Assembly: GCA_942492865.1 (NCBI GenBank)
Contig: OW818650.1
Span: 87,892 to 151,891, forward strand
Length of the DNA: 64,000 nucleotides
Direction of reading: 5' to 3'
Source of the DNA: an uncultured Bacteroidales bacterium
GTDB lineage: Bacteria > Bacteroidota > Bacteroidia > Bacteroidales > VadinHA17
In this document: positions 1 to 64,000 of the stretch, in pieces
How the letters are laid out: every line of letters starts with the position of its first letter
How positions within the stretch are numbered: position 1 is the stretch's first letter
Position numbers and translations under genes: made by a program
Notes under the pieces: generated by a model
What the model was told of the DNA's origin: nothing
What the model saw: the letters and a program-made list of their open reading frames with translations, nothing else
Database searches by the model: none

Positions 1-1
1 C

Positions 2-457
2 TACAAATCAGGTGAAGAAATAATCTCTCCTGTTGACAGGGATGATGATTCAGGAAAAAGAGGATCGCGCAGGGAATATACTGGCAACTTTAAAAGACTG
101 TTCATAAACCTGGGTAAGACCGACGGTTTCTACCCTGAACAACTAATCGAACTTGTGAACAGGAATACTCCGGGAAAGAAAGTCCAGTTAGGAAAGATTG
201 ACCTGTTGAAGACATTTTCATTTTTTGAGGTAGATGCCTCTCAGTCCGACATGCTTATCAATGCCCTTAATAACTCTAAATTCAACGACCGTAGGGTTGC
301 GGTGGAAATAGCACAGGAAAAAACAGAAGGCCCCAGGGAAGAACGCGATGGTAAAAAGCGTGCTAAATGGTCCGACAAAAAACCCGGAAAAAGAACTGAC
401 AGCGGTAAAAAATCATCCGGAAAAGACAAGAAGAAACGGAACAATTACAGCTGGTAG
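2..457 (+). CDS. DEAD-box RNA helicase, C-terminal fragment (DbpA-type RNA-binding domain plus Lys/Arg-rich tail); 5' end outside the window
   Basis: Frame 2 is open from the window edge to TAG at 455-457. 'FINLGKTDGFYPEQLIELV...IDLLKTFSFFEVD...NDRRVAVEIAQ' resembles the DbpA/DeaD C-terminal RNA-binding fold and is followed by a K/R/G/S-rich tail. Confidence 0.65.
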   Translation, partial: YKSGEEIISPVDRDDDSGKRGSRREYTGNFKRLFINLGKTDGFYPEQLIELVNRNTPGKKVQLGKIDLLKTFSFFEVDASQSDMLINALNNSKFNDRRVAVEIAQEKTEGPREERDGKKRAKWSDKKPGKRTDSGKKSSGKDKKKRNNYSW

Positions 458-475
458 GAACACTGACAAAGAAAC

Positions 476-520
476 AGGCTGATCAAAAGCTTATACTCAT
501 GGTCAGCCTTTTACCTTTTT
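476..520 (+). terminator. Rho-independent terminator candidate after the helicase gene
   Basis: 9-bp stem AGGCTGATC (476-484) / GGTCAGCCT (501-509) with one G-U pair, followed by the T-rich run TTTACCTTTTT. Overlaps the 3' end of the convergent minus-strand gene. Confidence 0.5.
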
Positions 521-2340
521 AAATAGTCATCATACAGCACCTGCAGGAATGCTTTTCCATAAGCGCCTGCAGCTGTTGAACCTATGCCTTCCTCAACAAC
601 AGGGGCGCCCAGCTTATGATCATAAATATAAGCTGAGGTATCTGTAATAAATCCGAATCCTTCGTTGAAGGTATAAAAGGAGAAAGAATTGGATCGGTCA
701 GACAGAAGATCCTTTCCAAAAGGAAATTCAGATTTTTTCCCCAGCTGGTTTAACAGCGTTACGGGAATATCGTTCTGGCAACCGAATTTGTCAATCTTCA
801 TCCCTTTCTCTTCTACGGCGCCACCAATCCAAAGCATAGGGATCCTGAAAAGACTTTCTGAGTGAGCAGGTTCATCGGATCTCCTGCAGTGATCTGCTAC
901 AAGTATTACCAGTGTATTTTCCCACCATCCGCATTTCCGCGATGCTTCAATGAAATCGCCCAGTGATTTATCGGCATAATAAACTGAATTTCTGAACCTG
1001 GTCGATTCATCATCTCCCGTAAAGTATGGTTCTGTTGGTATTTCAAAAGGTTCATGACTCGAGAGGGTAAGTATGACCTTGACAAAAGGTTCTGCCTGGG
1101 TCATCATTGAATCTGCAAGAGCTTCGAGCAAAACATGATCGTGCACTCCCCATTTTGAGTTATAAAATGTCGGATCAAAATTTTTCTTGGTAACAATGCT
1201 CCTGAAACCTGAGTTTATAACGAATGAATTAAAATTGGCAAAATTTATATCCCCCCCATACCAGAAAGAACTCTGGTATCCCGATCCATTTAACGACCTG
1301 ACAATACCCGGCAATGTTTGCGTTTTTTCAGGCTTTTTCATTATAGAAGTCAGGGGTTGTGCCGGATAACCGCTAAGAATTGCTGGCATTGCCTTATCGG
1401 TCCTTGTGCCTGAAGCAAAGAAGTTTGTGAAGAGGATGCCTTCATCAACATACGAATTAAAACATGGTGTCGCCAGACTATCGCCCCCCAGTGGTCCTAT
1501 AAGTGTGCTCCCAAATCCTTCAAGTACTATCATCAGGACATTAGGATTATTGTTATTCAGTACTTTTAAGGTTTGTCCATTATTCCTCATCAGGCTGTCA
1601 AAACTTGCAACCGCCGATTCGGTATCTGAATAGCTGTAAGGATTTCGCGAGGGCTCACTTACAAATAAAGAGTGGCCCACATTCCAGAAAACATTGATCG
1701 CCGAATGATTAATGAAGGCGTTCTCATTAAAATACACCGACCCCGCATTGATCGGCGCTACGTCAGTTCCACCTCTTATCGGAAGAATGAGTGAGGCCCA
1801 GATAACCATTGAAATCAATGCAGCAACGACCGGATAACGAACCCTGTTTAAGCCATCCAGAAACCTGTCAAAATATTTATTGTATAAATAAATGAAAAGA
1901 GCTGAAAGGAAGGCGATTGCCAGAGGCACAATTATTAATTCAGATGTAGTTGCTGAGGCAGCGGCTTCACCGGGTGTTTTCAGATACATCAACGGAGTAT
2001 TATCCATTCTGAATCCCCAGTACTTGTACAGTGCCGCGTCACCGACAACGATAGCCGATGCAATAACTATGAAGAGGTAAGAGTAAAAACTGACAAAAAT
2101 CCTGAACCACTGACCAGAAATGAATAAAGCAGGGATGGAGAGCAGAACAGGTATCAGAAAAAGGTATCCGGTTGCCGATATGTCAAGCCTTATGCCATGG
2201 GTGAATGTAGCTGCAAGGGTAATGATTTTATAACCTGATGCCTCTGTATAATGCGTTAATATGAACAAAAGCCTGGCACAGTAAAAGAAAAATAACCAGA
2301 AAACAGCGTAAGCAGCGAAAGCTTTAAATCTTTTTACCAT
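511..2340 (-). CDS. LTA-synthase / sulfatase-family membrane phosphotransferase (alkaline-phosphatase superfamily)
   Basis: 609-aa ORF with about five N-terminal hydrophobic helices and then a sulfatase-like domain ('VLEGFGS', 'GTRTDKAMPAILSG', 'SSHEPF', 'VADH'). Confidence 0.6.
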   Translation of the reverse strand: MVKRFKAFAAYAVFWLFFFYCARLLFILTHYTEASGYKIITLAATFTHGIRLDISATGYLFLIPVLLSIPALFISGQWFRIFVSFYSYLFIVIASAIVVGDAALYKYWGFRMDNTPLMYLKTPGEAAASATTSELIIVPLAIAFLSALFIYLYNKYFDRFLDGLNRVRYPVVAALISMVIWASLILPIRGGTDVAPINAGSVYFNENAFINHSAINVFWNVGHSLFVSEPSRNPYSYSDTESAVASFDSLMRNNGQTLKVLNNNNPNVLMIVLEGFGSTLIGPLGGDSLATPCFNSYVDEGILFTNFFASGTRTDKAMPAILSGYPAQPLTSIMKKPEKTQTLPGIVRSLNGSGYQSSFWYGGDINFANFNSFVINSGFRSIVTKKNFDPTFYNSKWGVHDHVLLEALADSMMTQAEPFVKVILTLSSHEPFEIPTEPYFTGDDESTRFRNSVYYADKSLGDFIEASRKCGWWENTLVILVADHCRRSDEPAHSESLFRIPMLWIGGAVEEKGMKIDKFGCQNDIPVTLLNQLGKKSEFPFGKDLLSDRSNSFSFYTFNEGFGFITDTSAYIYDHKLGAPVVEEGIGSTAAGAYGKAFLQVLYDDYLKR

Positions 2341-2351
2341 CTCTCTGAGTA

Positions 2352-3260
2352 TTAAATGTGCTTAGCATTACCATTTGCCCTGTGAAACAATATTAAAGAA
2401 GATGTAATTATAATCATTCCGCTGACTGTCAGCCAGTCGGGATGTTCGCCCGGGACCAGGAGCCAGCTCAACACTGCTCCTGCTACCGGAATGATGAATT
2501 TCCAGAGGTTGAGGTCCGAAACTTTCACTCCGGGCCGCTGAAGGAGCTTAAACCAGATAGAGAAGGCTACAGCTGCCATAAAGCTCAGCCACAGTAGTAT
2601 CAGCCAGTATTGAGCAGGAAAAGAAGTATAATCAGAAAGGCCTTCTATAGGTATGGATACAGCATACAGCGCCAATCCCCCTCCAAACAGCGATGAGGAA
2701 CTAAGCACGAAGGGATTGATGCCCTTACTCTTTAAGGAGACAACTACATTGCTTGCCGCAACACCAATATTTGCTATCAGTATAAACAGGACTCCCAGTA
2801 GCTCCGTTGTTGTTGCGAGCTTAAGGGCCTGCCTTCCTGCGCTTATGAGGATTACACCGGTGATACCAAATATTATTGTGATTATTTTCCACCTTGTAAG
2901 CTTGTCATTCTTAGTCATTATGCTTGCTATTATTGCAGTAACAAGCGGTTGTGAACCAACAATTATGGCGCCTAAGGCACCGGGAACCATGTCGAGCCCG
3001 TAATAAAAAAAAGTATAATTGATTAATGTCTGAAGAACAAGGACCCAGGTTACTACTTTCCAGTGCTTTTTTACCATTTCAAAATAAACCGATGGCTTTA
3101 CTGTAAAGGGAATAATCATCAGACCGGCCAGAATAAATCTTAAACCGGCAAAATGCAAGGGAGAATCATATACGAGCCCCAGTTTGATCGCTGCGTAAGC
3201 TGTTGACCAGAGCAAGCAGGCAACGATGGCCCAGAGAATAGTATTCAGGTTCCTGTCCAA
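2352..3260 (-). CDS. EamA/DMT-family transporter
   Basis: 302-aa polytopic protein (about 10 TM) with two internally similar halves typical of EamA repeats. Confidence 0.7.
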   Translation of the reverse strand: MDRNLNTILWAIVACLLWSTAYAAIKLGLVYDSPLHFAGLRFILAGLMIIPFTVKPSVYFEMVKKHWKVVTWVLVLQTLINYTFFYYGLDMVPGALGAIIVGSQPLVTAIIASIMTKNDKLTRWKIITIIFGITGVILISAGRQALKLATTTELLGVLFILIANIGVAASNVVVSLKSKGINPFVLSSSSLFGGGLALYAVSIPIEGLSDYTSFPAQYWLILLWLSFMAAVAFSIWFKLLQRPGVKVSDLNLWKFIIPVAGAVLSWLLVPGEHPDWLTVSGMIIITSSLILFHRANGNAKHI

Positions 3261-3323
3261 TGAAACTTATTTTTGCGAGGCAAATATCTGAAATTTTTAT
3301 TTAAGATCATTCTAAGAATATTT

Positions 3324-3379
3324 CGGATTGCGGATTTCGGATTGCGGATTTGGGATTGCGGATGGCGGATTGCGGAATA
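3324..3379. repeat. Eight tandem copies of a degenerate heptamer CGGATTN
   Basis: Read directly: cggattg cggattt cggattg cggattt gggattg cggatgg cggattg cggaata. Lies in the divergent intergenic region between the EamA gene and the TPP-enzyme gene. Confidence 0.9.
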
Positions 3380-3445
3380 AGGTTTGCTCTGTGATCTGTT
3401 TGCTATTTATTGAGTAGCTTTGTTTAAAGAAAAAATTCCTCAACA

Positions 3446-5044
3446 ATGACAGTTGCTGAATACATTGCCAACCAGCTTTCCGTGACAGGAATAAAATATG
3501 TTTTCGGCATCCCCGGGGGTCCTTCAATACCATATATGGAAGCCTTTAAGGCAGTTGGTATAGAGTTCATTCTTACTTCAAATGAATCGACGGCGGCAAT
3601 CATGGCCGATGTCACGGCAAGGCTGACAGGCATTCCGGGGATATGCCATGCCACCTTCGGTCCGGGCGCTACAAATATCTCAACAGGCGTAGGTGGTGCG
3701 TTGCTCGACAGATCACCGGTAATAGTTTTCACGAGTGAGATCAACGACCTGATGCTTTCGAGGACAACGCAGATGAACATTGATCATCAGAAACTTTTCG
3801 GTCCTGTTACGAAAGCAACATTCAGGGCCGGGCCGGGGAACATAAGACAAATTATTGACAGAGCGCTTAAATTATGTCTGGAGGAATATCCCGGGCCGGT
3901 TCATATCGGGTTACCTTCCGACATTGCCGGAATGCATGTTCCTGAAAATATTTTCACTGGGTACAGTAATGAAATAATGCATTTCCCCGGAAGCAACAAT
4001 ATTGAAAAAATACAATTAATGCTTGAAGGTTCGCGCAGCCCTTTAATGGCTATCGGATTAACAGCAGCCAGGCTGGGACTGAGCCCACAGATACTTGAAT
4101 TCCTTGAGGAGCATAAAATGCCGGTGGTGCTTACACCAATGGCAAAAGGCATCATCCCGGAAAATCATCCTTGCTATGCTGGTGTTCTGTTCCACTCACT
4201 AAGCGATTACCTTGAGGATATCTATGAAAGATGCGATCTTGTTATCGGTATAGGGTACGACCCTGTTGAATTTGATTATGAATCGTGGCTTCCTGATGTT
4301 CCGCTTTTACATTTTGACATTGTTGAAATGGACCTTCCTTCAACAGGGAGAACAGAACGGTTCACCGGTTCACCTGACGATTGGTTTGAAATGCTGGGAT
4401 ACCTGAACCGGGGATCGCTGCATTTCGACAGAATAAGATTAGAAGGGATCCGCAACGAGATGGCATCAGTCTTTGAAGGTTTCACAAATCATTTTGGTCC
4501 CGTTTCGGTATTGAAAATTCTGAAGAGTGAATTACCTGAAAACGCAATAATAACAGCAGATGTAGGATCGCACCTTCATCTTTTAGGGCAGTTCTGGGAA
4601 GCCGGGCACCCGGGAAATATGATCATGACAAACGGCTGGTCGGGAATGGGATTTGGATTGCCGGCAGCTCTTGCAGTCCAGCTGAATGAAAAGGGTAAAA
4701 CAGTAGTTTGCATTACCGGAGACGGAGGGTTCCTTATGATGGCAGGAGAGGTGGTAACGGCAGTAAGATATAATCTGCCGGTTATAATTGTAGTTCTTTC
4801 CGACGGAGAGCTCAACCTTATCAAGCTTAAACAATCATGGAAAGATCTGCCTCCTTATGGAACACAACTCTACCAGGGCGATCTTTTTGCAAGTGAAATG
4901 TTTTTCGGGGTAAGGGTACTCACCGCCGATTCGGCTGAAAGCATGAAGAAGTCAATAAATGAAGCATTATTCCTGAGCGAGCCTGTTATTATTAACGCAA
5001 TTATTGATCCGGATGACTATAAGTGGCTGATTGTTAAAAGGTAA
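3446..5044 (+). CDS. Thiamine-pyrophosphate-dependent enzyme, acetolactate-synthase-large-subunit-like (substrate unknown)
   Basis: 532 aa. N-terminal 'VFGIPGG' Pyr domain and C-terminal TPP motif 'GDGGFLMMAGEV...VLSDGELN'. No small regulatory subunit gene adjacent. Confidence 0.75.
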   Translation: MTVAEYIANQLSVTGIKYVFGIPGGPSIPYMEAFKAVGIEFILTSNESTAAIMADVTARLTGIPGICHATFGPGATNISTGVGGALLDRSPVIVFTSEINDLMLSRTTQMNIDHQKLFGPVTKATFRAGPGNIRQIIDRALKLCLEEYPGPVHIGLPSDIAGMHVPENIFTGYSNEIMHFPGSNNIEKIQLMLEGSRSPLMAIGLTAARLGLSPQILEFLEEHKMPVVLTPMAKGIIPENHPCYAGVLFHSLSDYLEDIYERCDLVIGIGYDPVEFDYESWLPDVPLLHFDIVEMDLPSTGRTERFTGSPDDWFEMLGYLNRGSLHFDRIRLEGIRNEMASVFEGFTNHFGPVSVLKILKSELPENAIITADVGSHLHLLGQFWEAGHPGNMIMTNGWSGMGFGLPAALAVQLNEKGKTVVCITGDGGFLMMAGEVVTAVRYNLPVIIVVLSDGELNLIKLKQSWKDLPPYGTQLYQGDLFASEMFFGVRVLTADSAESMKKSINEALFLSEPVIINAIIDPDDYKWLIVKR

Positions 5045-5062
5045 TCCGTGGTGTTACCTGAT

Positions 5063-5095
5063 AAAAAAAAGCCGCCTTTTCATGGCAGCTTTGTA
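5063..5095. terminator. Bidirectional hairpin terminator between convergent genes
   Basis: GCCGCC (5071-5076) / GGCAGC (5084-5089) stem, flanked by an A8 run on the left (T8 on the minus strand) and a T-rich run on the right. Confidence 0.6.
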
Positions 5096-5112
5096 TTCTT
5101 GTAAATGTATGA

Positions 5113-5442
5113 TCAGCCCTTTTTGGCTTTTGCAGGCTTTGGTTCCCCTTCAGCAGCTTTCTCCTCAGGAGCGGATTTTTTATTTTTTGCCGGTTTTGAC
5201 TCGGCGGCTTTTGTTGCTGTTTTTACCGTTTTTTCCTCTTTGGCTTCCTTTACTTTTGTTTGCCGTGGTTCTTTTATCTCAGCCGCTACTTTCTGTTCTT
5301 TGGCAGGCTTTTCCTTCACCACTTTCTGATTAAGAATAACCGGCTTAATCTCCGGCTTATCGGATTTTTTACTTGGGCGTCTTACGCCATGAGTACCAAG
5401 AATTATTTTACCTCTTCTTGTCTTTTTATCACCTTTTCCCAT
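5113..5442 (-). CDS. bTHX-like ribosomal protein N-terminus fused to an ~80-aa Lys/Ala/Glu/Pro-rich histone-H1-like tail
   Basis: The first ~27 aa 'MGKGDKKTRRGKIILGTHGVRRPSKK' closely resemble Thermus Thx '[26 protein letters not shown]' (recalled from memory). The remainder is low-complexity basic sequence. Confidence 0.55.
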   Translation of the reverse strand: MGKGDKKTRRGKIILGTHGVRRPSKKSDKPEIKPVILNQKVVKEKPAKEQKVAAEIKEPRQTKVKEAKEEKTVKTATKAAESKPAKNKKSAPEEKAAEGEPKPAKAKKG

Positions 5443-5575
5443 AACAATTGGTTTTGATTAGTTTGACAATCCCCATCGGGGGTATAAGCAAAGTTAACAT
5501 TCTTTGTATTGAATAAAAATATTATATTCCGAAAAATATTTCCTTGTTGATTAAAACCCTTAAAATCGCCAACTG

Positions 5576-6040
5576 ATGAGAAGAAAGGATAAAGAAATAA
5601 ATGGTATCGGTGAAATAGAATCAATTATCTCGCGGTCCGATGTTTGCAGAATAGCTCTGGCAAATGATAATGTCCCATATATAGTGACAATGAATTTCGG
5701 TTATTCGGGCGGAGAGGAAAAAAGGCTGTACTTCCATTGTGCAAATGAAGGAAGGAAGCTGGAGATGCTCAAAAAGAACAACTATGTCTGTTTTGAGATG
5801 GATACCGATCATGAGCTTAGCCGTGGAGACCAGGCTTGCGAATGCAGTATGGCGTATTCAAGCGTGGTTGGCTATGGTATCCTCAGGTTGGTAGGGGATG
5901 ATTCAGAAAAGAGAGAAGGATTCAACTGCATAATGTCTCATTATTCACCTGGTGGAGAATTCATATACAACGATGCCTCATTTAAAAGATCTCTGGTTTT
6001 GCGTCTTGACATAGAGCAGATATCAGGGAAAAAAGGTTAA
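5576..6040 (+). CDS. Pyridoxamine 5'-phosphate oxidase-family (split-barrel flavin-binding) protein
   Basis: 154 aa. 'MRRKDKEI...CRIALANDNVPYIVTMNF...LYFHCANEGRKLEMLKKNNYVCFE' is typical of the Pyridox_ox_2/NimA-like family. Confidence 0.65.
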   Translation: MRRKDKEINGIGEIESIISRSDVCRIALANDNVPYIVTMNFGYSGGEEKRLYFHCANEGRKLEMLKKNNYVCFEMDTDHELSRGDQACECSMAYSSVVGYGILRLVGDDSEKREGFNCIMSHYSPGGEFIYNDASFKRSLVLRLDIEQISGKKG

Positions 6041-6082
6041 TAAGCCGATTTTTCGTAACTTGCAGGAATTAAATTCCGATAA

Positions 6083-6853
6083 ATGCAGACACTGAATGAT
6101 CTAAGGCTCGCAGTATTGATCGATGCCGATAACATACCTTACGGGAATGTAAGCGGCATGCTTGAAGAAATAGCAAAATACGGAACTCCAACATTCAAAA
6201 GGATCTATGGCGACTGGACAAGGCCGACAATCTCTGGATGGAAATCTGTCCTGCTCGAGAATGCGATAACGCCCGTTCAGCAATACAGCTATACCAAAGG
6301 AAAAAACTCCACCGATTCAGCTATGATCATCGATGCAATGGATATTTTGTACTCCGGAAAGGTTGATGGTTTTTGTATAGTCTCAAGCGACAGCGATTTC
6401 ACAAGACTTGCCACAAGGCTAAGGGAAGCCGGCATGAAGGTAATCGGTATTGGTGAAAGGAAGACACCCTCCCCTTTTATTGTAGCCTGCGACAAATTCA
6501 TATATCTTGAGATACTGAACCCTCCGCATGTAACTACCGAGACTGCAAAAAAGAACGTCAGCAAAACTCCACGGACGAAACTGAAAAACGATGATAATGA
6601 CAGTCAGGCACAATTGCGAAAGGCCAGGAGACTGATCTCCAATTCCATTTCTGATCTTGCTGATGAAACCGGATGGGCATTTCTTGGTGATGTAGGTAAC
6701 CTGATACTCAAAAAACAGCCCGACTTTGATCCAAGAAATTTTAAATTTGCCAAACTGACACCTATGATAAGATCCCTTGATTTTGAAATTGATGAGAGAG
6801 AATCAGGGCAAAACAACATTAAACACATCTACATCAGAAATAAAAAATTGTAA
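6083..6853 (+). CDS. NYN-domain (LabA-like) putative RNase with a C-terminal OST-HTH/LOTUS RNA-binding domain
   Basis: 'LAVLIDADNIPY...RIYGDW...CIVSSDSDFTRLATRLREAGMKVIGIG' gives the NYN acidic residues. The C-terminal 'GWAFLGDVGNLILKKQPDFDPRNFKFAKLTPMIRSL' is LOTUS-like. Confidence 0.7.
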   Translation: MQTLNDLRLAVLIDADNIPYGNVSGMLEEIAKYGTPTFKRIYGDWTRPTISGWKSVLLENAITPVQQYSYTKGKNSTDSAMIIDAMDILYSGKVDGFCIVSSDSDFTRLATRLREAGMKVIGIGERKTPSPFIVACDKFIYLEILNPPHVTTETAKKNVSKTPRTKLKNDDNDSQAQLRKARRLISNSISDLADETGWAFLGDVGNLILKKQPDFDPRNFKFAKLTPMIRSLDFEIDERESGQNNIKHIYIRNKKL

Positions 6854-7085
6854 TTTTTTCATCAGATTCAGCATTTTTTTCTCCAAAACTGAACAATTAA
6901 TATGTAAAGCTGTTTCTTTAAAAAAATTGTTTCTGTTTAACCTTTTTTGAAAAAATCACCCGGGAAAAGATGATATTAATAATAAAAAGCAACTAAAACA
7001 CAACTTATTATACACATTAATTTTTTTTTTGAGAAAAAATAACTGACCTTTGATATTGTATAACGCAATTTAATTTTTTTGAATT

Positions 7086-7406
7086 ATGAACATTTACGTA
7101 GGAAGTCTTCAGTTTAAAATGAATGAAGCAGAATTAAAAGAACTATTTGAAGAGTATGGCGAAGTAACATCCGCTAAGATCATTATTGACAAATACTCCG
7201 GAAAAAGCAAAGGATTTGGTTTCGTTGAGATGCCAAATGATGATGAAGCAAAGAAAGCTATTAAGGAACTCAATGGTGCAGAAGTTCAGGGTAGAAATAT
7301 TATCGTGAATGAGTCTATTGAGAGGACTGACAAAAGAAGTAATTTCAGAGGTGGGGATGATCGTCGCGGTGGTAGCGGTGGCAACAGGAGAGAAAATTAC
7401 AGGTAG
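7086..7406 (+). CDS. RRM-type RNA-binding protein with an RGG-rich tail
   Basis: RNP2 'IYVGSL' and RNP1 'KGFGFVEM', with the C-terminal tail 'RGGDDRRGGSGGNRR'. Confidence 0.85.
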   Translation: MNIYVGSLQFKMNEAELKELFEEYGEVTSAKIIIDKYSGKSKGFGFVEMPNDDEAKKAIKELNGAEVQGRNIIVNESIERTDKRSNFRGGDDRRGGSGGNRRENYR

Positions 7407-7424
7407 GAAAAAAATTTAAAACTT

Positions 7425-7622
7425 ATGAAAGGGACTGTTAAATGGTATGACAGAGTGAAGGGATTTGGATTTCTACAGACCGAAGATAACAAGGATATTT
7501 TTATCCATCGTTCCGGACTGGAGGTTTCACATACTGAACTCGAAGCAGGCCAGGCTGTTGAATTTGAGATTGAACAGAGAGAAAAGGGACCCGTTGCCGT
7601 TAAAGTGAAAAGAGTAGATTGA
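7425..7622 (+). CDS. Cold-shock domain protein (CspA family)
   Basis: 65 aa. 'GTVKWYDRVKGFGFL...DIFIHRSGL' carries the RNP1/RNP2 motifs of the cold-shock domain. Confidence 0.9.
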   Translation: MKGTVKWYDRVKGFGFLQTEDNKDIFIHRSGLEVSHTELEAGQAVEFEIEQREKGPVAVKVKRVD

Positions 7623-7640
7623 TCGAACTCAAATTGATAA

Positions 7641-7678
7641 AAAAAGGCTGCCTTAAAATGATCAGGCAGCCTTTTTTA
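7641..7678 (+). terminator. Rho-independent terminator after the RRM-csp pair
   Basis: Perfect 10-bp stem AAGGCTGCCT / AGGCAGCCTT followed by TTTTT. Confidence 0.8.
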
Positions 7679-7696
7679 TTATTCACGGATGAGCTT

Positions 7697-7736
7697 AAAA
7701 AAAGCTGTCTCTTTTTATGAGAACAGCCTCTTTTTT
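7697..7736 (-). terminator. Hairpin terminator for the minus-strand Gfo/Idh/MocA gene (bidirectional shape)
   Basis: GCTGTCTC / GAGAACAGC stem (one bulge), flanked by an A7 run and a T6 run. Confidence 0.6.
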
Positions 7737-7753
7737 GATTTGTTAAGCTCTTA

Positions 7754-9076
7754 TTAAACCAGCTTATACCCTTTCCGATATTCGTAATGCATTAGTTTTG
7801 TTGCTGCACCATCGGTATCATCAACAAATTCTTCTTTCGAAGGATCCCATTTAACAGTACGTTTTAATTCAACCGCAATATTTCCAAGTGTGCAAACGGT
7901 GCAACTGCTGTGACCTATTTCTACCGGAACAACAGGATCCTGCCTTGATCGTACTGATTCTATGAAGTTCACCTGGTGAGGAATACGGGTTTCATAGGGC
8001 ATGTTGTCAGCTTTCTCGGTCTGTGGAGCAAAAAACTTCGGATCTGACGCGTTGAAATATCCACGTGCAACTTCAATCCAGCCATTTTCACCTATAAACT
8101 TCACCCCTTTTGTGAGCTTTTCATCGAAAGGTTCTGAAGTCATGATAACACCATTCGCATATTTATAGCTGATAAATTCGCTGCCATCGCCAATTGGTGA
8201 AATTTCTACCGGCCCGTTCTTATCCATTCCAAGTCCCCATTGGGCAATATCAAACATGTGGGCGCCCCAGTCGGTGGTAAAACCACCTCCCATCTCCCTG
8301 TACCATCTCCAGCCACCCCAAATCTTCTCGTCCTGCACAGGATCAAGTGAAATCGGAGGATTCAACTCATTGTTAAAATGTATCGGTACATTAAGCGATC
8401 CGAGCCACATATCCCAGTTGAGACCTGCAGGTACAGGTTCCTCCGGAAGATTGTAAGGTATAGGAGGAGCTCCTACGTGAGCATTGACAAGGGTTATTTT
8501 CCCAAGAGCGCCATCCTGAACGAGTTTGACCGCATGCTGGAAGTTGGCATCAGAACGCTGCTGGCTCCCCACACCGAGGATCCTCTGATTCTCGCGAACA
8601 ACTTTCCTGAGCTCCTGCCCTTCCCTGATAGTGAATGTCATAGGCTTTTCAAGATAAACATCCTTGCCTGCCTTGCATGCTGCAATAGCTATTCGTGCAT
8701 GAGAATGATCAGGAACAGCAATCACAACTGCATCGATGTCTTTCCTGCTGAGAATTTCTTCATAATTCTCGTATGTCTTAACTTCAAATTTTCTTTCTTT
8801 TTTGGTATAGAAATCAGATACTCTCTTCTCAAAACGTTCCCGCTTGATGCCATAAACATCGCAACCGGCAACAACATTGGTACCTTCAATCTGCAGGAAT
8901 CCGTTAAGGAGGAACATAGACTGACGGCCCAATCCTATGAATCCAAGTGTTACTGCACCATCATCTTTCCTTTTACATGATCCCATAATACCGGGAAGAA
9001 CAACCATTCCGGCCATTCCAACAGCGGCGGTACCTAAAAACCGGCGCCTTGACATTTCTCTTTTCTGATCTTTCAT
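7754..9076 (-). CDS. Gfo/Idh/MocA-family NAD(P)-dependent oxidoreductase with a Tat signal peptide
   Basis: Twin-arginine N-terminus 'MSRRRFLGTAAVGMAGMVV', Rossmann motif 'LGFIGLGRQS', and 'EKP' in 'DVYLEKPM', which is typical of the family. Confidence 0.8.
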   Translation of the reverse strand: MKDQKREMSRRRFLGTAAVGMAGMVVLPGIMGSCKRKDDGAVTLGFIGLGRQSMFLLNGFLQIEGTNVVAGCDVYGIKRERFEKRVSDFYTKKERKFEVKTYENYEEILSRKDIDAVVIAVPDHSHARIAIAACKAGKDVYLEKPMTFTIREGQELRKVVRENQRILGVGSQQRSDANFQHAVKLVQDGALGKITLVNAHVGAPPIPYNLPEEPVPAGLNWDMWLGSLNVPIHFNNELNPPISLDPVQDEKIWGGWRWYREMGGGFTTDWGAHMFDIAQWGLGMDKNGPVEISPIGDGSEFISYKYANGVIMTSEPFDEKLTKGVKFIGENGWIEVARGYFNASDPKFFAPQTEKADNMPYETRIPHQVNFIESVRSRQDPVVPVEIGHSSCTVCTLGNIAVELKRTVKWDPSKEEFVDDTDGAATKLMHYEYRKGYKLV

Positions 9077-9197
9077 TAGTTTACTGTTTAACGGGTTTGT
9101 TACATAAATTTTTTAACCATTGAATAAATATAATCTGCATCATCACATCTCCTGAATCCTTTTGAAAATTTAAACAATAAAATTAATCTTTTTCAAA

Positions 9198-10535
9198 TTA
9201 TTTTAATGAATTATTAAAGTCAAGTTTTACTACCATTACGGTACCAGACATTTCATTCGCTGGCAGACTCATCAGCCGCAGGTATTTCTTATGCTCAATA
9301 TGGTCGCTCGGACTAAGATCAACAACACAATCGATCTTCTTACCATTATTCAGCAGCACAGCTTTTTCAGGAAGTATGTCAAGCGGTTTGAGCTTAAACC
9401 CATTACCCGGCAATCCCTTATTGAAATGAAGGAATATTGTTTTGTTATTTCCCGTGACCTGAACATCCCCGCCTGCTGTAAATGACGACTGTACCGGATA
9501 CTTAAATGATTCTTCCACCAACTTATACCACAGCCCTAACCGTTTAAGTATTTCTTTCGATTCTCCCGGTATAAGACCCTCCGAAGTCGGGCCGACGTTA
9601 AGCAGATAATTGGCTCCTTTTGAAAGATACCTGTCGATGCTTCTTTCAAGATGGAGATCAGAATAGTATGTTTCGTCCTTTTTATAACCCCAGCTTTCCA
9701 TCCCTACCGACTGGCATGCCTCAGTAGGCCTTGTTATTGTCCCTGCTTCCGCAGCTGCATCATAATCCCGCTCGGGTGTGCCGAAATCTCCGTCATCAAA
9801 CCCTCGGTTGTTAATAACAGCAGCCGGTTGCATTTTTCTTATCATTTCATTTATCGAACGGTCCTTATGCAGGGGGACATTCATGTCCCACCAGAAACCA
9901 TGGATCTTACCATAATTGGTGCAAAGCTCTTTAACCTGCGCCTTAAGAAATTCCATATACCTTTCCCAGTCAGGATGATCACCTTCTTCAGGTGCCGGCA
10001 GTTCATGATGCCTGCCCTGGTTGGGATAATCGGGATGATTCCAGTCGGCTATTGAATAATAAAGGCAAAGCGGAACATTTCTTTTATGGCAGGCATCTGA
10101 CAACATTCCTATAATATCTTTCCTGTAAGGTGTATTTATGGTACTGAATTTTGTCTGATTTGTATCCCAGAGGCAAAAACCATCATGATGTTTAGTAGTA
10201 ATGGTAATGTACTTCATGCCTGCCATTTCCATTATGTCGAGCCATTCTTCAGGATTGAATTTTTTGGGATTCCACTGGCCGGCCAGCTTTACATATTCTG
10301 AACGGGGTACCCTTGCCCTCCACTGGTGCTGCTCGTGCCAGGCCGGTATGGAATACAATCCCCAGTGAATGAACATACCATACCTTTTTTCAAAAAACCA
10401 GTCGCGTTCATCCCCGAATCGCTTTACCGATCCTTTCTGATCGCCGAATAATATATCTCGTGATGTCGTCCCTCTTAAATACAATGGAGCTGCAGCTAGG
10501 GCTGAAGCCGCTTTTATCATCTGGCGTCGTTTCAT
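9198..10535 (-). CDS. Alpha-L-fucosidase (GH29-like) with a Tat/Sec-type signal
   Basis: 'YGMFIHWGLYSIPAW', 'TKHHDGFCLWD' and 'FWWDMN' blocks are characteristic of GH29. The N-terminus 'MKRRQMIKAASALAAAPL' is signal-like. Confidence 0.8.
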   Translation of the reverse strand: MKRRQMIKAASALAAAPLYLRGTTSRDILFGDQKGSVKRFGDERDWFFEKRYGMFIHWGLYSIPAWHEQHQWRARVPRSEYVKLAGQWNPKKFNPEEWLDIMEMAGMKYITITTKHHDGFCLWDTNQTKFSTINTPYRKDIIGMLSDACHKRNVPLCLYYSIADWNHPDYPNQGRHHELPAPEEGDHPDWERYMEFLKAQVKELCTNYGKIHGFWWDMNVPLHKDRSINEMIRKMQPAAVINNRGFDDGDFGTPERDYDAAAEAGTITRPTEACQSVGMESWGYKKDETYYSDLHLERSIDRYLSKGANYLLNVGPTSEGLIPGESKEILKRLGLWYKLVEESFKYPVQSSFTAGGDVQVTGNNKTIFLHFNKGLPGNGFKLKPLDILPEKAVLLNNGKKIDCVVDLSPSDHIEHKKYLRLMSLPANEMSGTVMVVKLDFNNSLK

Positions 10536-10558
10536 TGTTCCGGGTTTTTGTTTTGTTT

Positions 10559-11275
10559 TCAGAACCTTCCAAATATGGAATATTTCTCAGTATTGCAAAA
10601 TATTGATGAATATACGAATAACCCGGAAATATTTGTCTCCATTTTCCTTTCAAGGTGAAGAACAGGCTGATCTTTTTTTATCCGGAGGAACCGGCTGATC
10701 TTTTTTGCTGCCGGGATTGCTTTGATCCTCTGCTCACCTCCCTTTATTTCAACCTGGTAATTTTCGCGGAGGATATGAAAAAGGGACCTGTTCTCAAACT
10801 GGCGTGATGTGATACGTGGGAGATTTATATTGCCAATATAACTTACGTCATAAAAGATCGGAACATCTTCAAGCAGTCTTATCCGTTCCATATAGATGCA
10901 ACCTGATTCGATCTCAAGCTCTGAAAGAGGGAACATAAAATCATCGGGCCACCTTATCAGCACAGGTTTAACGATAATACGTGTCTTAAGATTCCGGTCG
11001 CCAACGGCGGAGGTTGTACCTGAAACCGAAAGAATTCCAATCTCCCGGGGAAGGCTGTGCACTATGCTGCCTTTTCCCTGGTGCTTCCTTATATATCCGT
11101 CATTGGCAAGGGATGCAAGCGATTGTCTTACAGTCGGCCGTGTCAATGAGTAGATCCGGCACAGCTCATTTTCAGAAGGAAGCAGATCTCCTTCCCTGTA
11201 AACCCCGTCGGTTATATGCTTACGGAGCATTTCGTACAATCTTCTGTACCGGGGAATATTTCCGGGTTGAGTCAT
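10559..11275 (-). CDS. GntR-family transcriptional regulator (HutC subfamily, UTRA effector domain)
   Basis: N-terminal winged HTH 'LPSENELCRIYSLTRPTVRQSLASLANDGYIRKHQGKGSIV' plus a ~150-aa UTRA-like C-terminus. Confidence 0.8.
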   Translation of the reverse strand: MTQPGNIPRYRRLYEMLRKHITDGVYREGDLLPSENELCRIYSLTRPTVRQSLASLANDGYIRKHQGKGSIVHSLPREIGILSVSGTTSAVGDRNLKTRIIVKPVLIRWPDDFMFPLSELEIESGCIYMERIRLLEDVPIFYDVSYIGNINLPRITSRQFENRSLFHILRENYQVEIKGGEQRIKAIPAAKKISRFLRIKKDQPVLHLERKMETNISGLFVYSSIFCNTEKYSIFGRF

Positions 11276-11308
11276 TATTAATAAAATTATGTAAATATAA
11301 AATTGTTT

Positions 11309-11324
11309 ACTTGTAAATACAAGT
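11309..11324. promoter_or_regulatory. Candidate GntR operator: palindrome ACTTGTA-AA-TACAAGT
   Basis: Perfect 7-bp arms around a 2-nt centre, containing a GT...AC core. Sits just upstream of a TAnnTTTG box in the divergent gntR/E2 intergenic region. The half-site ACAAGTTAAA recurs at 11402-11411. Confidence 0.35.
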
Positions 11325-11332
11325 TAAATTAA

Positions 11333-11340
11333 TATTTTTG
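11333..11340 (+). promoter_or_regulatory. Candidate Bacteroidota -7 promoter element (TAnnTTTG) for the E2-led operon
   Basis: TATTTTTG matches TAnnTTTG. It lies 97 nt upstream of the ATG at 11437, with a cTTG about 20 nt upstream as a possible -33 element. Confidence 0.3.
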
Positions 11341-11436
11341 TAACGCTTAATACAACAATGGTTAGCGTACATTCATAAAATTGTTCTTACTGCTTATTAT
11401 AACAAGTTAAAATAAACCAATCAATTCATTCAAAAA

Positions 11437-12660
11437 ATGGCAACCCCCGTTATAATGCCGAAACAGGGACAATCGGTAGAGACCTGCATCATTTCAAAAT
11501 GGTTCAAAAAGGCCGGCGACAGCGTCTCAACAGGTGACATTCTTTTATCTTATGAAACTGATAAAGCATCCTTCGATCTTGAATCACCGGCAGGTGGCAC
11601 CTTGCTCGATGTCTTTTTCGAGGATGGATCAGAAGTCCCGGTTCTGGAAAATGTGGCTGTGATAGGCAATCCCGGTGAAAAAACCGACATCTATCGTCCC
11701 GGAAGCTCATCAGCCTCAGCTGTAACCACTCCGGATGTTGCCAAAGATGAAAAAACAGCTGTAATAACAACTTCCGCAGAAAACATTACTTCTCAGCCTG
11801 GCAGCAGGATCAGGATCTCTCCCAGGGCTAAAACACTGGCCAGGGCCAAAGGGATCAGGTACTCCGGCATAACAGGTTCAGGTCCGTACGGCAGGATAAT
11901 AATCAAAGACATCGAAAACTTTGCTTCAGGAACATCTGCTCCGGTAAACACTTCAGCTAGTGAAGGTGAATATTCTGAACATCCGCTGAGCAATGTAAGA
12001 AAGCTGATTGCCAAAGCGATGCACTCCTCATTACAGAATTCTGCCCAGCTGACACATCACATGAGCGCAGATGTAAGAAGGCTGCTGGAGGCCAGACGCA
12101 GGATAAAGGAAAGCATTAAGAACGGAACTCCGGCACAGGACATCACCCTGAACGATATGATATGCTGGTGTGTGATCAGGGCGCTCGAAAAACTTCCTGA
12201 GATCAACAGTCATTTTCTTGGCGACAAGATCAGGAATTTCAATACAGTACATCTCGGATTTGCAGTGGATACCCAGCGCGGGCTTTTGGTACCGGCATTG
12301 AGGAATGCCTCAGGAATGGACCTCGCAACCTTATCCAGGGAGCTTAAATCGATTGCCGATTCGTGCAGAAAGGGAAGCATCAGCCCCGAGCTTATTCAAA
12401 GCACCGCAGCTACATTTACCGTTTCCAATCTCGGCAATTACGGGGTTGAAATGTTTACACCTGTGATCAACCTGCCTCAATCAGGAATACTGGGGGTTTG
12501 CACCATAATTAACAGGCCGGCCGATCTTGGTAACAGCACATTCGGCTTCGTTCCCTACATAGGACTGTCACTGACCTACGATCATAGGGCCATAGATGGT
12601 GGTCCTGCAACACTGTTTCTGAAAGAAATTAAAGATCAGATTGAGAAATTTACTTTATGA
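11437..12660 (+). CDS. Dihydrolipoamide acyltransferase (E2) of a 2-oxoacid/acetoin dehydrogenase-type complex
   Basis: Lipoyl domain with 'ETDKASFDLESPAGG' (lipoyl-Lys), a peripheral subunit-binding segment 'RISPRAKTLARAKGI', and catalytic 'LTYDHRAIDGGPA'. Confidence 0.85.
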   Translation: MATPVIMPKQGQSVETCIISKWFKKAGDSVSTGDILLSYETDKASFDLESPAGGTLLDVFFEDGSEVPVLENVAVIGNPGEKTDIYRPGSSSASAVTTPDVAKDEKTAVITTSAENITSQPGSRIRISPRAKTLARAKGIRYSGITGSGPYGRIIIKDIENFASGTSAPVNTSASEGEYSEHPLSNVRKLIAKAMHSSLQNSAQLTHHMSADVRRLLEARRRIKESIKNGTPAQDITLNDMICWCVIRALEKLPEINSHFLGDKIRNFNTVHLGFAVDTQRGLLVPALRNASGMDLATLSRELKSIADSCRKGSISPELIQSTAATFTVSNLGNYGVEMFTPVINLPQSGILGVCTIINRPADLGNSTFGFVPYIGLSLTYDHRAIDGGPATLFLKEIKDQIEKFTL

Positions 12661-12666
12661 ATATGA

Positions 12667-12698
12667 GGGTTTCAGTGTTTCAGGGTTTCAGGGTTTGC
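12667..12698. repeat. Four tandem octamers G(G/T)GTTTCA/G followed by a small GC-rich hairpin (12703-12720)
   Basis: Read directly: gggtttca gtgtttca gggtttca gggtttgc, then GGCGA-gcccggct-TCGCC. Lies in the 114-nt spacer between E2 and E1. Confidence 0.85.
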
Positions 12699-12774
12699 CT
12701 TCGGCGAGCCCGGCTTCGCCCCGGTTCAGAGTATCAGGTAACCATTTAAATAAAGACAAGTAAAACAAAATATT

Positions 12775-15243
12775 ATGCCCAGGAGTCAGAACATTTTTCC
12801 AGCGGATGTCCGCAAACCAAAATTCATTGAATTTGGCAAAATACCTGTTAATCAATACAATAAGACTATCGAGGAAGAGAAGAAAAATTTCTCCACCGCT
12901 GATTTTATAAGAATATTCCGCGATATGGTTGTAATAAGGGAGTTTGAAACAATGCTTAACCTTATTAAGACAACAAATGAGTACCAGGGTGTCAGTTACA
13001 ATCATCCCGGTCCGGCTCATCTTTCAATAGGTCAGGAAGCCTCAGCAGTGGGAATGGCCTATAATCTGAATGAAGAGGATTTTATCTTCGGATCTCACCG
13101 CAGTCATGGCGAGATAATTGCAAAAGGTCTGTCGGCAATAGATAAGCTGAGCGATGATAATTTATATGAAATTATGCGGAACTATTTTAATGGTTCAGCC
13201 CTGAGAGTTGTCGAGAAGGATTTTCACGGCGACATTAAAGATCTTGCAATTCAATTCCTTCTCTACGGATCGCTTGCTGAAATCTTTGCACGCAGAAACG
13301 GATTCAATAAAGGGCTCGGAGGATCAATGCATGCCTTCTTCACCCCTTTCGGAATATATCCCAACAATGCTATTGTAGGCGGTTCGGGTGATATCTCAGT
13401 TGGCGCTGCCCTTTATAAGAAGATCAACAGGAAACCGGGGATCATCGTTTGTAATATAGGTGATGCCTCCATGGGCTGCGGACCTGTATGGGAAGGTATT
13501 ACATTTGCCACCATGGACCAGTACAGGAGCCTGTGGGAAGGAGAATACAGGGGCGGGCTGCCTCTTATATTCAACTTCATGAATAATCAGTACGGCATGG
13601 GTGGACAGACCTGTGGAGAAACAATGGGCTATGATATCCTTGCAAGGGTTGGCGCCGGAGTAAATCCCGAGATGATGCATGCCGAGCGTATCGACGGCTA
13701 CAATCCTCTTGCAGTCATCGATGCCTTCAGTCGTAAGATGAAAATCATTAAGGAGAAAAAAGGACCTGTTCTTCTTGATACGCTAACCTACAGGATAAGC
13801 GGACACTCGCCTTCAGATGCCTCATCTTACCGGTCAAAGGAGGAAATTGAGGCATGGCAGAAGGAAGACTCCATAATTTCATACGGTAAATCACTTATCG
13901 ATGCGGGGATAGCGACCGTAGATCAGCTTGACGAGATCAAAAGCAATACCGTTGAAATGCTTGTTAATATCCTTAAGCTCAGCATTAACGATGATTTATC
14001 ACCAAGACTTAATCCTGATATTGAAAATGAAGATATCGGTTCAATGATGTTTTCAAATGTATCAGCTGACAAGATGGAAGAGAGAACTCCTGAAGTACTG
14101 ATACCGCTTGAAGAGAACCCAAGGGTAAAATCATTGAAGAATAAAGAAAGATATTTTAAAGGTAAGGATGGAAAGCCTGTCTCAAAAGCAAAGCTGTACC
14201 AGTTCAGGGATGGCCTTTTTGAAGCCATAATCGACAGGTTCTATAAAGATCCGACCCTTGCTGCCTGGGGTGAAGAGAACCGCGACTGGGGAGGAGCATT
14301 CGCCGTTTACCGCGGACTTACGGAAGCGTTGCCTTATAACAGGCTGTTCAACTCTCCCATCTCCGAAGGAGCTATTGTAGGAACCGCTGTTGGTTACGGA
14401 ATGTGCGGCGGTCGTGTCATTGCCGAGATTATGTATTGCGATTTTATCGGAAGGTCGGGTGATGAGATCTTTAACCAGCTGCCCAAATGGCAGGCAATGA
14501 GCGGTAATATCATTAAAATGCCCGTTGTGATAAGGGTCTCTGTCGGATCAAAATACGGCGCCCAGCACTCACAGGACTGGTCATCACTTACTGCCCATAT
14601 TCCTGGATTAAAAGTTGTTTTTCCCGCCACACCTTATGATGCTAAAGGATTAATGAACACAGCATTGCAGGGTACTGACCCTGTTATCTTCTTCGAAAGC
14701 CAGAGGGTCTACGACATAGGCGAGATGTTCCATACCGAAGGTGTACCTGAAGGATATTACGAAATTCCTTTCGGTGAGCCTGATATAAAAAGGGAAGGTA
14801 ATGACATCACAATCATTACTATAGGAGCAACCCTCTATACCGCCCTGAAGGCAGCTGATATCCTTGAACAGAATTATGGATTAAAGGCTGAAGTAATTGA
14901 TGCACGGTCGCTTGTACCATTCAATTATGAACCGGTAATTGAATCTGTTAAAAAAACCGGCAAGGTAGTCCTTGCCAGTGACGCGACTACCAGAGGTTCT
15001 TTCCTGAAAGAAATGGCTCAGACAATAACCGAACTGGCATTCGATTATCTAGATGCTCCTCCGGTCACTATCGGATCACGCAACTGGATCACTCCCGCCT
15101 ACGAGATGGAGGAATATTTCTTCCCGCAGCCCGACTGGATAATAGATGCAATTAATGAAAAAATCGTTCCGCTCAAAGGACACAGAAACCGGCAGGATTT
15201 CTCGGCTCAGAAAACGATTCAGCTGAACAAAGACGGCATTTAG
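12775..15243 (+). CDS. Fused E1 alpha-beta TPP-dependent dehydrogenase component (acetoin/pyruvate/branched-chain 2-oxoacid dehydrogenase type)
   Basis: 822 aa. The alpha part carries the TPP motif '[13 protein letters not shown]...[14 protein letters not shown]'. A ~100-aa charged linker follows. The beta part ('[11 protein letters not shown]...[15 protein letters not shown]', '[10 protein letters not shown]...[11 protein letters not shown]') resembles a transketolase-like Pyr/C domain. Confidence 0.85.
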
Positions 15244-15323
15244 AGATCTGAACGATAACATTACCCTGAACGTGAATCACATATATGCCTTTTTAATACC
15301 TTTGCTCTACAAATCCGAAAAGA

Positions 15324-16115
15324 ATGAACGATACAGTACAAAGGATCAGGGAAAAAACAGGTTTCATTATTGACATGGATGGTGTGATATACCATGGTAA
15401 CAAGCTGTTACCAGGCGTTCCTGAATTCATCGGCTGGCTTGAAAAGTCAGGAAAAAAGTATCTGTTCCTTACAAATTCAAGTGAGAGAACGCCGCGCGAG
15501 CTCCATGAGAAAATGCTGAGGCTGGGCATAGATATCGGAGAAGATCATTTCTATACAAGTGCTCTCGCAACAGCAAGTTTCCTTGCAAGCCAGAAAACAA
15601 ACGGAAGCGCTTATATAATAGGTGATGCAGGTCTTATACATGCACTTTACAGCGTGGGATACTCAAGCAATAACGTTAATCCCGATTATGTAGTGGTTGG
15701 GGAAACACATGGTTATAACTTTGAAAAAATAGAGTTAGCAATAAATCTTGTTCTGAAGGGAGCCAAGCTCATAGGAACAAATCCTGATATAACAGGTCCG
15801 GTTGAAAATGGAATAACACCTTCAACAAGAGCTCTTATTGCTCCTATTGAGATAGCAACCAACAGGAAGGCGTACTTTGTAGGCAAACCAAATCCACTGA
15901 TGATGCGCATCGCACTGAAGAAACTCGGGGTTCAACGGGAAGAAGCTATAGTTATAGGCGACAGGATGGATACCGATATCAGGTGCGGGCTCGAATCGGA
16001 GATAGACACACTTCTTGTTCTCAGCGGAATTACTGTGGCCAACGAGATAGATAATTTCCCCTACAAGCCCAGGTATATTCTAAATGGCGTTATTGATCTT
16101 GTGAGCAAAGCATGA
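15324..16115 (+). CDS. HAD-IIA subfamily sugar-phosphate phosphatase (NagD/AraL-like)
   Basis: 'GFIIDMDGVIYHGNKLLPG' (DxDG motif I), 'LFLTNSS' (motif II) and 'GDRMDTDI' (motif IV), with a 263-aa length typical of HAD-IIA. Confidence 0.7.
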   Translation: MNDTVQRIREKTGFIIDMDGVIYHGNKLLPGVPEFIGWLEKSGKKYLFLTNSSERTPRELHEKMLRLGIDIGEDHFYTSALATASFLASQKTNGSAYIIGDAGLIHALYSVGYSSNNVNPDYVVVGETHGYNFEKIELAINLVLKGAKLIGTNPDITGPVENGITPSTRALIAPIEIATNRKAYFVGKPNPLMMRIALKKLGVQREEAIVIGDRMDTDIRCGLESEIDTLLVLSGITVANEIDNFPYKPRYILNGVIDLVSKA

Positions 16116-16747
16116 CCGACCCTGAATATAAAACAGAACGAAAAAATGTCGCATATTTCATGAGGCGGCTCTACTCGCGCAATCTGACTACAACATCAGG
16201 CGGAAACATTAGCGTAAGGATAGACAGCACTATCATTGCCATAACCCCCTCGGCCACCGATAAAGGAAGGATGAGATGGAAAGAGGTTGGTTTGCTCACA
16301 ATGGAAGGAGAAAATCTTACCCCTGAATTGAAACCGTCAATGGAATCATTTATGCACCTTGCAGTTTACAGGAAGGATGCTGAAATAAAAGCCATTGTTC
16401 ATGCTCATCCGGTCTATGCAACTTCTTTCACTGCAATGAGATCGACTGTTAATACCAGTCTTACTGCAGAAGCAAGGGCTGTTTGCGGTGAGCCGGTATT
16501 TGTCCCATACGCACTTATGGGTACCATTGAACTTGCAGAACTTGCTGCCGGTAATATTGGAAAAGGAAACATCCTGCTCCTCGAAAATCATGGTATCTTG
16601 GCTGCAGGGAAGAATCTTACAGAGGCATTCGACAGGATTGAAGTTCTTGAGAATGCTGCCAAAATGACCCTGATTGTTGAATTTGCGGGAAAAAAGAGTG
16701 AGCTTGACAGTTCAAAAATAAGCCAGATAGATAAATTATTCAGATGA
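16112..16747 (+). CDS. Class II aldolase/adducin-fold protein (FucA/AraD/MtnB-like; the exact reaction is not resolvable by eye)
   Basis: 'SGGNISVR', 'PSMESFMHLAVY', 'IVHAHPVYAT' and 'LLENHGILAAG' give a Glu plus three His zinc-site pattern. The ATGA start/stop overlaps the upstream gene. Confidence 0.75.
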   Translation: MTDPEYKTERKNVAYFMRRLYSRNLTTTSGGNISVRIDSTIIAITPSATDKGRMRWKEVGLLTMEGENLTPELKPSMESFMHLAVYRKDAEIKAIVHAHPVYATSFTAMRSTVNTSLTAEARAVCGEPVFVPYALMGTIELAELAAGNIGKGNILLLENHGILAAGKNLTEAFDRIEVLENAAKMTLIVEFAGKKSELDSSKISQIDKLFR

Positions 16748-17388
16748 TAAAGGGAGTTCTCTTCGATATGGATGGCGTTCTGGTCGATTCGGAAGAATAT
16801 ATACGGAACGCTGCAATTATGATGTTCGCTGAGTATGGTATTAAGGCAGAACCTGAAGATTTTCTGCCATTTGTAGGCATGGGCGAGAACAGGTACCTTG
16901 GCGGCGTTGCGGCCAAATACGGGCTCGCAGCAGATATAGATATAATTAAGGCAAGAACATATTATTTGTACGGAGTCATTACCCATGGCAAGCTTAAGCC
17001 CCTCCCCGGCGCCAGGCAGTTTGTTGATAAATGTATTCAAAAAGGTCTCAGGATAGCACTGGCTTCGAGCGCCGACAGGATCAAGATTGAAATAAGCCTC
17101 AGGGAAACGGAAATTCCCCAGGAACTCTTTCATGCGATAGTAAACGGCCTTGATGTTGAAAATAAAAAACCATTCCCTGATATTTACCTGAAAGCCTGTG
17201 AACTGCTGGGACTCATACCGGAAGAATGTCTTGTAGCCGAAGATGCTGTAAGCGGGGTGGAAGCTGCAAAAAGAGCCGGCTGCAAATGTCTGGCCCTTAC
17301 AACATCATTTGACAGGACCCAACTAAGCAAGGCTGACTGGTTCTGCCACTTTCTCTCTGACGCACCCGCAGAAGCGCTGAACTGGTAA
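16744..17388 (+). CDS. HAD-IA family phosphatase (beta-phosphoglucomutase-like)
   Basis: 'VLFDMDGVLVDSE' motif I, 'ALASSA' motif II and 'AEDAVSGVEAAKRAG' motif III/IV. ATGA overlap with the upstream gene. Confidence 0.75.
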   Translation: MIKGVLFDMDGVLVDSEEYIRNAAIMMFAEYGIKAEPEDFLPFVGMGENRYLGGVAAKYGLAADIDIIKARTYYLYGVITHGKLKPLPGARQFVDKCIQKGLRIALASSADRIKIEISLRETEIPQELFHAIVNGLDVENKKPFPDIYLKACELLGLIPEECLVAEDAVSGVEAAKRAGCKCLALTTSFDRTQLSKADWFCHFLSDAPAEALNW

Positions 17389-17398
17389 ATCATTTAAA

Positions 17399-18403
17399 AT
17401 GAATAATATGGAAACAAGAAAACTCGGAAATACAGATCTCGAAATAACTGTTCTCGCATTCGGAGCATGGGCCATCGGAGGCTGGCTCTGGGGCGGAGCC
17501 GATTCTAATGATGCAATAAAAGCCATCGAAACGGCCGTCGATAACGGAATGACGACAATTGATACTGCTCCGGTATATGGATTTGGCCTGAGTGAAGAGC
17601 TTGTTGCAAAAGCTATTAAAGGTAAAAGAAGCAAGGTTCAGATCCTTACCAAGTTCGGACTGATATGGGACAGTAAGAGCGGTGTCTTTCATTTTTCATC
17701 AAAAGACAATTCAGGCAATGATATAGACCTTTATAAGTATTCTTCAAAGGCAAGGGTTATCAGCGATTGTGAAGAGAGCCTGCGGCGCCTAAACACCGAT
17801 TACATAGACCTTTTCCAGATCCACTGGCCCGATACGTCAACACCGGTTTCCGAAACAATGGAAGCGCTTCAGGAGCTTGTTGACAAGGGGAAGATCAGGG
17901 CTGGTGGAGTGTGTAACTACTCATCCGACCTTATGACAGAAGCTGCGAAATATTTCAATCTTGCTTCAAACCAGGTGCCATACAGCATGGTTAACCGTGA
18001 TATTGAAAAGAATGTTGTACCTGCATGCCTGTCAGGTAATATTGGCATACTGGCTTACAGCCCTCTCCAGAGAGGGTTGCTTACGGGCAAGATCAAACCA
18101 GGACATAATTTTAACGAAGGAGATAACCGGCCGGCAACCATCTTTTACAGGGAGCCTAACCTTTCTAATATCCTTGGTTTGCTCGAAAAGTTGAAGCCTG
18201 TTGCACACTCTCACAATGCAACGCTTGCCCAGATAGTCCTCAGCTGGACAGTCAGGCAGCCGGGTATTACATGTGCCCTGGCAGGGGCACGTAACACAAC
18301 ACAGGTTATGGACAATCTTGGCGCAATGAAATTCACCCTTAGCGATGACGAGATCAGTTATATTAACAAGCTGCTTGATGAATTTAAAATAATAAAATCA
18401 TAA
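17399..18403 (+). CDS. Aldo/keto reductase
   Basis: 'LGNTDLEITVLAFGAWAIGG', 'IDTAPVYGFGLSEELV', 'YIDLFQIHWPD', 'LAYSPLQRGLLTGK'. Confidence 0.8.
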   Translation: MNNMETRKLGNTDLEITVLAFGAWAIGGWLWGGADSNDAIKAIETAVDNGMTTIDTAPVYGFGLSEELVAKAIKGKRSKVQILTKFGLIWDSKSGVFHFSSKDNSGNDIDLYKYSSKARVISDCEESLRRLNTDYIDLFQIHWPDTSTPVSETMEALQELVDKGKIRAGGVCNYSSDLMTEAAKYFNLASNQVPYSMVNRDIEKNVVPACLSGNIGILAYSPLQRGLLTGKIKPGHNFNEGDNRPATIFYREPNLSNILGLLEKLKPVAHSHNATLAQIVLSWTVRQPGITCALAGARNTTQVMDNLGAMKFTLSDDEISYINKLLDEFKIIKS

Positions 18404-18407
18404 TGCA

Positions 18408-19652
18408 TTGAATAGTAAATATTTATCAGGCATGCCTGCTCCCGGCGAACTAAGCAAATATATGCCGGGCAAAAACTTACCCGCTTACCGTGAAGTTAAC
18501 TCTCACATCCATACACCTTATTCATTCAGTGCATTCGGTGATATGGGGACTGCCTTCAGAATGGCAAAGGATGAATCTGTTGATGTTCTGGGCATAAATG
18601 ATTTTTTTGTTACTGACGGTTATGATGCATTTCTGAGTGAATCGCTCAGGTACAATATCTTTCCTCTTTTCAATATTGAGTTTATAGGATTGCTTAAGGA
18701 AGAACAAAAAAAAGGTATCAGGATCAATGATCCCAATAATCCGGGCAGGATCTACTTTTGCGGTAAGGGTCTCGACTATCCGTTTAAAACTTCCCCTGCA
18801 GGAAAAAAACAGCTTGACGATGTTATAAATGAAAGCCAGGATCAGATTAAACAGATGATAGAAAAGCTCAACCTGCTATTGGTTTCTGCCAATACCAGGC
18901 ATAATCTTACATATCATGATATTAAGAAAAGATTTGCCCGGGAGCTTGTCCGCGAACGTCACCTGGCCAAAGCATTAAGAACACTTGCAGAAGAAAACTA
19001 CGGGACAGATGATGCCAGAATAAAATTTATTGAAATCCTCTATGGCGGAAAAAAATCAAAGGCAGGCTTCACAGACACTTCAGCTCTTGAAAATGAGATC
19101 AGGTCCAATCTTCTGAAATCGGGTGGCGCTGCTTTTATAGAAGAGAATGAAAATGCATTTCTTGATCTTTCAGCAATTAAAAATATAATTACCCGGTCAG
19201 GAGGAATACCATGCTACCCTGTGCTTCTTGATGATCCCAAAGGAAATTTCACTGAATATGAATCAGATCCTGAAAAGCTTTACAGTTCACTTGTAAAGAT
19301 GGACATAGGATGCATAGAACTTATCCCCGGAAGGAATGACCATACCATTTTGAAAAAATTTGTTGAATATTTTGATAATAAAGGGTTTATCATCCTCTTT
19401 GGAACTGAGCACAATACCCCTGAAATGATACCATTGAAAGTTTCTGCAAGGGGATCACAGCCTCTTGATCCGTCACTGAAAAAAACAGGATGGGAAGGTG
19501 CATGTGTTATTGCCGCCCATCAGTATCTGAGATCAAAGGGAACGGAAGGATACCTTTATAAAGATCATAAATCACGGAGAGATAAAAAAAGTGATTTTGT
19601 CACTCTTGGACAGAAGGTGATTGAATATTTTATTAATGAAAGAATCAAATGA
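18408..19652 (+). CDS. Uncharacterised protein with PHP-like (metal-dependent phosphoesterase) N- and C-terminal motifs
   Basis: 414-aa ORF (TTG at 18408; alternative ATG at 18432). 'NSHIHTPYSFSAF...VDVLGINDF' resembles the PHP HxH motif and 'ILFGTEHNTP' near the C-terminus is a candidate late His motif. The large middle region is unassignable. Confidence 0.4.
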   Translation: MNSKYLSGMPAPGELSKYMPGKNLPAYREVNSHIHTPYSFSAFGDMGTAFRMAKDESVDVLGINDFFVTDGYDAFLSESLRYNIFPLFNIEFIGLLKEEQKKGIRINDPNNPGRIYFCGKGLDYPFKTSPAGKKQLDDVINESQDQIKQMIEKLNLLLVSANTRHNLTYHDIKKRFARELVRERHLAKALRTLAEENYGTDDARIKFIEILYGGKKSKAGFTDTSALENEIRSNLLKSGGAAFIEENENAFLDLSAIKNIITRSGGIPCYPVLLDDPKGNFTEYESDPEKLYSSLVKMDIGCIELIPGRNDHTILKKFVEYFDNKGFIILFGTEHNTPEMIPLKVSARGSQPLDPSLKKTGWEGACVIAAHQYLRSKGTEGYLYKDHKSRRDKKSDFVTLGQKVIEYFINERIK

Positions 19653-21619
19653 AACCTGAAATTAAAGACCTCATTGACATATCACGTTTTTACGGGGTTA
19701 ACAAAGACTTTGTAATTGCGGGAGGGGGAAATACCTCCTTTAAGGATGAGCATACTATCTGGGTCAAAGCCAGCGGGCAGTCTCTGGCCGAAATGACTGA
19801 AGAGGGATTCGTAGCTCTTGACAGGGAAAAGCTGAGGGGGATGTCAGAGAAAAGATATCCTGTTGACCCCGTTGTAAGGGAAGAGCAGGTAAAGGCCGAC
19901 ATGGAAGCCTGCATTACCGATGGAAAGGGCAAAAGGCCTTCTGTAGAGACCTCCCTTCATGAACTCATCAGCTATAAATTCGTTGTACATCTCCATCCTG
20001 CCCTGGTAAACGGGATACTCTGCAGCAGGAGTGCCAAAAATATTACCCTTCAGCTTTTTGGCGACACGATACTTTTCATACCATATACCGATCCCGGATT
20101 TACTTTATTCAAGAAGCTTGAAGAGGAGATGAAAATCTACAGGCAGAAATTTGAATCAGAACCGAAGATTATATTTCTCGAAAATCATGGCGTTTTCGTC
20201 GGAGCTGATACAACTGAGGAAATAAGGCAGATCTACTCGGGAATTATAGGTAAAATTTCTGAAAAGGTAACCCCGCTAAACAATATTGAGAATCTGCCTT
20301 ATGATCCAGCCCTTCACACCGTTTTACCTGTTTTAAGGATGCTGCTTTCGGGAGAGAGGCCGGGAGTAATAAGGTGTCGACATAATACATTGATCTCTAA
20401 GTTCTACCAGAGCCAGCAGGAGTTCAATAAAATCTCTCTTCCGCTTATTCCCGATAATATTGTCTACTGCAAGCCGCATGTAATGTACATTGAACAATCC
20501 GCAACTGCCGCAAGAATACTTGATTCTTTCCGTCATCAGTTACCCAGGTTCATCAGCGAATATGGATATTCACCAAAAGTTGTGGTTATCAAAAATATGG
20601 GAGTCATCGCCTTTGATGAAAGCTATCTGAAAGCGGAGACAGTTCTTAATGTTTACGAAGATCTGATTCTTACAAGCTATTATGCTTCACTTTTTGGCGG
20701 AATAAAGTTCATGACGCCACAGGAAGCAGCATTTATAGATAAATGGGAAGTTGAGAGCTACAGGAGAAAAGTATCGGGGTCAGCAGCCAAAGATAATATC
20801 CTCAGCAACAAAATTGCTGTTGTAACGGGTGGCGCAAGGGGGTTTGGAGCAGGTATTGCCGGTGATCTTTTCAAACTGAACATGAATGTGGTCATTGCCG
20901 ATATGGACGAAGATACAGGCGCTGCCTTCACCAGGTCACTGATCGCTGAAAAATCGGTAAACAAAGCTTTGTTTGTAAAAACCGATGTCTCTGATCCCAA
21001 AGCAGTGAAGGCTTTGATCATAAGATGCGTAAGCGAGTTCGGAGGATTGGATCTGATGGTGAGTAACGCGGGTGTTCTGAAGGCAGGAGGGCTCGATGAA
21101 ATGGAGCCGGAAGGATTCGGTCAATTGACACAGGTCAATTATAACGGATATTTTCATTGTGTAAAATACTCATCAGAAGTGATGAGGATCCAGAACCAGG
21201 AAAAACCTGATTATACAGCAGACATAATACAGATAAACTCAAAATCAGGACTAAGGGGCAGCAACCGTAATTTTGCCTATTCCGGATCCAAATTCGGGGG
21301 CATAGGTCTTACCCAGTCTTTTGCCCTTGAGCTGGCTCCATTCAGGATAAAGGTAAATTCGATCTGCCCCGGGAATTTTTATGAGGGCCCGTTATGGTCC
21401 GATCCGCATAACGGTCTTTTCATCCAGTATCTTAAAGCCGGCAAAGTGCCGGGCGCAAAAACTATTGAAGATGTAAGAAAATTCTATGAAGACCAGGTAC
21501 CATTGAAACGCGGCTGTAAACTTGAAGATGTTATGAAAGCATTATTATACATCATAGACCAGGAGTACGAAACAGGGCAGGCCGTACCGGTTACCGGAGG
21601 TCAGATCATGTTGGGTTAA
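19649..21619 (+). CDS. Bifunctional class II aldolase-like / short-chain dehydrogenase (RhaEW/YuxG-type)
   Basis: 656 aa. The N-terminal ~380 aa is aldolase-fold ('GGGNTSFK', 'PSVETSLHELI', 'VVHLHPALVNG', 'FLENHGVFVGA'). The C-terminal SDR has 'VVTGGARGFGAGIA' and the catalytic 'YSGSK'. ATGA overlap with the upstream gene. Confidence 0.8.
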   Translation: MKPEIKDLIDISRFYGVNKDFVIAGGGNTSFKDEHTIWVKASGQSLAEMTEEGFVALDREKLRGMSEKRYPVDPVVREEQVKADMEACITDGKGKRPSVETSLHELISYKFVVHLHPALVNGILCSRSAKNITLQLFGDTILFIPYTDPGFTLFKKLEEEMKIYRQKFESEPKIIFLENHGVFVGADTTEEIRQIYSGIIGKISEKVTPLNNIENLPYDPALHTVLPVLRMLLSGERPGVIRCRHNTLISKFYQSQQEFNKISLPLIPDNIVYCKPHVMYIEQSATAARILDSFRHQLPRFISEYGYSPKVVVIKNMGVIAFDESYLKAETVLNVYEDLILTSYYASLFGGIKFMTPQEAAFIDKWEVESYRRKVSGSAAKDNILSNKIAVVTGGARGFGAGIAGDLFKLNMNVVIADMDEDTGAAFTRSLIAEKSVNKALFVKTDVSDPKAVKALIIRCVSEFGGLDLMVSNAGVLKAGGLDEMEPEGFGQLTQVNYNGYFHCVKYSSEVMRIQNQEKPDYTADIIQINSKSGLRGSNRNFAYSGSKFGGIGLTQSFALELAPFRIKVNSICPGNFYEGPLWSDPHNGLFIQYLKAGKVPGAKTIEDVRKFYEDQVPLKRGCKLEDVMKALLYIIDQEYETGQAVPVTGGQIMLG

Positions 21620-21670
21620 TAAACTGTAAGGAAGACGGGGATGCGGATCATTAAAATGATAAAGTAAACT

Positions 21671-22933
21671 ATGAAAACCAAGGCGGTAAGAATATACGGA
21701 AAGAAAGACCTCAGACTTGAGGAATTTGAACTTCCGGCCATAAAAGATGATGAGATCCTTGCTCAGGTTATCTCTGACAGCATCTGCATGTCGTCGTATA
21801 AAGCCGCCATGCAGGGAGCTGATCATAAGAGGGTGCCAGACGACATTCACGTAAATCCGACAATGATCGGTCATGAATTTGCGGGTGTGATACTTGAGGT
21901 GGGAAAGAAATGGCAGCATAAATTCAAAAGAGGACAGAAATATTCCATACAGCCAGCAATGAGCCACATGGGAACCCTGAATGCCCCGGGTTACTCTTAC
22001 AGGTATATTGGTGGCGATGCCACACATATCGTTATTCCAAATATTGTTATGGAGGCAGATTGCCTTCTAACCTACAACGGAGAAGCATTTTTCCCGGCAT
22101 CGCTTTCCGAACCAATGTCATGCATTGTGGGAGCTTTCCATGCAAGCTATCATGTTCCACCCGGTACATATAATCATGAGATGGGTATCCGTGAGGGCGG
22201 GAAGATGGCTATTCTTGCCGGTGTCGGACCCATGGGTCTCGGAGCTATCGATTATGCACTTCATAACGACCGTAAACCGGGAACCATTGTAGTAACTGAC
22301 ATTGACGACAACCGCCTTTCAAGAGCAGCATGTTTGTTTACTCCCGAGCATGCGCAGCAGCAGGGAGTCAGATTGATGTATGTGAATACCGGAAATATGA
22401 ATGACCCGGTGAAGCATCTCAGGGAGCTCTCGGGAGGAACCGGTTTTGATGATGTTTTTGTTTTTGCACCGGTTAAACAGGTTGTGGAACAGGGCGATGC
22501 AATACTGGGTTTTGATGGCTGCCTCAATTTTTTTGCAGGTCCGACAAATCCTGAATTCAAGGCAGAATTCAACTTTTATAATGTCCATTATGCTTTTACC
22601 CATATTGTCGGCACATCGGGAGGGAACACCGATGATATGATTGAATCATTGAAGATGATGAGCGAAGGAAGGATCAATCCGGCTGTAATGGTTACACATG
22701 TGGGAGGGCTCGATGCAGTAGTGGACACAACCCTTAACCTGCCTCAGATCCCGGGCGGCAAGAAGCTTATTTATACAAATATCTCAATGCCTCTTGTCTC
22801 ACTCTATAAACTTAAGGAACTTGGGGCCCATAATAGATTATACGCAGGTTTGCACGAAATTGTTTCAAAAAACAACTTCATCTGGAGCCTCGAAGCCGAG
22901 AAGTACCTGCTTGAGAATGCAAACCCGATCTGA
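21671..22933 (+). CDS. Zinc-type medium-chain dehydrogenase/reductase, long form (sorbose-1-phosphate-reductase-like size)
   Basis: 420 aa. 'SDSICMSSYK' (Cys ligand), 'GHEFAGVILEVG', Rossmann 'ILAGVGPMGLGAIDYA'. Confidence 0.65.
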   Translation: MKTKAVRIYGKKDLRLEEFELPAIKDDEILAQVISDSICMSSYKAAMQGADHKRVPDDIHVNPTMIGHEFAGVILEVGKKWQHKFKRGQKYSIQPAMSHMGTLNAPGYSYRYIGGDATHIVIPNIVMEADCLLTYNGEAFFPASLSEPMSCIVGAFHASYHVPPGTYNHEMGIREGGKMAILAGVGPMGLGAIDYALHNDRKPGTIVVTDIDDNRLSRAACLFTPEHAQQQGVRLMYVNTGNMNDPVKHLRELSGGTGFDDVFVFAPVKQVVEQGDAILGFDGCLNFFAGPTNPEFKAEFNFYNVHYAFTHIVGTSGGNTDDMIESLKMMSEGRINPAVMVTHVGGLDAVVDTTLNLPQIPGGKKLIYTNISMPLVSLYKLKELGAHNRLYAGLHEIVSKNNFIWSLEAEKYLLENANPI

Positions 22934-22945
22934 ATCATTTACTGG

Positions 22946-23002
22946 CCTCTCCCCCTCTTTCCCCCTCTCCCGATTGTGAGAGGGGGAAGATCTGGGAGAG
23001 GG
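22946..23002. terminator. Long imperfect hairpin (pyrimidine-rich arm / purine-rich arm) between convergent genes
   Basis: CCTCTCCCCCTCTTTCCCCCTCTC ... GAGAGGGGGAAGATCTGGGAGAGG. CCCCCTCTC (22961-22969) pairs with GAGAGGGGG (22979-22987) and CCTCTCCC (22946-22953) pairs with GGGAGAGG (22994-23001). Confidence 0.55.
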
Positions 23003-23011
23003 TTCAGATAG

Positions 23012-23956
23012 TTATCGGGATGGTAGATGATGGTTTGTTCTTCTGTATTTCTCAGCAAACGGCATCGAGATATAATTATCATAGCTCAGGCATACATCTG
23101 TTGCAAATCCAACAGCGGTCGAGATGATTTTCTCCCATTCCTCTTTATTCAGCTTTGCCAGCTCATTGGTTTTGATGCCGCTTTTATAGATGGAAGTGAT
23201 CATTCCGGCATTGAAATTATCGCCTGCTCCTATTGTGCTTACCGGCTCTATCTTTTGAACGGGGAACCTTCCGGAAAATGATGGTGTGTGCACAAAAACA
23301 CCATTTGTATTGGCAGTGTAAACCATAAGCGGACAATAGTCTTTTATCTCCTTAAATGCATCATCGGGTGTTGATGCATGAAATATATTTTTGAAATCCT
23401 CATCTGATCCCCTTACCAGATTCGCCATTTTCATATTCTCGATGATCATAGGTTTAAGATCGGGCAATTCAGAAAGATGCGACCTTCTGAAATTGGGATC
23501 GTAGATTACCAGCGCTCCATTTTCCTTCGCGCTGTGGATGAAATTTCTGAAGCCCTCCCTGATTTCGGCCCAGATTGAATAATATGATCCGAAAAGCAGA
23601 ATATCATCTTTCCCTATGACCGGGTAATTCATTGTTTTTTTCCCGGTGTTACGGTTCTTGTAAAATGTATAATTAGCATCATTTCTTTCATTCAGAAATG
23701 CAAGAGCCAGCGATGTATTTCCATCATCATACCTGTTTACGGATTTTGTATTTACTCCATTTTCCATAAGGAACCTGTCAACAAGGGTTCCTGTATCATC
23801 CTTACCATATTCACTTATAAAATATACAGGAAGGCCAATCCTGCCCATTGATACCACACTATTCAGCATTGCGCCACCGGGTTTTGCAGTCTGAGGCTGA
23901 TCATTCTTAAAAATAATATCAAGAAGGGTCTCCCCTATTGCATAGATCTTTCTCAT
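23012..23956 (-). CDS. PfkB-family carbohydrate kinase (fructokinase-like)
   Basis: 'GGAMLNSVVSMGRIG' and the C-terminal 'TIGAGDNFNAGM' PfkB signature. Confidence 0.8.
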   Translation of the reverse strand: MRKIYAIGETLLDIIFKNDQPQTAKPGGAMLNSVVSMGRIGLPVYFISEYGKDDTGTLVDRFLMENGVNTKSVNRYDDGNTSLALAFLNERNDANYTFYKNRNTGKKTMNYPVIGKDDILLFGSYYSIWAEIREGFRNFIHSAKENGALVIYDPNFRRSHLSELPDLKPMIIENMKMANLVRGSDEDFKNIFHASTPDDAFKEIKDYCPLMVYTANTNGVFVHTPSFSGRFPVQKIEPVSTIGAGDNFNAGMITSIYKSGIKTNELAKLNKEEWEKIISTAVGFATDVCLSYDNYISMPFAEKYRRTNHHLPSR

Positions 23957-24091
23957 TGAGTACTTGTTAAGGATCGTGAATTTACAAAAAATTTGTTTAT
24001 GACATAACCTATTAAAATGACTTTTGGAGAACAGTAATTGGAGTTTTAGGCAGTTAAAGATTATCTTTACCGTTAATAAAATTTTCAGGTT

Positions 24092-25126
24092 ATGAAATCA
24101 ATGATGCTTACAGGCATAAGGAAGATGGAAATGAAGGATATTCCGGAACCCGCTATTATAAATCACGACGATGTTAAAATAAGAATGGTTGTTGCAGGCA
24201 TCTGCGGTTCCGATGTTCATTACTATACTGAGGGCAAAATAGGTTCCCAGGTAGTTGAATATCCGTTTGCAGTAGGACATGAATGTGCAGGCGTTGTTGT
24301 AGCGACCGGGAAAAAGGTAAAAAGGGTAAGACAAGGCGATGTAATAGCCATTGAACCTGCAATGCCATGCTTGGAATGCGATCAGTGCAAAGCCGGCAGG
24401 CATCACACATGCAGAAAGTTAAAGTTTCTGGGTTGTCCCGGGCAGGCCGAAGGGTGTTTGTCTGAATATATTGTAATGCCTGAAGCAAGCTGCTTTCCAC
24501 TGACGGGTAAATTGACTCCTGATCACGGAGCTATTTCCGAACCGCTTGCAATCGGCATCTATGCTGTTAAAAAGAGTGGTTCAATCAATGGTTTAAATAT
24601 CGGCATCTTTGGTTTTGGCCCGATAGGCATGAGCGTATTACTTGCAGCAAAAGCAGTGAATGCCGGAAAGATATTTGTCACAGACAAGATCGGCGAACGT
24701 CTTGAAATAGCAAACCGGGAAGGTGTTCTTTCGACTGGTAATCCGTTAAAGGAAAATGTGGTTAAAAAGATCGGTGAAATACTTCCGATGGGATTGGACA
24801 TCGTTTATGAATGCTGCGGTCAGCAGGAAGCGTTTGATCAGGCTGTAGATGCCTTAAAACCAGGAGGTAAGCTGATTGTTGTCGGCATACCGGAATTCGA
24901 TAACTGGTCAATGAATGTTGAGAATACCCGAAGAAAAGAGATCACAATTCAGTTCATCCGCCGGCAGGTTGATTGCGTGGAGCCTGCTCTTGAAATGATG
25001 AAGAGCGGTAAAATAGAGGTAGGGAACATGGTGACGCACCGGTTCCCGTTTGACAAAACAAAAGAGGCTTTTGATCTGGTATCGGGATACCGCGATGGGG
25101 TAATGAAGGCAATGATCGATTTTTAA
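24092..25126 (+). CDS. Zn-dependent polyol dehydrogenase (sorbitol/L-iditol/threonine dehydrogenase-like MDR)
   Basis: 'GICGSDVHYY', 'GHECAGVV', structural-Zn cysteines 'CLECDQCKAGRHHTC', Rossmann 'IFGFGPIG'. Confidence 0.8.
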   Translation: MKSMMLTGIRKMEMKDIPEPAIINHDDVKIRMVVAGICGSDVHYYTEGKIGSQVVEYPFAVGHECAGVVVATGKKVKRVRQGDVIAIEPAMPCLECDQCKAGRHHTCRKLKFLGCPGQAEGCLSEYIVMPEASCFPLTGKLTPDHGAISEPLAIGIYAVKKSGSINGLNIGIFGFGPIGMSVLLAAKAVNAGKIFVTDKIGERLEIANREGVLSTGNPLKENVVKKIGEILPMGLDIVYECCGQQEAFDQAVDALKPGGKLIVVGIPEFDNWSMNVENTRRKEITIQFIRRQVDCVEPALEMMKSGKIEVGNMVTHRFPFDKTKEAFDLVSGYRDGVMKAMIDF

Positions 25127-25296
25127 TCCTATTTACCTCTGAGTAGCCTTCAACTTGCGCCAGCGCACTGCCGTAATGGAACGCTGCTAACTATCAAAGG
25201 ATCTTCTGCAAACAATTTTGTTTTAAAAGATTAATTAATTCTACCATAAAATACTTAGTTTTGATTTTATGTTGAATTTTAATTGAATAGAATTTC

Positions 25297-26220
25297 ATGG
25301 GAAAGATACTTGTTATTGGCAGCTCGAACACTGATATGGTAATTAAGACAAGTAAACTGCCTGCGCCTGGTGAAACGATAATGGGTGGTACTTTCCTGAT
25401 GAATCCGGGTGGAAAAGGCGCAAACCAGGCAGTTGCCGCTTCAAGATTAGGTGGAAAAGTAACATTCATTACCAAAAGGGGAAACGATCTGTTCGGAAAT
25501 CAAACTATCGGCTTACTGATGCGGGAAGGCGTTGACACTGGTCATGTTGTAAAAGATCCTGAGCTGCCTTCAGGTGTTGCGCTTATCACAGTCGATGAAT
25601 CGGGGGAAAACAGTATAGTGGTTGCACCTGGCTCTAACGGTAATCTAAATGTTGAAGATCTTCCGGCCGACATCTTTGACAATGGTAAATTTGAAATTCT
25701 TGTGCTTCAGCTTGAAATACCAATAGAAACTGTTGAATTCGCTGCTATTTCTGCACATCAGCAAGGCATGAAGGTGATCCTTAACCCTGCTCCTGCTCAG
25801 AAACTTTCTGAAAACCTGTTAAAACATACCTGGCTCATAACTCCTAATGAAACTGAAGCCGAGATTCTTACAGGGATAAATATTACTGACATTTATTCAG
25901 CCGGCGAATCTGCATCTGTTCTGCAGAAAAAAGGTGTTAAAAACGTGATAATTACTCTTGGCGCCGATGGAGCTTATGTAAAATCGGAAAGTTATACGGG
26001 CATGATACCCGGTATTGTAGTCAATGCCGTCGATACAACCGCCGCAGGAGATGTTTTCAATGGCGCACTTGCTGTTGCAATTGCAGAAGGAAAAGATATG
26101 AGGGATGCTGTAATTTACGCAAATAAAGCAGCATCAATCTCTGTTACACGTCTTGGGGCACAGGCATCAGCGCCTTACAGGCACGAGGTAAGTAGTGATC
26201 TTCCTTTAACACTAACATAA
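25297..26220 (+). CDS. rbsK: Ribokinase
   Basis: 'VIGSSNTDMV', 'NPGGKGANQAVAASRLG', 'DTTAAGDVFNGALAVA'. Confidence 0.8.
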   Translation: MGKILVIGSSNTDMVIKTSKLPAPGETIMGGTFLMNPGGKGANQAVAASRLGGKVTFITKRGNDLFGNQTIGLLMREGVDTGHVVKDPELPSGVALITVDESGENSIVVAPGSNGNLNVEDLPADIFDNGKFEILVLQLEIPIETVEFAAISAHQQGMKVILNPAPAQKLSENLLKHTWLITPNETEAEILTGINITDIYSAGESASVLQKKGVKNVIITLGADGAYVKSESYTGMIPGIVVNAVDTTAAGDVFNGALAVAIAEGKDMRDAVIYANKAASISVTRLGAQASAPYRHEVSSDLPLTLT

Positions 26221-26230
26221 ATTACTTAAC

Positions 26231-27229
26231 ATGTTCATCCCACAAAGTTATCCGCTTGCTGTACTACTATGTATAGTTACTATGCTATGCTGGGGTTCCT
26301 GGGGGAACACACAAAAACTGTCAGGCAAATCGTGGCGGTTCGAGCTATACTATTGGGACTATGTGATAGGAATAGTTTTTTTCTCCCTGCTTCTTGGATT
26401 CACCCTGGGGAGTACTGGTGAAGAGGGACGGAGCTTTGTGGCCGACATTGCACAGGCCGACGGAAAGAATATTTTTAATTCATTTCTTGGCGGAGTGATC
26501 TTCAATGGATCAAATATACTTCTGGTGGCAGCAATGGCAATTGCCGGCATGTCGGTTGCCTTTCCGGTTGGCGTGGGAATTGCTCTTGTACTGGGAGTTA
26601 TAATAAATTATATTTTTGAACCCCAGGGTAATCCTGTAGTTCTTTTCAGTGGTGTTACCATGATAACCCTTGCTATTCTTCTTGACGCTTTCGCATACAA
26701 GAAGCATAATGCATCAATTCAGAAAGTTACGACAAGAGGAATATTGCTTTCCGTAATTGCAGGGGTGCTGATGGCTTTATTCTACCGCTTTGTGGCAAGC
26801 TCCATTGCATCTGATTTTGAGTCGCCCGAAGCAGGAAAACTGACACCCTATTCAGCAATCTTTTTCTTCTCAATGGGAGTGCTGGTCAGTAATTTTCTCT
26901 TCAATTATCTTATTATGAAGAAGCCGTTTGAAGGAGTCCCATTATCATTCAAAGACTATGCAAAGGGCAGTACCGGAGTGCATCTGACAGGAGTCCTTGG
27001 AGGTGTGATCTGGAACCTGGGTATGTCGATGAGCATACTTGCAGCAGGTAAAGCCGGTTTTGCAATATCTTACGGTTTAGGGCAGGGAGCAACACTGATA
27101 GCTGCTTTATGGGGAGTCTTTATCTGGAAAGAATTTAAAGGCGCCCCACTGGCCGTTAACACACTTATCCTGATGATGTTCCTTGCCTACCTCACAGGAT
27201 TGGGATTGCTGGTATATGCCGGGATATGA
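26231..27229 (+). CDS. DMT-superfamily sugar transporter (GRP/RbsU/RhaT-like)
   Basis: 332 aa with about 10 TM helices. Immediately downstream of rbsK (10-nt gap). Its N-terminus 'CWGSWGNTQK' is typical of sugar-porter DMT members as I recall them. Confidence 0.55.
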   Translation: MFIPQSYPLAVLLCIVTMLCWGSWGNTQKLSGKSWRFELYYWDYVIGIVFFSLLLGFTLGSTGEEGRSFVADIAQADGKNIFNSFLGGVIFNGSNILLVAAMAIAGMSVAFPVGVGIALVLGVIINYIFEPQGNPVVLFSGVTMITLAILLDAFAYKKHNASIQKVTTRGILLSVIAGVLMALFYRFVASSIASDFESPEAGKLTPYSAIFFFSMGVLVSNFLFNYLIMKKPFEGVPLSFKDYAKGSTGVHLTGVLGGVIWNLGMSMSILAAGKAGFAISYGLGQGATLIAALWGVFIWKEFKGAPLAVNTLILMMFLAYLTGLGLLVYAGI

Positions 27230-27380
27230 CGAGATCCTTGCTGCTATTAATAATTACAGCTTTTTAAAAATTCATGGTGAAAACGACAGTGAGATCCCTT
27301 GCTGCGATTACAAATTTCAACCTTTTTAATATTCTATTGCGAAGGCGACAGTGAGATCCCTTGCTGCGCTGCGGGATGAC
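27229..27380. repeat. Tandem ~62-nt units each ending in GAGATCC(C)TTGCTGC, including two perfect 23-nt copies
   Basis: CGACAGTGAGATCCCTTGCTGCG occurs at 27284-27306 and again at 27346-27368. A degenerate copy at 27229-27245 overlaps the transporter stop codon. Only the third copy is completed by the complementary GCGGGATGAC. Confidence 0.85.
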
Positions 27381-27399
27381 AGCAGCTTTTGTGGATAAT

Positions 27400-27473
27400 G
27401 GGGAATGAAGCTGCGCGTTTACAGAGTTTTCTTCAGATAGAAATATATGTTTTAACGCGCAGCTTCATTCCCC
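27400..27473. repeat. Perfect 20-bp inverted repeat with a 34-nt loop
   Basis: GGGGAATGAAGCTGCGCGTT (27400-27419) and AACGCGCAGCTTCATTCCCC (27454-27473), verified base by base. Confidence 0.9.
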
Positions 27474-27494
27474 TCCTGTTCCAAATAAGCCAAT

Positions 27495-27533
27495 GTCATT
27501 TCGAATCCTGCTTTAGCAGGACGAGAAATCTCA
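27495..27533. repeat. REP-like nested hairpin element GTCATTTCG...CGAGAAATCTC
   Basis: Outer ATTTCG/CGAGAAAT pairing enclosing CCTGC-ttta-GCAGG. It has the same GTCAT...ATCTC frame as the reverse complement of 27351-27380. Confidence 0.6.
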
Positions 27534-27549
27534 TCGACCTTTGAATTTC

Positions 27550-28596
27550 TTACTTACCCACAATAGGGGTAAGTACCATATTCCTGTACGAAACTTTTCC
27601 GTGATCACCCTGCAGGTAGATAGGACCGGCTGCAAATACATCCGATTTCATAGCGCCGCCGGTTGGTCCGTAAACAGGTTTATTATCAATGATCTTAGTG
27701 CCATTAAGAATAACGGTCAGATATCTTTTATAAAGGGTTATATCCATTGTCTGCCAGGTTCCTGCAGGCTTTTCTGCACCCTCAGATGGCGTTATCCGGC
27801 TGTATAATGCTCCCATATTATGCGAATCAAGCGGTTTTTTATATGAATCCATCACCTGTATCTCGTACATTCCGCGAAGATAAACACCACTATTGCTTCC
27901 TTCAGGGACATTGACCTCAAGCTTCAGGTTGAAATCCTCAAATTCCTGTTCCGTCCTCAGATTACCATAGCGTACCCTTGCGGAACCCTCCACCTGAACA
28001 GGATCATTTACCATAATTCCATCAACTACTTTAAAACCGTTAGTAAGCTTTTCATTTATAAGCTTCCAGCCACTCATGTCTTTACCATTAAAGAGCTCAA
28101 CCGGCTTACCATATTCTATGGCGCTCAGATCAGGTGCAGAACCGACGTCGGGAAGCTTTTTACCGAAGAATGATGTCGTATCTACTCCGATGCTGTTACG
28201 ACGCGGAGTTAACAGCACTCCTTCAATAGCATCTCCCTTTTTCTTTATCTCGAGCCAGTTTGTAATAACATGTGTAACAAGTGGATTATTTTTTTCATCA
28301 CGTTTCCGGACAACTTCGTTAGATCTCTGGACCACCAGGTAACTATCGGCAGCGAGAAAAACGTTTGAAACAGGTAAAACACTTCCGGAAGCCCATAGTA
28401 ATGAAGCATCAAAATAATTATCCTCCTTGAGTACTTCCAGCCATCCTACTGAACCGTTCTCAATGTCGATGGTCCATTGTCCGGTAAATTCTGAAATATC
28501 TGTTTTCGGAAGAGGCTCTTCAACGGGAGCATTCTGGCATGAGATAACAACAGCGGAAAAAATCAAAAACGAGAATAAAATTGAAGAGGTTTTCAT
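27550..28596 (-). CDS. DUF1080 (3-keto-disaccharide hydrolase family) secreted protein, two-domain
   Basis: Signal peptide 'MKTSSILFSFLIFSAVVISC'. The C-terminal 'NSGVYLRGMYEIQVMDS...GPIYLQGDHGKVSYRNM' is typical of DUF1080. Confidence 0.7.
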   Translation of the reverse strand: MKTSSILFSFLIFSAVVISCQNAPVEEPLPKTDISEFTGQWTIDIENGSVGWLEVLKEDNYFDASLLWASGSVLPVSNVFLAADSYLVVQRSNEVVRKRDEKNNPLVTHVITNWLEIKKKGDAIEGVLLTPRRNSIGVDTTSFFGKKLPDVGSAPDLSAIEYGKPVELFNGKDMSGWKLINEKLTNGFKVVDGIMVNDPVQVEGSARVRYGNLRTEQEFEDFNLKLEVNVPEGSNSGVYLRGMYEIQVMDSYKKPLDSHNMGALYSRITPSEGAEKPAGTWQTMDITLYKRYLTVILNGTKIIDNKPVYGPTGGAMKSDVFAAGPIYLQGDHGKVSYRNMVLTPIVGK

Positions 28597-28674
28597 AGCT
28601 TGTTCAGTTTAGATTATGGAGATGCAAATTAAATATTCTTTATGACTTAGCGAAATACGACCGCAGGTCTGAAC

Positions 28675-29694
28675 TTATTCCTGCGGGGTTTCGTCTATAT
28701 TCTTCTTAAGGCTTTCCGACATCCAGGTTTTGAAGCTTCCTGTTTCATCAGAAAATATCAGGTAGCCCTCAAGCTTCTGTTCTCTTATAAAACTGATGGC
28801 GCTGTCTTTTCCCATTACCATGCAGGCGGTGGCAACGCCATCGGCAAGGGCGCAGTTACCAGCAATAATTGTCGCGCTAAGCAAAGTATTCTTTGCAGGG
28901 TAACCGGTTCTCGGATCAATAGTGTGGGAATATTTAATTCCATTCTCAAGGTAGAAGGTCCTGTAATTTCCTGATGTAGCCACCGCATTATCCTCTATGC
29001 TGATGATAGCCTGCAGGTTATTACCTGGGATCATGTTATAATCCTCCGGCTTATCAATGCCGATCCTCCATGGGTTTCCCGCTTTGTTCCCCTTTACCCT
29101 TACTTCACCTCCGATCTCAACAAGGTAGTTCCTGATATCCAGACCATCGAAAAATTCGCAGATCACATCCACTGAATAGCCCTGTGCAATAGCATTGAAA
29201 TCAAGCGTTACACGCGGGTCGGTCTTTATAATTTTCCCTCCCGAGAGTGACACCTTTTCCATGCCAACCACTGACAGGAGGCTGTCAAGCCTGGATTCCG
29301 AAAAATTTCTTCTTTCATCGGGCCCGAAACCCCATGCTTTCACAAGCGGACCGACAGTTACATCGAATGCACCGTGGGTCAGTTCAGACAGTTCGGCCGA
29401 CATATTAAACACCTTTATAAAGTATGGATCAGGTGTCATATCTTCATTGCGGTTTATCTTCGAAAGAACAGATGAATCCTTATAAAGGGATAACGACATA
29501 TCAAAATCTCGCAGGATCTTTACTGTATTTTTCTGAACTGAATCGGGATGGAGTTCACCCCTGTTCTCATAAACAATGCTGAAGGTTGTTCCCTGGATAA
29601 AGCCGGTAAAACTTTCATAAACAGGTTTGGTTTCTTTACAGGAAAAAAGAATCACTATCGCAGTCAGAATGACCGGCAACACTTTATTTTTCAT
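28675..29694 (-). CDS. apbE: FAD:protein FMN transferase (ApbE), lipoprotein
   Basis: Lipobox 'ILFSC', 'FDVTVGPLVKAWGF', 'DFNAIAQGYSVD', 'VATSGNYR'. Immediately downstream of nqrF. Confidence 0.85.
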   Translation of the reverse strand: MKNKVLPVILTAIVILFSCKETKPVYESFTGFIQGTTFSIVYENRGELHPDSVQKNTVKILRDFDMSLSLYKDSSVLSKINRNEDMTPDPYFIKVFNMSAELSELTHGAFDVTVGPLVKAWGFGPDERRNFSESRLDSLLSVVGMEKVSLSGGKIIKTDPRVTLDFNAIAQGYSVDVICEFFDGLDIRNYLVEIGGEVRVKGNKAGNPWRIGIDKPEDYNMIPGNNLQAIISIEDNAVATSGNYRTFYLENGIKYSHTIDPRTGYPAKNTLLSATIIAGNCALADGVATACMVMGKDSAISFIREQKLEGYLIFSDETGSFKTWMSESLKKNIDETPQE

Positions 29695-29747
29695 CGGGCC
29701 ACTTTTAAATTCAAGTATTTATTTTCTCCGTTCTCTCCGAAGATCTA

Positions 29748-31001
29748 TTATCCTCCGAAATCATCAAAAGCAATATTCTCAGGAGGAACACCAAGGGAAT
29801 CAAGCATCTTAATCACAGAGGCATTCATAACCGGTGGTCCGCAAAAATAGTATTCAACATCTTCAGGCTCCTCAATTTTGCTGAGATAGTTATCGTAAAG
29901 AACCTGGTGTATGAAACCGGTATATCCTGTCCAGTTGTCTTCAGGAAGAGCTTCGGATAATGCAAGGTTGAATTTGAAATTGGGAAAGTTTCTTTCAATT
30001 TCCCTGAATTCATCCTCATAGAATACTTCCCTTAACGACCTTGCCCCATACCAGTAAGATACCTTTCTGGAGGTTTTTAAAGTATGGAACAGGTGGAAGA
30101 TATGGGATCTCAGAGGCGCCATACCGGCTCCGCCACCTATGTAGATCATTTCATTATTGGTATCCTTAATGTGAAATTCCCCGTAAGGACCTGAAACGGA
30201 AACTTTATCGCCGGCCTTCCTTGAAAAGATGTAAGAAGAACAAATACCAGGCGGTACATCTTTAAATTCCTTTTTTTCCTGATCCCATGGTGGTGTTGCA
30301 ATTCTGATATTTAGCTTAATCAGGGCTTTCTCAGCAGGATAGTTGGCCATGGAATATGCACGGTAAGTCACCTCAGTGTTATGAATATTCAGTTCCCACA
30401 TTTTAAAGTTATCCCAATCCTTTTTGTATTCTTCCTCAATAATAAAATCAGTATAGCTTATACTGTATTTTGGCACATCTATCTGAATATAGCCTCCCGG
30501 CAAGAAATCCATCGATTCTCCCTCGGGTAATCTTACGACAAATTCTTTTATAAAGGTTGCAACGTTCTTGTTTGACACAACTTCGCATTCCCATTTCTTT
30601 ATCCCAAGTACAGCTTCGGGAACCCTGATCGTCATGTCTTCCCTTATTTTGACCTGACAGCCGAGTCTCCAATCACTGTGTTGTTCTTTTCTCGTAAAAA
30701 ACCCCTTTTCAGTAGGCAGTATTGAACCTCCGCCTTCAAGCACCTGGCATCTGCATAATCCGCATGTGCCCCCTCCACCGCATGCAGATGGAAGAAAGAT
30801 GCCATTATTGGAGAGCGTGGATAGAAGATTTGAACCGGGATTTACAGTAACCTCACGGTCATTTATTTTCAGGTTGACATTTCCCTGGGGAGCAAGTTTG
30901 TTTCTTGCATAGAGAAGTATGCTCACTAGGATCAGGATGATCCCGAGAAAGACGATTGTGCTGTATAAAATTGTTGATATTGTGGAAATAGCTAATACCA
31001 T
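29748..31001 (-). CDS. nqrF: Na+-translocating NADH:quinone oxidoreductase subunit F
   Basis: N-terminal TM helix, 2Fe-2S motif '[12 protein letters not shown]', FAD/NAD domain 'RAYSMAN' and 'GGGAGMAP'. Confidence 0.9.
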
Positions 31002-31016
31002 GATTGTATATTTCTT

Positions 31017-31634
31017 TTAAATATTGAACCCCATTAATCCCATGAAAGCTATAGCCATCAATCCTGTAAGAATGAATGTAATGCCTAATCCCCTCAGAGG
31101 AGCCGGCACATTGCTATATCTCAGCTTTTCACGTATGGCTGCGATGCCGGCAATTGCAAGAAACCAGCCCACACCCGATCCGAGTCCGAATACGGTCGCC
31201 TCAGCCAGATTCTGGTATTCGCGTTCCTGCATAAACAGGGAACCTCCAAGAATGGCACAGTTTACAGCAATCAGCGGAAGAAAAATACCAAGTGAGTTAT
31301 AAAGCGGCGGACTGAATTTTTCGACGACCATTTCAACTATCTGAACCATTGCGGCTATGATAGCGATAAAAACCATAAATGAGAGAAAGCTGAGGTCCAC
31401 ATCAAGAAAGTCATCGCCGAGCCAGCTCAGGGCGCCTTTTTTAAGGAGGTAGTTCTCAAGCAGATAATTCACTGGAACGGTAATGAACAAAACAAAAATA
31501 ACAGCTATTCCCAGGCCAAGAGATGTTTTAACCGTTTTTGAAACAGCAAGATAAGAACACATGCCCAGAAAAAAGGCAAAGATCATATTGTCAACAAAAA
31601 CGGACTTTACAAATATGTTAATGAGATTTTCCAT
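31017..31634 (-). CDS. nqrE: Na+-NQR subunit E
   Basis: 205-aa polytopic protein in the nqr gene order, with an RnfA/NqrE-type sequence. Confidence 0.85.
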
Positions 31635-31644
31635 AGTTTTTCAG

Positions 31645-32292
31645 TTAAGACTTATCAATCAGGGTCCTGTTCAATCCTCTGTGCAGCCATATTATCAGTC
31701 CTACAAGGATGAGAGCCATGGGAGGAAGGATCATAAGGCCGTTATTTTCATAGCCTGCAGAATATATGCTCTCAGGAATTATGCGATAACCCATCACAGT
31801 TCCAGATCCGAATAGCTCTCTGAAAATGCCCACAACAATAAGAATAACACCATATCCTGCCCCGTTCCCTAATCCGTCGATAAATGATGGCCATGGTTTG
31901 TTTGCCATTGCAAAAGCTTCAAGACGGCCCATCAGGATACAGTTGGTAATGATTAGTCCGACAAATACCGAAAGCTGCCGGCTCACATCGAAAGCATAAG
32001 CTTTAAGCAGTTGATCAACCAGTATCACCATTGTAGCAGCAACCACAAGTTGTACAATTATCCTTATCCTGTCGGGAATATGTTTTCTGATTGCTGCCAC
32101 AACGACATTCGATACTGCAACCACTATTGTTACTGCAATAGCCATAACCAACGCAGGTTTCAGCTTAGCAGTAACTGCCAGGGCCGAGCAGATTCCAAGT
32201 ACCTGAACGGTAATTGGATTATCCATGCTCAGAGGCGCTGTGAATAGTTTTAAATTTTTTGCCGAGAACATCGGCTCCGCTCCGTTACTCAT
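31645..32292 (-). CDS. nqrD: Na+-NQR subunit D
   Basis: 215-aa polytopic RnfE/NqrD-type protein ('[17 protein letters not shown]'). 4-nt overlap with nqrC. Confidence 0.85.
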
Positions 32293-33002
32293 ATATTTGA
32301 TTTATTCTTTTGCAAAAATTCATCATATTTCTTAATACCTTCAAACAGCATCTTTTCCAGTCCTTTACTGGTAATGGTGCCTCCCGAAACAGCGTCTACT
32401 CCATGGGGATCATCAGGCCTGGCACCTCCTTTGATAACCTTAATTGAAGTATAATTACCATTCTCATAGATCTTTTTATCGTAGAACATGCTTTCAAACG
32501 GGGTTGTATTTATTTCAGCTCCCAGACCCGGTGTTTCACCTTTATGGTCGAATGTCACCCCATAAACAGTATTCATATCCGATTCAAGAGATACAAATCC
32601 CCAGATAGCTCCCCACAGACCTTTTCCTTCAAGCGCCATAATAGTTACCTTTTCACCGCTTTCGGGAATAGCAATAAAGACAGGAAGATTCTGTTCTTCT
32701 ACAGGTTTTTTCTGTTCAGCCCTGAGGTTGATCGTAAATGCATTGACCCCTTCAACTCTTTCTCCGTTTGACCTGATCACAAAGCTCTCCTTAATATACT
32801 TATCGTACAGTTCTTCGGTATTTTGCTTTGTTGCAGGGATCTTAATTGATTCGAGCATGCTTCTTTTCTTCTCTATCTCAAGATTCTTTTCCTGCTGAGG
32901 CTGAAGCAAAGTAGCTGCCAGAGAAAGCAAAACAGCCACTATGATTACCATCACAGAGGAAAAAATGAAAATATATCTGTTATTAAACTGCTTCATAATC
33001 AA
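32289..33002 (-). CDS. nqrC: Na+-NQR subunit C (FMN-binding)
   Basis: Single TM helix plus the FMN attachment motif '[10 protein letters not shown]'. Confidence 0.85.
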
Positions 33003-33003
33003 A

Positions 33004-34167
33004 TTATTTAACTGCCATTTTTGCCCTTTTCAGTCTTCTGTTGATATTTGCCTGCACTACGTAATAGTCAATAAGCGGAGCAAACATGTTCATCAGCAGT
33101 ATTGCAAGCATAACTCCTTCAGGATAAGCAGGATTAACAACTCTGATAAGAATTGAAAGGAAACCTATCAGGAAGCCATATATGTATTTACCTGTCTCGG
33201 TTTGTGATCCTGATACAGGATCGGTAGCCATAAACACTGCTCCAAAAGCAAACCCTCCCATAGCAAAATGATAATGGGCAGGGATTTCCATAAACGGGTT
33301 TACTGCAACAGCATTAAAGAGCAGCGATGTTGCAAGTCCGCCTGCAAAAACACTGAGAATTATCTTCCAGCTTCCGATACCTGTAAATATTAGAACCGCC
33401 GCTCCTATAAGAATCGCAATCATTGAGGTTTCACCGACAGATCCGGGTATGGTACCGATAAACATTTCCATAAAGGAAGGAAGATTATCAGTCTGGCCGG
33501 CTGCGGAAAGAGCAAGAGGGGTAGCTCCCGAATAACCATCAATAACACCTGCCCCTTTTGTAAGTCCTTCTGTCCATACTTTATCGCCGGTCATCCATCC
33601 GGGGTAACTGAAAAAGAGGAATGCCCGGGCCATCAGGGCCGGATTGAAAATATTCATACCCGTTCCTCCGAAGACCTCTTTCCCGAGTATAACTGCGAAG
33701 GCGGTGGCAAGAGCCAGCTGCCAGAGAGGAACATCAATAGGCATTATCAGGGGTATGAGCAACCCGGTCACAAGAAATCCCTCGTTTATTTCATGTCCCC
33801 TTATCTGTGCAGCAGCGAATTCAATACCCAGTCCAACGCCATAACTTACAATGATCAACGGAAGTATTTTAATAAGGCCGAACCAGAAATTCTGCAATAA
33901 ATCTGTTTCCATTCCCAGAGAACGAAAGTGCTGTAAACCAATATTATAGCAACCAAATAACAGTGAAGGAATAAGTGCAATTATTACTACAGTCATAACC
34001 CTCTTCAGATCAATATGGTCGCGTACATGCGAGCCTTTGTATGTCACATGGTTTGACACAAAGATAAAAGACTCGAATCCTTCAAACACAGAACGGAATT
34101 TACTGAACCGGCCGCCTTCCGAAAAGTGCGGTTTAAGACTATCCAACTTTTTTCTTAAGGAATCCAT
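33004..34167 (-). CDS. nqrB: Na+-NQR subunit B
   Basis: 387-aa polytopic protein with the 'GYSGATPL' FMN attachment motif. Confidence 0.85.
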   Translation of the reverse strand: MDSLRKKLDSLKPHFSEGGRFSKFRSVFEGFESFIFVSNHVTYKGSHVRDHIDLKRVMTVVIIALIPSLLFGCYNIGLQHFRSLGMETDLLQNFWFGLIKILPLIIVSYGVGLGIEFAAAQIRGHEINEGFLVTGLLIPLIMPIDVPLWQLALATAFAVILGKEVFGGTGMNIFNPALMARAFLFFSYPGWMTGDKVWTEGLTKGAGVIDGYSGATPLALSAAGQTDNLPSFMEMFIGTIPGSVGETSMIAILIGAAVLIFTGIGSWKIILSVFAGGLATSLLFNAVAVNPFMEIPAHYHFAMGGFAFGAVFMATDPVSGSQTETGKYIYGFLIGFLSILIRVVNPAYPEGVMLAILLMNMFAPLIDYYVVQANINRRLKRAKMAVK

Positions 34168-34188
34168 CTATTTAGATCTTGTTTTAAA

Positions 34189-35541
34189 CTAACTCATTTC
34201 TTTTAACATCAGGTCAATTCCCTGCCTTACAATTGACTGGATCTCAACCTTAGACGGATCGAGATACTCACATAATGCGAAATCCTCTTCAGCTACCTCA
34301 TATATGCCAAGGTTTTCCATAAGATCTATATCCCCGGCAAGAATAGCTTTGAGGAGCTGCATGGGAATTATGTCCATCGGCAGTACCTGTTCGTATTGCC
34401 CGGTCATAACAAACGCACGTTCACCTCCATGCAGGTTAGTGTCCATGCGATAACCCTTCTTAGGGAAAAGCATCGAAAGAAATGTTTTTGAAAAGCTGAA
34501 TTTATCAATTCCGGGTGTGGCCCATCCGAAAAACTCGAAATAATCGCCCTCGGGAATCACTGTTACCTGGTTATCATAATACCCGAGATATCCGTCAGCT
34601 GGAATTTTTCTGCCGGTAAGAACATTCCCGCTTATATACCTCAGATTGCCTTCTTTAACATTATTCTTAACAATGCCTTCAATCGATGAGCCCGCGAGCA
34701 TTTTATAATATTGCGGATCGTTAACTTCTGAACCGGTAAGTGCTATTATTCTTTCAGGGAAATACCTGCCTTCACTGAAGAGCCTTCCTATTGAAATTAC
34801 ATCCTGTGGATTTACAAACCATATTACCTCCCCTTTGTTCAGAGGATCAATGTGATGTATCTGCACCCCGACATTTCCCGCCGGATGAGGTCCGCTAAAA
34901 TATGAAATCTCAACCCCGGATGTTTCACTAATAACATTCTGACCCTCACTCTTCCCGTTCAGGATTAGATGAACTTTACCGTCGGTAAGCTTTTTTAAAA
35001 CAGAAACTCCATCTCTAAAAAGCTCATTGGATGAGTTATTCATAATAAAATCCAGATCCGGAGCAAGCGGAGCCGAATCAAAGCCGGTAATAAAGATTGC
35101 TTTTGGAACACTATCCGGCCGGGCAATTATGTGATAGGGACGCTGCCTGATAAGCGGCCACACGCCCGAGTCGAGTAATAACCTCCTAATTTGTTCAGGT
35201 GAAGCTTTTAAAGGATCTGTCTTTCCAAAATCGACAGAATCATTTCCCGATTTTTCAATTATTACTTCGAGGATTTTCCGGCGGTCGCCTCTTAATACCG
35301 AGGTGACAATACCTGAAACAGGCGAGCTGACCTTTATCTCAGGGTTTTTCTTGTCATAAAAGATTGTGGAACCCGCCCCGACCTTATCTCCCTGTTTAAC
35401 AGCAAGTTTGGGAACAAAACCCGGGAAGTCGGATGGGGAAATGCCATAAAAGGAAGGCGTGTAATCAGCTGTGATTTTTTTGCCGGCGACCCCTTTAATC
35501 TTCAGATCAAAACCCTTTTTTAATTTTACTGATACTGACAT
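34189..35541 (-). CDS. nqrA: Na+-NQR subunit A
   Basis: 450-aa soluble subunit, first gene of the nqrABCDEF order. Confidence 0.85.
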   Translation of the reverse strand: MSVSVKLKKGFDLKIKGVAGKKITADYTPSFYGISPSDFPGFVPKLAVKQGDKVGAGSTIFYDKKNPEIKVSSPVSGIVTSVLRGDRRKILEVIIEKSGNDSVDFGKTDPLKASPEQIRRLLLDSGVWPLIRQRPYHIIARPDSVPKAIFITGFDSAPLAPDLDFIMNNSSNELFRDGVSVLKKLTDGKVHLILNGKSEGQNVISETSGVEISYFSGPHPAGNVGVQIHHIDPLNKGEVIWFVNPQDVISIGRLFSEGRYFPERIIALTGSEVNDPQYYKMLAGSSIEGIVKNNVKEGNLRYISGNVLTGRKIPADGYLGYYDNQVTVIPEGDYFEFFGWATPGIDKFSFSKTFLSMLFPKKGYRMDTNLHGGERAFVMTGQYEQVLPMDIIPMQLLKAILAGDIDLMENLGIYEVAEEDFALCEYLDPSKVEIQSIVRQGIDLMLKEMS

Positions 35542-35563
35542 CTTGATAAAAATAAAACAATTA

Positions 35564-35581
35564 CTGTTAATTAATTAACAG
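35564..35581. promoter_or_regulatory. Perfect 18-bp palindrome CTGTTAATTAATTAACAG, 22 nt upstream of the nqrA start codon
   Basis: All nine base pairs were verified. Lies in the nqrA / DUF5103 divergent region. Confidence 0.3.
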
Positions 35582-35690
35582 AAGAATTGGCAAAGTTACA
35601 AAGTGAAACCACAAAGCATATATAAAATGATAAATATTATACCTGAACCGATTGCTTTTTTTTTGTTCCTTTGCACTACAGATTGATTCA

Positions 35691-36980
35691 ATGCACAGGA
35701 TAATATATATAGCCGGGGCCATTCTGTTGAATTGCAGCCTGTTGTTTTCACAACTGCCTGATTCTGTCATACATTCAAATAATATTTTCGATGAAAGGAT
35801 AAAAACCGTCCAGCTTTATAAGGAAGGATGGAACCTGTCGCACCCGGTTTTAAAGAAGAACAGCAATGAAAAGCTGATCCTCCATTTTGATTATCTGGCG
35901 AATGAAATAGAAACTTATTACTACACATTTATCCATTGTAATAAGGATTGGGAAAAATCTGACATATTCGTAAATGATTATCTTGAGGGATTTCCTGAAA
36001 ACCAGGTCGAAGATTTTCAGCAATCATTTAATACCACTGTCAATTATATTCATTACAAGCTGACCTTTCCGAATGACAGGATCAGCTTTAAAGTTTCAGG
36101 TAACTACATTTTGTTTGTTTATCCCGTCAATGAGCCTGAGAAACCAGTTCTGACAAGGAGATTCGTAATTACCGAAGATGCAGCTGTCATTACATCCGAT
36201 GTGCACAGGCCAAAAATGACAGCAGATAATAATGTAAGCCAGCAAATTGATTTTGCTGTGAATTATGCCGGTTTGAACCTGATCGATCCCCAGCGTAATA
36301 TTTATGCCTTTATACTTCAGAATGGGATCTGGGGCAAATCGAAAAAGAACCTGAAAGCCGATTTCACAGGAAACAATGAATTGAAATTCACCTCATTGTC
36401 GGATAAAAATATTTTTGCGGGAGGAAATGAGTTCAGATATTTTGATATAAAAAGTATAAGATACAATTCAGAATTCATAAGCAGGATCGAATTCTTTCAA
36501 TCAAATTACCATGTTTTTCTTTTACCATCAGAGAACCGCGAATTCAAGCCTTACTTTTACTGGCAGGATTTTAACGGGAAATATTATATAGCGGTTCAGG
36601 AGGGAAGAGAGTCCGATACAGATGCAGATTATGTTTATGTTTATTTTACTCTCCCGGCGAAAAATCCTGTTGCAGGGGGGAGAATGTATGTTTCAGGTGC
36701 ACTGGCCGACTGGAAAACAGGAAAAGAAAACGTAATGATCTACAACGACCGGAAAGGTCAGTATGAATGTACAATGCTTCTGAAGCAGGGTTGGTACAAC
36801 TATGAATATGTTTTTAGCAGATCAGAAAACCATTCCATTGTTCCTACTGAATTTGAGGGCAGCCATTATGAAACAGAGAACGATTATCTTATCCTCATTT
36901 ACTACAGGAACCCCAGGGAAAGATATGACAGGGTGATAGCCACAGTACAGGCAAATACTCTTAACAGGATATCGAATTAA
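35691..36980 (+). CDS. DUF5103-like protein (T9SS plug-protein family), secreted
   Basis: The ATG at 35691 gives a signal-peptide-like 'MHRIIYIAGAILLNCSLLFSQ'. 'IKTVQLYKEGWNLSHPVLKKNSNEKLILHFDYL...YYYTFIHCNKDWEKS' matches my recollection of the DUF5103 N-terminal domain. The family call is from memory only. Confidence 0.45.
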   Translation: MHRIIYIAGAILLNCSLLFSQLPDSVIHSNNIFDERIKTVQLYKEGWNLSHPVLKKNSNEKLILHFDYLANEIETYYYTFIHCNKDWEKSDIFVNDYLEGFPENQVEDFQQSFNTTVNYIHYKLTFPNDRISFKVSGNYILFVYPVNEPEKPVLTRRFVITEDAAVITSDVHRPKMTADNNVSQQIDFAVNYAGLNLIDPQRNIYAFILQNGIWGKSKKNLKADFTGNNELKFTSLSDKNIFAGGNEFRYFDIKSIRYNSEFISRIEFFQSNYHVFLLPSENREFKPYFYWQDFNGKYYIAVQEGRESDTDADYVYVYFTLPAKNPVAGGRMYVSGALADWKTGKENVMIYNDRKGQYECTMLLKQGWYNYEYVFSRSENHSIVPTEFEGSHYETENDYLILIYYRNPRERYDRVIATVQANTLNRISN

Positions 36981-36983
36981 TGG

Positions 36984-37502
36984 CTAATTGTGGCTGTCGA
37001 TACCGTACATCATCCTGAAAGTGTGTTTCAGCGTTTTTAGTATCTCAGTCATATACTCCTCAACAGCCTTCACAGAACCGGGAAGGGTATAAATAAGCGA
37101 TTTTCCTGTTATCCCTGCAATCCCTCTGCTAAGCAATGCATTAGGTTTTTCCATACCGTATTTTACCCTTATAAATTCCATGATACCCGGTATTTCCTTC
37201 GAGAGCAGGGGGCGCACTGTATCAACTGTGATGTCCCTGGGTCCTATTCCCGTACCTCCTGTGGTTATGATAAGGTCATATATTGAAGATGATAGTTCAA
37301 TCAGCTCCCTGAGTTTAACAGGATCGTCAGGAAGTAATGCAGAATCAATGCGACTCAACCACTCTTCTGAATCTAAAAATGAAGAGACCATTTCCTTCAC
37401 CTTCGGACCGCTCTTATCTTCGTAGACGCCGGAATGAGCCCTGTCGCTGAGTGTGATAACCAGTACTTCAAGCTTATCAGGCATTTTATCGGGCAGTGTC
37501 AT
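36984..37502 (-). CDS. MogA/MoaB-family molybdopterin adenylyltransferase-like protein
   Basis: 'ITLSDRA...DLIITTGGTGIGPRDIT' MoCF_biosynth motif. Confidence 0.75.
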   Translation of the reverse strand: MTLPDKMPDKLEVLVITLSDRAHSGVYEDKSGPKVKEMVSSFLDSEEWLSRIDSALLPDDPVKLRELIELSSSIYDLIITTGGTGIGPRDITVDTVRPLLSKEIPGIMEFIRVKYGMEKPNALLSRGIAGITGKSLIYTLPGSVKAVEEYMTEILKTLKHTFRMMYGIDSHN

Positions 37503-37954
37503 ATCTTTACTTTTTCTATAAGACGCACATTTTCAATTTTCATTGTCTTATCAACCGCCTTGCACATATCATATACAGTAAGTAAAGCAACTGACACTGC
37601 AGTGAGCGCCTCCATTTCAACCCCCGTCTTACCGGTGCATCTTACCTCACTGGTGATTACTACTCCTCCCTCATCGAGATCAGCATCAACTTTTACATTC
37701 TCCAGTACAATATTATGGCACAGTGGTATTAGACTTGCCGTTTGCTTTGATGCGCCTATCCCTGCAAGCCTTGCAACTGAAAGAACATCCCCTTTTTTAA
37801 TAAGATTTTCTTTTATCAGTTTTATTGTTTCCGGAGAAAGCAAAATACGTCCTGAAGCTTTAGCTATCCGCAGCTGGTTTTCTTTTCCTCCGATATCGAC
37901 CATTGCTGCCTTCCCTTTGTTGTCGGTATGACTTAGTTTATTCATGATTATCAT
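37499..37954 (-). CDS. moaC: Cyclic pyranopterin monophosphate synthase accessory protein MoaC
   Basis: 'MVDIGGK', 'KGDVLSVARLAGI', 'IPLCHNI', 'TGKTGVEMEALTAVSVALLTVYDMCKA'. Confidence 0.85.
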   Translation of the reverse strand: MIIMNKLSHTDNKGKAAMVDIGGKENQLRIAKASGRILLSPETIKLIKENLIKKGDVLSVARLAGIGASKQTASLIPLCHNIVLENVKVDADLDEGGVVITSEVRCTGKTGVEMEALTAVSVALLTVYDMCKAVDKTMKIENVRLIEKVKI

Positions 37955-38751
37955 CCTCCTATATTGTAAAATCTGCCGGTATTATTGAATGACCCGCACC
38001 GGGGCTTCATCTCAACTGCCCTGCGAAAAGCATTTTCAATTCCCATCTGCCTCACATCGATCTCCGTATCATTGAAAAGGCATGGTCGCAGCTTGCCGCT
38101 GGCTGTAAGCCTTAACCTGTTACACAGTGAACAATTTCCGCCTTCTCCTCCAATAACAGTCGAAAAATGACCTTTCACAAGATCCATCTGGTGGATATAT
38201 CTTACCTCCAGTCCATTTGCAAGGCCATACTGTGTAACAGCGACAGCATCAGTCTCTTCTTTAGATTCTTCGATAACACAATTGAGCTTTACCAGTTCCA
38301 GGCCGGCATCTTTGGCTGACTGTATTCCTTCAAGTACATCATCCAGCCTGTCAAACCCGGTTATTCTCCTGAATTTTTCACGGTCAACAGTATCGAGGCT
38401 TACATTAATTCTCTGAAGGCCTGCCGCCTGCAGGTCCTTTGCAAATTCCTTTAACATAACGCCGTTGGTTGTCATCGACAGATCCTTAATGCCTTCAATA
38501 CCGGCAATCATCCCCACAAGTGTAACGATCCCTCTTCTTACGAGAGGTTCTCCTCCTGTTATCCTGACCTTTGTAACACCATTAGAAACAGCATAACGGG
38601 TAAATTCCGTGATCTCGTCAAATGTAAAAATATGGTCATGAGGCAATAATTGGATGCCTTCTGCAGGCATGCAATATTTGCATCTCAGGTTGCACCGGTC
38701 GGTAACCGAGATCCGCAGATAATTAATTTCCCTGTCAAATCTGTCGTACAC
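37951..38751 (-). CDS. moaA: GTP 3',8-cyclase MoaA (compact 266-aa form)
   Basis: Radical-SAM 'YLRISVTDRCNLRCKYCMP', second cluster 'CSLCNRLRLTASGKLRPC' (CX2CX13C), and a C-terminal 'IGG'. Confidence 0.85.
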   Translation of the reverse strand: MYDRFDREINYLRISVTDRCNLRCKYCMPAEGIQLLPHDHIFTFDEITEFTRYAVSNGVTKVRITGGEPLVRRGIVTLVGMIAGIEGIKDLSMTTNGVMLKEFAKDLQAAGLQRINVSLDTVDREKFRRITGFDRLDDVLEGIQSAKDAGLELVKLNCVIEESKEETDAVAVTQYGLANGLEVRYIHQMDLVKGHFSTVIGGEGGNCSLCNRLRLTASGKLRPCLFNDTEIDVRQMGIENAFRRAVEMKPRCGSFNNTGRFYNIGG

Positions 38752-39910
38752 TTACCTGTTCTCCTTTTTGTATTGTTTGTACTCCTATGGGTAATGCTAT
38801 TATCCCATCCGCAACGGATAAGGCCGCAATATGTGCCGAACCATGATAATCGACCGGAGCTACATAACCATCGTCGGTAAAAACAACCGGTAACAGAGCC
38901 ATCCTGTCTGATGATTTCCTCGAATAACGGTCTTTCATCGGGAAAATTACATCCATCGGCTGCCACTGGTAATCCATCATTTTTGAGATCAATGGCCTGA
39001 TGAGCATTTCAAATTGCATAAAGGATGAGACCGGGTTTCCGGGCAGACCAAAAACCAGTGATGTTTGATGAGTACCGAATAGGGTCGGTTTCCCGGGTTG
39101 AACAGCGACTTTGGAAAACAGGATATTTACCCCAAGCCTTTCAAGCACTGCCGGGATAAAATCAAAATCGCCCATTGAAACACCTCCAGTTATTAAAACA
39201 ATGTCGGTCCCGGAAAGGGCTTTTTCAATAATTTCCTGTGTCTTTTTTTCATCATCCGGAGCAATGCCATAATATTTCTCCTCACCACCTGCCCTCCTTA
39301 TCTGAACCATCAGCTGATATGCATTAGAATTTCTTATCTGGGCAGGACCGGGTTTCATATCCGGTTCTGTCAACTCACTCCCTGAGCTTATTACGGCAAC
39401 CAACGGCTTTTTCCTTACTGCAATATTCACGGATCCTGTTGCCGCCATTACGGCGACATCCTGCGGACGGATCATTATTCCCGGCTCCAGAACTACAGCT
39501 CCCTGCTTTATATCTTCTCCTTTCCGTGAAATATTATCCTTATCTGACGGCCTGGTACATTTAACTCGTCCTGATTCCAGTATTTTTGCATCCTCCACCA
39601 TAAAAACATGATCAGCACCCGGAGGCACTGGGGCGCCTGTCATAATCTTCGAGCATTTGTCGGGTGTTATCCTGCAGTCTGGCACCTTACCGGCAGGAAT
39701 AGTCTCAATAAGTTGAAGCTCATGGTTAAGATCTTCCCGTCTGCAGGCATATCCATCCACATTCGATTTATTGAAAGGAGGAAGATCAATATCGCTTACT
39801 ATATTCTCAGCCAGTACCCGGTTCATTGTTTCAGTGAACGGAACTGTTTCAATTCCGGTGAGAAATGCTGAATTCATTACTATCTCGTATGCTTCTTCAA
39901 GCTGTATCAT
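38735..39910 (-). CDS. moeA: Molybdopterin molybdenum/tungsten transferase MoeA
   Basis: 391 aa. 'DLPPFNKSNVDGYA', 'ITGGVSMGDFDF', 'VAVQPGKPTLFG', 'GLPGNPVSS'. Confidence 0.8.
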   Translation of the reverse strand: MIQLEEAYEIVMNSAFLTGIETVPFTETMNRVLAENIVSDIDLPPFNKSNVDGYACRREDLNHELQLIETIPAGKVPDCRITPDKCSKIMTGAPVPPGADHVFMVEDAKILESGRVKCTRPSDKDNISRKGEDIKQGAVVLEPGIMIRPQDVAVMAATGSVNIAVRKKPLVAVISSGSELTEPDMKPGPAQIRNSNAYQLMVQIRRAGGEEKYYGIAPDDEKKTQEIIEKALSGTDIVLITGGVSMGDFDFIPAVLERLGVNILFSKVAVQPGKPTLFGTHQTSLVFGLPGNPVSSFMQFEMLIRPLISKMMDYQWQPMDVIFPMKDRYSRKSSDRMALLPVVFTDDGYVAPVDYHGSAHIAALSVADGIIALPIGVQTIQKGEQVSVRQI

Positions 39911-39919
39911 AATGTCATT

Positions 39920-40984
39920 TTATATGTTTGAGCCCTGAAGGGCGATAAGCGATTCCGGGGCAAAAGTCATCCATACCTCCGACTCTTCATTAACCGGATC
40001 TTTCCTGAAATTTTCATAGATAACATCAACATAAAACAATTCTCCGGCATAAACGGTTATTTCCATACCCGATTCCGATGGTATTATTTCCTTCACTCTG
40101 CCTTTAACAATATTATTACCTGTTACTTTGGCTGGTTCTTTTGTAAAAATTTTAATATCCTCGCTCCTGAGTATTACCAGACCTTCGGACGGATAGTTAT
40201 TCCCTGAAAGATGTAAAGTCAGATTCTGATTACAGAAAGCTTCCCAGGTTCCATCGTGAAGTCTGAACTTAACCCTGAAAAAGTTTTTGATCCCTCCGTA
40301 TCTTGCCACAAACCGGTTAACCGGTTTCCTGAAGACATCTTCGGTCTTTCCTTCCTGTATTATCCTGCCGTTATGCATCACTCCCACCCTGTGAGCAAGG
40401 CTTACAGCTTCCCTGTAATCGTGTGTAACATGGATAATTGTCAGTCCGCTTTTATTAAGACTGCGCAGCATCCTTTTAATATCATCTTTCAGGCTTGCAT
40501 CTATTGATGCCATTGGCTCATCAAGAAGGAGCAGCCTGGGAGAATTTACGAGCGTCCGGGCTATTGCAACCCTCTGGAGCTCACCGCCCGACAAATTATG
40601 AATATAGCGTTTTAAAAGATGGCTAATATTCATTTTTTCTGAGATAGCGGTCACTTTTTCCTCTATTATTCTATGGTTTGTTCCTGTTGAATGGAGTGGA
40701 TATGCAATATTTGCGGCGACAGTCATATTCGGGAAGAGGGCATAATCCTGGAAGACCAGTCCGATCTTTCTTTTCTGGATCTTTTTTCGTGTAATATTTT
40801 CTCCTTCGAGCCATATCTCACCGCTATCAGGATCGGCAAGCCCGGTGATAAGCTCGAGCAGTCTTGTCTTGCCCGAACCCGACCGGCCCAGTAATATATA
40901 ATATTCTCCTTCGGCTATCTCAAGGTTGATATCTTTGAGAGCAAACTGACCGAATTTCTTGTTTATATTTTTAAGAGTCAGCAT
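39920..40984 (-). CDS. ABC transporter ATP-binding protein with a C-terminal TOBE-like domain (ModC/WtpC-type)
   Basis: Walker A 'GRSGSGKT', signature 'LSGGELQR', Walker B 'LLLDEP', and a ~110-aa C-terminal extension. Confidence 0.75.
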   Translation of the reverse strand: MLTLKNINKKFGQFALKDINLEIAEGEYYILLGRSGSGKTRLLELITGLADPDSGEIWLEGENITRKKIQKRKIGLVFQDYALFPNMTVAANIAYPLHSTGTNHRIIEEKVTAISEKMNISHLLKRYIHNLSGGELQRVAIARTLVNSPRLLLLDEPMASIDASLKDDIKRMLRSLNKSGLTIIHVTHDYREAVSLAHRVGVMHNGRIIQEGKTEDVFRKPVNRFVARYGGIKNFFRVKFRLHDGTWEAFCNQNLTLHLSGNNYPSEGLVILRSEDIKIFTKEPAKVTGNNIVKGRVKEIIPSESGMEITVYAGELFYVDVIYENFRKDPVNEESEVWMTFAPESLIALQGSNI

Positions 40985-41777
40985 CGGCGCTTATATGAAT
41001 CTCTTTCCTTTTGAAGGAAATGAGCCTGAGGATTATAAATACTGCAAGCGCCACGAGGATGAAGAGTACTGAGGCGGGTCGCGCATAATTCAGTCCGAAT
41101 GAACTGAAACGCTCATAGATCAGGACCGGTGCTATCATCGGGTGATATGCAACAATAACAACGGCGCCAAATTCACTCATTCCCCTGGCAAACATCATTA
41201 CAAAGCCTGTCATAATACTTCTTGAGGCCAGGGGAAAAGATACGGTAAAAAACACTCTTCTGCGGCCGGCTCCAAGTGTCAATGCCGCTTTTTCGAGGCG
41301 CTCGGGGACAGCAGCAAAGCCATCGCGTGCCGAATTAATAAGAAAAGGAAGACTGACGAAAGCCATTGCAAGAGCAATACCGGCCGGATTATTGATAAGG
41401 GTAGCACCGAATAGTCCGGCAATCTTACCGAGCGATCCGTCCCTTGAAATAAATCCCAGAATGGCAATGCCTGCGGCAGTATGAGGAAGCACCACGGGAA
41501 TATCAATAATACCCTGGATGATATTCTTCCCGGGGAAATTTTTTCTGGCCATGAACCACGCAAGAGGAATTGCTCCTGCTGCAAAGACAAAGGTAGCTGC
41601 AAATGATACCCATAATGTGAGCCAGATGCTTTGCTGAACCTCCTTATCTGCTGCTGTTCTGATTATCTCATCGCCCCGGGTATTAAGGAACATGCCGGCA
41701 AGGGGCGCAATTATAAACAGAAGTATCAGAGACGACAGGAAAATCATAACAAGATTAAATGTTGTATATTTTGTCAT
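40971..41777 (-). CDS. ABC transporter permease (ModB/WtpB-type)
   Basis: 268-aa polytopic protein with the EAA-like loop 'LEKAALTLGAGRRRVFFTVSFPLA'. Confidence 0.75.
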   Translation of the reverse strand: MTKYTTFNLVMIFLSSLILLFIIAPLAGMFLNTRGDEIIRTAADKEVQQSIWLTLWVSFAATFVFAAGAIPLAWFMARKNFPGKNIIQGIIDIPVVLPHTAAGIAILGFISRDGSLGKIAGLFGATLINNPAGIALAMAFVSLPFLINSARDGFAAVPERLEKAALTLGAGRRRVFFTVSFPLASRSIMTGFVMMFARGMSEFGAVVIVAYHPMIAPVLIYERFSSFGLNYARPASVLFILVALAVFIILRLISFKRKEIHISADADS

Positions 41778-41785
41778 CTCAGCGT

Positions 41786-42742
41786 CTAAAGTGGTTTGAG
41801 ATATTTTACCAGCTTCTCCGGGATCAATCCAGGTTGCTCAGTGCTGAAAGGAATTATCAGATCCTGCCCGCTATTTCTGAAAATTTCCATACCCACCGGA
41901 CTGAGCATAAACTCCATAAAATCAGTTGCTGCTTCTGCATTGGGTGCATTTTCAAGGATAGTTGCGCTGTAATTAATGTATTCACCGGTGATCTTCATGG
42001 TTGATTCGGGTGCACCAGCCCTAACGGACACTGATACCGTATTGTAAATCTCATTCATTTCCGGATCTGAAAGATTTATCTCATCAGGCAGTTCAATATA
42101 CCTGAGGTTGTGCTGGATGGCAACCGATTTATACAGAAAAATATAGTCTGCTGCCCTTATTTCAACAAGCGCAACAAGATCAACTTCCTTGGGACGGATA
42201 AACTCTTTGTCCTTTGGAACTAATTTGTCAGTCAAACCCGGCCTGTTATAATATTTTTCAGCAAGCATGAACGTCATAAGGGTCCTGTATCCCCCGGGAT
42301 CGGCATCCGGATCAGACCTGGCATATTTAACATCGTCCCTAAGAAGAACATCCATCCAGTTCGAGCTGTTGATCTCTGAGGCATATTTCGACTTTTCGTT
42401 TAGCGCTATAACGATCTCATTTGTAGCGAACCTTATGTTCCATATGGCATAATCGGGCATAAGCAATTCACTGATAACAAAATAGTCAGCTGAAGCTACT
42501 ATGTCGCAGGGTTTTTTGAGCTCAGTAACTTTACGTGCACATACAATACTGCCTGCAGGCTCAAGAAGAACCTTTGCACCGGGATTTGCTTTCTCATAAG
42601 CTAATGCGATTTGCTTAAAAGGAACAGACAGGCTTCCAGCATGAAATATGATTATTTCATCAGGTTTTTTATTACCGTTTTTACATCCCGCCAGTAAAAA
42701 TGATATAAAAATTGCCGATAAGAACAGTGAGCTCTTCATCAA
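41786..42742 (-). CDS. Tungstate/molybdate-binding lipoprotein (WtpA/ModA-like)
   Basis: Lipobox 'LLAGC'. 'IIIFHAGSLSVPFKQIA...EPAGSIVCARKV...DIVASADY' resembles my recollection of WtpA-type binding proteins. First gene after the AOR gene. Confidence 0.6.
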   Translation of the reverse strand: MMKSSLFLSAIFISFLLAGCKNGNKKPDEIIIFHAGSLSVPFKQIALAYEKANPGAKVLLEPAGSIVCARKVTELKKPCDIVASADYFVISELLMPDYAIWNIRFATNEIVIALNEKSKYASEINSSNWMDVLLRDDVKYARSDPDADPGGYRTLMTFMLAEKYYNRPGLTDKLVPKDKEFIRPKEVDLVALVEIRAADYIFLYKSVAIQHNLRYIELPDEINLSDPEMNEIYNTVSVSVRAGAPESTMKITGEYINYSATILENAPNAEAATDFMEFMLSPVGMEIFRNSGQDLIIPFSTEQPGLIPEKLVKYLKPL

Positions 42743-42792
42743 TTGTAAATATATTCCAAATCGGTGTATTTTAAAAGCGGCAATTTTCCTAT

Positions 42793-44946
42793 CTATTGAT
42801 ATTCTTTTACTACATCGATCACTTCAGGCAGATCCATTCCGATCTTTTTCAGAAATTCAATAGTCGGAATTCCGTTATTGTTCCATCCCCGCCTTTTATA
42901 TACGGCATCTAAAAGGCTTTCATACTGGTCTTCCCGGTACTTACGCATAATTTTCATCTTTTCTTCAGTTGATCTTCCACGGGGATCTATATTCACCTTT
43001 TCCATCAATTGCCTGTCGTACCGTTCAGCTCTCGATTCATACTCTTCAACAGTTACCGGACCGGCCGCGCGGTAAGGCTGCCTGTCGTGGATTCGTTTAC
43101 CATAACCGCGCCGTATATTAAATACCCGCTGGAAATTATACACCCGCTCAGAATCTTCTATGAGTCTTCTCTTATCGAACTCACGTCCTGTAACGGCTTT
43201 ATAAATTGTTACATAATTGTCGACATGTTCCGGGATTTTTTCAGGTTCATCTGACGCAGCATTGCTCTCCGGTTCCACATCGTTCCATGGAAGCTTGCAC
43301 AGGCCCACCAGGCCGAACCAGGTGCGGAACATTGGGAAATAATGCAGCGCCTCAGCTTTATTCTCAAATGACGGGATCTGGTTATTTATCATATCCATAA
43401 AGATGAGCCAGGCTTCGTCGTGCTGCGGACCCTTGTTTGTCATGGCGAACCCGCCCTGCTGCGCAAGAGACTCTTTGGGCAGATATTGTGAATATTCAAG
43501 TCCCTTATTTTCCATTGCAATATCGGTGAGAAATGAAGCATCACCCCATCCGTTTTTGATAAACAACTCTTTCATTTTGCGTACACCTGTGCCGGCCACC
43601 CTTCCAAAGCCTTCACCTCCTGCCATCTGATGCAGGAGCTTAAGGGCATCTTCAGCATTACCGAACCGGAGATCAAGACCGCCTGTTCTTTCTTTATTAA
43701 GAATGCCATTTTCATAGCACTCCATTATAAAAGCAGTAATGGTGCTCCATGTTATTGTACAAACGCCATAGGTGTCGCAATAAAAATTTGTCTCCATCAC
43801 ATATTCCGCATCAAATATTCCGCAATTGGCCCCAAGTCCCGCTGCATTTTCATACTCAGGACCATCGACAATAACTTTTTGTCCCCTGTGCGGGCCGGTT
43901 TTCACCTCGTAGCTGTCAACAGCCTTGCAACACGACATATTGCAGCCAATCCAGCAGCCATCGGGAACATTCTGGGTAAAATTTCTCTTCCACACCGATG
44001 AATCTATCTTAAAAGCATCGGGATGGCTTCCGTATTTGTAATTCATTACCGGAAGAAGATCATGATCGTTCATTACTTCCATAAGATGAGCGGTACCAAC
44101 CTGTCTCATCCGGCACTGTTTATCGTCAAGCTCTCTGATTTCCCTTGTTATTCGCCTGCCCCTTTCCATAATGGGCTCAAGGTCGGCAACATTATTCAGG
44201 TTCCCCTTGACCCCGGGGATCCTGCATACCAGGGCCCTTAATCTTTTATTACGGAACACTGTTCCAATACCCCCTCGTCCGGCCTGCTTCATCCTTACTT
44301 TTTTCCTCCTTGGATCATAGAAGCTGAAGTTCAGCATTCCAATAAGCGAATGATCGGCAGCTGAACCTGTTGAAACAACACCTATGTTTTTCTTATCATT
44401 ATCATTTCCGGCAAATTCAGCCGTTAAATTTTCGGCAAGCTCATGGCTGTCCCTCGTTCCGGGAAGGGATTCGTAAATACTTATATTATGGTTTACGCCA
44501 TCAATAAAGACGATTATATCAGTATCCGATTTACCCTGTATCTCAAGGGCATCAAATCCCGAGAACTTCAGAAAGGGGCCGAAAAACCCTCCGACATTGC
44601 TGTCGATGACCAGGTCGGTCTGTGGCGATATGGTTACAACAAGTGATTTTCCGGTGCCAGAATATTGCGTTATCCCTCCTATCGGACCTGAAGATATAAT
44701 TATTTCATTATCAGGATCATCCCACCGGGTATCAGGCCTGGTTGCATCCCACAAAAGACGCAAACCATAACCTTTGCCTCCAATGAATTTTTCCTTCATC
44801 AGCGGTGGAACAACTTTCTCCGTCATTACCCTGGTTCCGACATTCAGATACAGTATCCTGTCGGTATATCCCCTGTTTAGAGGAGTCCAACTGTAATTCC
44901 ATTCCTCTATCAGTTTGCCCACGGCTTTGAGTCCCGGATAGCTCAT
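42793..44946 (-). CDS. Aldehyde:ferredoxin oxidoreductase family protein (tungsto-/molybdopterin enzyme), long 717-aa form
   Basis: N-terminal AFOR_N-like 'GKGYGLRLLWD...GPIGG', Cys-rich 'CWIGCNMSCC', 'DTYGVC' (DxxGxC cluster/pterin motif), and C-terminal 'KRRGWNNNGIPT'. Confidence 0.8.
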   Translation of the reverse strand: MSYPGLKAVGKLIEEWNYSWTPLNRGYTDRILYLNVGTRVMTEKVVPPLMKEKFIGGKGYGLRLLWDATRPDTRWDDPDNEIIISSGPIGGITQYSGTGKSLVVTISPQTDLVIDSNVGGFFGPFLKFSGFDALEIQGKSDTDIIVFIDGVNHNISIYESLPGTRDSHELAENLTAEFAGNDNDKKNIGVVSTGSAADHSLIGMLNFSFYDPRRKKVRMKQAGRGGIGTVFRNKRLRALVCRIPGVKGNLNNVADLEPIMERGRRITREIRELDDKQCRMRQVGTAHLMEVMNDHDLLPVMNYKYGSHPDAFKIDSSVWKRNFTQNVPDGCWIGCNMSCCKAVDSYEVKTGPHRGQKVIVDGPEYENAAGLGANCGIFDAEYVMETNFYCDTYGVCTITWSTITAFIMECYENGILNKERTGGLDLRFGNAEDALKLLHQMAGGEGFGRVAGTGVRKMKELFIKNGWGDASFLTDIAMENKGLEYSQYLPKESLAQQGGFAMTNKGPQHDEAWLIFMDMINNQIPSFENKAEALHYFPMFRTWFGLVGLCKLPWNDVEPESNAASDEPEKIPEHVDNYVTIYKAVTGREFDKRRLIEDSERVYNFQRVFNIRRGYGKRIHDRQPYRAAGPVTVEEYESRAERYDRQLMEKVNIDPRGRSTEEKMKIMRKYREDQYESLLDAVYKRRGWNNNGIPTIEFLKKIGMDLPEVIDVVKEYQ

Positions 44947-45109
44947 GGTTCAATAAATTTATCTTTTAAACTAACAGGTTCTCAGTAAATTTAACAGTTA
45001 ATAATCAGTTTTACCATGATAATAATCAGATTATTATGGAACTTTTGCGATCAATCTTAATACAGCAACTGAAAATAAATGTTTGTATCTTTAACCGGAA
45101 AATAAATTA

Positions 45110-45703
45110 ATGAACATTTCCGGCATAATAGAGCATCTTTCAGGTTTCCGGGTAGGTATCGCCGGCGCCGGCGGTTTAGGATCAAATTGTGCCATATCGC
45201 TTGCACGTACCGGTGTCGGCACCATTGTAATTGCTGACTTTGATATTGTTGAAGCATCTAATTTAACCAGGCAATATTACTTTTCTGACCAGGTTGGACT
45301 TATGAAGGTAGTCGCCCTCAGGCAGAATATTTCAAGGATCAATAATAAGATAACAGTGATTGCACATCAGAAGAAACTTGACCGCACCAACATTGAATCT
45401 GTCTTCTCAGGGTGTGACGTTGTTGTTGAAGCTTTCGATTCCCCTGAAATGAAAGAGATGTTAATTGAGACATTACATAACGTTATGCCCGGCATACCGG
45501 TTGTTGCAGCATCGGGAGTAGCCGGATGGGGCAAAAATGATGAAATCAGGTGCAGGGAGGTTGACAGCAACTTTTATGTTTGCGGAGATGAGAAGTATGA
45601 TGTTTCTGAAACAATGCCTGCATTGTCTCCTAAAGTAGGAATTGTGGCAAATATGCAGGCAAATACGGTTATCGGGATTCTAATGAATAAAACTGAACGG
45701 TAA
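45110..45703 (+). CDS. Short ThiF/MoeB-family E1-like adenylyltransferase
   Basis: 197 aa. 'VGIAGAGGLGSNCAISLARTGVGTIVIADFDIVEASNLTRQ' has the nucleotide-binding and Arg-finger region of the ThiF family. No rhodanese domain or CxxC zinc pairs are visible. Confidence 0.7.
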   Translation: MNISGIIEHLSGFRVGIAGAGGLGSNCAISLARTGVGTIVIADFDIVEASNLTRQYYFSDQVGLMKVVALRQNISRINNKITVIAHQKKLDRTNIESVFSGCDVVVEAFDSPEMKEMLIETLHNVMPGIPVVAASGVAGWGKNDEIRCREVDSNFYVCGDEKYDVSETMPALSPKVGIVANMQANTVIGILMNKTER

Positions 45704-45704
45704 G

Positions 45705-45908
45705 ATGAAATTTTTATTGAACGGAAATGAAGAAGAACTGCCAGGTGAATCAGTGGTTATCAGCAGGATGCTGGAAATAAAAAAATTTTCATTTAAAATG
45801 AGGATAATAAAGATAAACGGAGTCCTTATTTCAAAAGAAAACTATGGCACTTCTATAATTAATGACGGAGATAACGTTCAGATGATATATCTCATGAGCG
45901 GCGGATGA
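45705..45908 (+). CDS. ThiS/MoaD-like ubiquitin-fold sulfur carrier
   Basis: 67 aa ending in '...LMSGG' directly before the stop codon. Starts 1 nt after the E1-like gene's stop. Confidence 0.65.
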   Translation: MKFLLNGNEEELPGESVVISRMLEIKKFSFKMRIIKINGVLISKENYGTSIINDGDNVQMIYLMSGG

Positions 45909-45932
45909 AAAAAAAATATGTAGGTTTGTACC

Positions 45933-46271
45933 ATGATCAGGTTTAAATATATCGACAGGATCCCGCCTTTATTAAGGAACAGATATATTCTGACCATACT
46001 TATATTTCTGCTATGGCTCTTCCTGTTCGATTCCAATAATCTTGTTGCCCGCTTTAAAGAGGTAAGGGAATTAAAAAACCTGAAAAAAGACCGGGAATAC
46101 TACCTGCAGAAGATAGAGGTTGACAAGCGAAAGCTTTATGAGCTTAAAACCGACAATCACAATCTTGAGAAATTTGCAAGGGAGCAGTACAGGATGAAAA
46201 AAGCTGATGAAGATCTTTATATTATACTTACTCCAAAGGAAGACAGGGAAATAAAGCGGAAGAATAACTGA
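45933..46271 (+). CDS. FtsB/DivIC-family septum formation initiator
   Basis: 112 aa with a single TM helix ('YILTILIFLLWLFLF'), a coiled-coil segment and 'FAREQYRMKKADEDLYII'. Confidence 0.6.
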   Translation: MIRFKYIDRIPPLLRNRYILTILIFLLWLFLFDSNNLVARFKEVRELKNLKKDREYYLQKIEVDKRKLYELKTDNHNLEKFAREQYRMKKADEDLYIILTPKEDREIKRKNN

Positions 46272-46300
46272 TTACCTGACCCTCCTGAAACCAAAAGCCA

Positions 46301-47560
46301 TCAGCCTTTCTCCAGCTGCCTGTAAATAATCAACAGCTCAGGTGCATCTCCTGAGGTCTGACCGCCATCAATAATTCTGAGCAGCCCGGCAGCGGCCTCT
46401 TCAACAGGGATTTTCTCATAAGCATCGTGGTGAACTGCATTCAAATACTTCACAATCCTGAACATATTGAACCACCCGAAGAACCTATTCCTGAAGGATA
46501 TAATCCCGGAGGTATTTCTATTTATCTCATCCATCTTTTCGATGAATTCGACTTGATCGAGATAAGATCTGACTGAAAGAGGAATATCCGGGTATCTCTC
46601 TTTAATACCCTCTAAAGGTATTAAGCAAAAGTTATCAATTAGTGCAAAAAATTCATGAAGGTCAATAAAAGCTTCTATATTGTATGACAAGAACCTGTGA
46701 CTCTTCTCGTCAATCATTTTTGAGATTGTGGCCCCTGTTCCGAAAGGCACTCTTACAGAAGCTCTGGGTGCAGGAAAAACTGTAGTCGAAGTCAGGGAAA
46801 AATAACCTCCTGCCGGAAGAAGCTTCTGAATAAAATAAAAATCTTCCCCTGCCTGACGTCTGTTCATTCCTCCTGCCCTGATATAAGTAAGCGCCTTAAC
46901 AGCCAGGGCTGACCCGACTGTATGGAATGGGAAAGGATAACCTGCATATTTAATACCCTGCAGAAAATATCGAAGATGAAGCTCATACCAGGTTATAAAT
47001 GAATAATTAACAACTGGATAATCGACGCCAGACAGAGGATGTTCAAAATAGATTGAACATGCTGAATGACGGGGATTTTCCAGCAATTCTCTTTCAATTG
47101 AGACGAAATAATTATTTGCCACCCTGCAATCTGCATCAAGATTAGCAATAACGCCATCAGTTTTTCCGATCGTGTTGAATCTTCTGACTGCCTCATCCAT
47201 TCCTGATTTCCTGGCAAGGCCCACGCCCCATTTACTGAACGGGGGGTTAACTATATTGAATGCATAGAGCTGGAAGAAGCAATCAGGATGCTGCTTCTTC
47301 CAGCTCTCAATCGTCATTAAGCTCTCTTCATTTATCCTGAGGCTTTCCTTGAATGCATCCTGAGGTGCATTGATCACTATGAGCACTTCAGCCTTGCAGG
47401 CTGGTACATTGCATGAATAGAGTGAATCAAGCAGATGCGTTATCCCGGATTCATTATATGCCGGCACAACGATTATTATACCGGTATCATTATGGGGAGC
47501 CTCTTTGACAAATTCAGGGAATAATGCCCGGTTATCAAGCCAGTCGGAGGCGAATCCCAT
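46301..47560 (-). CDS. Glycosyltransferase family 2-like protein
   Basis: 'IIIVVPAYNESG' and a DxD-like 'NLDADCRV'. The C-terminal half is unassigned. Confidence 0.5.
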   Translation of the reverse strand: MGFASDWLDNRALFPEFVKEAPHNDTGIIIVVPAYNESGITHLLDSLYSCNVPACKAEVLIVINAPQDAFKESLRINEESLMTIESWKKQHPDCFFQLYAFNIVNPPFSKWGVGLARKSGMDEAVRRFNTIGKTDGVIANLDADCRVANNYFVSIERELLENPRHSACSIYFEHPLSGVDYPVVNYSFITWYELHLRYFLQGIKYAGYPFPFHTVGSALAVKALTYIRAGGMNRRQAGEDFYFIQKLLPAGGYFSLTSTTVFPAPRASVRVPFGTGATISKMIDEKSHRFLSYNIEAFIDLHEFFALIDNFCLIPLEGIKERYPDIPLSVRSYLDQVEFIEKMDEINRNTSGIISFRNRFFGWFNMFRIVKYLNAVHHDAYEKIPVEEAAAGLLRIIDGGQTSGDAPELLIIYRQLEKG

Positions 47561-47566
47561 TATTTA

Positions 47567-48169
47567 CTATTTTTTCTCTGCCTTGTATTTAGTATTGATA
47601 CCCTCAATAACTTTGGAGGTTATATCGAGTCCTTGTTCGCCATATAAAACTACGCTGCCAAAGCTCTTGCCGAAGATGAACTGATAATTATACTCAGCTT
47701 TATTTTCTTCAAGGAATGTTGTTATATACTCCAGGATCTGCCGGTTCATCACCTGCTCTTCTTCCATAAGGTTCGACTGAAGCTGGTCGCGCAGATTCAC
47801 GAGTTCCTGCTGCTGCCTCATCAGATTCTGCTCCATTTCGGCTGCGGTAGCCCTGGTTACAAGGCCTTTGTTAACTTTATCCTGAAAGTCTTTTGCGCCT
47901 CTTTCGTACTGGCCGCCCTTTGAATTCAACTCTGCCTCAGCTTTTTTCTGTTTTTCCATCAGATCGTTTCTCCTGTCGAAAAACATATCAAATTTGAAAA
48001 TAACAGAATCGATATTCACATAAGCAATGCCTCCGGTTGCTGAACCTACAACATTTTCGCCTGCCCTGGCACCATCATCTGATTTTAAATTTCCTGAGAA
48101 ATGCAGGAAATATAGAACGGCCACGGCTAAAAACAGGACAACAAACAGCGCTATAGATAATTTCTTCAT
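47567..48169 (-). CDS. OmpH/Skp-family periplasmic chaperone
   Basis: 200 aa with a signal peptide and a long coiled-coil-prone charged region ('ELNSKGGQYERGAKDFQDKVNKGL...'). Confidence 0.7.
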   Translation of the reverse strand: MKKLSIALFVVLFLAVAVLYFLHFSGNLKSDDGARAGENVVGSATGGIAYVNIDSVIFKFDMFFDRRNDLMEKQKKAEAELNSKGGQYERGAKDFQDKVNKGLVTRATAAEMEQNLMRQQQELVNLRDQLQSNLMEEEQVMNRQILEYITTFLEENKAEYNYQFIFGKSFGSVVLYGEQGLDITSKVIEGINTKYKAEKK

Positions 48170-48285
48170 TGTTATTAATTAAGTGTTATACAATAATAAG
48201 GGGCAAATATAAAATAAATAACAGATCAGATTATTACAGTGGCAAATTAATTTTCCAGGCTAGGCTGATAATCTATGCCGGAGGT

Positions 48286-49281
48286 CTAGAATTCGGGGCA
48301 GGGGATCGCCCTGTATTTACGCCGCTCTGACTGGCCTGAGATAATCGAGAATTCATATACCAGGGTTATTTCGTGGGCTCCCGCAGTTGAGCTTATAAGA
48401 TTTGAGATTGTGAAATCATAACTGTATCCTATATGAAGCTGGCTGGTTTTTATCCCGACCAATCCTATAATTGCATCACCTGCCTGAGAAGTCATAAAGG
48501 GGATGCCCCTGTACCATACACCGAAAATAAGCGGATCCTTCAAATAATACATACCCACATCTGACTGGTAGAACTTATCCTGCTTCTGAAAATTAATCGC
48601 CACCGAAAGCGCTTCCTGAATCTTCGCTCTGAGTCTAGACCTTTTCAGGATCTGTACTCCGCCATATAAATTGAATTTAACAGGTACAAAAGCATCTCCT
48701 CCATCGCCGTAGAAAGAAGTTTTCGGAACCAGAAGGTGATCGAGTGTAAATCCTCCCCATATCCGCTCGTTATAAACGAGTACAGAAGTAGCAAAGTCAA
48801 CATCTGCTACATTGTCGAACGGAGGAGGTGAAACAGACGGTGTTGTTCCGCTGCCCGAAATCTGGCTGTTAAAGATCAGCTTACCAATATTTAATCCGAG
48901 ATAGTAGAATTTAAAGTTTATCCCAGGCCTTACATGCCATTCCTTATTAATATTGAAATCGTATGAATATAGCAATCCGATGTTGGTGGTACTCAGGTCC
49001 CCTGATCCTGCAACATCATAAGTCGCCATTATTCCAATACCCGAATTATAATTTGGCAGGGCTTTATCGTAAGTTATGTTATAGGTATTGAACACACCCG
49101 GCACTGCGGGCCACTGGTTCCTGTAAGTAAATCCGAACCTGTTATCCTGGATCGCTCCGGCAAATGAAGGAGAAAGGTAAAGAGGATTGGCATAGAACTG
49201 GGAAAAAGTAGGATCCTGCCCAAAGCTATCTGCAAGCAGTATGAAGAATAATATAAATATATATTTGATCCTCTTCAGCAA
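48286..49281 (-). CDS. Type IX secretion system membrane protein, PorP/SprF family
   Basis: Signal peptide followed by 'QDPTFSQFYANPLYLSPSFAG', the family's hallmark N-terminus. Predicted beta-barrel composition. Confidence 0.75.
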   Translation of the reverse strand: MLKRIKYIFILFFILLADSFGQDPTFSQFYANPLYLSPSFAGAIQDNRFGFTYRNQWPAVPGVFNTYNITYDKALPNYNSGIGIMATYDVAGSGDLSTTNIGLLYSYDFNINKEWHVRPGINFKFYYLGLNIGKLIFNSQISGSGTTPSVSPPPFDNVADVDFATSVLVYNERIWGGFTLDHLLVPKTSFYGDGGDAFVPVKFNLYGGVQILKRSRLRAKIQEALSVAINFQKQDKFYQSDVGMYYLKDPLIFGVWYRGIPFMTSQAGDAIIGLVGIKTSQLHIGYSYDFTISNLISSTAGAHEITLVYEFSIISGQSERRKYRAIPCPEF

Positions 49282-49458
49282 GGCCGTTTAGGTTAATTAT
49301 CGAAAAATAGTCAATTGAATTTACATTTCACTCTTGTTTTACGAAATTTCCCCGATAAAGTTACACCGGCGCAAGAATAAAAGTAAGACCCAATGCCCTT
49401 TTTTAATGAAACTAACTGTACCTGAAGTGGAAAGCTAAGAATATAACTGATAACAATT

Positions 49459-50769
49459 TTAATACTTAAGCAGAGTAACATCTCCTCTTTTGGTGAACGG
49501 CTGATCATTTACAAATCGTCCACGTACTTCCCATACATAAACACCAGGCTCGCTCATCTGACCTTTGAAATAGCCGTCCCAGCCAACATTGATCTCGTTG
49601 GTTTCAAAAATCAGGATCCCTATTTTGCTGTATATCTTCAGCTGATATTCTGCAATACCTGAAAATACAGGGTGGAAGACCTGTGCTGATTCATCACTTT
49701 TGGTTGAGTAATATCCACCTGTCGGACCTCCGGTATTAGGTATGAATGCATTTGGGAAATTGATAAAGTAATGTTTACCCTTAAAGTCATTTTTTACAAT
49801 CAGTGAATCAGCGCATCCGTTTTCTGATGATGCGATCAGCATTACGTCATAAATGCCTGGCTGAGAATACCGGTACTCAGGTTCAAAGAGTTCAGATGAC
49901 GATCCATCACCGAAATGCCACCTGAACCTCGCAGCATTTAACGAGTAGTTTATGAATTTGCTCTTATCGTCGCTTTCATCCCCGGGCTGACGGATCTCAA
50001 ACCTTGCTATAGGCCTCGGATGAACTGTTACCATAGTGGACGATGTAATGTAAGAACCATCGGTTTGTCGTGCAATAAGCTCTATTGTATATTCACCTTC
50101 AGCATTGAATATCCATTCTGGTTCCCTTTCAGAAGAAGAACCCTCCTCTCCAAATGACCACTGGTAGGTATCATACGCACCTTGGTTACTGCTGAATTTT
50201 ATTTTCAGTGGAGCACAACCTTCCATCATTGATGTTTCAATCAGGCCATCAATGAACTGGCTTCTTCCCTGGAGCCGGTTGATATCTCCCTCGACTTTAT
50301 TGTTGAATAATCCTTTGATCGAAAAGATCTCTTTACCACGCGGAGTGATCATATCCTCCCTAACCAGACTCTTTTCGCTGACATCAGTCTTTTGTTTTCT
50401 GCCGCTATCACTATTTATTCTGCCGGTATTTTCCCTTACACTATAACCTGTTTGTTTCTCAGTGTTACTATCCGGCGATTTCTGTAGAATAACAGACTTG
50501 CTTGAATCTGTAGCCTGGTCCGGACCACCACCGGGAACGGGTTGGCTATCTCCTCTCCTGAACACATCGGTTGTTAAGATAAAGGCGGTGGCTGCTGATA
50601 ATAAGAGGAAGGAAACATAATAAATATTGATGCGGGAAGGATTGAAACGGAAAAACTCTTTCCGAGCGACTCTCCGCATAAGATCGTCCTTCAGCCATTC
50701 TGAAGGAGTAACCTCAGCGTTTTCGAGCCTGCTCCTGAACAAATTCCCTATGTTATCCTGTTCTTCCAC
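49459..50769 (-). CDS. Membrane-anchored protein with two PKD domains and a T9SS type-B (gliding-motility-associated) C-terminal sorting domain; sits in the anti-sigma position
   Basis: ~50 charged residues, then a TM helix 'INIYYVSFLLLSAATAFILT'. PKD signatures 'YQWSFGEEG' and 'FRWHFGDGS'. C-terminal 'FPNAFIPNTGG...VGWDGYFKGQMSEPGVYVWEV...GDVTLLKY'. Confidence 0.65.
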   Translation of the reverse strand: MEEQDNIGNLFRSRLENAEVTPSEWLKDDLMRRVARKEFFRFNPSRINIYYVSFLLLSAATAFILTTDVFRRGDSQPVPGGGPDQATDSSKSVILQKSPDSNTEKQTGYSVRENTGRINSDSGRKQKTDVSEKSLVREDMITPRGKEIFSIKGLFNNKVEGDINRLQGRSQFIDGLIETSMMEGCAPLKIKFSSNQGAYDTYQWSFGEEGSSSEREPEWIFNAEGEYTIELIARQTDGSYITSSTMVTVHPRPIARFEIRQPGDESDDKSKFINYSLNAARFRWHFGDGSSSELFEPEYRYSQPGIYDVMLIASSENGCADSLIVKNDFKGKHYFINFPNAFIPNTGGPTGGYYSTKSDESAQVFHPVFSGIAEYQLKIYSKIGILIFETNEINVGWDGYFKGQMSEPGVYVWEVRGRFVNDQPFTKRGDVTLLKY

Positions 50770-50802
50770 TCTGAAATAATCAATTAGGTAAAAAACGATA
50801 TA

Positions 50803-51360
50803 TTAACCTTTATAAGTGCTTTTCAGTTTATCCAGTTTCTCAAGTTTTTCCCTTATCACTGCTTTTGCCCTGCTATATTGAGATTTTGATGTATTTGTAT
50901 CTATTCCAAGCATTTCTGCAATTTCTTTATGCTTATACCCTTCAACTGCATAAAGGTTGAAAACCATCCTGTAACCTGCCGGCAACTCATTCAACACACT
51001 GTAAAGCTCATCGGCTGTATAAATATCCTCATTAAAACTGTTCACCCCTGTCTCCACCGACACATATTCATCAATATCTATATGGTACCTGAACTTCAGA
51101 TTTTTATGATAATGAGTGATGGCCGTGTTGACAGCAACCTTTCTCAGCCAGCCTATAAAAGAACCTGTTCCCGAATATTCTTTTATGTTAAAGAATATCT
51201 TCAAAAAACTGTCCTGCAAAATATCCTCCGCTTCAGCCCTGTCGGATGCATATCTTAAACACACACCAAGGAGGAGCCTTGAATACTTATCGTACAAAAT
51301 CTGTTGCGCCCTTCTTTCATTCCGAGCACACCCTTCAATTATTTCCGGGTCGCTCATCAT
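50803..51360 (-). CDS. ECF-type RNA polymerase sigma-70 factor
   Basis: Region 2 'LYDKYSRLLLGVCLRYASDRAEAEDILQDSFLKIF' and region 4 'LPAGYRMVFNLYAVEGYKHKEIAEMLGIDTNTSKSQYSRAK'. Confidence 0.85.
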   Translation of the reverse strand: MMSDPEIIEGCARNERRAQQILYDKYSRLLLGVCLRYASDRAEAEDILQDSFLKIFFNIKEYSGTGSFIGWLRKVAVNTAITHYHKNLKFRYHIDIDEYVSVETGVNSFNEDIYTADELYSVLNELPAGYRMVFNLYAVEGYKHKEIAEMLGIDTNTSKSQYSRAKAVIREKLEKLDKLKSTYKG

Positions 51361-51529
51361 AAAGTGCGGACAATTCTAAGACCAGTGTGTAAAAAAAATG
51401 GTTGCATTTCTTAAAAAAGATTTCTTCCAAATTAAATAATTTCAATGATTATATTTCACAACATCCCTGATAAAGGTCATTAAAAAATAAAATAAGAGTC
51501 TTTATATTAATGGTTTAAAATAAAAAAAA

Positions 51530-51537
51530 TATTTTTG
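51530..51537 (+). promoter_or_regulatory. Candidate Bacteroidota -7 element TATTTTTG upstream of the proline dehydrogenase gene
   Basis: Matches TAnnTTTG and lies 30 nt upstream of the ATG at 51567. Confidence 0.3.
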
Positions 51538-51566
51538 CGCCGGATCTCTTTTATTTAATCTCTGTC

Positions 51567-52478
51567 ATGTTTAATAAAATTATTGCCTGGGCTCTGCCAT
51601 ATTTCCCTGAAAAATTTATCTGGATCTTTTCAAGGGCTTATATAGCAGGCGAAACCATTGAAGATGCGATGCGGGTATCAAAAACCCTGAATAACAAGAA
51701 TATAAAGGTTACGATCGACATTCTCGGAGAATTCATTAAAAACCTTGAAGAGGCCGAACAGAACAAAAAAGATTATATTAAGCTTATCGAGATCAGCAAT
51801 TCACAAGGCATAGACGGCAATGTTTCACTCAAACCAACAAGTTTCGGATTGCTGATTGACGAGGAGGTATGCTACAGACATATATCAGAAATAATTGCCA
51901 CTGCAGCAAAATATAATGGATTCGTAAGAATAGATATGGAAGATTCGGCCTGCACCGATTTGGAAATAAAGCTGTTCCGCAGGCTTAAAAGAGAATTTCC
52001 GGCAAATGTCGGACTCGTTGTTCAGGCATATCTTAAGAGAACGCTTGATGATGTTAAAAGTATGGCCGATCTTAATTCAGATTCAGCTCCATTGAGTTTC
52101 AGATTATGCAAGGGGATCTATGTCGAACCTGAGGCAATAGCATACAGGAGGTATGAGGAAGTAAACCAGCATTTTTTAGAGGTTCTGGAATATCTGCTTA
52201 AAAACAAGATACATGCAGGCATTGCCACTCACGATAAGTTTCTTATTGACGGGTCGTATGATCTGCTTGAGAAATACAATGTCCCAAAAAACATGTATGA
52301 GTTCCAGATGCTATACGGGGTTACTCCGGGATTAAGGGATAGCATTGTGGATAATGGCCATCCCATGAGGGTTTATGTGCCTTATGGGGAAAAATGGTTC
52401 AATTATTCTACAAGGAGGCTGAAGGAAAATCCGAAAATGGCAAGCCATATTATTAAGGCTGTTTTTGTTAAAGGATGA
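51567..52478 (+). CDS. Proline dehydrogenase (monofunctional)
   Basis: 303 aa. 'VRIDMEDS', 'VVQAYLKRT', 'RLCKGIY', 'IATHD', 'EFQMLYG', 'YVPYG...YSTRRLKENP'. Confidence 0.75.
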   Translation: MFNKIIAWALPYFPEKFIWIFSRAYIAGETIEDAMRVSKTLNNKNIKVTIDILGEFIKNLEEAEQNKKDYIKLIEISNSQGIDGNVSLKPTSFGLLIDEEVCYRHISEIIATAAKYNGFVRIDMEDSACTDLEIKLFRRLKREFPANVGLVVQAYLKRTLDDVKSMADLNSDSAPLSFRLCKGIYVEPEAIAYRRYEEVNQHFLEVLEYLLKNKIHAGIATHDKFLIDGSYDLLEKYNVPKNMYEFQMLYGVTPGLRDSIVDNGHPMRVYVPYGEKWFNYSTRRLKENPKMASHIIKAVFVKG

Positions 52479-52528
52479 ATGAATAAAGGCCTGAGGGTGC
52501 ATCTTAAGACCTCGCCTTTATGCTCTTA

Positions 52529-53101
52529 TCACAAATTAAGGATTATTTCAGAAAGAGGTCTTTTAGGTACATGATGGTTCTTCTCATCGTCCCTCCAGTA
52601 CTTAACATCGCCATCTTTTATCTCGTCGATAATTACTTTTTCTACCGGTTTTCCCAGGGCAAGGACCAATAATATATCGAATCTGGTGTCAATAGATAAT
52701 TCGTTTCGCAGTTCCTCTCTTTTAATTGATGCGATCATGCAACCACCCAGTCCGTTCTCGGAAGCTCCCAGCATAATGCTCTGTGCTGCAATGCCATGGT
52801 CAACACCGAAGGTATCGGTAATTGATCTGTCGCCCAGCACAATAATATAGCCAGAAGGCCTCTCTCCCTCAACCGGACCATCCCAGTCCTTAAGGTAAGC
52901 AGCCCAGACCAGCGATGGAAAGATCCTTTTACAGTCATCAATTGAATTGTAAATAAGGTACTTCAAAGGCTGCCTGTTTGCACCTGATGCTGAAAGCCTT
53001 GCAAGATCAGCCAGACCGGTCAATAATGTTCTGCTTATCCGGTATTTTTCATCGAACCGGCGATATGACCTTGTTTTATATACCAGATCTTTAAATTTCA
53101 T
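52529..53101 (-). CDS. Nitroreductase-family flavoprotein
   Basis: 'TRSYRRF', 'LSASGANRQPLKY', 'DHGIAAQSIMLGA'. Confidence 0.7.
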   Translation of the reverse strand: MKFKDLVYKTRSYRRFDEKYRISRTLLTGLADLARLSASGANRQPLKYLIYNSIDDCKRIFPSLVWAAYLKDWDGPVEGERPSGYIIVLGDRSITDTFGVDHGIAAQSIMLGASENGLGGCMIASIKREELRNELSIDTRFDILLVLALGKPVEKVIIDEIKDGDVKYWRDDEKNHHVPKRPLSEIILNL

Positions 53102-53116
53102 TCTGAATAAATTGGT

Positions 53117-53950
53117 TTATGATGACACAAATATTTTTTCAGGCACAGGCGGTATGACACCTTTCTCGCCACCGATCCTGAATAGTTCTTTTATCGCATT
53201 TTTTCCCTGGTCGCCCAGGTCGAGTGTGAATTTATTCACATACAGTTTTATATGACTATTCATAACCTCACTTTCCATAGCCCGTGCATTCTGCCTTACA
53301 AAATCGAATGATGCCAGTGAATCGGAATATGCATACTCGAGGCTCCTTCTTATAACCCTTTCAACTTTCAGAGCCGTTTCATGAGGGATCTTCCTGTTTA
53401 TGACAATTGCTCCCAGAGGAATGGGAAGACCTGTCTTCTCCTCCCAGTATTCACCCATATCAGCTATTTTATGCAGTCCCTTTAAATGATAAGAGAACCT
53501 TGTCTCATGTATAAGAAGACCGGCATCAGCCTCTTCACTCAAAACTGCATCTTCGATACTGGAAAAAAGATATTCTTTTTTACGGGTTGCCTCAGGCCAT
53601 GCAATGCTGAACAGCAGATTTGCTGTGGTGTATTTTCCCGGTATTGCGATCCTTGCCTCATTAACTTCTTCGGCATTAAGAAGCTTTTTGCTGATAAGCA
53701 AGGGACCATTATGAAAGCCCAGGGCGCTACCTGAATTGAGAATAAGATAGTTTTGCGAAGTATAGGTATAAGCATGATAGCTTATTTTTGTAATATCAAC
53801 ATCTGATGCAAATGCCCTTCTATTTAAATCCTCAATATCGGCAAGGAAAAAATCAAATTCAAGTCCTTCAGTATCAATCCTGCCGTGCACCATTGCGTCG
53901 AAAACAAATGTATCGTTGGGGCATGGCGAGAAACCCAGTGTCAATTTCAT
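53117..53950 (-). CDS. mqnD: 1,4-dihydroxy-6-naphthoate synthase (futalosine pathway)
   Basis: 'LTLGFSPCPNDTFVFDAMVHGRIDTEG' is the N-terminus typical of MqnD within the MqnA/MqnD family. Confidence 0.7.
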   Translation of the reverse strand: MKLTLGFSPCPNDTFVFDAMVHGRIDTEGLEFDFFLADIEDLNRRAFASDVDITKISYHAYTYTSQNYLILNSGSALGFHNGPLLISKKLLNAEEVNEARIAIPGKYTTANLLFSIAWPEATRKKEYLFSSIEDAVLSEEADAGLLIHETRFSYHLKGLHKIADMGEYWEEKTGLPIPLGAIVINRKIPHETALKVERVIRRSLEYAYSDSLASFDFVRQNARAMESEVMNSHIKLYVNKFTLDLGDQGKNAIKELFRIGGEKGVIPPVPEKIFVSS

Positions 53951-53957
53951 GTCAATT

Positions 53958-54656
53958 TTAATACAACGTTATCAAAAGATCCTCTAATTTTTCTGACAGG
54001 CTCTTCAAGGCAAATGGAATATCCCATTTACTTTTATCACGGGCACCAACCATGTTGGAAATTGCCCTGACCGCCAGGAAAGGTATTTCTTCCCGCCTGC
54101 AAATATAGAAAAAAGTGGCGCCCTCCATAGTTTCGATATCAGGATTAAATTTTGATATTAATTTTTGCCTGGTGATCTCCGATCCTGTCGCCATATTAAC
54201 CGTGACAGCATTTACCGGCTGCAATTGCCTCTTTACGATCTCCGTAAATTTGTTTTTGCAAACCAGTTTCCCTGCTGAAAAAGGGAAAGCATCAGCATCG
54301 GATAAACCGGCTTCAGGGAGAGTCATGAACTGGTCGCCATCCTCAATGCCCGAATCGGCGAAGCAATCTGAAACCGGGAGTACCACCTCTCCTATTCCGA
54401 AATCCTCTCTGAAGCTTCCGGCAATCCCGGCATTAATGACAAGGCCGGGGCTTTCATGGGTGCAAAACCATTTTGTCATTGCCCATGCAGTTTCCATTGA
54501 CCCTACGCCTGTTACCAGCGGGAAAATCTCAAGTCCGTTAAGCCGGTAATGTTGCTCATTAAGTTCCATTCCTCTGACTCTTTTCAGTATCTCGGCCTCG
54601 GCACGGGTAGCTGAAACATATAGGATCTTAATTGGCATAGCGGCTTTAATCAGCAC
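53958..54656 (-). CDS. mqnB: Futalosine hydrolase-like nucleosidase (PNP/UDP-1 family)
   Basis: 232 aa. 'LVTGVGSMETA', 'INAGIAGSF', 'ETMEGATFFYIC'. Adjacent to mqnD. Confidence 0.6.
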   Translation of the reverse strand: MLIKAAMPIKILYVSATRAEAEILKRVRGMELNEQHYRLNGLEIFPLVTGVGSMETAWAMTKWFCTHESPGLVINAGIAGSFREDFGIGEVVLPVSDCFADSGIEDGDQFMTLPEAGLSDADAFPFSAGKLVCKNKFTEIVKRQLQPVNAVTVNMATGSEITRQKLISKFNPDIETMEGATFFYICRREEIPFLAVRAISNMVGARDKSKWDIPFALKSLSEKLEDLLITLY

Positions 54657-54818
54657 AAATGTATAAAATTAAGTTGATGGCCTGCTTAATGAAACAACTA
54701 TCATAAGAAAGGTCGTTAATGCTGCATTGAGTGTTGAATACAGTTAACAAAATTACCTGTTTGGCCAGATTGATAAATTAAAATTGGTAATATTGTATAA
54801 TAATTAACATACTTCTCA

Positions 54819-55229
54819 ATGATCTTTCTAACCCGCAGGGAACAATTCAGTGCTGCCCACAGAATGTACCGCAAGGATTGGAGCGATAATAAAAACTTCG
54901 CTGTTTTTGGCAAGTGCTCAAATCCCAACTGGCACGGTCATAATTATGTAATGTTTGTAACGGTAAAGGGCGAGATCACTGAAGAGCATGGTTTCGTTAT
55001 GGACCTGGATAAACTAAAGAAAATCATCCAGGAAAAAGTTATACAGAAGATCGATCATAAAAACATTAACATCGATGTTGATTTTATGAAAGACAAGATC
55101 GCAACTACAGAAAATCTTGTTGTATCGATATGGAACGAACTAAAACCTGCAATAGAGAAGGAAGGGATAAGCCTGCATTGCATAAGACTGGAAGAAACAG
55201 AAAATAATTCATTTGAATATTATGGCTAA
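54819..55229 (+). CDS. 6-pyruvoyl-tetrahydropterin / 6-carboxytetrahydropterin synthase family protein (PTPS/QueD)
   Basis: 'FSAAHRM' and '[11 protein letters not shown]' (Cys-X5-His-Gly-His spacing). 136 aa. Confidence 0.8.
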
Positions 55230-55887
55230 AATGGATGCTACGGATAGAAATATTGAAAAGATAAATGACGGATCGGGGAAATTGAATTCCAGGTATAATA
55301 AAATTGAGACCTGGAACACTGAGACCATTGAGGAACTTGCAGCAATATACAGGCGTGTGCTTCAGCTGCTTGGAGAAGATCCCGACAGGGAAGGGCTTCT
55401 TCAGACCCCTGTAAGAGTAGCCAAAGCGATGAATTTCATGACCACCGGTTACTTCCAGAATCCATGCGAGATAATTAATGGGGCAAAGTTCAGGGAGGAA
55501 TACAAGCAGATGGTTCTGGTAAAGGACATAGATATCTATTCAATGTGCGAACATCACATGCTTCCATTTTATGGAAAGGCTCATGTTGCTTACATACCAG
55601 ATGGCTATATCACCGGATTAAGTAAAATAGCAAGGGTCGTTGATGCTTTCAGCCGCAGGCTACAGGTGCAGGAAAGACTTACTACCCAGATACGGAACTG
55701 CATACAGGAATGCCTGAATCCGGTAGGAGTAGCTGTTGTCATTGAAGCTCAGCACATGTGCATGCAGATGAGGGGTGTTCAAAAACAAAATTCAGTAACT
55801 ACTACCTCGGCGTTCACAGGGATATTTCTTTCTGAACTCAGCACAAGGGAAGAGTTTATCAATCTTATAGGTTCAAAACTTCATTAA
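55213..55887 (+). CDS. folE: GTP cyclohydrolase I
   Basis: '[14 protein letters not shown]', '[10 protein letters not shown]', '[10 protein letters not shown]', '[12 protein letters not shown]'. 17-nt overlap with the PTPS gene. Confidence 0.9.
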
Positions 55888-55933
55888 GATTTACCATATA
55901 ATCGTCACACCAAACAACTTAATCAGATAATTT

Positions 55934-56815
55934 ATGAAAGCTTATGTTTTTCCAGGGCAGGGAGCACAATTCGTGGGAATGGGAAAAGATTTCTATGAAA
56001 AATCCCGTCTTGCTAACGAGATGTTTGAAAGAGCAAATGAAATTTTAGGTTTCAGGATAACAGACATTATGTTTGCAGGCGACGATGAATTGCTTAAGCA
56101 GACAAAAGTTACACAGCCGGCCATTTTTCTTCATTCTGCCATTCTATCTGCTTTGCTTGGTAATTCATTCCAGCCAGGTATGGTAGCAGGTCATTCACTG
56201 GGAGAATTTTCAGCACTGGTGGCAAGCGGGGCGCTTTCATTTGAGAACGGACTTACACTTGTTTCAAAGAGAGCTCTGGCAATGCAGAAAGCCTGTGAGA
56301 AGAGTGTTTCAACTATGGCTGCAATACTTGGTATTGACGACAAAATTGTAGAAGATGTCTGTTCAGCAATTGACGAGCCCGTTGTTCCGGCTAATTATAA
56401 CAGCCCTGGTCAGATAGTTATCTCAGGTTCAGTTGCCGGTATAGACAAGGCAATAGAGGAACTGAAAAACAAAGGTGCAAAGAGAGCTATAAAGCTGGCA
56501 GTCGGCGGGGCATTTCATTCACCGTTAATGGAACCTGCAAGAAAAGAGCTTGAAGAAGCAATTAAATCCACTCCGTTCAGTAAGCCTGTTTGTCCGATAT
56601 ATCAGAATGTCAACGCAAAAAGTTCGACAGACCCCGAAACAATAAAGGCAAACCTCGTATTGCAGCTTACATCACCGGTGTTATGGACACAAAGCGTTGT
56701 TAATATGATCGCTGACGGGGCAACCTCATTTACTGAAGTAGGACCCGGCTGTGTATTACAGGCGCTGATACGCAAGGTAAATAAAGATGTAGCGACTGAA
56801 TCAGCACATTTTTAA
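55934..56815 (+). CDS. fabD: Malonyl-CoA:ACP transacylase
   Basis: 'FPGQGAQFVGMG', 'GHSLGEFSALV', 'GAFHSPLM'. Confidence 0.9.
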   Translation: MKAYVFPGQGAQFVGMGKDFYEKSRLANEMFERANEILGFRITDIMFAGDDELLKQTKVTQPAIFLHSAILSALLGNSFQPGMVAGHSLGEFSALVASGALSFENGLTLVSKRALAMQKACEKSVSTMAAILGIDDKIVEDVCSAIDEPVVPANYNSPGQIVISGSVAGIDKAIEELKNKGAKRAIKLAVGGAFHSPLMEPARKELEEAIKSTPFSKPVCPIYQNVNAKSSTDPETIKANLVLQLTSPVLWTQSVVNMIADGATSFTEVGPGCVLQALIRKVNKDVATESAHF

Positions 56816-56836
56816 AACGCCGGCAGTTTCCACATC

Positions 56837-59818
56837 TTAAGCAGTTTTACCCGGTTTCATGATGACTCCCCTGTGCCTTTTCCCGTCGATAAGGATCTCA
56901 AGGGGCGAGTCAAATCTTACGTGCCTTATAAATCTGTCTTCATGAACGACCTCGGCCTTATTTAGAAAGTCGACATCATAATAACCCTCGTTGATAAAAG
57001 GATTTATGGTAAAATATCCCACTCTGAAGGATGTCATGTTCTGGAAAAAGTGCGTGCCCTGGCTCGGATCAATTCTGAAATTCTGCAAACCCGATTCGAT
57101 AATGATCCTTGCAGCTGAGATCTGCGGCCATTTGACAGGGATCCCAAGCCATGGATCCGTTGAGCCCCAGCGGCCGGGCCCGATCAGCACATAGCCTGCT
57201 CCCTGTTTGACAAATGAAATATTTATGTTTTCAATAATAGTTGCTATGCTTTTACTGAAAGCCGCATTAAAAGCATCAGGTTTTACATATACCAGATCGT
57301 TGACACCCTTAAAATTTCCATTTCCGAGTGCAGATTCCGAGTAAACAATTGCATCCTCGAGCCTGATCTCACCGATATTTATACTGTGCGACTCATCTGA
57401 ATTGACGATCGGCCTTATCTGCAGAAAATTAAAGATCTTGGGCTTCCCGGCCGGTGTTTCAAGATTAACAGCAAATTCAATCTCAACCGGATGGTTCATC
57501 TCCTTCTGACAGATGTCAAGCAGAGTATTCAGAATATCAGCCAGCGGAAATAATTTATACTGAAGTATATTGGCAAAGGAGATTATGCGTTTACCCGGAT
57601 AATTGATGCCGTCCCTGAGTATGTTGTTGGTACGGTCGAATGTCGATGCAAGGTATTTCAGTCCTGCATCATTATTTATATCGTTGATATCGATCTTTGG
57701 TATATTTATCCCATCGTCGACTGAGGGTATAAAGCTGTCGATATTAAGATCAAGAGCCCGTATATATTTCTGAGTGTCCCTCAGGGCTGCATCGGGAGAG
57801 GACAACTGCAGTATTTTTTTCGGATGCCTGGGACAGAACCTGAGTGACATTCCTCCTTCAACGATCAGTTTACCGAGCCCCATTGCAACATTAACTATTC
57901 CGTCCTCTGCTTTTTCTGATCCTATGGGATAGTAATTTATCGATCTTGCTACACCTGAAAAAGTGGGATAGAAATAATTATCGTGCTTTGCCCCGCATAC
58001 CTCCTGTATGATGATCCCCATTTTCTCCTCATCAATCACATTAGCTGTAGCAGCCATGTAAGCCTTGCTGGCTTTATAGAATACTGATGCATACACTTCT
58101 TTGATAGCCTCTGAAAGCTTTTTCACCATCTCCTTGTTATCGTCAAGACGGGGGATCATGTAAGTCGAATATATTCCTGCAAAAGGCTGATAATGTGAAT
58201 CTTCAAGCTTACTAGACGATCGCACTGCGATGGGGTAGATTTTTGAGACACCTAAAAATGCATAGAAATCCTGATAAACCCGTCCCGGAAGCTCAGCGCT
58301 AATGAATCTTCTGAGTATCTCTTCATCGGGATAATCGGCCATAGCAACCGGATAAAGATTATTATGGTCCATGAACTCATCAAAAACATCGGTGCTTAAA
58401 ACAACGGTACGGGGAATAGTGATAAGGACCTCGGGGAATTTATAGTACAGCCTGTTCTGCTTAATTATCCGGTTTATAAATGCAAGCCCTCTGGCCTTTC
58501 CTCCTATTGATCCGTCGCCTATTCGTGAAAATGTCTGATACTCATCAAAGCTGTTCTTGTCGAATTTCGCTATTACTCCCCTTCCCTTTCCAAGCCTGAA
58601 TGTAGAAATCGCTTCATAAAGGAAATGCCTCAGCTCACTTATTGTTGCAAAATCTTCCTTGTTGGTGTATTTGAACATGTGGGCAACAGGAAAGAGGGCC
58701 CTGGCATTCAGCCATTTTGAGAAATGATTTCTTGTTGCATGATATTCAAGAGTGTTATCAGGAACCGTAAGCAACTTTTGTTGAAGGCTTTGAAGATCTG
58801 TTGCTATGGCAATTGGCTCAAGCGTATCCGGATTTCTGAATACAAAAGGACCGAAGGAAAAGTTCTGAATAATAAAGTTACGGAGTTCGAGAGACAGCGA
58901 CTTGGAATACTTATGAATAAAACCGGCTCCCAATTGCTCAGCATCCTTTTTATGGCTCATATTTGATGATTGAAGAAGGAAGGGCACCTTATCATCGTCG
59001 GCCATTATCACCTTACATAATTCAATTCCGGCATATTCGTCTGTTACTCCATCACGTTTATAGCTGATGTCAGAGATAATTCCAAGAACATTGAATTTAT
59101 ATTTTTTATAAAGAGTTTGTGCTGTGTTAAAGTTATCGGCAAGCAGAATCTTTGGACGGCCTCTCATTTTAAGCATCCTCTGATGCTCATTAAGAGCCTC
59201 GCGCTGAAAATCAAGCGATTGAAGCAGTACTATCTTGTAAATATTGGGCAGATAGGAAGAAATATATCTTATTGAGTTTTCAACAAGAATGATAGTCTGA
59301 ACGCCAACATTTTCAATATCATGTTCGGCATTCATTTTATCTTCAATAAGCTTTATTATTGCCAGAATAAGTGAAGCATCACCCAACCATGAAAAAACAT
59401 AATCGATAGCGCTGAGGTCCTCTCCGTCGAGCTTCATGGAGACTTCCCTGGTAAAATAGGTCAGAACAACAATCGGAATTCTTTCATGTCTTGATTTAAT
59501 TCTTCTTGCAAGTGCAAAAACATCAGTTCCCTTCAGGCTTAACATTGTTATAACAAGGTCAATATTACCATCCTCGAGAATTTTGAAGGCCTTTTCTTCC
59601 GTATCCGTCTGTATAAATGAGGGGGGGTACCTCAGGTTAAGTGATGAGTATTCATTAAATATCTGTTCATCGATCCGGCCATCTTCTTCAAGCATGTAAA
59701 AATCATAGTTGCTGCAAATAATAAGGACCCGGTGGATCCTCTTCTGCATAAGCAAATCAAAAGATGTATCAGTAAAATTGTATTTCTGAAGGTCAAAGAT
59801 GCTGTCAAGTATCGCCAT
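56837..59818 (-). CDS. Large uncharacterised protein: two receiver-like N-terminal domains plus a PEP/pyruvate-binding (PPDK_N, ATP-grasp) domain and a conserved C-terminal region
   Basis: 993 aa. 'RVLIICSNYDF...DLVITMLSL...IPIVVLT' is a receiver-like fold with Met at the expected phospho-Asp position. 'GGKARGLAFIN' is the PPDK_N glycine motif. No 'GG.TSHAA' swivel-His motif was found. Confidence 0.55.
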   Translation of the reverse strand: MAILDSIFDLQKYNFTDTSFDLLMQKRIHRVLIICSNYDFYMLEEDGRIDEQIFNEYSSLNLRYPPSFIQTDTEEKAFKILEDGNIDLVITMLSLKGTDVFALARRIKSRHERIPIVVLTYFTREVSMKLDGEDLSAIDYVFSWLGDASLILAIIKLIEDKMNAEHDIENVGVQTIILVENSIRYISSYLPNIYKIVLLQSLDFQREALNEHQRMLKMRGRPKILLADNFNTAQTLYKKYKFNVLGIISDISYKRDGVTDEYAGIELCKVIMADDDKVPFLLQSSNMSHKKDAEQLGAGFIHKYSKSLSLELRNFIIQNFSFGPFVFRNPDTLEPIAIATDLQSLQQKLLTVPDNTLEYHATRNHFSKWLNARALFPVAHMFKYTNKEDFATISELRHFLYEAISTFRLGKGRGVIAKFDKNSFDEYQTFSRIGDGSIGGKARGLAFINRIIKQNRLYYKFPEVLITIPRTVVLSTDVFDEFMDHNNLYPVAMADYPDEEILRRFISAELPGRVYQDFYAFLGVSKIYPIAVRSSSKLEDSHYQPFAGIYSTYMIPRLDDNKEMVKKLSEAIKEVYASVFYKASKAYMAATANVIDEEKMGIIIQEVCGAKHDNYFYPTFSGVARSINYYPIGSEKAEDGIVNVAMGLGKLIVEGGMSLRFCPRHPKKILQLSSPDAALRDTQKYIRALDLNIDSFIPSVDDGINIPKIDINDINNDAGLKYLASTFDRTNNILRDGINYPGKRIISFANILQYKLFPLADILNTLLDICQKEMNHPVEIEFAVNLETPAGKPKIFNFLQIRPIVNSDESHSINIGEIRLEDAIVYSESALGNGNFKGVNDLVYVKPDAFNAAFSKSIATIIENINISFVKQGAGYVLIGPGRWGSTDPWLGIPVKWPQISAARIIIESGLQNFRIDPSQGTHFFQNMTSFRVGYFTINPFINEGYYDVDFLNKAEVVHEDRFIRHVRFDSPLEILIDGKRHRGVIMKPGKTA

Positions 59819-60008
59819 TGATTATGAATTAAATAAGAGGGATTAAAATTACTAAAAAATTAATTGCTCCTGATCAAGGGCTGTCAGTTTGATTTACCGG
59901 TCTCATCCCAACTCCCGAATGAGATAATCTTTAGTCACTACTCCTCTGAAAAGTTCGAAAGGAGGGGAGACTATCCAGTAGAAGACAACTAAAGAGGTTG
60001 TTTAAGAT

Positions 60009-61040
60009 TTATACTTCCCAGGTATTCCCGCTATTAAGCAGGTCGTCCATGCATTTAATCCTGGAATTTTCCTTTACAAAACCTATCTGTTCTTCCACAG
60101 CAGCTTCATAAGTCTTATCCGGTACAGATCTGATAATTCCAAGGGCAAGGGGATAATCGGGATATCTCATGTGCGCCAGCATTATATGAATGCCGGGGTT
60201 TGCTTCCTCTGCATCGTGTAGGAGGATGTCATTTTCTGTAATGCCATTCTCACCGATTTTCACTACGTTCAGTTTCAGTCCGTCAAGTACAAGGCCCATA
60301 TTTTTTTCTTTACCGAAGATCATACGCTCACCATGCTGCAGTGTGATAGTCCTGTCTTCTCTTACTTCTTTGGCAAATATGAGATCATGTATTCCACTGT
60401 TAAAAATTGCACAGTTCTGTAATACCTCAATAACCGAAGTCCCTTTATGGCGGGCAGCATCAATATATATCCTGGTTGATAATGGGACATTAGTATCGAT
60501 GGTGCGGGCGAAAAATTTTCCTTTTGCGCCTATAACAAGTTCTCCCACTGAAAACGGATCCTCCACTGAACCGAAAGGTGAGCTTTTTGTAATAATCCCC
60601 CTGGGAGAGGTGGGAGAATACTGACCTTTGGTAAGGCCGTAAATCTCATTATTGAAAAGAATAAGGTTAATATCAATATTCCTTCTGATAACATGTATGA
60701 AATGATTACCCCCGATCGCCAGTGAATCGCCGTCTCCTGTAATCTGCCATACAGACAGGCCAGGATTGGCAACCTTTACTCCCGATGCTATTGCAGCAGC
60801 GCGTCCATGAATGCCGTGGAAGCCATAGGTATCCATATAATATGGAAACCTCGATGAACATCCTATCCCCGAGATGAATGCAAATTTTTCTTTGGGAATA
60901 CCCAGTTCGGAAACAGCTTTCTGTACGGAGTTCAGGACCGAATGATCGCCGCATCCAGGGCACCATCTGACTTCCTGATCGCTTTTAAACTCCTTTGGGC
61001 TATATTGTGTTTTAACTTCTTCCATATTACTTCTCCTCAA
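60009..61040 (-). CDS. korB: 2-oxoacid:ferredoxin oxidoreductase beta subunit (KorB-type)
   Basis: 'RWCPGCGDH', TPP motif 'ITGDGDSLAIGGNH...LFNNEIYGLTKGQ'. Confidence 0.8.
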   Translation of the reverse strand: MRRSNMEEVKTQYSPKEFKSDQEVRWCPGCGDHSVLNSVQKAVSELGIPKEKFAFISGIGCSSRFPYYMDTYGFHGIHGRAAAIASGVKVANPGLSVWQITGDGDSLAIGGNHFIHVIRRNIDINLILFNNEIYGLTKGQYSPTSPRGIITKSSPFGSVEDPFSVGELVIGAKGKFFARTIDTNVPLSTRIYIDAARHKGTSVIEVLQNCAIFNSGIHDLIFAKEVREDRTITLQHGERMIFGKEKNMGLVLDGLKLNVVKIGENGITENDILLHDAEEANPGIHIMLAHMRYPDYPLALGIIRSVPDKTYEAAVEEQIGFVKENSRIKCMDDLLNSGNTWEV

Positions 61041-62871
61041 GCATTTTGAAGCATTTTTCCTTTATCTCTTCAATAATAAAAGGTACTCCCTGAACCTTAT
61101 TAAGTTGATCGTAGTTAAACTCCTGGTGTTTCATTCTCAGATAAGATGCAAACTGACCCATATTCAACTCTACCACAAGTATCTTTTTAAATTTACTGAA
61201 GACCTCTTTTACATTCGGTGGCAGAGGATTAATATAGTTAAAGTTAACCATACTTATGTGGTATCCTTCATTCTGCATTTCTTTTACTGCCGTGAGAAGG
61301 TAGCCAAATGTTCCGCCCCATCCTGCAATCAGGATATCGCCTGTTGATTCGCCATATACTTTAATATCAGGGATCCAATTAGCCACGCGGGCAACTTTTT
61401 CAGCTCTCAGATTAACCATAAGCTGATGATTTTCAGGAACGTAAGAAACAGTGCCTCGTTCCGTTTTTTCAAGCCCACCTATCCTGTGCTCCATTCCTTT
61501 TATACCTGCAACTGCCCATTCTCTTGCTAATGTCTCAGGTCTGCGTACATAAGGCAGATATGGTTTATCGGTCTTCTTAGCAAAAGGGGGCTTTATATCA
61601 GGCAGATCCTTCATTGCCGGAATTCTCCATGGTTCGGAACCGTTTGCAAGATAACTGTCGGAGAGCAATATTACCGGGGTCATGTGTTCGAGTGCTATGC
61701 GAGCCGATTCGTAGGCATAATGGAAACAATCGGATGGAGTGCTTGCGGCTATGACCACAACAGGACTCTCGCCATTACGGCCATAGAGCGCCTGCATAAG
61801 GTCAGACTGCTCTGTTTTCGTAGGAAGGCCGGTAGAGGGGCCTCCTCTCTGAACATCAACAATTACTACAGGCAGCTCTGTCATTACAGCAAGGCCGATT
61901 GCCTCTGATTTAAGTGCAAGGCCCGGGCCCGATGTTGAGGTAACCGCAAGGCTTCCTGCAAAACTTGCACCCAGTGCGGTACAGATCCCTGCTATCTCAT
62001 CTTCGGCCTGGAAACATTTTACTCCCATATCTTTCCTTGCTGCCAGTTCTTCAAGTATTCCGGTAGCAGGGGTTATGGGATATGATCCGATAAAAAGCGG
62101 AAGTCCTGCCTTTTCGGCTGCAGCAATAAAACCCCAGGCAATGGCAATGTTACCGTTTATGTTGCGGTAAGTTCCTTTGGGTATATTTGCGGGGCTTATA
62201 TGGTAAACCGGATTGAGAGCTTCAATGGTCTCTGCATAATAGAAACCTGACCGCAGCACCAATTTATTTGCTTCGGCCATTCCGGGGTCTTTTTTAAACT
62301 TCTTTTCAAAAAACTCTTCAGTATACTTAAGATCCCTGTTGAAAAGCCAGTAAACCATTCCCAGGGCAAACATGTTTTTAGTCTTTAAAACCGACTTCTG
62401 ATCAAGTCCGAGGTCTTTAAGCGCCGCTTTCACCATAGATGTTATGGGTGCAGGTATCACATTATGATGATCTAATTTTTCCTCAGCAATAGGGTCCGTG
62501 ACATAGCCGGCCTTTTCAAGGTTTTTACCTGTAAAATTATCTTTATCATAGATGATGGTTCCTCCCTGCTTTACCCATCTGGCATTAGCCTTTATGGCAG
62601 CCGGGTTCATTGCAACAAGTACATCAGCATAGTCTCCAGGTGTATTAATCTCTGAATGTCCAAGGTGAACCTGGAACCCTGAAACACCACCTACGGTACC
62701 CGAGGGCGCCCGTATTTCAGCCGGATAATCGGGAAATGTGGATATATCGTTCCCGAAAAGTGCAGCGGTATCGGAGAACAGCATGCCTGAAAGCTGCATA
62801 CCATCGCCAGAATCGCCGGAGAACCGGATAACGACCTCTTCTCTTTCAATGATCTGTGATCTGGTACCCAT
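61027..62871 (-). CDS. korA: 2-oxoacid:ferredoxin oxidoreductase alpha subunit (KorA-type, fused gamma-alpha)
   Basis: 614 aa. 'RFSGDSGDGMQLSG', 'GSYPITPAT', 'CFQAEDEIAGI'. 14-nt overlap with korB. Confidence 0.8.
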   Translation of the reverse strand: MGTRSQIIEREEVVIRFSGDSGDGMQLSGMLFSDTAALFGNDISTFPDYPAEIRAPSGTVGGVSGFQVHLGHSEINTPGDYADVLVAMNPAAIKANARWVKQGGTIIYDKDNFTGKNLEKAGYVTDPIAEEKLDHHNVIPAPITSMVKAALKDLGLDQKSVLKTKNMFALGMVYWLFNRDLKYTEEFFEKKFKKDPGMAEANKLVLRSGFYYAETIEALNPVYHISPANIPKGTYRNINGNIAIAWGFIAAAEKAGLPLFIGSYPITPATGILEELAARKDMGVKCFQAEDEIAGICTALGASFAGSLAVTSTSGPGLALKSEAIGLAVMTELPVVIVDVQRGGPSTGLPTKTEQSDLMQALYGRNGESPVVVIAASTPSDCFHYAYESARIALEHMTPVILLSDSYLANGSEPWRIPAMKDLPDIKPPFAKKTDKPYLPYVRRPETLAREWAVAGIKGMEHRIGGLEKTERGTVSYVPENHQLMVNLRAEKVARVANWIPDIKVYGESTGDILIAGWGGTFGYLLTAVKEMQNEGYHISMVNFNYINPLPPNVKEVFSKFKKILVVELNMGQFASYLRMKHQEFNYDQLNKVQGVPFIIEEIKEKCFKMLEEK

Positions 62872-63114
62872 GTCTATCGTTGTATTTTAAATTGAAGACT
62901 GGAAAATTGTAACTTCTGAGTATTAAATGCAAAATGATACCTTTTTGTTTTATTATCACTTTACGAATTGAATTGATTTTTATGCCTGAACACAAATTTA
63001 ATTTAAAATCATATCATTAGACACACTGTGCGATGATATTAAGCATGTTTTCAGAATGTCCGGGAGAAATAACGGTGCAATTGGGGCATGATAATACCTT
63101 TGATATTGCTGAAT

Positions 63115-63918
63115 TCAGCACCAGATGTCGGCCTTCTTCAGGTTTATTTCTCCTTCGAAGAACATGCCGGCGATTTTTTCAAAATATGTGGTGTAATCTG
63201 AAATAAAAAACCTGTCATTCGACTCCCCTGAAGAATCGTTAAGTAGGTCCTTCTTCTCGAGTGTTTCCCTCAGTATCATGGCAACTATCTTTGCTGAATC
63301 GATAACTTCAACATTAAAATTGAAGATCTTTCTAATCTGATTTCTTATAATCGGGTAATGGGTGCATCCCAGAACCAGAGCCTGTATCCCGGCAAGATCA
63401 GCATTAGTGAGGTATGCCCTGAGGATTGCATTGCTGATATCATCGTATATAAATCCCTCTTCGATCATAGGAACAAGCAGCGGAGTAGCCAGTGAGACAA
63501 CTGATGTGAAGGGATTTTTCTCTTTTAGTTTCCTGTCGTAAGTACCCGAGCTTATAGTTCTTTTGGTTCCTATTATCCCTATTTTTTCAAAATTTCTTAA
63601 GCTTAAGTAATCCACCACCGGATCTATAACATCGAGGATCAATGTTTTTTCTCCAAACTCATCCTTCAATGACTCAAAAGCTGAGGCAGAGGCTGAGTTG
63701 CAGGCAATCAGGATGACTTTTGAATCGAGTTCGAGCAGAAACTCGGTTATGCGGCGGGAATATGATCTGATAGCCTCGGCCGATTTATCACCATAAGGAA
63801 GGTGGGCCGTGTCGCCAAAATAGATTATGTCCTCATGCGGCAACAATTGCTTGATTGCATGTGCCACAGTCAGTCCGCCCACTCCTGAGTCGAAGATCCC
63901 TATTGGCTTCTCTTTCAA
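63115..63918 (-). CDS. murI: Glutamate racemase
   Basis: 'GIFDSGVGGLTV', 'IACNSASA', 'VLGCTHYP'. Confidence 0.9.
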   Translation of the reverse strand: MKEKPIGIFDSGVGGLTVAHAIKQLLPHEDIIYFGDTAHLPYGDKSAEAIRSYSRRITEFLLELDSKVILIACNSASASAFESLKDEFGEKTLILDVIDPVVDYLSLRNFEKIGIIGTKRTISSGTYDRKLKEKNPFTSVVSLATPLLVPMIEEGFIYDDISNAILRAYLTNADLAGIQALVLGCTHYPIIRNQIRKIFNFNVEVIDSAKIVAMILRETLEKKDLLNDSSGESNDRFFISDYTTYFEKIAGMFFEGEINLKKADIWC

Positions 63919-63933
63919 TTTTACAAGTATTAA

Positions 63934-63968
63934 AGAAAAAAAGGCTGTCCTTAAATCCGGACAACCTT
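63934..63968 (-). terminator. Rho-independent terminator for a minus-strand gene lying beyond the right window edge
   Basis: AAGGCTGTCC / GGACAACCTT stem (one G-U on the minus-strand RNA), followed on the minus strand by TTTTTTTCTTT. Confidence 0.55.
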
Positions 63969-64000
63969 TCTTATAATATCAGGTTAAACTATTTTTTAAC

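Follow-up and report, generated by a model that had tools for sequence, protein, structure and literature searches.

Which metabolic role an operon fulfils that joins a lipoyl-bearing acyltransferase (E2) and a fused TPP-dependent dehydrogenase (E1) to aldolases, phosphatases, and sugar dehydrogenases is the question raised by this locus, situated in the analysed window, a stretch of 64,000 nucleotides. The following features were identified:

7754..9076, minus strand: Tat-signal Gfo/Idh/MocA oxidoreductase (PF01408 + PF19051), N-terminus MSRRRFLGTAAVG
9198..10535, minus strand: GH29 alpha-L-fucosidase (PF01120, 241 bits), 23 bp downstream of the regulator gene
10559..11275, minus strand: GntR/HutC-family regulator with GntR HTH and UTRA effector domain (PF00392 + PF07702)
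11309..11324, strand not assigned: candidate operator, 16-bp perfect palindrome ACTTGTA-AA-TACAAGT (pattern search)
11333..11340, plus strand: -7 promoter box TATTTTTG, matching TAnnTTTG, 9 bp downstream of the operator
11437..12660, plus strand: E2 dihydrolipoyl acyltransferase (PF00364 Biotin_lipoyl, PF02817 E3_binding, PF00198 2-oxoacid_dh)
12775..15243, plus strand: fused E1 alpha-beta, 822 aa, TPP-dependent (PF00676 E1_dh, PF02779 Transket_pyr, PF02780 Transketolase_C)
15324..16115, plus strand: HAD-IIA (NagD/AraL-type) phosphatase (TIGR01460, 140 bits, cut-off 100)
16112..16747, plus strand: class II aldolase-family protein, FucA-like (PF00596, 149 bits)
16744..17388, plus strand: HAD-IA (beta-PGM/YqaB/HxpB-like) sugar-phosphate phosphatase (TIGR01509, 67 bits, cut-off 29; TIGR02009, 116 bits)
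17399..18403, plus strand: aldo/keto reductase (AKR), YdjG-like (PF00248, 257 bits; NF049922, 246 bits, cut-off 550)
18408..19652, plus strand: PHP-fold metal-dependent phosphoesterase (AlphaFold model and Foldseek)
19649..21619, plus strand: class II aldolase-domain/SDR fusion (PF00596 + PF00106)
21671..22933, plus strand: long (420 aa) Zn-MDR, polyol/secondary-alcohol-type dehydrogenase (PF08240 + PF00107)
23012..23956, minus strand: divergent PfkB-family sugar kinase (PF00294), convergent with the operon
24092..25126, plus strand: second Zn-MDR dehydrogenase, similar to Tdh, idonate 5-DH, IolM, and GatD (PF08240 + PF00107)
25297-27229, just past the operon end: ribokinase and GRP-type sugar transporter

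Domains were assigned by Pfam and NCBIfam profile searches, with scores compared to the family cut-offs. The nine plus-strand ORFs (11437-22933) have coordinates identical to the ORF list, are spaced in operon order by 114, 80, -4, -4, 10, 4, -4, and 51 bp, and carry ATGA at each of the three gene overlaps (16112, 16744, and 19649). The original prediction of nine ORFs with their domains, motifs, and ATGA overlaps was thus borne out by the ORF list, the profile matches, and the translations. No plus-strand terminator-like site is present in the 12661-12774 spacer, where termination had been raised as a point against a single operon, or in the other operon spacers. The publicly annotated PHP gene (P0121, 406 aa) begins 8 codons after the TTG at 18408.

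The arrangement GntR / E2-E1 ... PHP - aldolase-SDR - MDR was observed in 80 species-representative Bacteroidales genomes; presence was counted over these 80 loci, 59 of them with enough upstream and 54 with at least 9.5 kb of downstream sequence. Conservation is highest for E1 (73-86% identity); the regulator is present in 59/59 and E2 in 58/59 loci, and PHP (51/54), the aldolase-SDR fusion, and the 420-aa MDR (61-88% identity) are core genes. Accessory genes are those of the HAD-IIA phosphatase, present in 46 of the 80 loci and missing from the rest, the HAD-IA phosphatase (28/80), the aldo/keto reductase (14/80), and the class II aldolase at 16112-16747. The module is kept although E2 identity drops to 47% and flanking genes vary. 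The proposed neighbourhood check therefore finds that E1/E2 repeatedly and specifically co-occur with aldolase, HAD, and PHP genes, a linkage that is real and more than chance. Outside the operon, the PfkB kinase (29/54 loci with enough flank) and the second Zn-MDR (25 loci) are conserved neighbours, while the ribokinase and the GRP-type transporter were not found by tblastn in the 80 related loci. The claim that no transporter is present holds for the operon itself, but kinases and a transporter lie immediately outside. Three families of sugar- or polyol-phosphate dehydrogenases occur alongside E1: SrlD-like SDR, Tdh/GatD/IolM-like MDRs, and MtlD-like enzymes, the latter encoded directly 3' of E1 together with a 398-aa PfkB kinase in two loci (L065 and L079); L080 contains the MtlD-like gene but not this kinase.

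The E1 translation contains the TPP motif GDAS...NNQYGMGG, and E2 is built from a single lipoyl domain with ETDKA, an E3/E1-binding domain, and a catalytic domain with DHRAIDG. The top HMM matches of both are PDH families, yet they stay under every equivalog cut-off (E2 to PDH E2, 256 bits versus 445). In a trimmed alignment, E1 is 34-35% identical to AcoAB (references drawn from canonical acoXABC-bdh-sigma54 operons), 25-30% to PDH, and 28% to BCKDH. In a neighbour-joining tree of 17 taxa, all from plasmid records, the approximately 820-aa fused E1 proteins, including those of Hyphomicrobiales, group on their own (100% bootstrap). This separate clade and the scores under all equivalog cut-offs led us to reject a housekeeping PDH or BCKDH, a possibility considered in the original prediction; synteny is conserved as well. 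Judged by sequence, the nearest characterised relatives of E1 are acetoin dehydrogenase E1 proteins, which fits the earlier suggestion that an alpha-hydroxy-carbonyl or diketone is captured as an acyl-CoA. A PDH dedicated to this pathway and using lactaldehyde-derived pyruvate is the main rival; the canonical PDH-type acyltransferase of the window and the sub-cut-off PDH matches of E1 and E2 would agree with it, but E1 is closer to AcoAB than to PDH and shares the HRxHG motif with AcoA.

The operon encodes no dihydrolipoyl dehydrogenase (E3), as predicted, and none was found elsewhere in the 64-kb window; this does not extend to the system as a whole, since nine related loci carry LpdA between E2 and E1 (TIGR01350, 496 bits versus cut-off 409). 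The absence of E3 is lineage-specific and not a property of the system. Due to the E3-binding domain retained by E2, a complete lipoyl complex with E3 encoded elsewhere in the genome is expected. No lipA, fucI/K, or rhaA/B was found anywhere in the window either. KorAB-type 2-oxoacid:ferredoxin oxidoreductase genes are indeed present at 60009-62871, but the argument that the organism is an anaerobe and a lipoyl complex hence surprising is weak, because the window also encodes Nqr and menaquinone-biosynthesis genes.

The exact operator palindrome is found a single time in the window, where 0.18 sites would be expected with up to 2 mismatches allowed. The pattern ACTTGTANNTACAAGT is present in 51 Bacteroidales loci, a single time in each and always within the GntR-E2 spacer. 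In 48 of 52 cases the palindrome is followed 8-9 bp downstream by TAnnTTTG, which we take to be the Bacteroidetes -7 promoter element. The HutC-type repressor would bind ACTTGTA-NN-TACAAGT, and since it lies shortly before the operon's -7 box, this site likely controls both the nine-gene operon and the unit of the regulator, which would be GntR-fucosidase-oxidoreductase here and GntR-fucK or GntR-rhaB in relatives. The fucosidase and the Tat-exported oxidoreductase (SRRRFLG in its N-terminus) follow the regulator as described before. The oxidoreductase gene, last in this unit in the present genome, adjoins GntR in 32/80 loci; its top NCBIfam match is glycoside 3-dehydrogenase (109 bits versus cut-off 750).

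Genes for deoxyhexose use (fucK/fucI, rhaB/rhaA/rhaD, or a GH29 fucosidase) border the regulator in 11 of the 80 loci as well as in the window. Five loci contain fucK (TIGR02628, 498 bits versus cut-off 471), four of them with fucI; four contain a rhamnulokinase-like gene, one with RhaD (NF002963, 285 bits versus cut-off 170) and another with RhaA; besides the window, L001 and L032 contain GH29. In most loci the regulator adjoins the Tat-exported oxidoreductase and not deoxyhexose genes. These independent arrangements of fuc/rha genes or GH29 beside the regulator, missed earlier, are the strongest functional clue.

The 16112-16747 aldolase keeps its catalytic residues (PS-E-...H, HAH, and NHG motifs in an alignment to FucA structures) and stays below all equivalog cut-offs, with FucA (122 bits) and OtnC decarboxylase (111 bits) as top matches. 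The fusion contains GGGNTS, PSVETSLHE, HLH, NHG, and YSGSK, is approximately 25% identical to annotated bifunctional aldolase/SDRs, and its SDR half matches best sorbitol-6-P dehydrogenase in the PDB (5o3z, E 2e-44). Since both aldolase-family proteins retain FucA-type catalytic residues, cleavage to DHAP and lactaldehyde with subsequent oxidation to pyruvate is a plausible alternative, though less probable than the acetoin-type reading. Among the other enzymes, the 420-aa MDR matches IolM, ketose reductase, and sorbitol DH weakly, all NCBIfam matches of the second Zn-MDR (131-204 bits) are under cut-off, and fructokinase is the top match of the PfkB kinase (112 bits versus 450). The PHP gene product, previously a PHP-like unknown, has no Pfam match and no PDB match by sequence. 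Its AlphaFold model (pLDDT 82.6, with a helical insertion of approximately 120 aa) matches PHP trinuclear-metal phosphoesterases in Foldseek (9etk, 3e0f, and 2yb1; E 3e-8 to 2e-7, probability 1.0), and its HxH motif is invariant, as are other His, Glu, and Asp residues.

It is tempting to speculate that the locus serves the repressor-controlled catabolism of 6-deoxyhexose-type sugars, i.e., L-fucose or L-rhamnose and phosphorylated derivatives. Tentatively (probability roughly 0.42), E2-E1 would be an acetoin-dehydrogenase-like complex whose substrate, a methyl-ketone or alpha-hydroxyketone formed out of the 6-deoxy end of fucose or rhamnose, is converted to acetyl-CoA; substrate and product are proposed from homology and context only. 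A member of the acetoin-dehydrogenase/PDH superfamily, this complex depends on lipoamide; with flux presumably in this direction, its E1 would take a two-carbon acetyl unit off the ketone and pass it to the lipoyl arm of E2, which would release acetyl-CoA. Dihydrolipoyl dehydrogenase from elsewhere in the genome, or embedded between E2 and E1 in some relatives, would re-oxidise the lipoamide with NAD+. Kinases, class II aldolase-family proteins, and sugar-/polyol-phosphate-type dehydrogenases (SDR half of the fusion, 420-aa MDR, and AKR) may convert the CH3-CHOH terminus of the deoxy-sugar into the E1 substrate, and the PHP and HAD phosphatases may dephosphorylate one intermediate or clear dead-end sugar phosphates. 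No publication describing such a system was found in the literature; the operon, which is conserved across dozens of uncultured Bacteroidales species, points to a pathway not yet described that would convert sugars of the fucose or rhamnose type to acetyl-CoA.

Compared to known systems, the fusion shares the architecture of RhaEW, but is distant in sequence (TIGR02632, 249 bits versus cut-off 568). The SHRSHGE motif of E1 resembles THRGHGH of AcoA, whereas PDH and BCKDH have TYR at this position. The only close relatives of the fused E1, a sister clade missed earlier, occur in Hyphomicrobiales (51-52% identity by tblastn, 57% in the trimmed alignment). There, a free lipoyl protein and an AcoC-type alpha/beta hydrolase (NF011457, 153 bits) are encoded after E1 in every case, together with a SorC regulator. 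XylB or PfkB kinases and sugar ABC transporters adjoin these modules, and aldolases are missing from the vicinity. In Rhizobium 3841, a separate pdhABC is essential and the pRL8 module dispensable (PMC5118466). E2 is split and AcoC-type in Hyphomicrobiales and a canonical PDH-type acyltransferase in the window.

The nine-gene operon and the divergent unit preceding it are arranged in the window as follows.

7754-9076, minus strand: Tat-exported Gfo/Idh/MocA oxidoreductase
9198-10535, minus strand: GH29 fucosidase
10559-11275, minus strand: GntR/HutC regulator
11309-11324: perfect palindrome, candidate operator
11437-12660, plus strand: E2
12775-15243, plus strand: fused alpha-beta E1
after E1, plus strand: HAD-IIA protein
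16112-16747, plus strand: class II aldolase-family protein, 211 aa (small aldolase)
after the small aldolase, plus strand: HAD-IA protein, then YdjG-like aldo/keto reductase (AKR)
18408-19652, plus strand: ORF without Pfam family, 414 aa (PHP gene)
19649-21619, plus strand: class II aldolase + SDR fusion, 656 aa
21671-22933, plus strand: long Zn-MDR, 420 aa

All gene coordinates of the original prediction were reproduced by the ORF table; its ATGA start/stop overlaps at 16112, 16744, and 19649 all read as such, and the remaining intergenic gaps in the operon amount to 114, 80, 10, 4, and 51 bp. Its domain assignments were each upheld by Pfam and NCBIfam. By Pfam, E2 comprises a lipoyl domain (PF00364), a peripheral-subunit-binding, i.e., E3-binding domain (PF02817), and the acyltransferase catalytic domain (PF00198), and E1 is a single 822-aa chain of E1_dh (PF00676), Transket_pyr (PF02779), and Transketolase_C (PF02780). 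The motifs quoted for both proteins were found in the translations: ETDKA with the lipoyl lysine and DHRAIDG (DHRxxDG) with the catalytic His in E2, and the TPP motif GDAS...NNQYGMGG (pattern GDG-X(25-30)-NN) in E1, which together with the three domains places E1 in the heterotetramer lineage. The divergent regulator consists of an N-terminal GntR winged helix (PF00392) and a C-terminal UTRA domain (PF07702) of the HutC type. Also the neighbours were as claimed, namely the GH29 fucosidase, the Gfo/Idh/MocA oxidoreductase with its twin-arginine signal SRRRFLG, and a two-subunit 2-oxoacid:ferredoxin oxidoreductase. Scans of the window for tRNAs and Rfam families revealed no RNA element in the spacers.

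As for every functional statement beyond domain content, synteny, and motif conservation, we infer that the locus is a GntR-repressed catabolic operon for deoxy-sugars of the fucose/rhamnose type, in which an acetoin-dehydrogenase-like, lipoamide-dependent E1/E2 would release acetyl-CoA from a methyl ketone or alpha-hydroxyketone derived from the CH3-CHOH end of the sugar. To this reading we assign a probability of roughly 0.4. Acyloin-type C-C cleavage is favoured over 2-oxoacid decarboxylation because of the family placement of E1, the AcoC-type partner in its sister clade, and the constant presence of kinases and sugar- or polyol-phosphate dehydrogenases.

The best-scoring curated HMMs for E1 and E2 are PDH families, and all PDH equivalog cut-offs were missed (TIGR03182, 181 vs. 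394 bits; NF006667, 236 vs. 321; TIGR01349, 256 vs. 445). In a small, distance-based tree (neighbour-joining, 17 taxa, 648 columns, 300 bootstraps), the fused E1s of Bacteroidales and Hyphomicrobiales form one clade with 100% bootstrap outside the AcoAB, PDH, and BCKDH references. Identity to the window E1 in the trimmed alignment is 57% for the Hyphomicrobiales sister clade, 34-35% for AcoAB, 25-30% for PDH, and 28% for BCKDH; AcoAB are thus the nearest characterised relatives, yet the window E1 lies outside their group. The BCKDH reference is the second most distant one; its operon also encodes acyl-CoA dehydrogenase and thiolase, a context that the window does not have. The corresponding motif of the alpha part reads SHRSHGE in the fused clade, THRGHGH in AcoA, and TYR in the PDH and BCKDH references.

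Relatives of E1 are numerous. A scan of one genome per species gave at least 560 of them, and the best 80 (73-86% identity) were used here as related loci; all 80 are from metagenome-assembled genomes of uncultured Bacteroidales or Bacteroidia from soil, fen, lake sediment, and digesters. In a search of 1.84 billion representatives, the ~820-aa architecture occurs in about 20-25 clusters at 50% identity, ranging from 62% down to ~36%. Metagenome proteins with 82-93% identity number in the thousands. A tblastn search with the window E1 against 72,556 plasmids gave close matches (E-value <=1e-150) in only 16 records of Rhizobium, Agrobacterium, and Pleomorphomonas (51-53% identity, 15 of them nearly full-length). 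All remaining plasmid matches reach at most ~35% identity, the next-best being textbook acetoin operons, in which a butanediol dehydrogenase and a sigma-54 activator accompany acoX-acoA-acoB-acoC.

In each of the seven alphaproteobacterial loci of the sister clade, three genes follow E1. They encode a free lipoyl protein of 77-80 aa, a hydrolase of the alpha/beta fold with similarity to the C-terminal half of AcoC (NF011457, 153 bits), and a SorC-type sugar-binding regulator. The further neighbours vary and are sugar-related: xylulokinase (TIGR01312, 463 bits vs. a cut-off of 380) or PfkB kinases, an IMPase-like phosphatase, a psicose-3-epimerase-like TIM barrel, sugar ABC transporters, RbsD/FucU, and lipA. 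Neither an aldolase nor, by tblastn, homologues of the PHP protein, the aldolase-SDR fusion, or the MDR were found in the alphaproteobacterial loci. Common to both phyla is E1 with a lipoyl carrier, a sugar kinase, and a sugar-phosphate-type regulator. Rhizobium johnstonii 3841, a tractable strain, carries the sister module on its plasmid pRL8 as pRL80079-80083 (regulator, kinase, hydrolase, lipoyl protein, and E1). In this strain, pRL80090 (RbsD/FucU) was termed a "fucose operon protein" required in the rhizosphere (bioRxiv 10.1101/2020.05.07.082560). The housekeeping pdhABC (RL2241-43) of the strain is essential, whereas pRL80081, the hydrolase of the sister module, can be dispensed with (PMC5118466); the family is therefore not a PDH there.

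Two other plasmid loci were observed in this comparison. In Sinorhizobium chiapasense pB (L088, 286-7983), SorC, an oxidoreductase, E1 alpha, E1 beta, E2, LpdA, and a class II FBA are encoded, and the Shinella plasmid piSHIWSD5 (L091, 1555-8244) carries a fused E1 and AcoC-type E2 with a class II aldolase-family protein, a DUF1537 four-carbon acid-sugar kinase, and an acyl-CoA dehydrogenase. Acetoin-dehydrogenase-related complexes may have been recruited to sugar-derived ketones more generally.

The closeness to AcoAB would also fit a true acetoin/2,3-butanediol system, or one acting on methylglyoxal, acetol, or a similar small acyloin or diketone, recruited to or beside sugar genes, with the MDR and the SDR as butanediol/acetoin dehydrogenases. 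We consider this quite improbable. The SDR half of the fusion matches acetoin reductase and butanediol dehydrogenase models (115-127 bits), but the sorbitol-6-phosphate dehydrogenase model far better (227 bits; best PDB match, E 2e-44). The YdjG-like AKR is annotated as a member of the methylglyoxal reductase family, and Prokka named the Pleomorphomonas genes acoB and acoC; however, identity to AcoAB is limited to 34-35%. AcoR/sigma-54, AcoX, or butanediol/acetoin dehydrogenase (budC-type) context was found neither in the window nor in any of the 80 Bacteroidales or the alphaproteobacterial loci, and the constant partners, i.e., sugar kinases, sugar-phosphate-type regulators, aldolase-family proteins, and phosphatases, would not be needed for acetoin catabolism. 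In its favour, an acetolactate-synthase-like TPP enzyme is encoded ~8 kb upstream at 3446-5044 on the plus strand (NF006187, 311 bits vs. a cut-off of 509) and in 13 related loci, and a different one adjoins the E1 module divergently in one alphaproteobacterial locus (L097, 7036-8811). That a second acyloin-forming or -cleaving TPP enzyme is encoded close to the module may be more than coincidence.

Among the 80 related loci, E1 and E2 are recurrently linked to the PHP gene, the fusion, the MDR, the small aldolase, and the HAD genes, which bears out the linkage proposed from the window. Upstream sequence sufficed in 59 loci, all of which have the GntR gene and 58 of which have E2. Downstream, 54 loci extend for 9.5 kb or more; of these, 51 have the PHP gene, 41 the fusion, and 37 the MDR. 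The majority of loci lacking fusion and MDR have a 5-8 kb RND-efflux insertion after E1 that displaces both beyond the fetched flank. The core of the locus is GntR, E2-E1 ... PHP - aldolase-SDR - MDR, and HAD-IIA (46 of 80), small aldolase (46 of 80), HAD-IA (28 of 80), and AKR (14 of 80) are accessory. E1 is the best-conserved gene; E2 falls to 47% and PHP to 48% identity with the order kept. Since the linkage is kept across related species, it is not a chance juxtaposition.

The RND set consists of an outer-membrane factor, a HlyD-type adaptor, and an AcrB-type pump on the same strand between E1 and HAD-IIA and occurs in 13-14 related species (12576-17813 of L005; also L007, L009, L010, L013, L014, L016, L018, L024, L026, L032, L040, and L049). 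Such a pump is odd in a catabolic operon and may export a toxic intermediate or product.

The divergent GntR-E2 spacer of 161 bp contains the perfect palindrome ACTTGTA-AA-TACAAGT at 11309-11324, the candidate GntR operator site ACTTGTAAATACAAGT. It occurs as one exact copy in the window, vs. 0.18 copies expected even if two mismatches are allowed. The pattern ACTTGTANNTACAAGT is present in exactly one copy per locus in 51 related loci, each time in the GntR-E2 spacer. TAnnTTTG, the Bacteroidetes -7 promoter consensus, follows on the operon strand 8-9 bp downstream of the palindrome in 48 of 52 occurrences; therefore the candidate operator would be located inside the promoter driving E2-E1. 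The promoter call rests on this pattern, and a sigma-70 promoter scan, uninformative for Bacteroidetes, was left out. Judged from these sequence features, the regulator is of the GntR/HutC type with a conserved palindromic candidate operator near the regulated promoter. At 29701-29716, between apbE and nqrF, a further site resembles the palindrome with two mismatches (ACTTTTAAATTCAAGT), probably by chance. On the plus strand, a pattern scan detected no terminator-like hairpin in any operon spacer, 12661-12774 included, which is weak evidence because of the kind of scan.

Conservation of this degree could also be expected from a housekeeping BCKDH- or PDH-like 2-oxoacid dehydrogenase whose adjacency to sugar genes is inherited Bacteroidales synteny. 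Public annotations read "2-oxoisovalerate dehydrogenase E1 component" (JGI) or "alpha-ketoacid dehydrogenase subunit alpha/beta", the conservation of E1 (73-86%) is well above that of its neighbours, as in many housekeeping enzymes, and six loci (L063, L065, L068, L070, L071, and L080) keep GntR-E2-(E3)-E1 without PHP, aldolase-SDR, and MDR directly after E1. Nevertheless, we regard this explanation as very improbable, and the synteny already largely refutes it. The candidate operator and promoter are common with a divergent sugar-type regulator in the 51 loci, the genes are translationally overlapping without terminator-like sites, and the link to sugar genes survives independent rearrangements (RND insertion, E3 insertion, and the fucK, rhaB, and GH29 variants) and recurs in another phylum. 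Furthermore, all E1 references but one are closer to the window E1 than BCKDH.

The original prediction stated that the operon has no E3. Within the 64-kb window this holds, as neither E3 nor lipA was found there by profile search and tblastn, but it does not extend to the family: nine related loci of a more distant sub-clade (E1 73-77% identical) encode an E3 of 451 aa between E2 and E1, with Pyr_redox_2 and Pyr_redox_dim and 496 bits for TIGR01350 (cut-off 409). The E3 of these nine loci together with the E3-binding domain of the window E2 argues for a conventional three-component complex, and indicates that the window complex would borrow an E3 encoded elsewhere.

The aldolase-family proteins of the operon retain their catalytic residues. 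Aligned to the FucA structures 4c25 and 6btd, the small aldolase keeps the Glu acid/base and three His ligands (PSmESfMH, HaH, and NHG). Its best scores for FucA equivalogs are 122 vs. 250 and 119 vs. 264 bits, and it scores nearly equally for OtnC decarboxylase (111 bits) and epimerase (107 bits), all below cut-off. The fusion combines PF00596 (residues 7-191) with PF00106 (residues 388-577), which is the architecture of RhaEW, with intact motifs. RhaEW converts rhamnulose-1-P to DHAP and L-lactate (PMC3870299). The fusion reaches 249 bits for TIGR02632 (cut-off 568) and at most 231 bits for PRK08324 models (cut-offs of at least 634), and is ~25% identical to annotated RhaEW-type proteins. 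In the rhamnose-type locus L078, a 434-aa ORF (14741-16045) with the SDR half alone stands in for the fusion; truncation, a frameshift, or genuine splitting of the gene could each account for this.

In case of the ORF without assigned family, neither PDB sequences nor Pfam gave a match for the window protein; some homologues carry a precomputed PF02811 match. Its AlphaFold model, built from 36 homologues (pLDDT 82.6), has the PHP fold, a distorted TIM barrel, and matches the trinuclear-metal phosphoesterases 9etk, 3e0f, 3o0f, and 2yb1 in Foldseek with E-values of 3e-8 to 2e-7, at a probability of 1.0 for 9etk, 3e0f, and 2yb1. Due to this match, the label "PHP-like" initially given to the ORF turns out to be right. 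Invariant are HxH (H25/H27), E83, H327, H363, and D267. According to the model, the protein is a putative metal-dependent phosphoesterase, and its context points to a sugar-phosphate rather than a nucleotide substrate.

The genes adjoining or co-oriented with the regulator vary by lineage. In the window, the fucosidase gene is situated 23 bp past the regulator on the other strand, whereas fucK or rhaB takes this place in other genomes. An L-fuculokinase gene was observed beside the regulator in five loci (TIGR02628, 498 bits vs. a cut-off of 471), in four of them with L-fucose isomerase downstream. Four loci have a rhamnulokinase-like FGGY kinase (459 bits vs. a cut-off of 528), one with RhaD (NF002963, 285 bits vs. 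170) and another with RhaA (PF06134, 583 bits), and GH29 fucosidase is present in two loci further to the window. Taken together, deoxyhexose genes adjoin in 11 of 80 loci and the window in three independent arrangements, a recurrent but minority link, and a Tat-exported Gfo/Idh/MocA oxidoreductase is neighbour of the regulator in 32 of 80. L065 and L079 encode a 398-aa PfkB kinase and a mannitol-1-phosphate-5-dehydrogenase-like (MtlD-like) protein right after E1, L080 only the latter. Three families of polyol-phosphate dehydrogenases accompany E1: MtlD-like, SrlD-like SDR, and Tdh/GatD/IolM-like MDRs.

Fucose and rhamnose routes share the products DHAP and L-lactaldehyde, and FucR, the repressor of B. 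thetaiotaomicron, belongs to the GntR family (PMC3878776). The main rival explanation starts from these products and takes E1/E2 as a pathway-dedicated PDH: fuculose-1-P or rhamnulose-1-P would be split by the aldolases into DHAP and L-lactaldehyde, the SDR half would oxidise the latter to L-lactate in the manner of RhaEW, and pyruvate formed from it would yield acetyl-CoA, CO2, and NADH. In some genomes, lactate dehydrogenase genes in the rhamnose regulon extend the RhaEW route to pyruvate (PMC3870299). The canonical layout of E2 (lipoyl, PSBD, catalytic), the top HMMs of both E1 and E2, the intact RhaEW architecture of the fusion, and the fucose/rhamnose genes in 11 loci are consistent with this route. 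However, we consider it unlikely, given that E1 and E2 are far under the PDH cut-offs, E1 is nearer to AcoAB and has the Aco-type HRxHG motif, the fusion is only ~25% identical to annotated RhaEW-type proteins, and a lactate dehydrogenase-type gene is absent from the operon and from the window. The route also leaves no role for PHP, the two HADs, two MDRs, the AKR, a PfkB kinase, and the MtlD-like/PfkB pair of the relatives, and the loci of the sister clade contain sugar kinases but no aldolase, in bacteria whose own PDH is essential.

Returning to acetoin-style cleavage in a fucose/rhamnose-type operon, a doubtful but conceivable specific form is that E1 and the lipoyl E2 act as a "deoxy-ketose(-phosphate) : lipoamide oxidoreductase", yielding acetyl-CoA and an aldose phosphate. 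Kinases together with the SrlD-like SDR, the GatD/Tdh-like MDRs, or the MtlD-like enzyme of the relatives would shift the carbonyl beside the terminal methyl group. This would give a CH3-CO-CHOH-R methyl ketol from fucose or rhamnose derivatives, e.g., a 1-deoxy-ketohexose 6-phosphate or a 5-keto-6-deoxyketose 1-phosphate. E1 would split the ketol in the manner of acetoin to acetyl-lipoamide and hence acetyl-CoA, leaving an aldose phosphate or an oxo-tetronate-type fragment, which the class II aldolase-family domains may epimerise, decarboxylate, or split.

Further candidates were set aside. An inositol (IolM-type) pathway shows a similarity of only 18-65 bits, and AI-2/Lsr-like cleavage of a phospho-diketone as well as an MtnB-type dehydratase route were dropped for want of support. 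As to 2-keto-3-deoxy-fuconate as a 2-oxoacid substrate, the loci have the phosphorylative fucI/K and rhaA/B and not genes of the oxidative pathway.

Other genes of the window bear on the physiology of the organism. Just downstream of the operon (25297-28596), a ribokinase (TIGR02152, 357 bits vs. a cut-off of 300), a GRP/ureide-permease-like sugar transporter, and a 3-keto-disaccharide hydrolase (DUF1080) are encoded; the latter and the Tat-exported oxidoreductase at 7754-9076 hint at periplasmic sugar oxidation. Within 37951-45703, an aldehyde:ferredoxin oxidoreductase (42793-44946, AFOR_N/C) is encoded beside a tungstate/molybdate-type ABC transporter, MoeA, a MoaA-like radical SAM protein, and a ThiF/MoeB-like protein, which gives the genome another system for the oxidation of aldehydes. 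At 56837-59818 on the minus strand, a 993-aa fusion of a response-regulator receiver and PPDK_N (PEP-utilising, ATP-grasp) has an unusual architecture. An anaerobic lifestyle had been suggested on account of the 2-oxoacid:ferredoxin oxidoreductase. This enzyme is present, but a reading as strict anaerobe is weakened by a Na+-NQR operon (ApbE, NqrF-A) and genes of futalosine-type menaquinone biosynthesis (28675-35541 and 53117-54656), due to which a quinone-linked respiratory chain is to be expected in the organism.

In plant cell walls, mucins, and the exopolysaccharides of microbes, fucose and rhamnose rank among the major sugars. The known bacterial routes for both lead to lactaldehyde, whose usual fate in anaerobes is reduction to 1,2-propanediol. 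A lipoate module tied to deoxy-sugar genes would add a branch that conserves carbon and energy as acetyl-CoA and hence, via acetate, ATP, and its carriers are abundant in soils, fens, sediments, and digesters. E1/E2 complexes are not known to act on substrates other than 2-oxoacids and acetoin, and a sugar-derived substrate would broaden their chemistry. If direct cleavage of a deoxy-ketose were true, it would constitute a lipoate-dependent 6-deoxyhexose route without lactaldehyde and propanediol and the first sugar-skeleton substrate, i.e., a new substrate class, for E1/E2 complexes, and the Hyphomicrobiales module (kinase, E1, lipoyl protein, and AcoC-like hydrolase, no aldolase) would be its minimal form. 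Literature searches that paired E1/E2 or acetoin dehydrogenase with the catabolism of fucose, rhamnose, or sugar phosphates, or with the pRL8 genes, gave no description of the system; the familiar multienzyme architecture thus appears in an undescribed metabolic role. Since the family is annotated everywhere as "2-oxoisovalerate" or "alpha-ketoacid" dehydrogenase, metabolic reconstructions of metagenome-assembled genomes misplace it in amino-acid catabolism.

Compared to known systems, the 414-aa protein shares the fold of RNase AM/TrpH, Cv1693, and BAD_1165 (Foldseek TM 0.63-0.66 on target length) and HxH with invariant His, Glu, and Asp, but it differs by a helical insertion of ~120 aa and by having no detectable sequence similarity to any PDB chain. 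The fusion resembles RhaEW (YuxG) in the order of an N-terminal class II aldolase-like and a C-terminal SDR part with metal, acid-base, and YxxxK motifs, and no other aldolase-family gene was found in the stretch of L079 examined, where rhaA and rhaB are present. Unlike RhaEW, its SDR half alone scores for sorbitol-6-phosphate dehydrogenase about as high as the whole fusion for the RhaEW model (227 and 249 bits), and it is always preceded by the PHP phosphoesterase gene with overlapping stop and start codons.

With fucRIAKUP of B. thetaiotaomicron under FucR (PMC3878776), the locus has in common a GntR-family regulator linked with fucose genes, i.e., fucK in five and fucI in four related loci, GH29 in the window, and a FucA-like aldolase in the operon. 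In contrast, the window regulator has no fucI, fucK, or fucP under it (tblastn found none of FucK, FucI, RhaA, RhaB, and RhaD in the window), and the operon starts with E2-E1 and has genes for PHP, aldolase-SDR, MDR, and HAD proteins, which are not named for fucRIAKUP.

PdhABC-Lpd and BkdAA/AB/B exhibit the same E1/E2 domain architecture, with the lipoyl Lys in DKA, the subunit-binding domain, and DHRxxDG. The window proteins differ from them in scores far below every equivalog cut-off, in the 25-30% identity of E1 to the PDH and BCKDH references, in the conserved Tyr of the YR motif, which is His in the window E1, and in context, as the window operon is non-housekeeping and regulator-linked. 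The AcoA/AcoB/AcoC/AcoL system is closest: a TPP-dependent E1 of the heterotetramer lineage, a lipoyl-bearing E2, and a shared or dedicated E3, with the highest identity to the window E1 among the references compared, a shared HRxHG in the alpha part, and the AcoC-type E2 of lipoyl and alpha/beta-hydrolase parts in the sister clade. The window E1, however, is a fused 822-aa chain with extra N-terminal and internal segments in a clade outside AcoAB, and in place of AcoR/sigma-54, AcoX, and butanediol dehydrogenase, its context is made up of sugar kinases, aldolase-family proteins, and phosphatases under GntR/HutC, or SorC in the Alphaproteobacteria.
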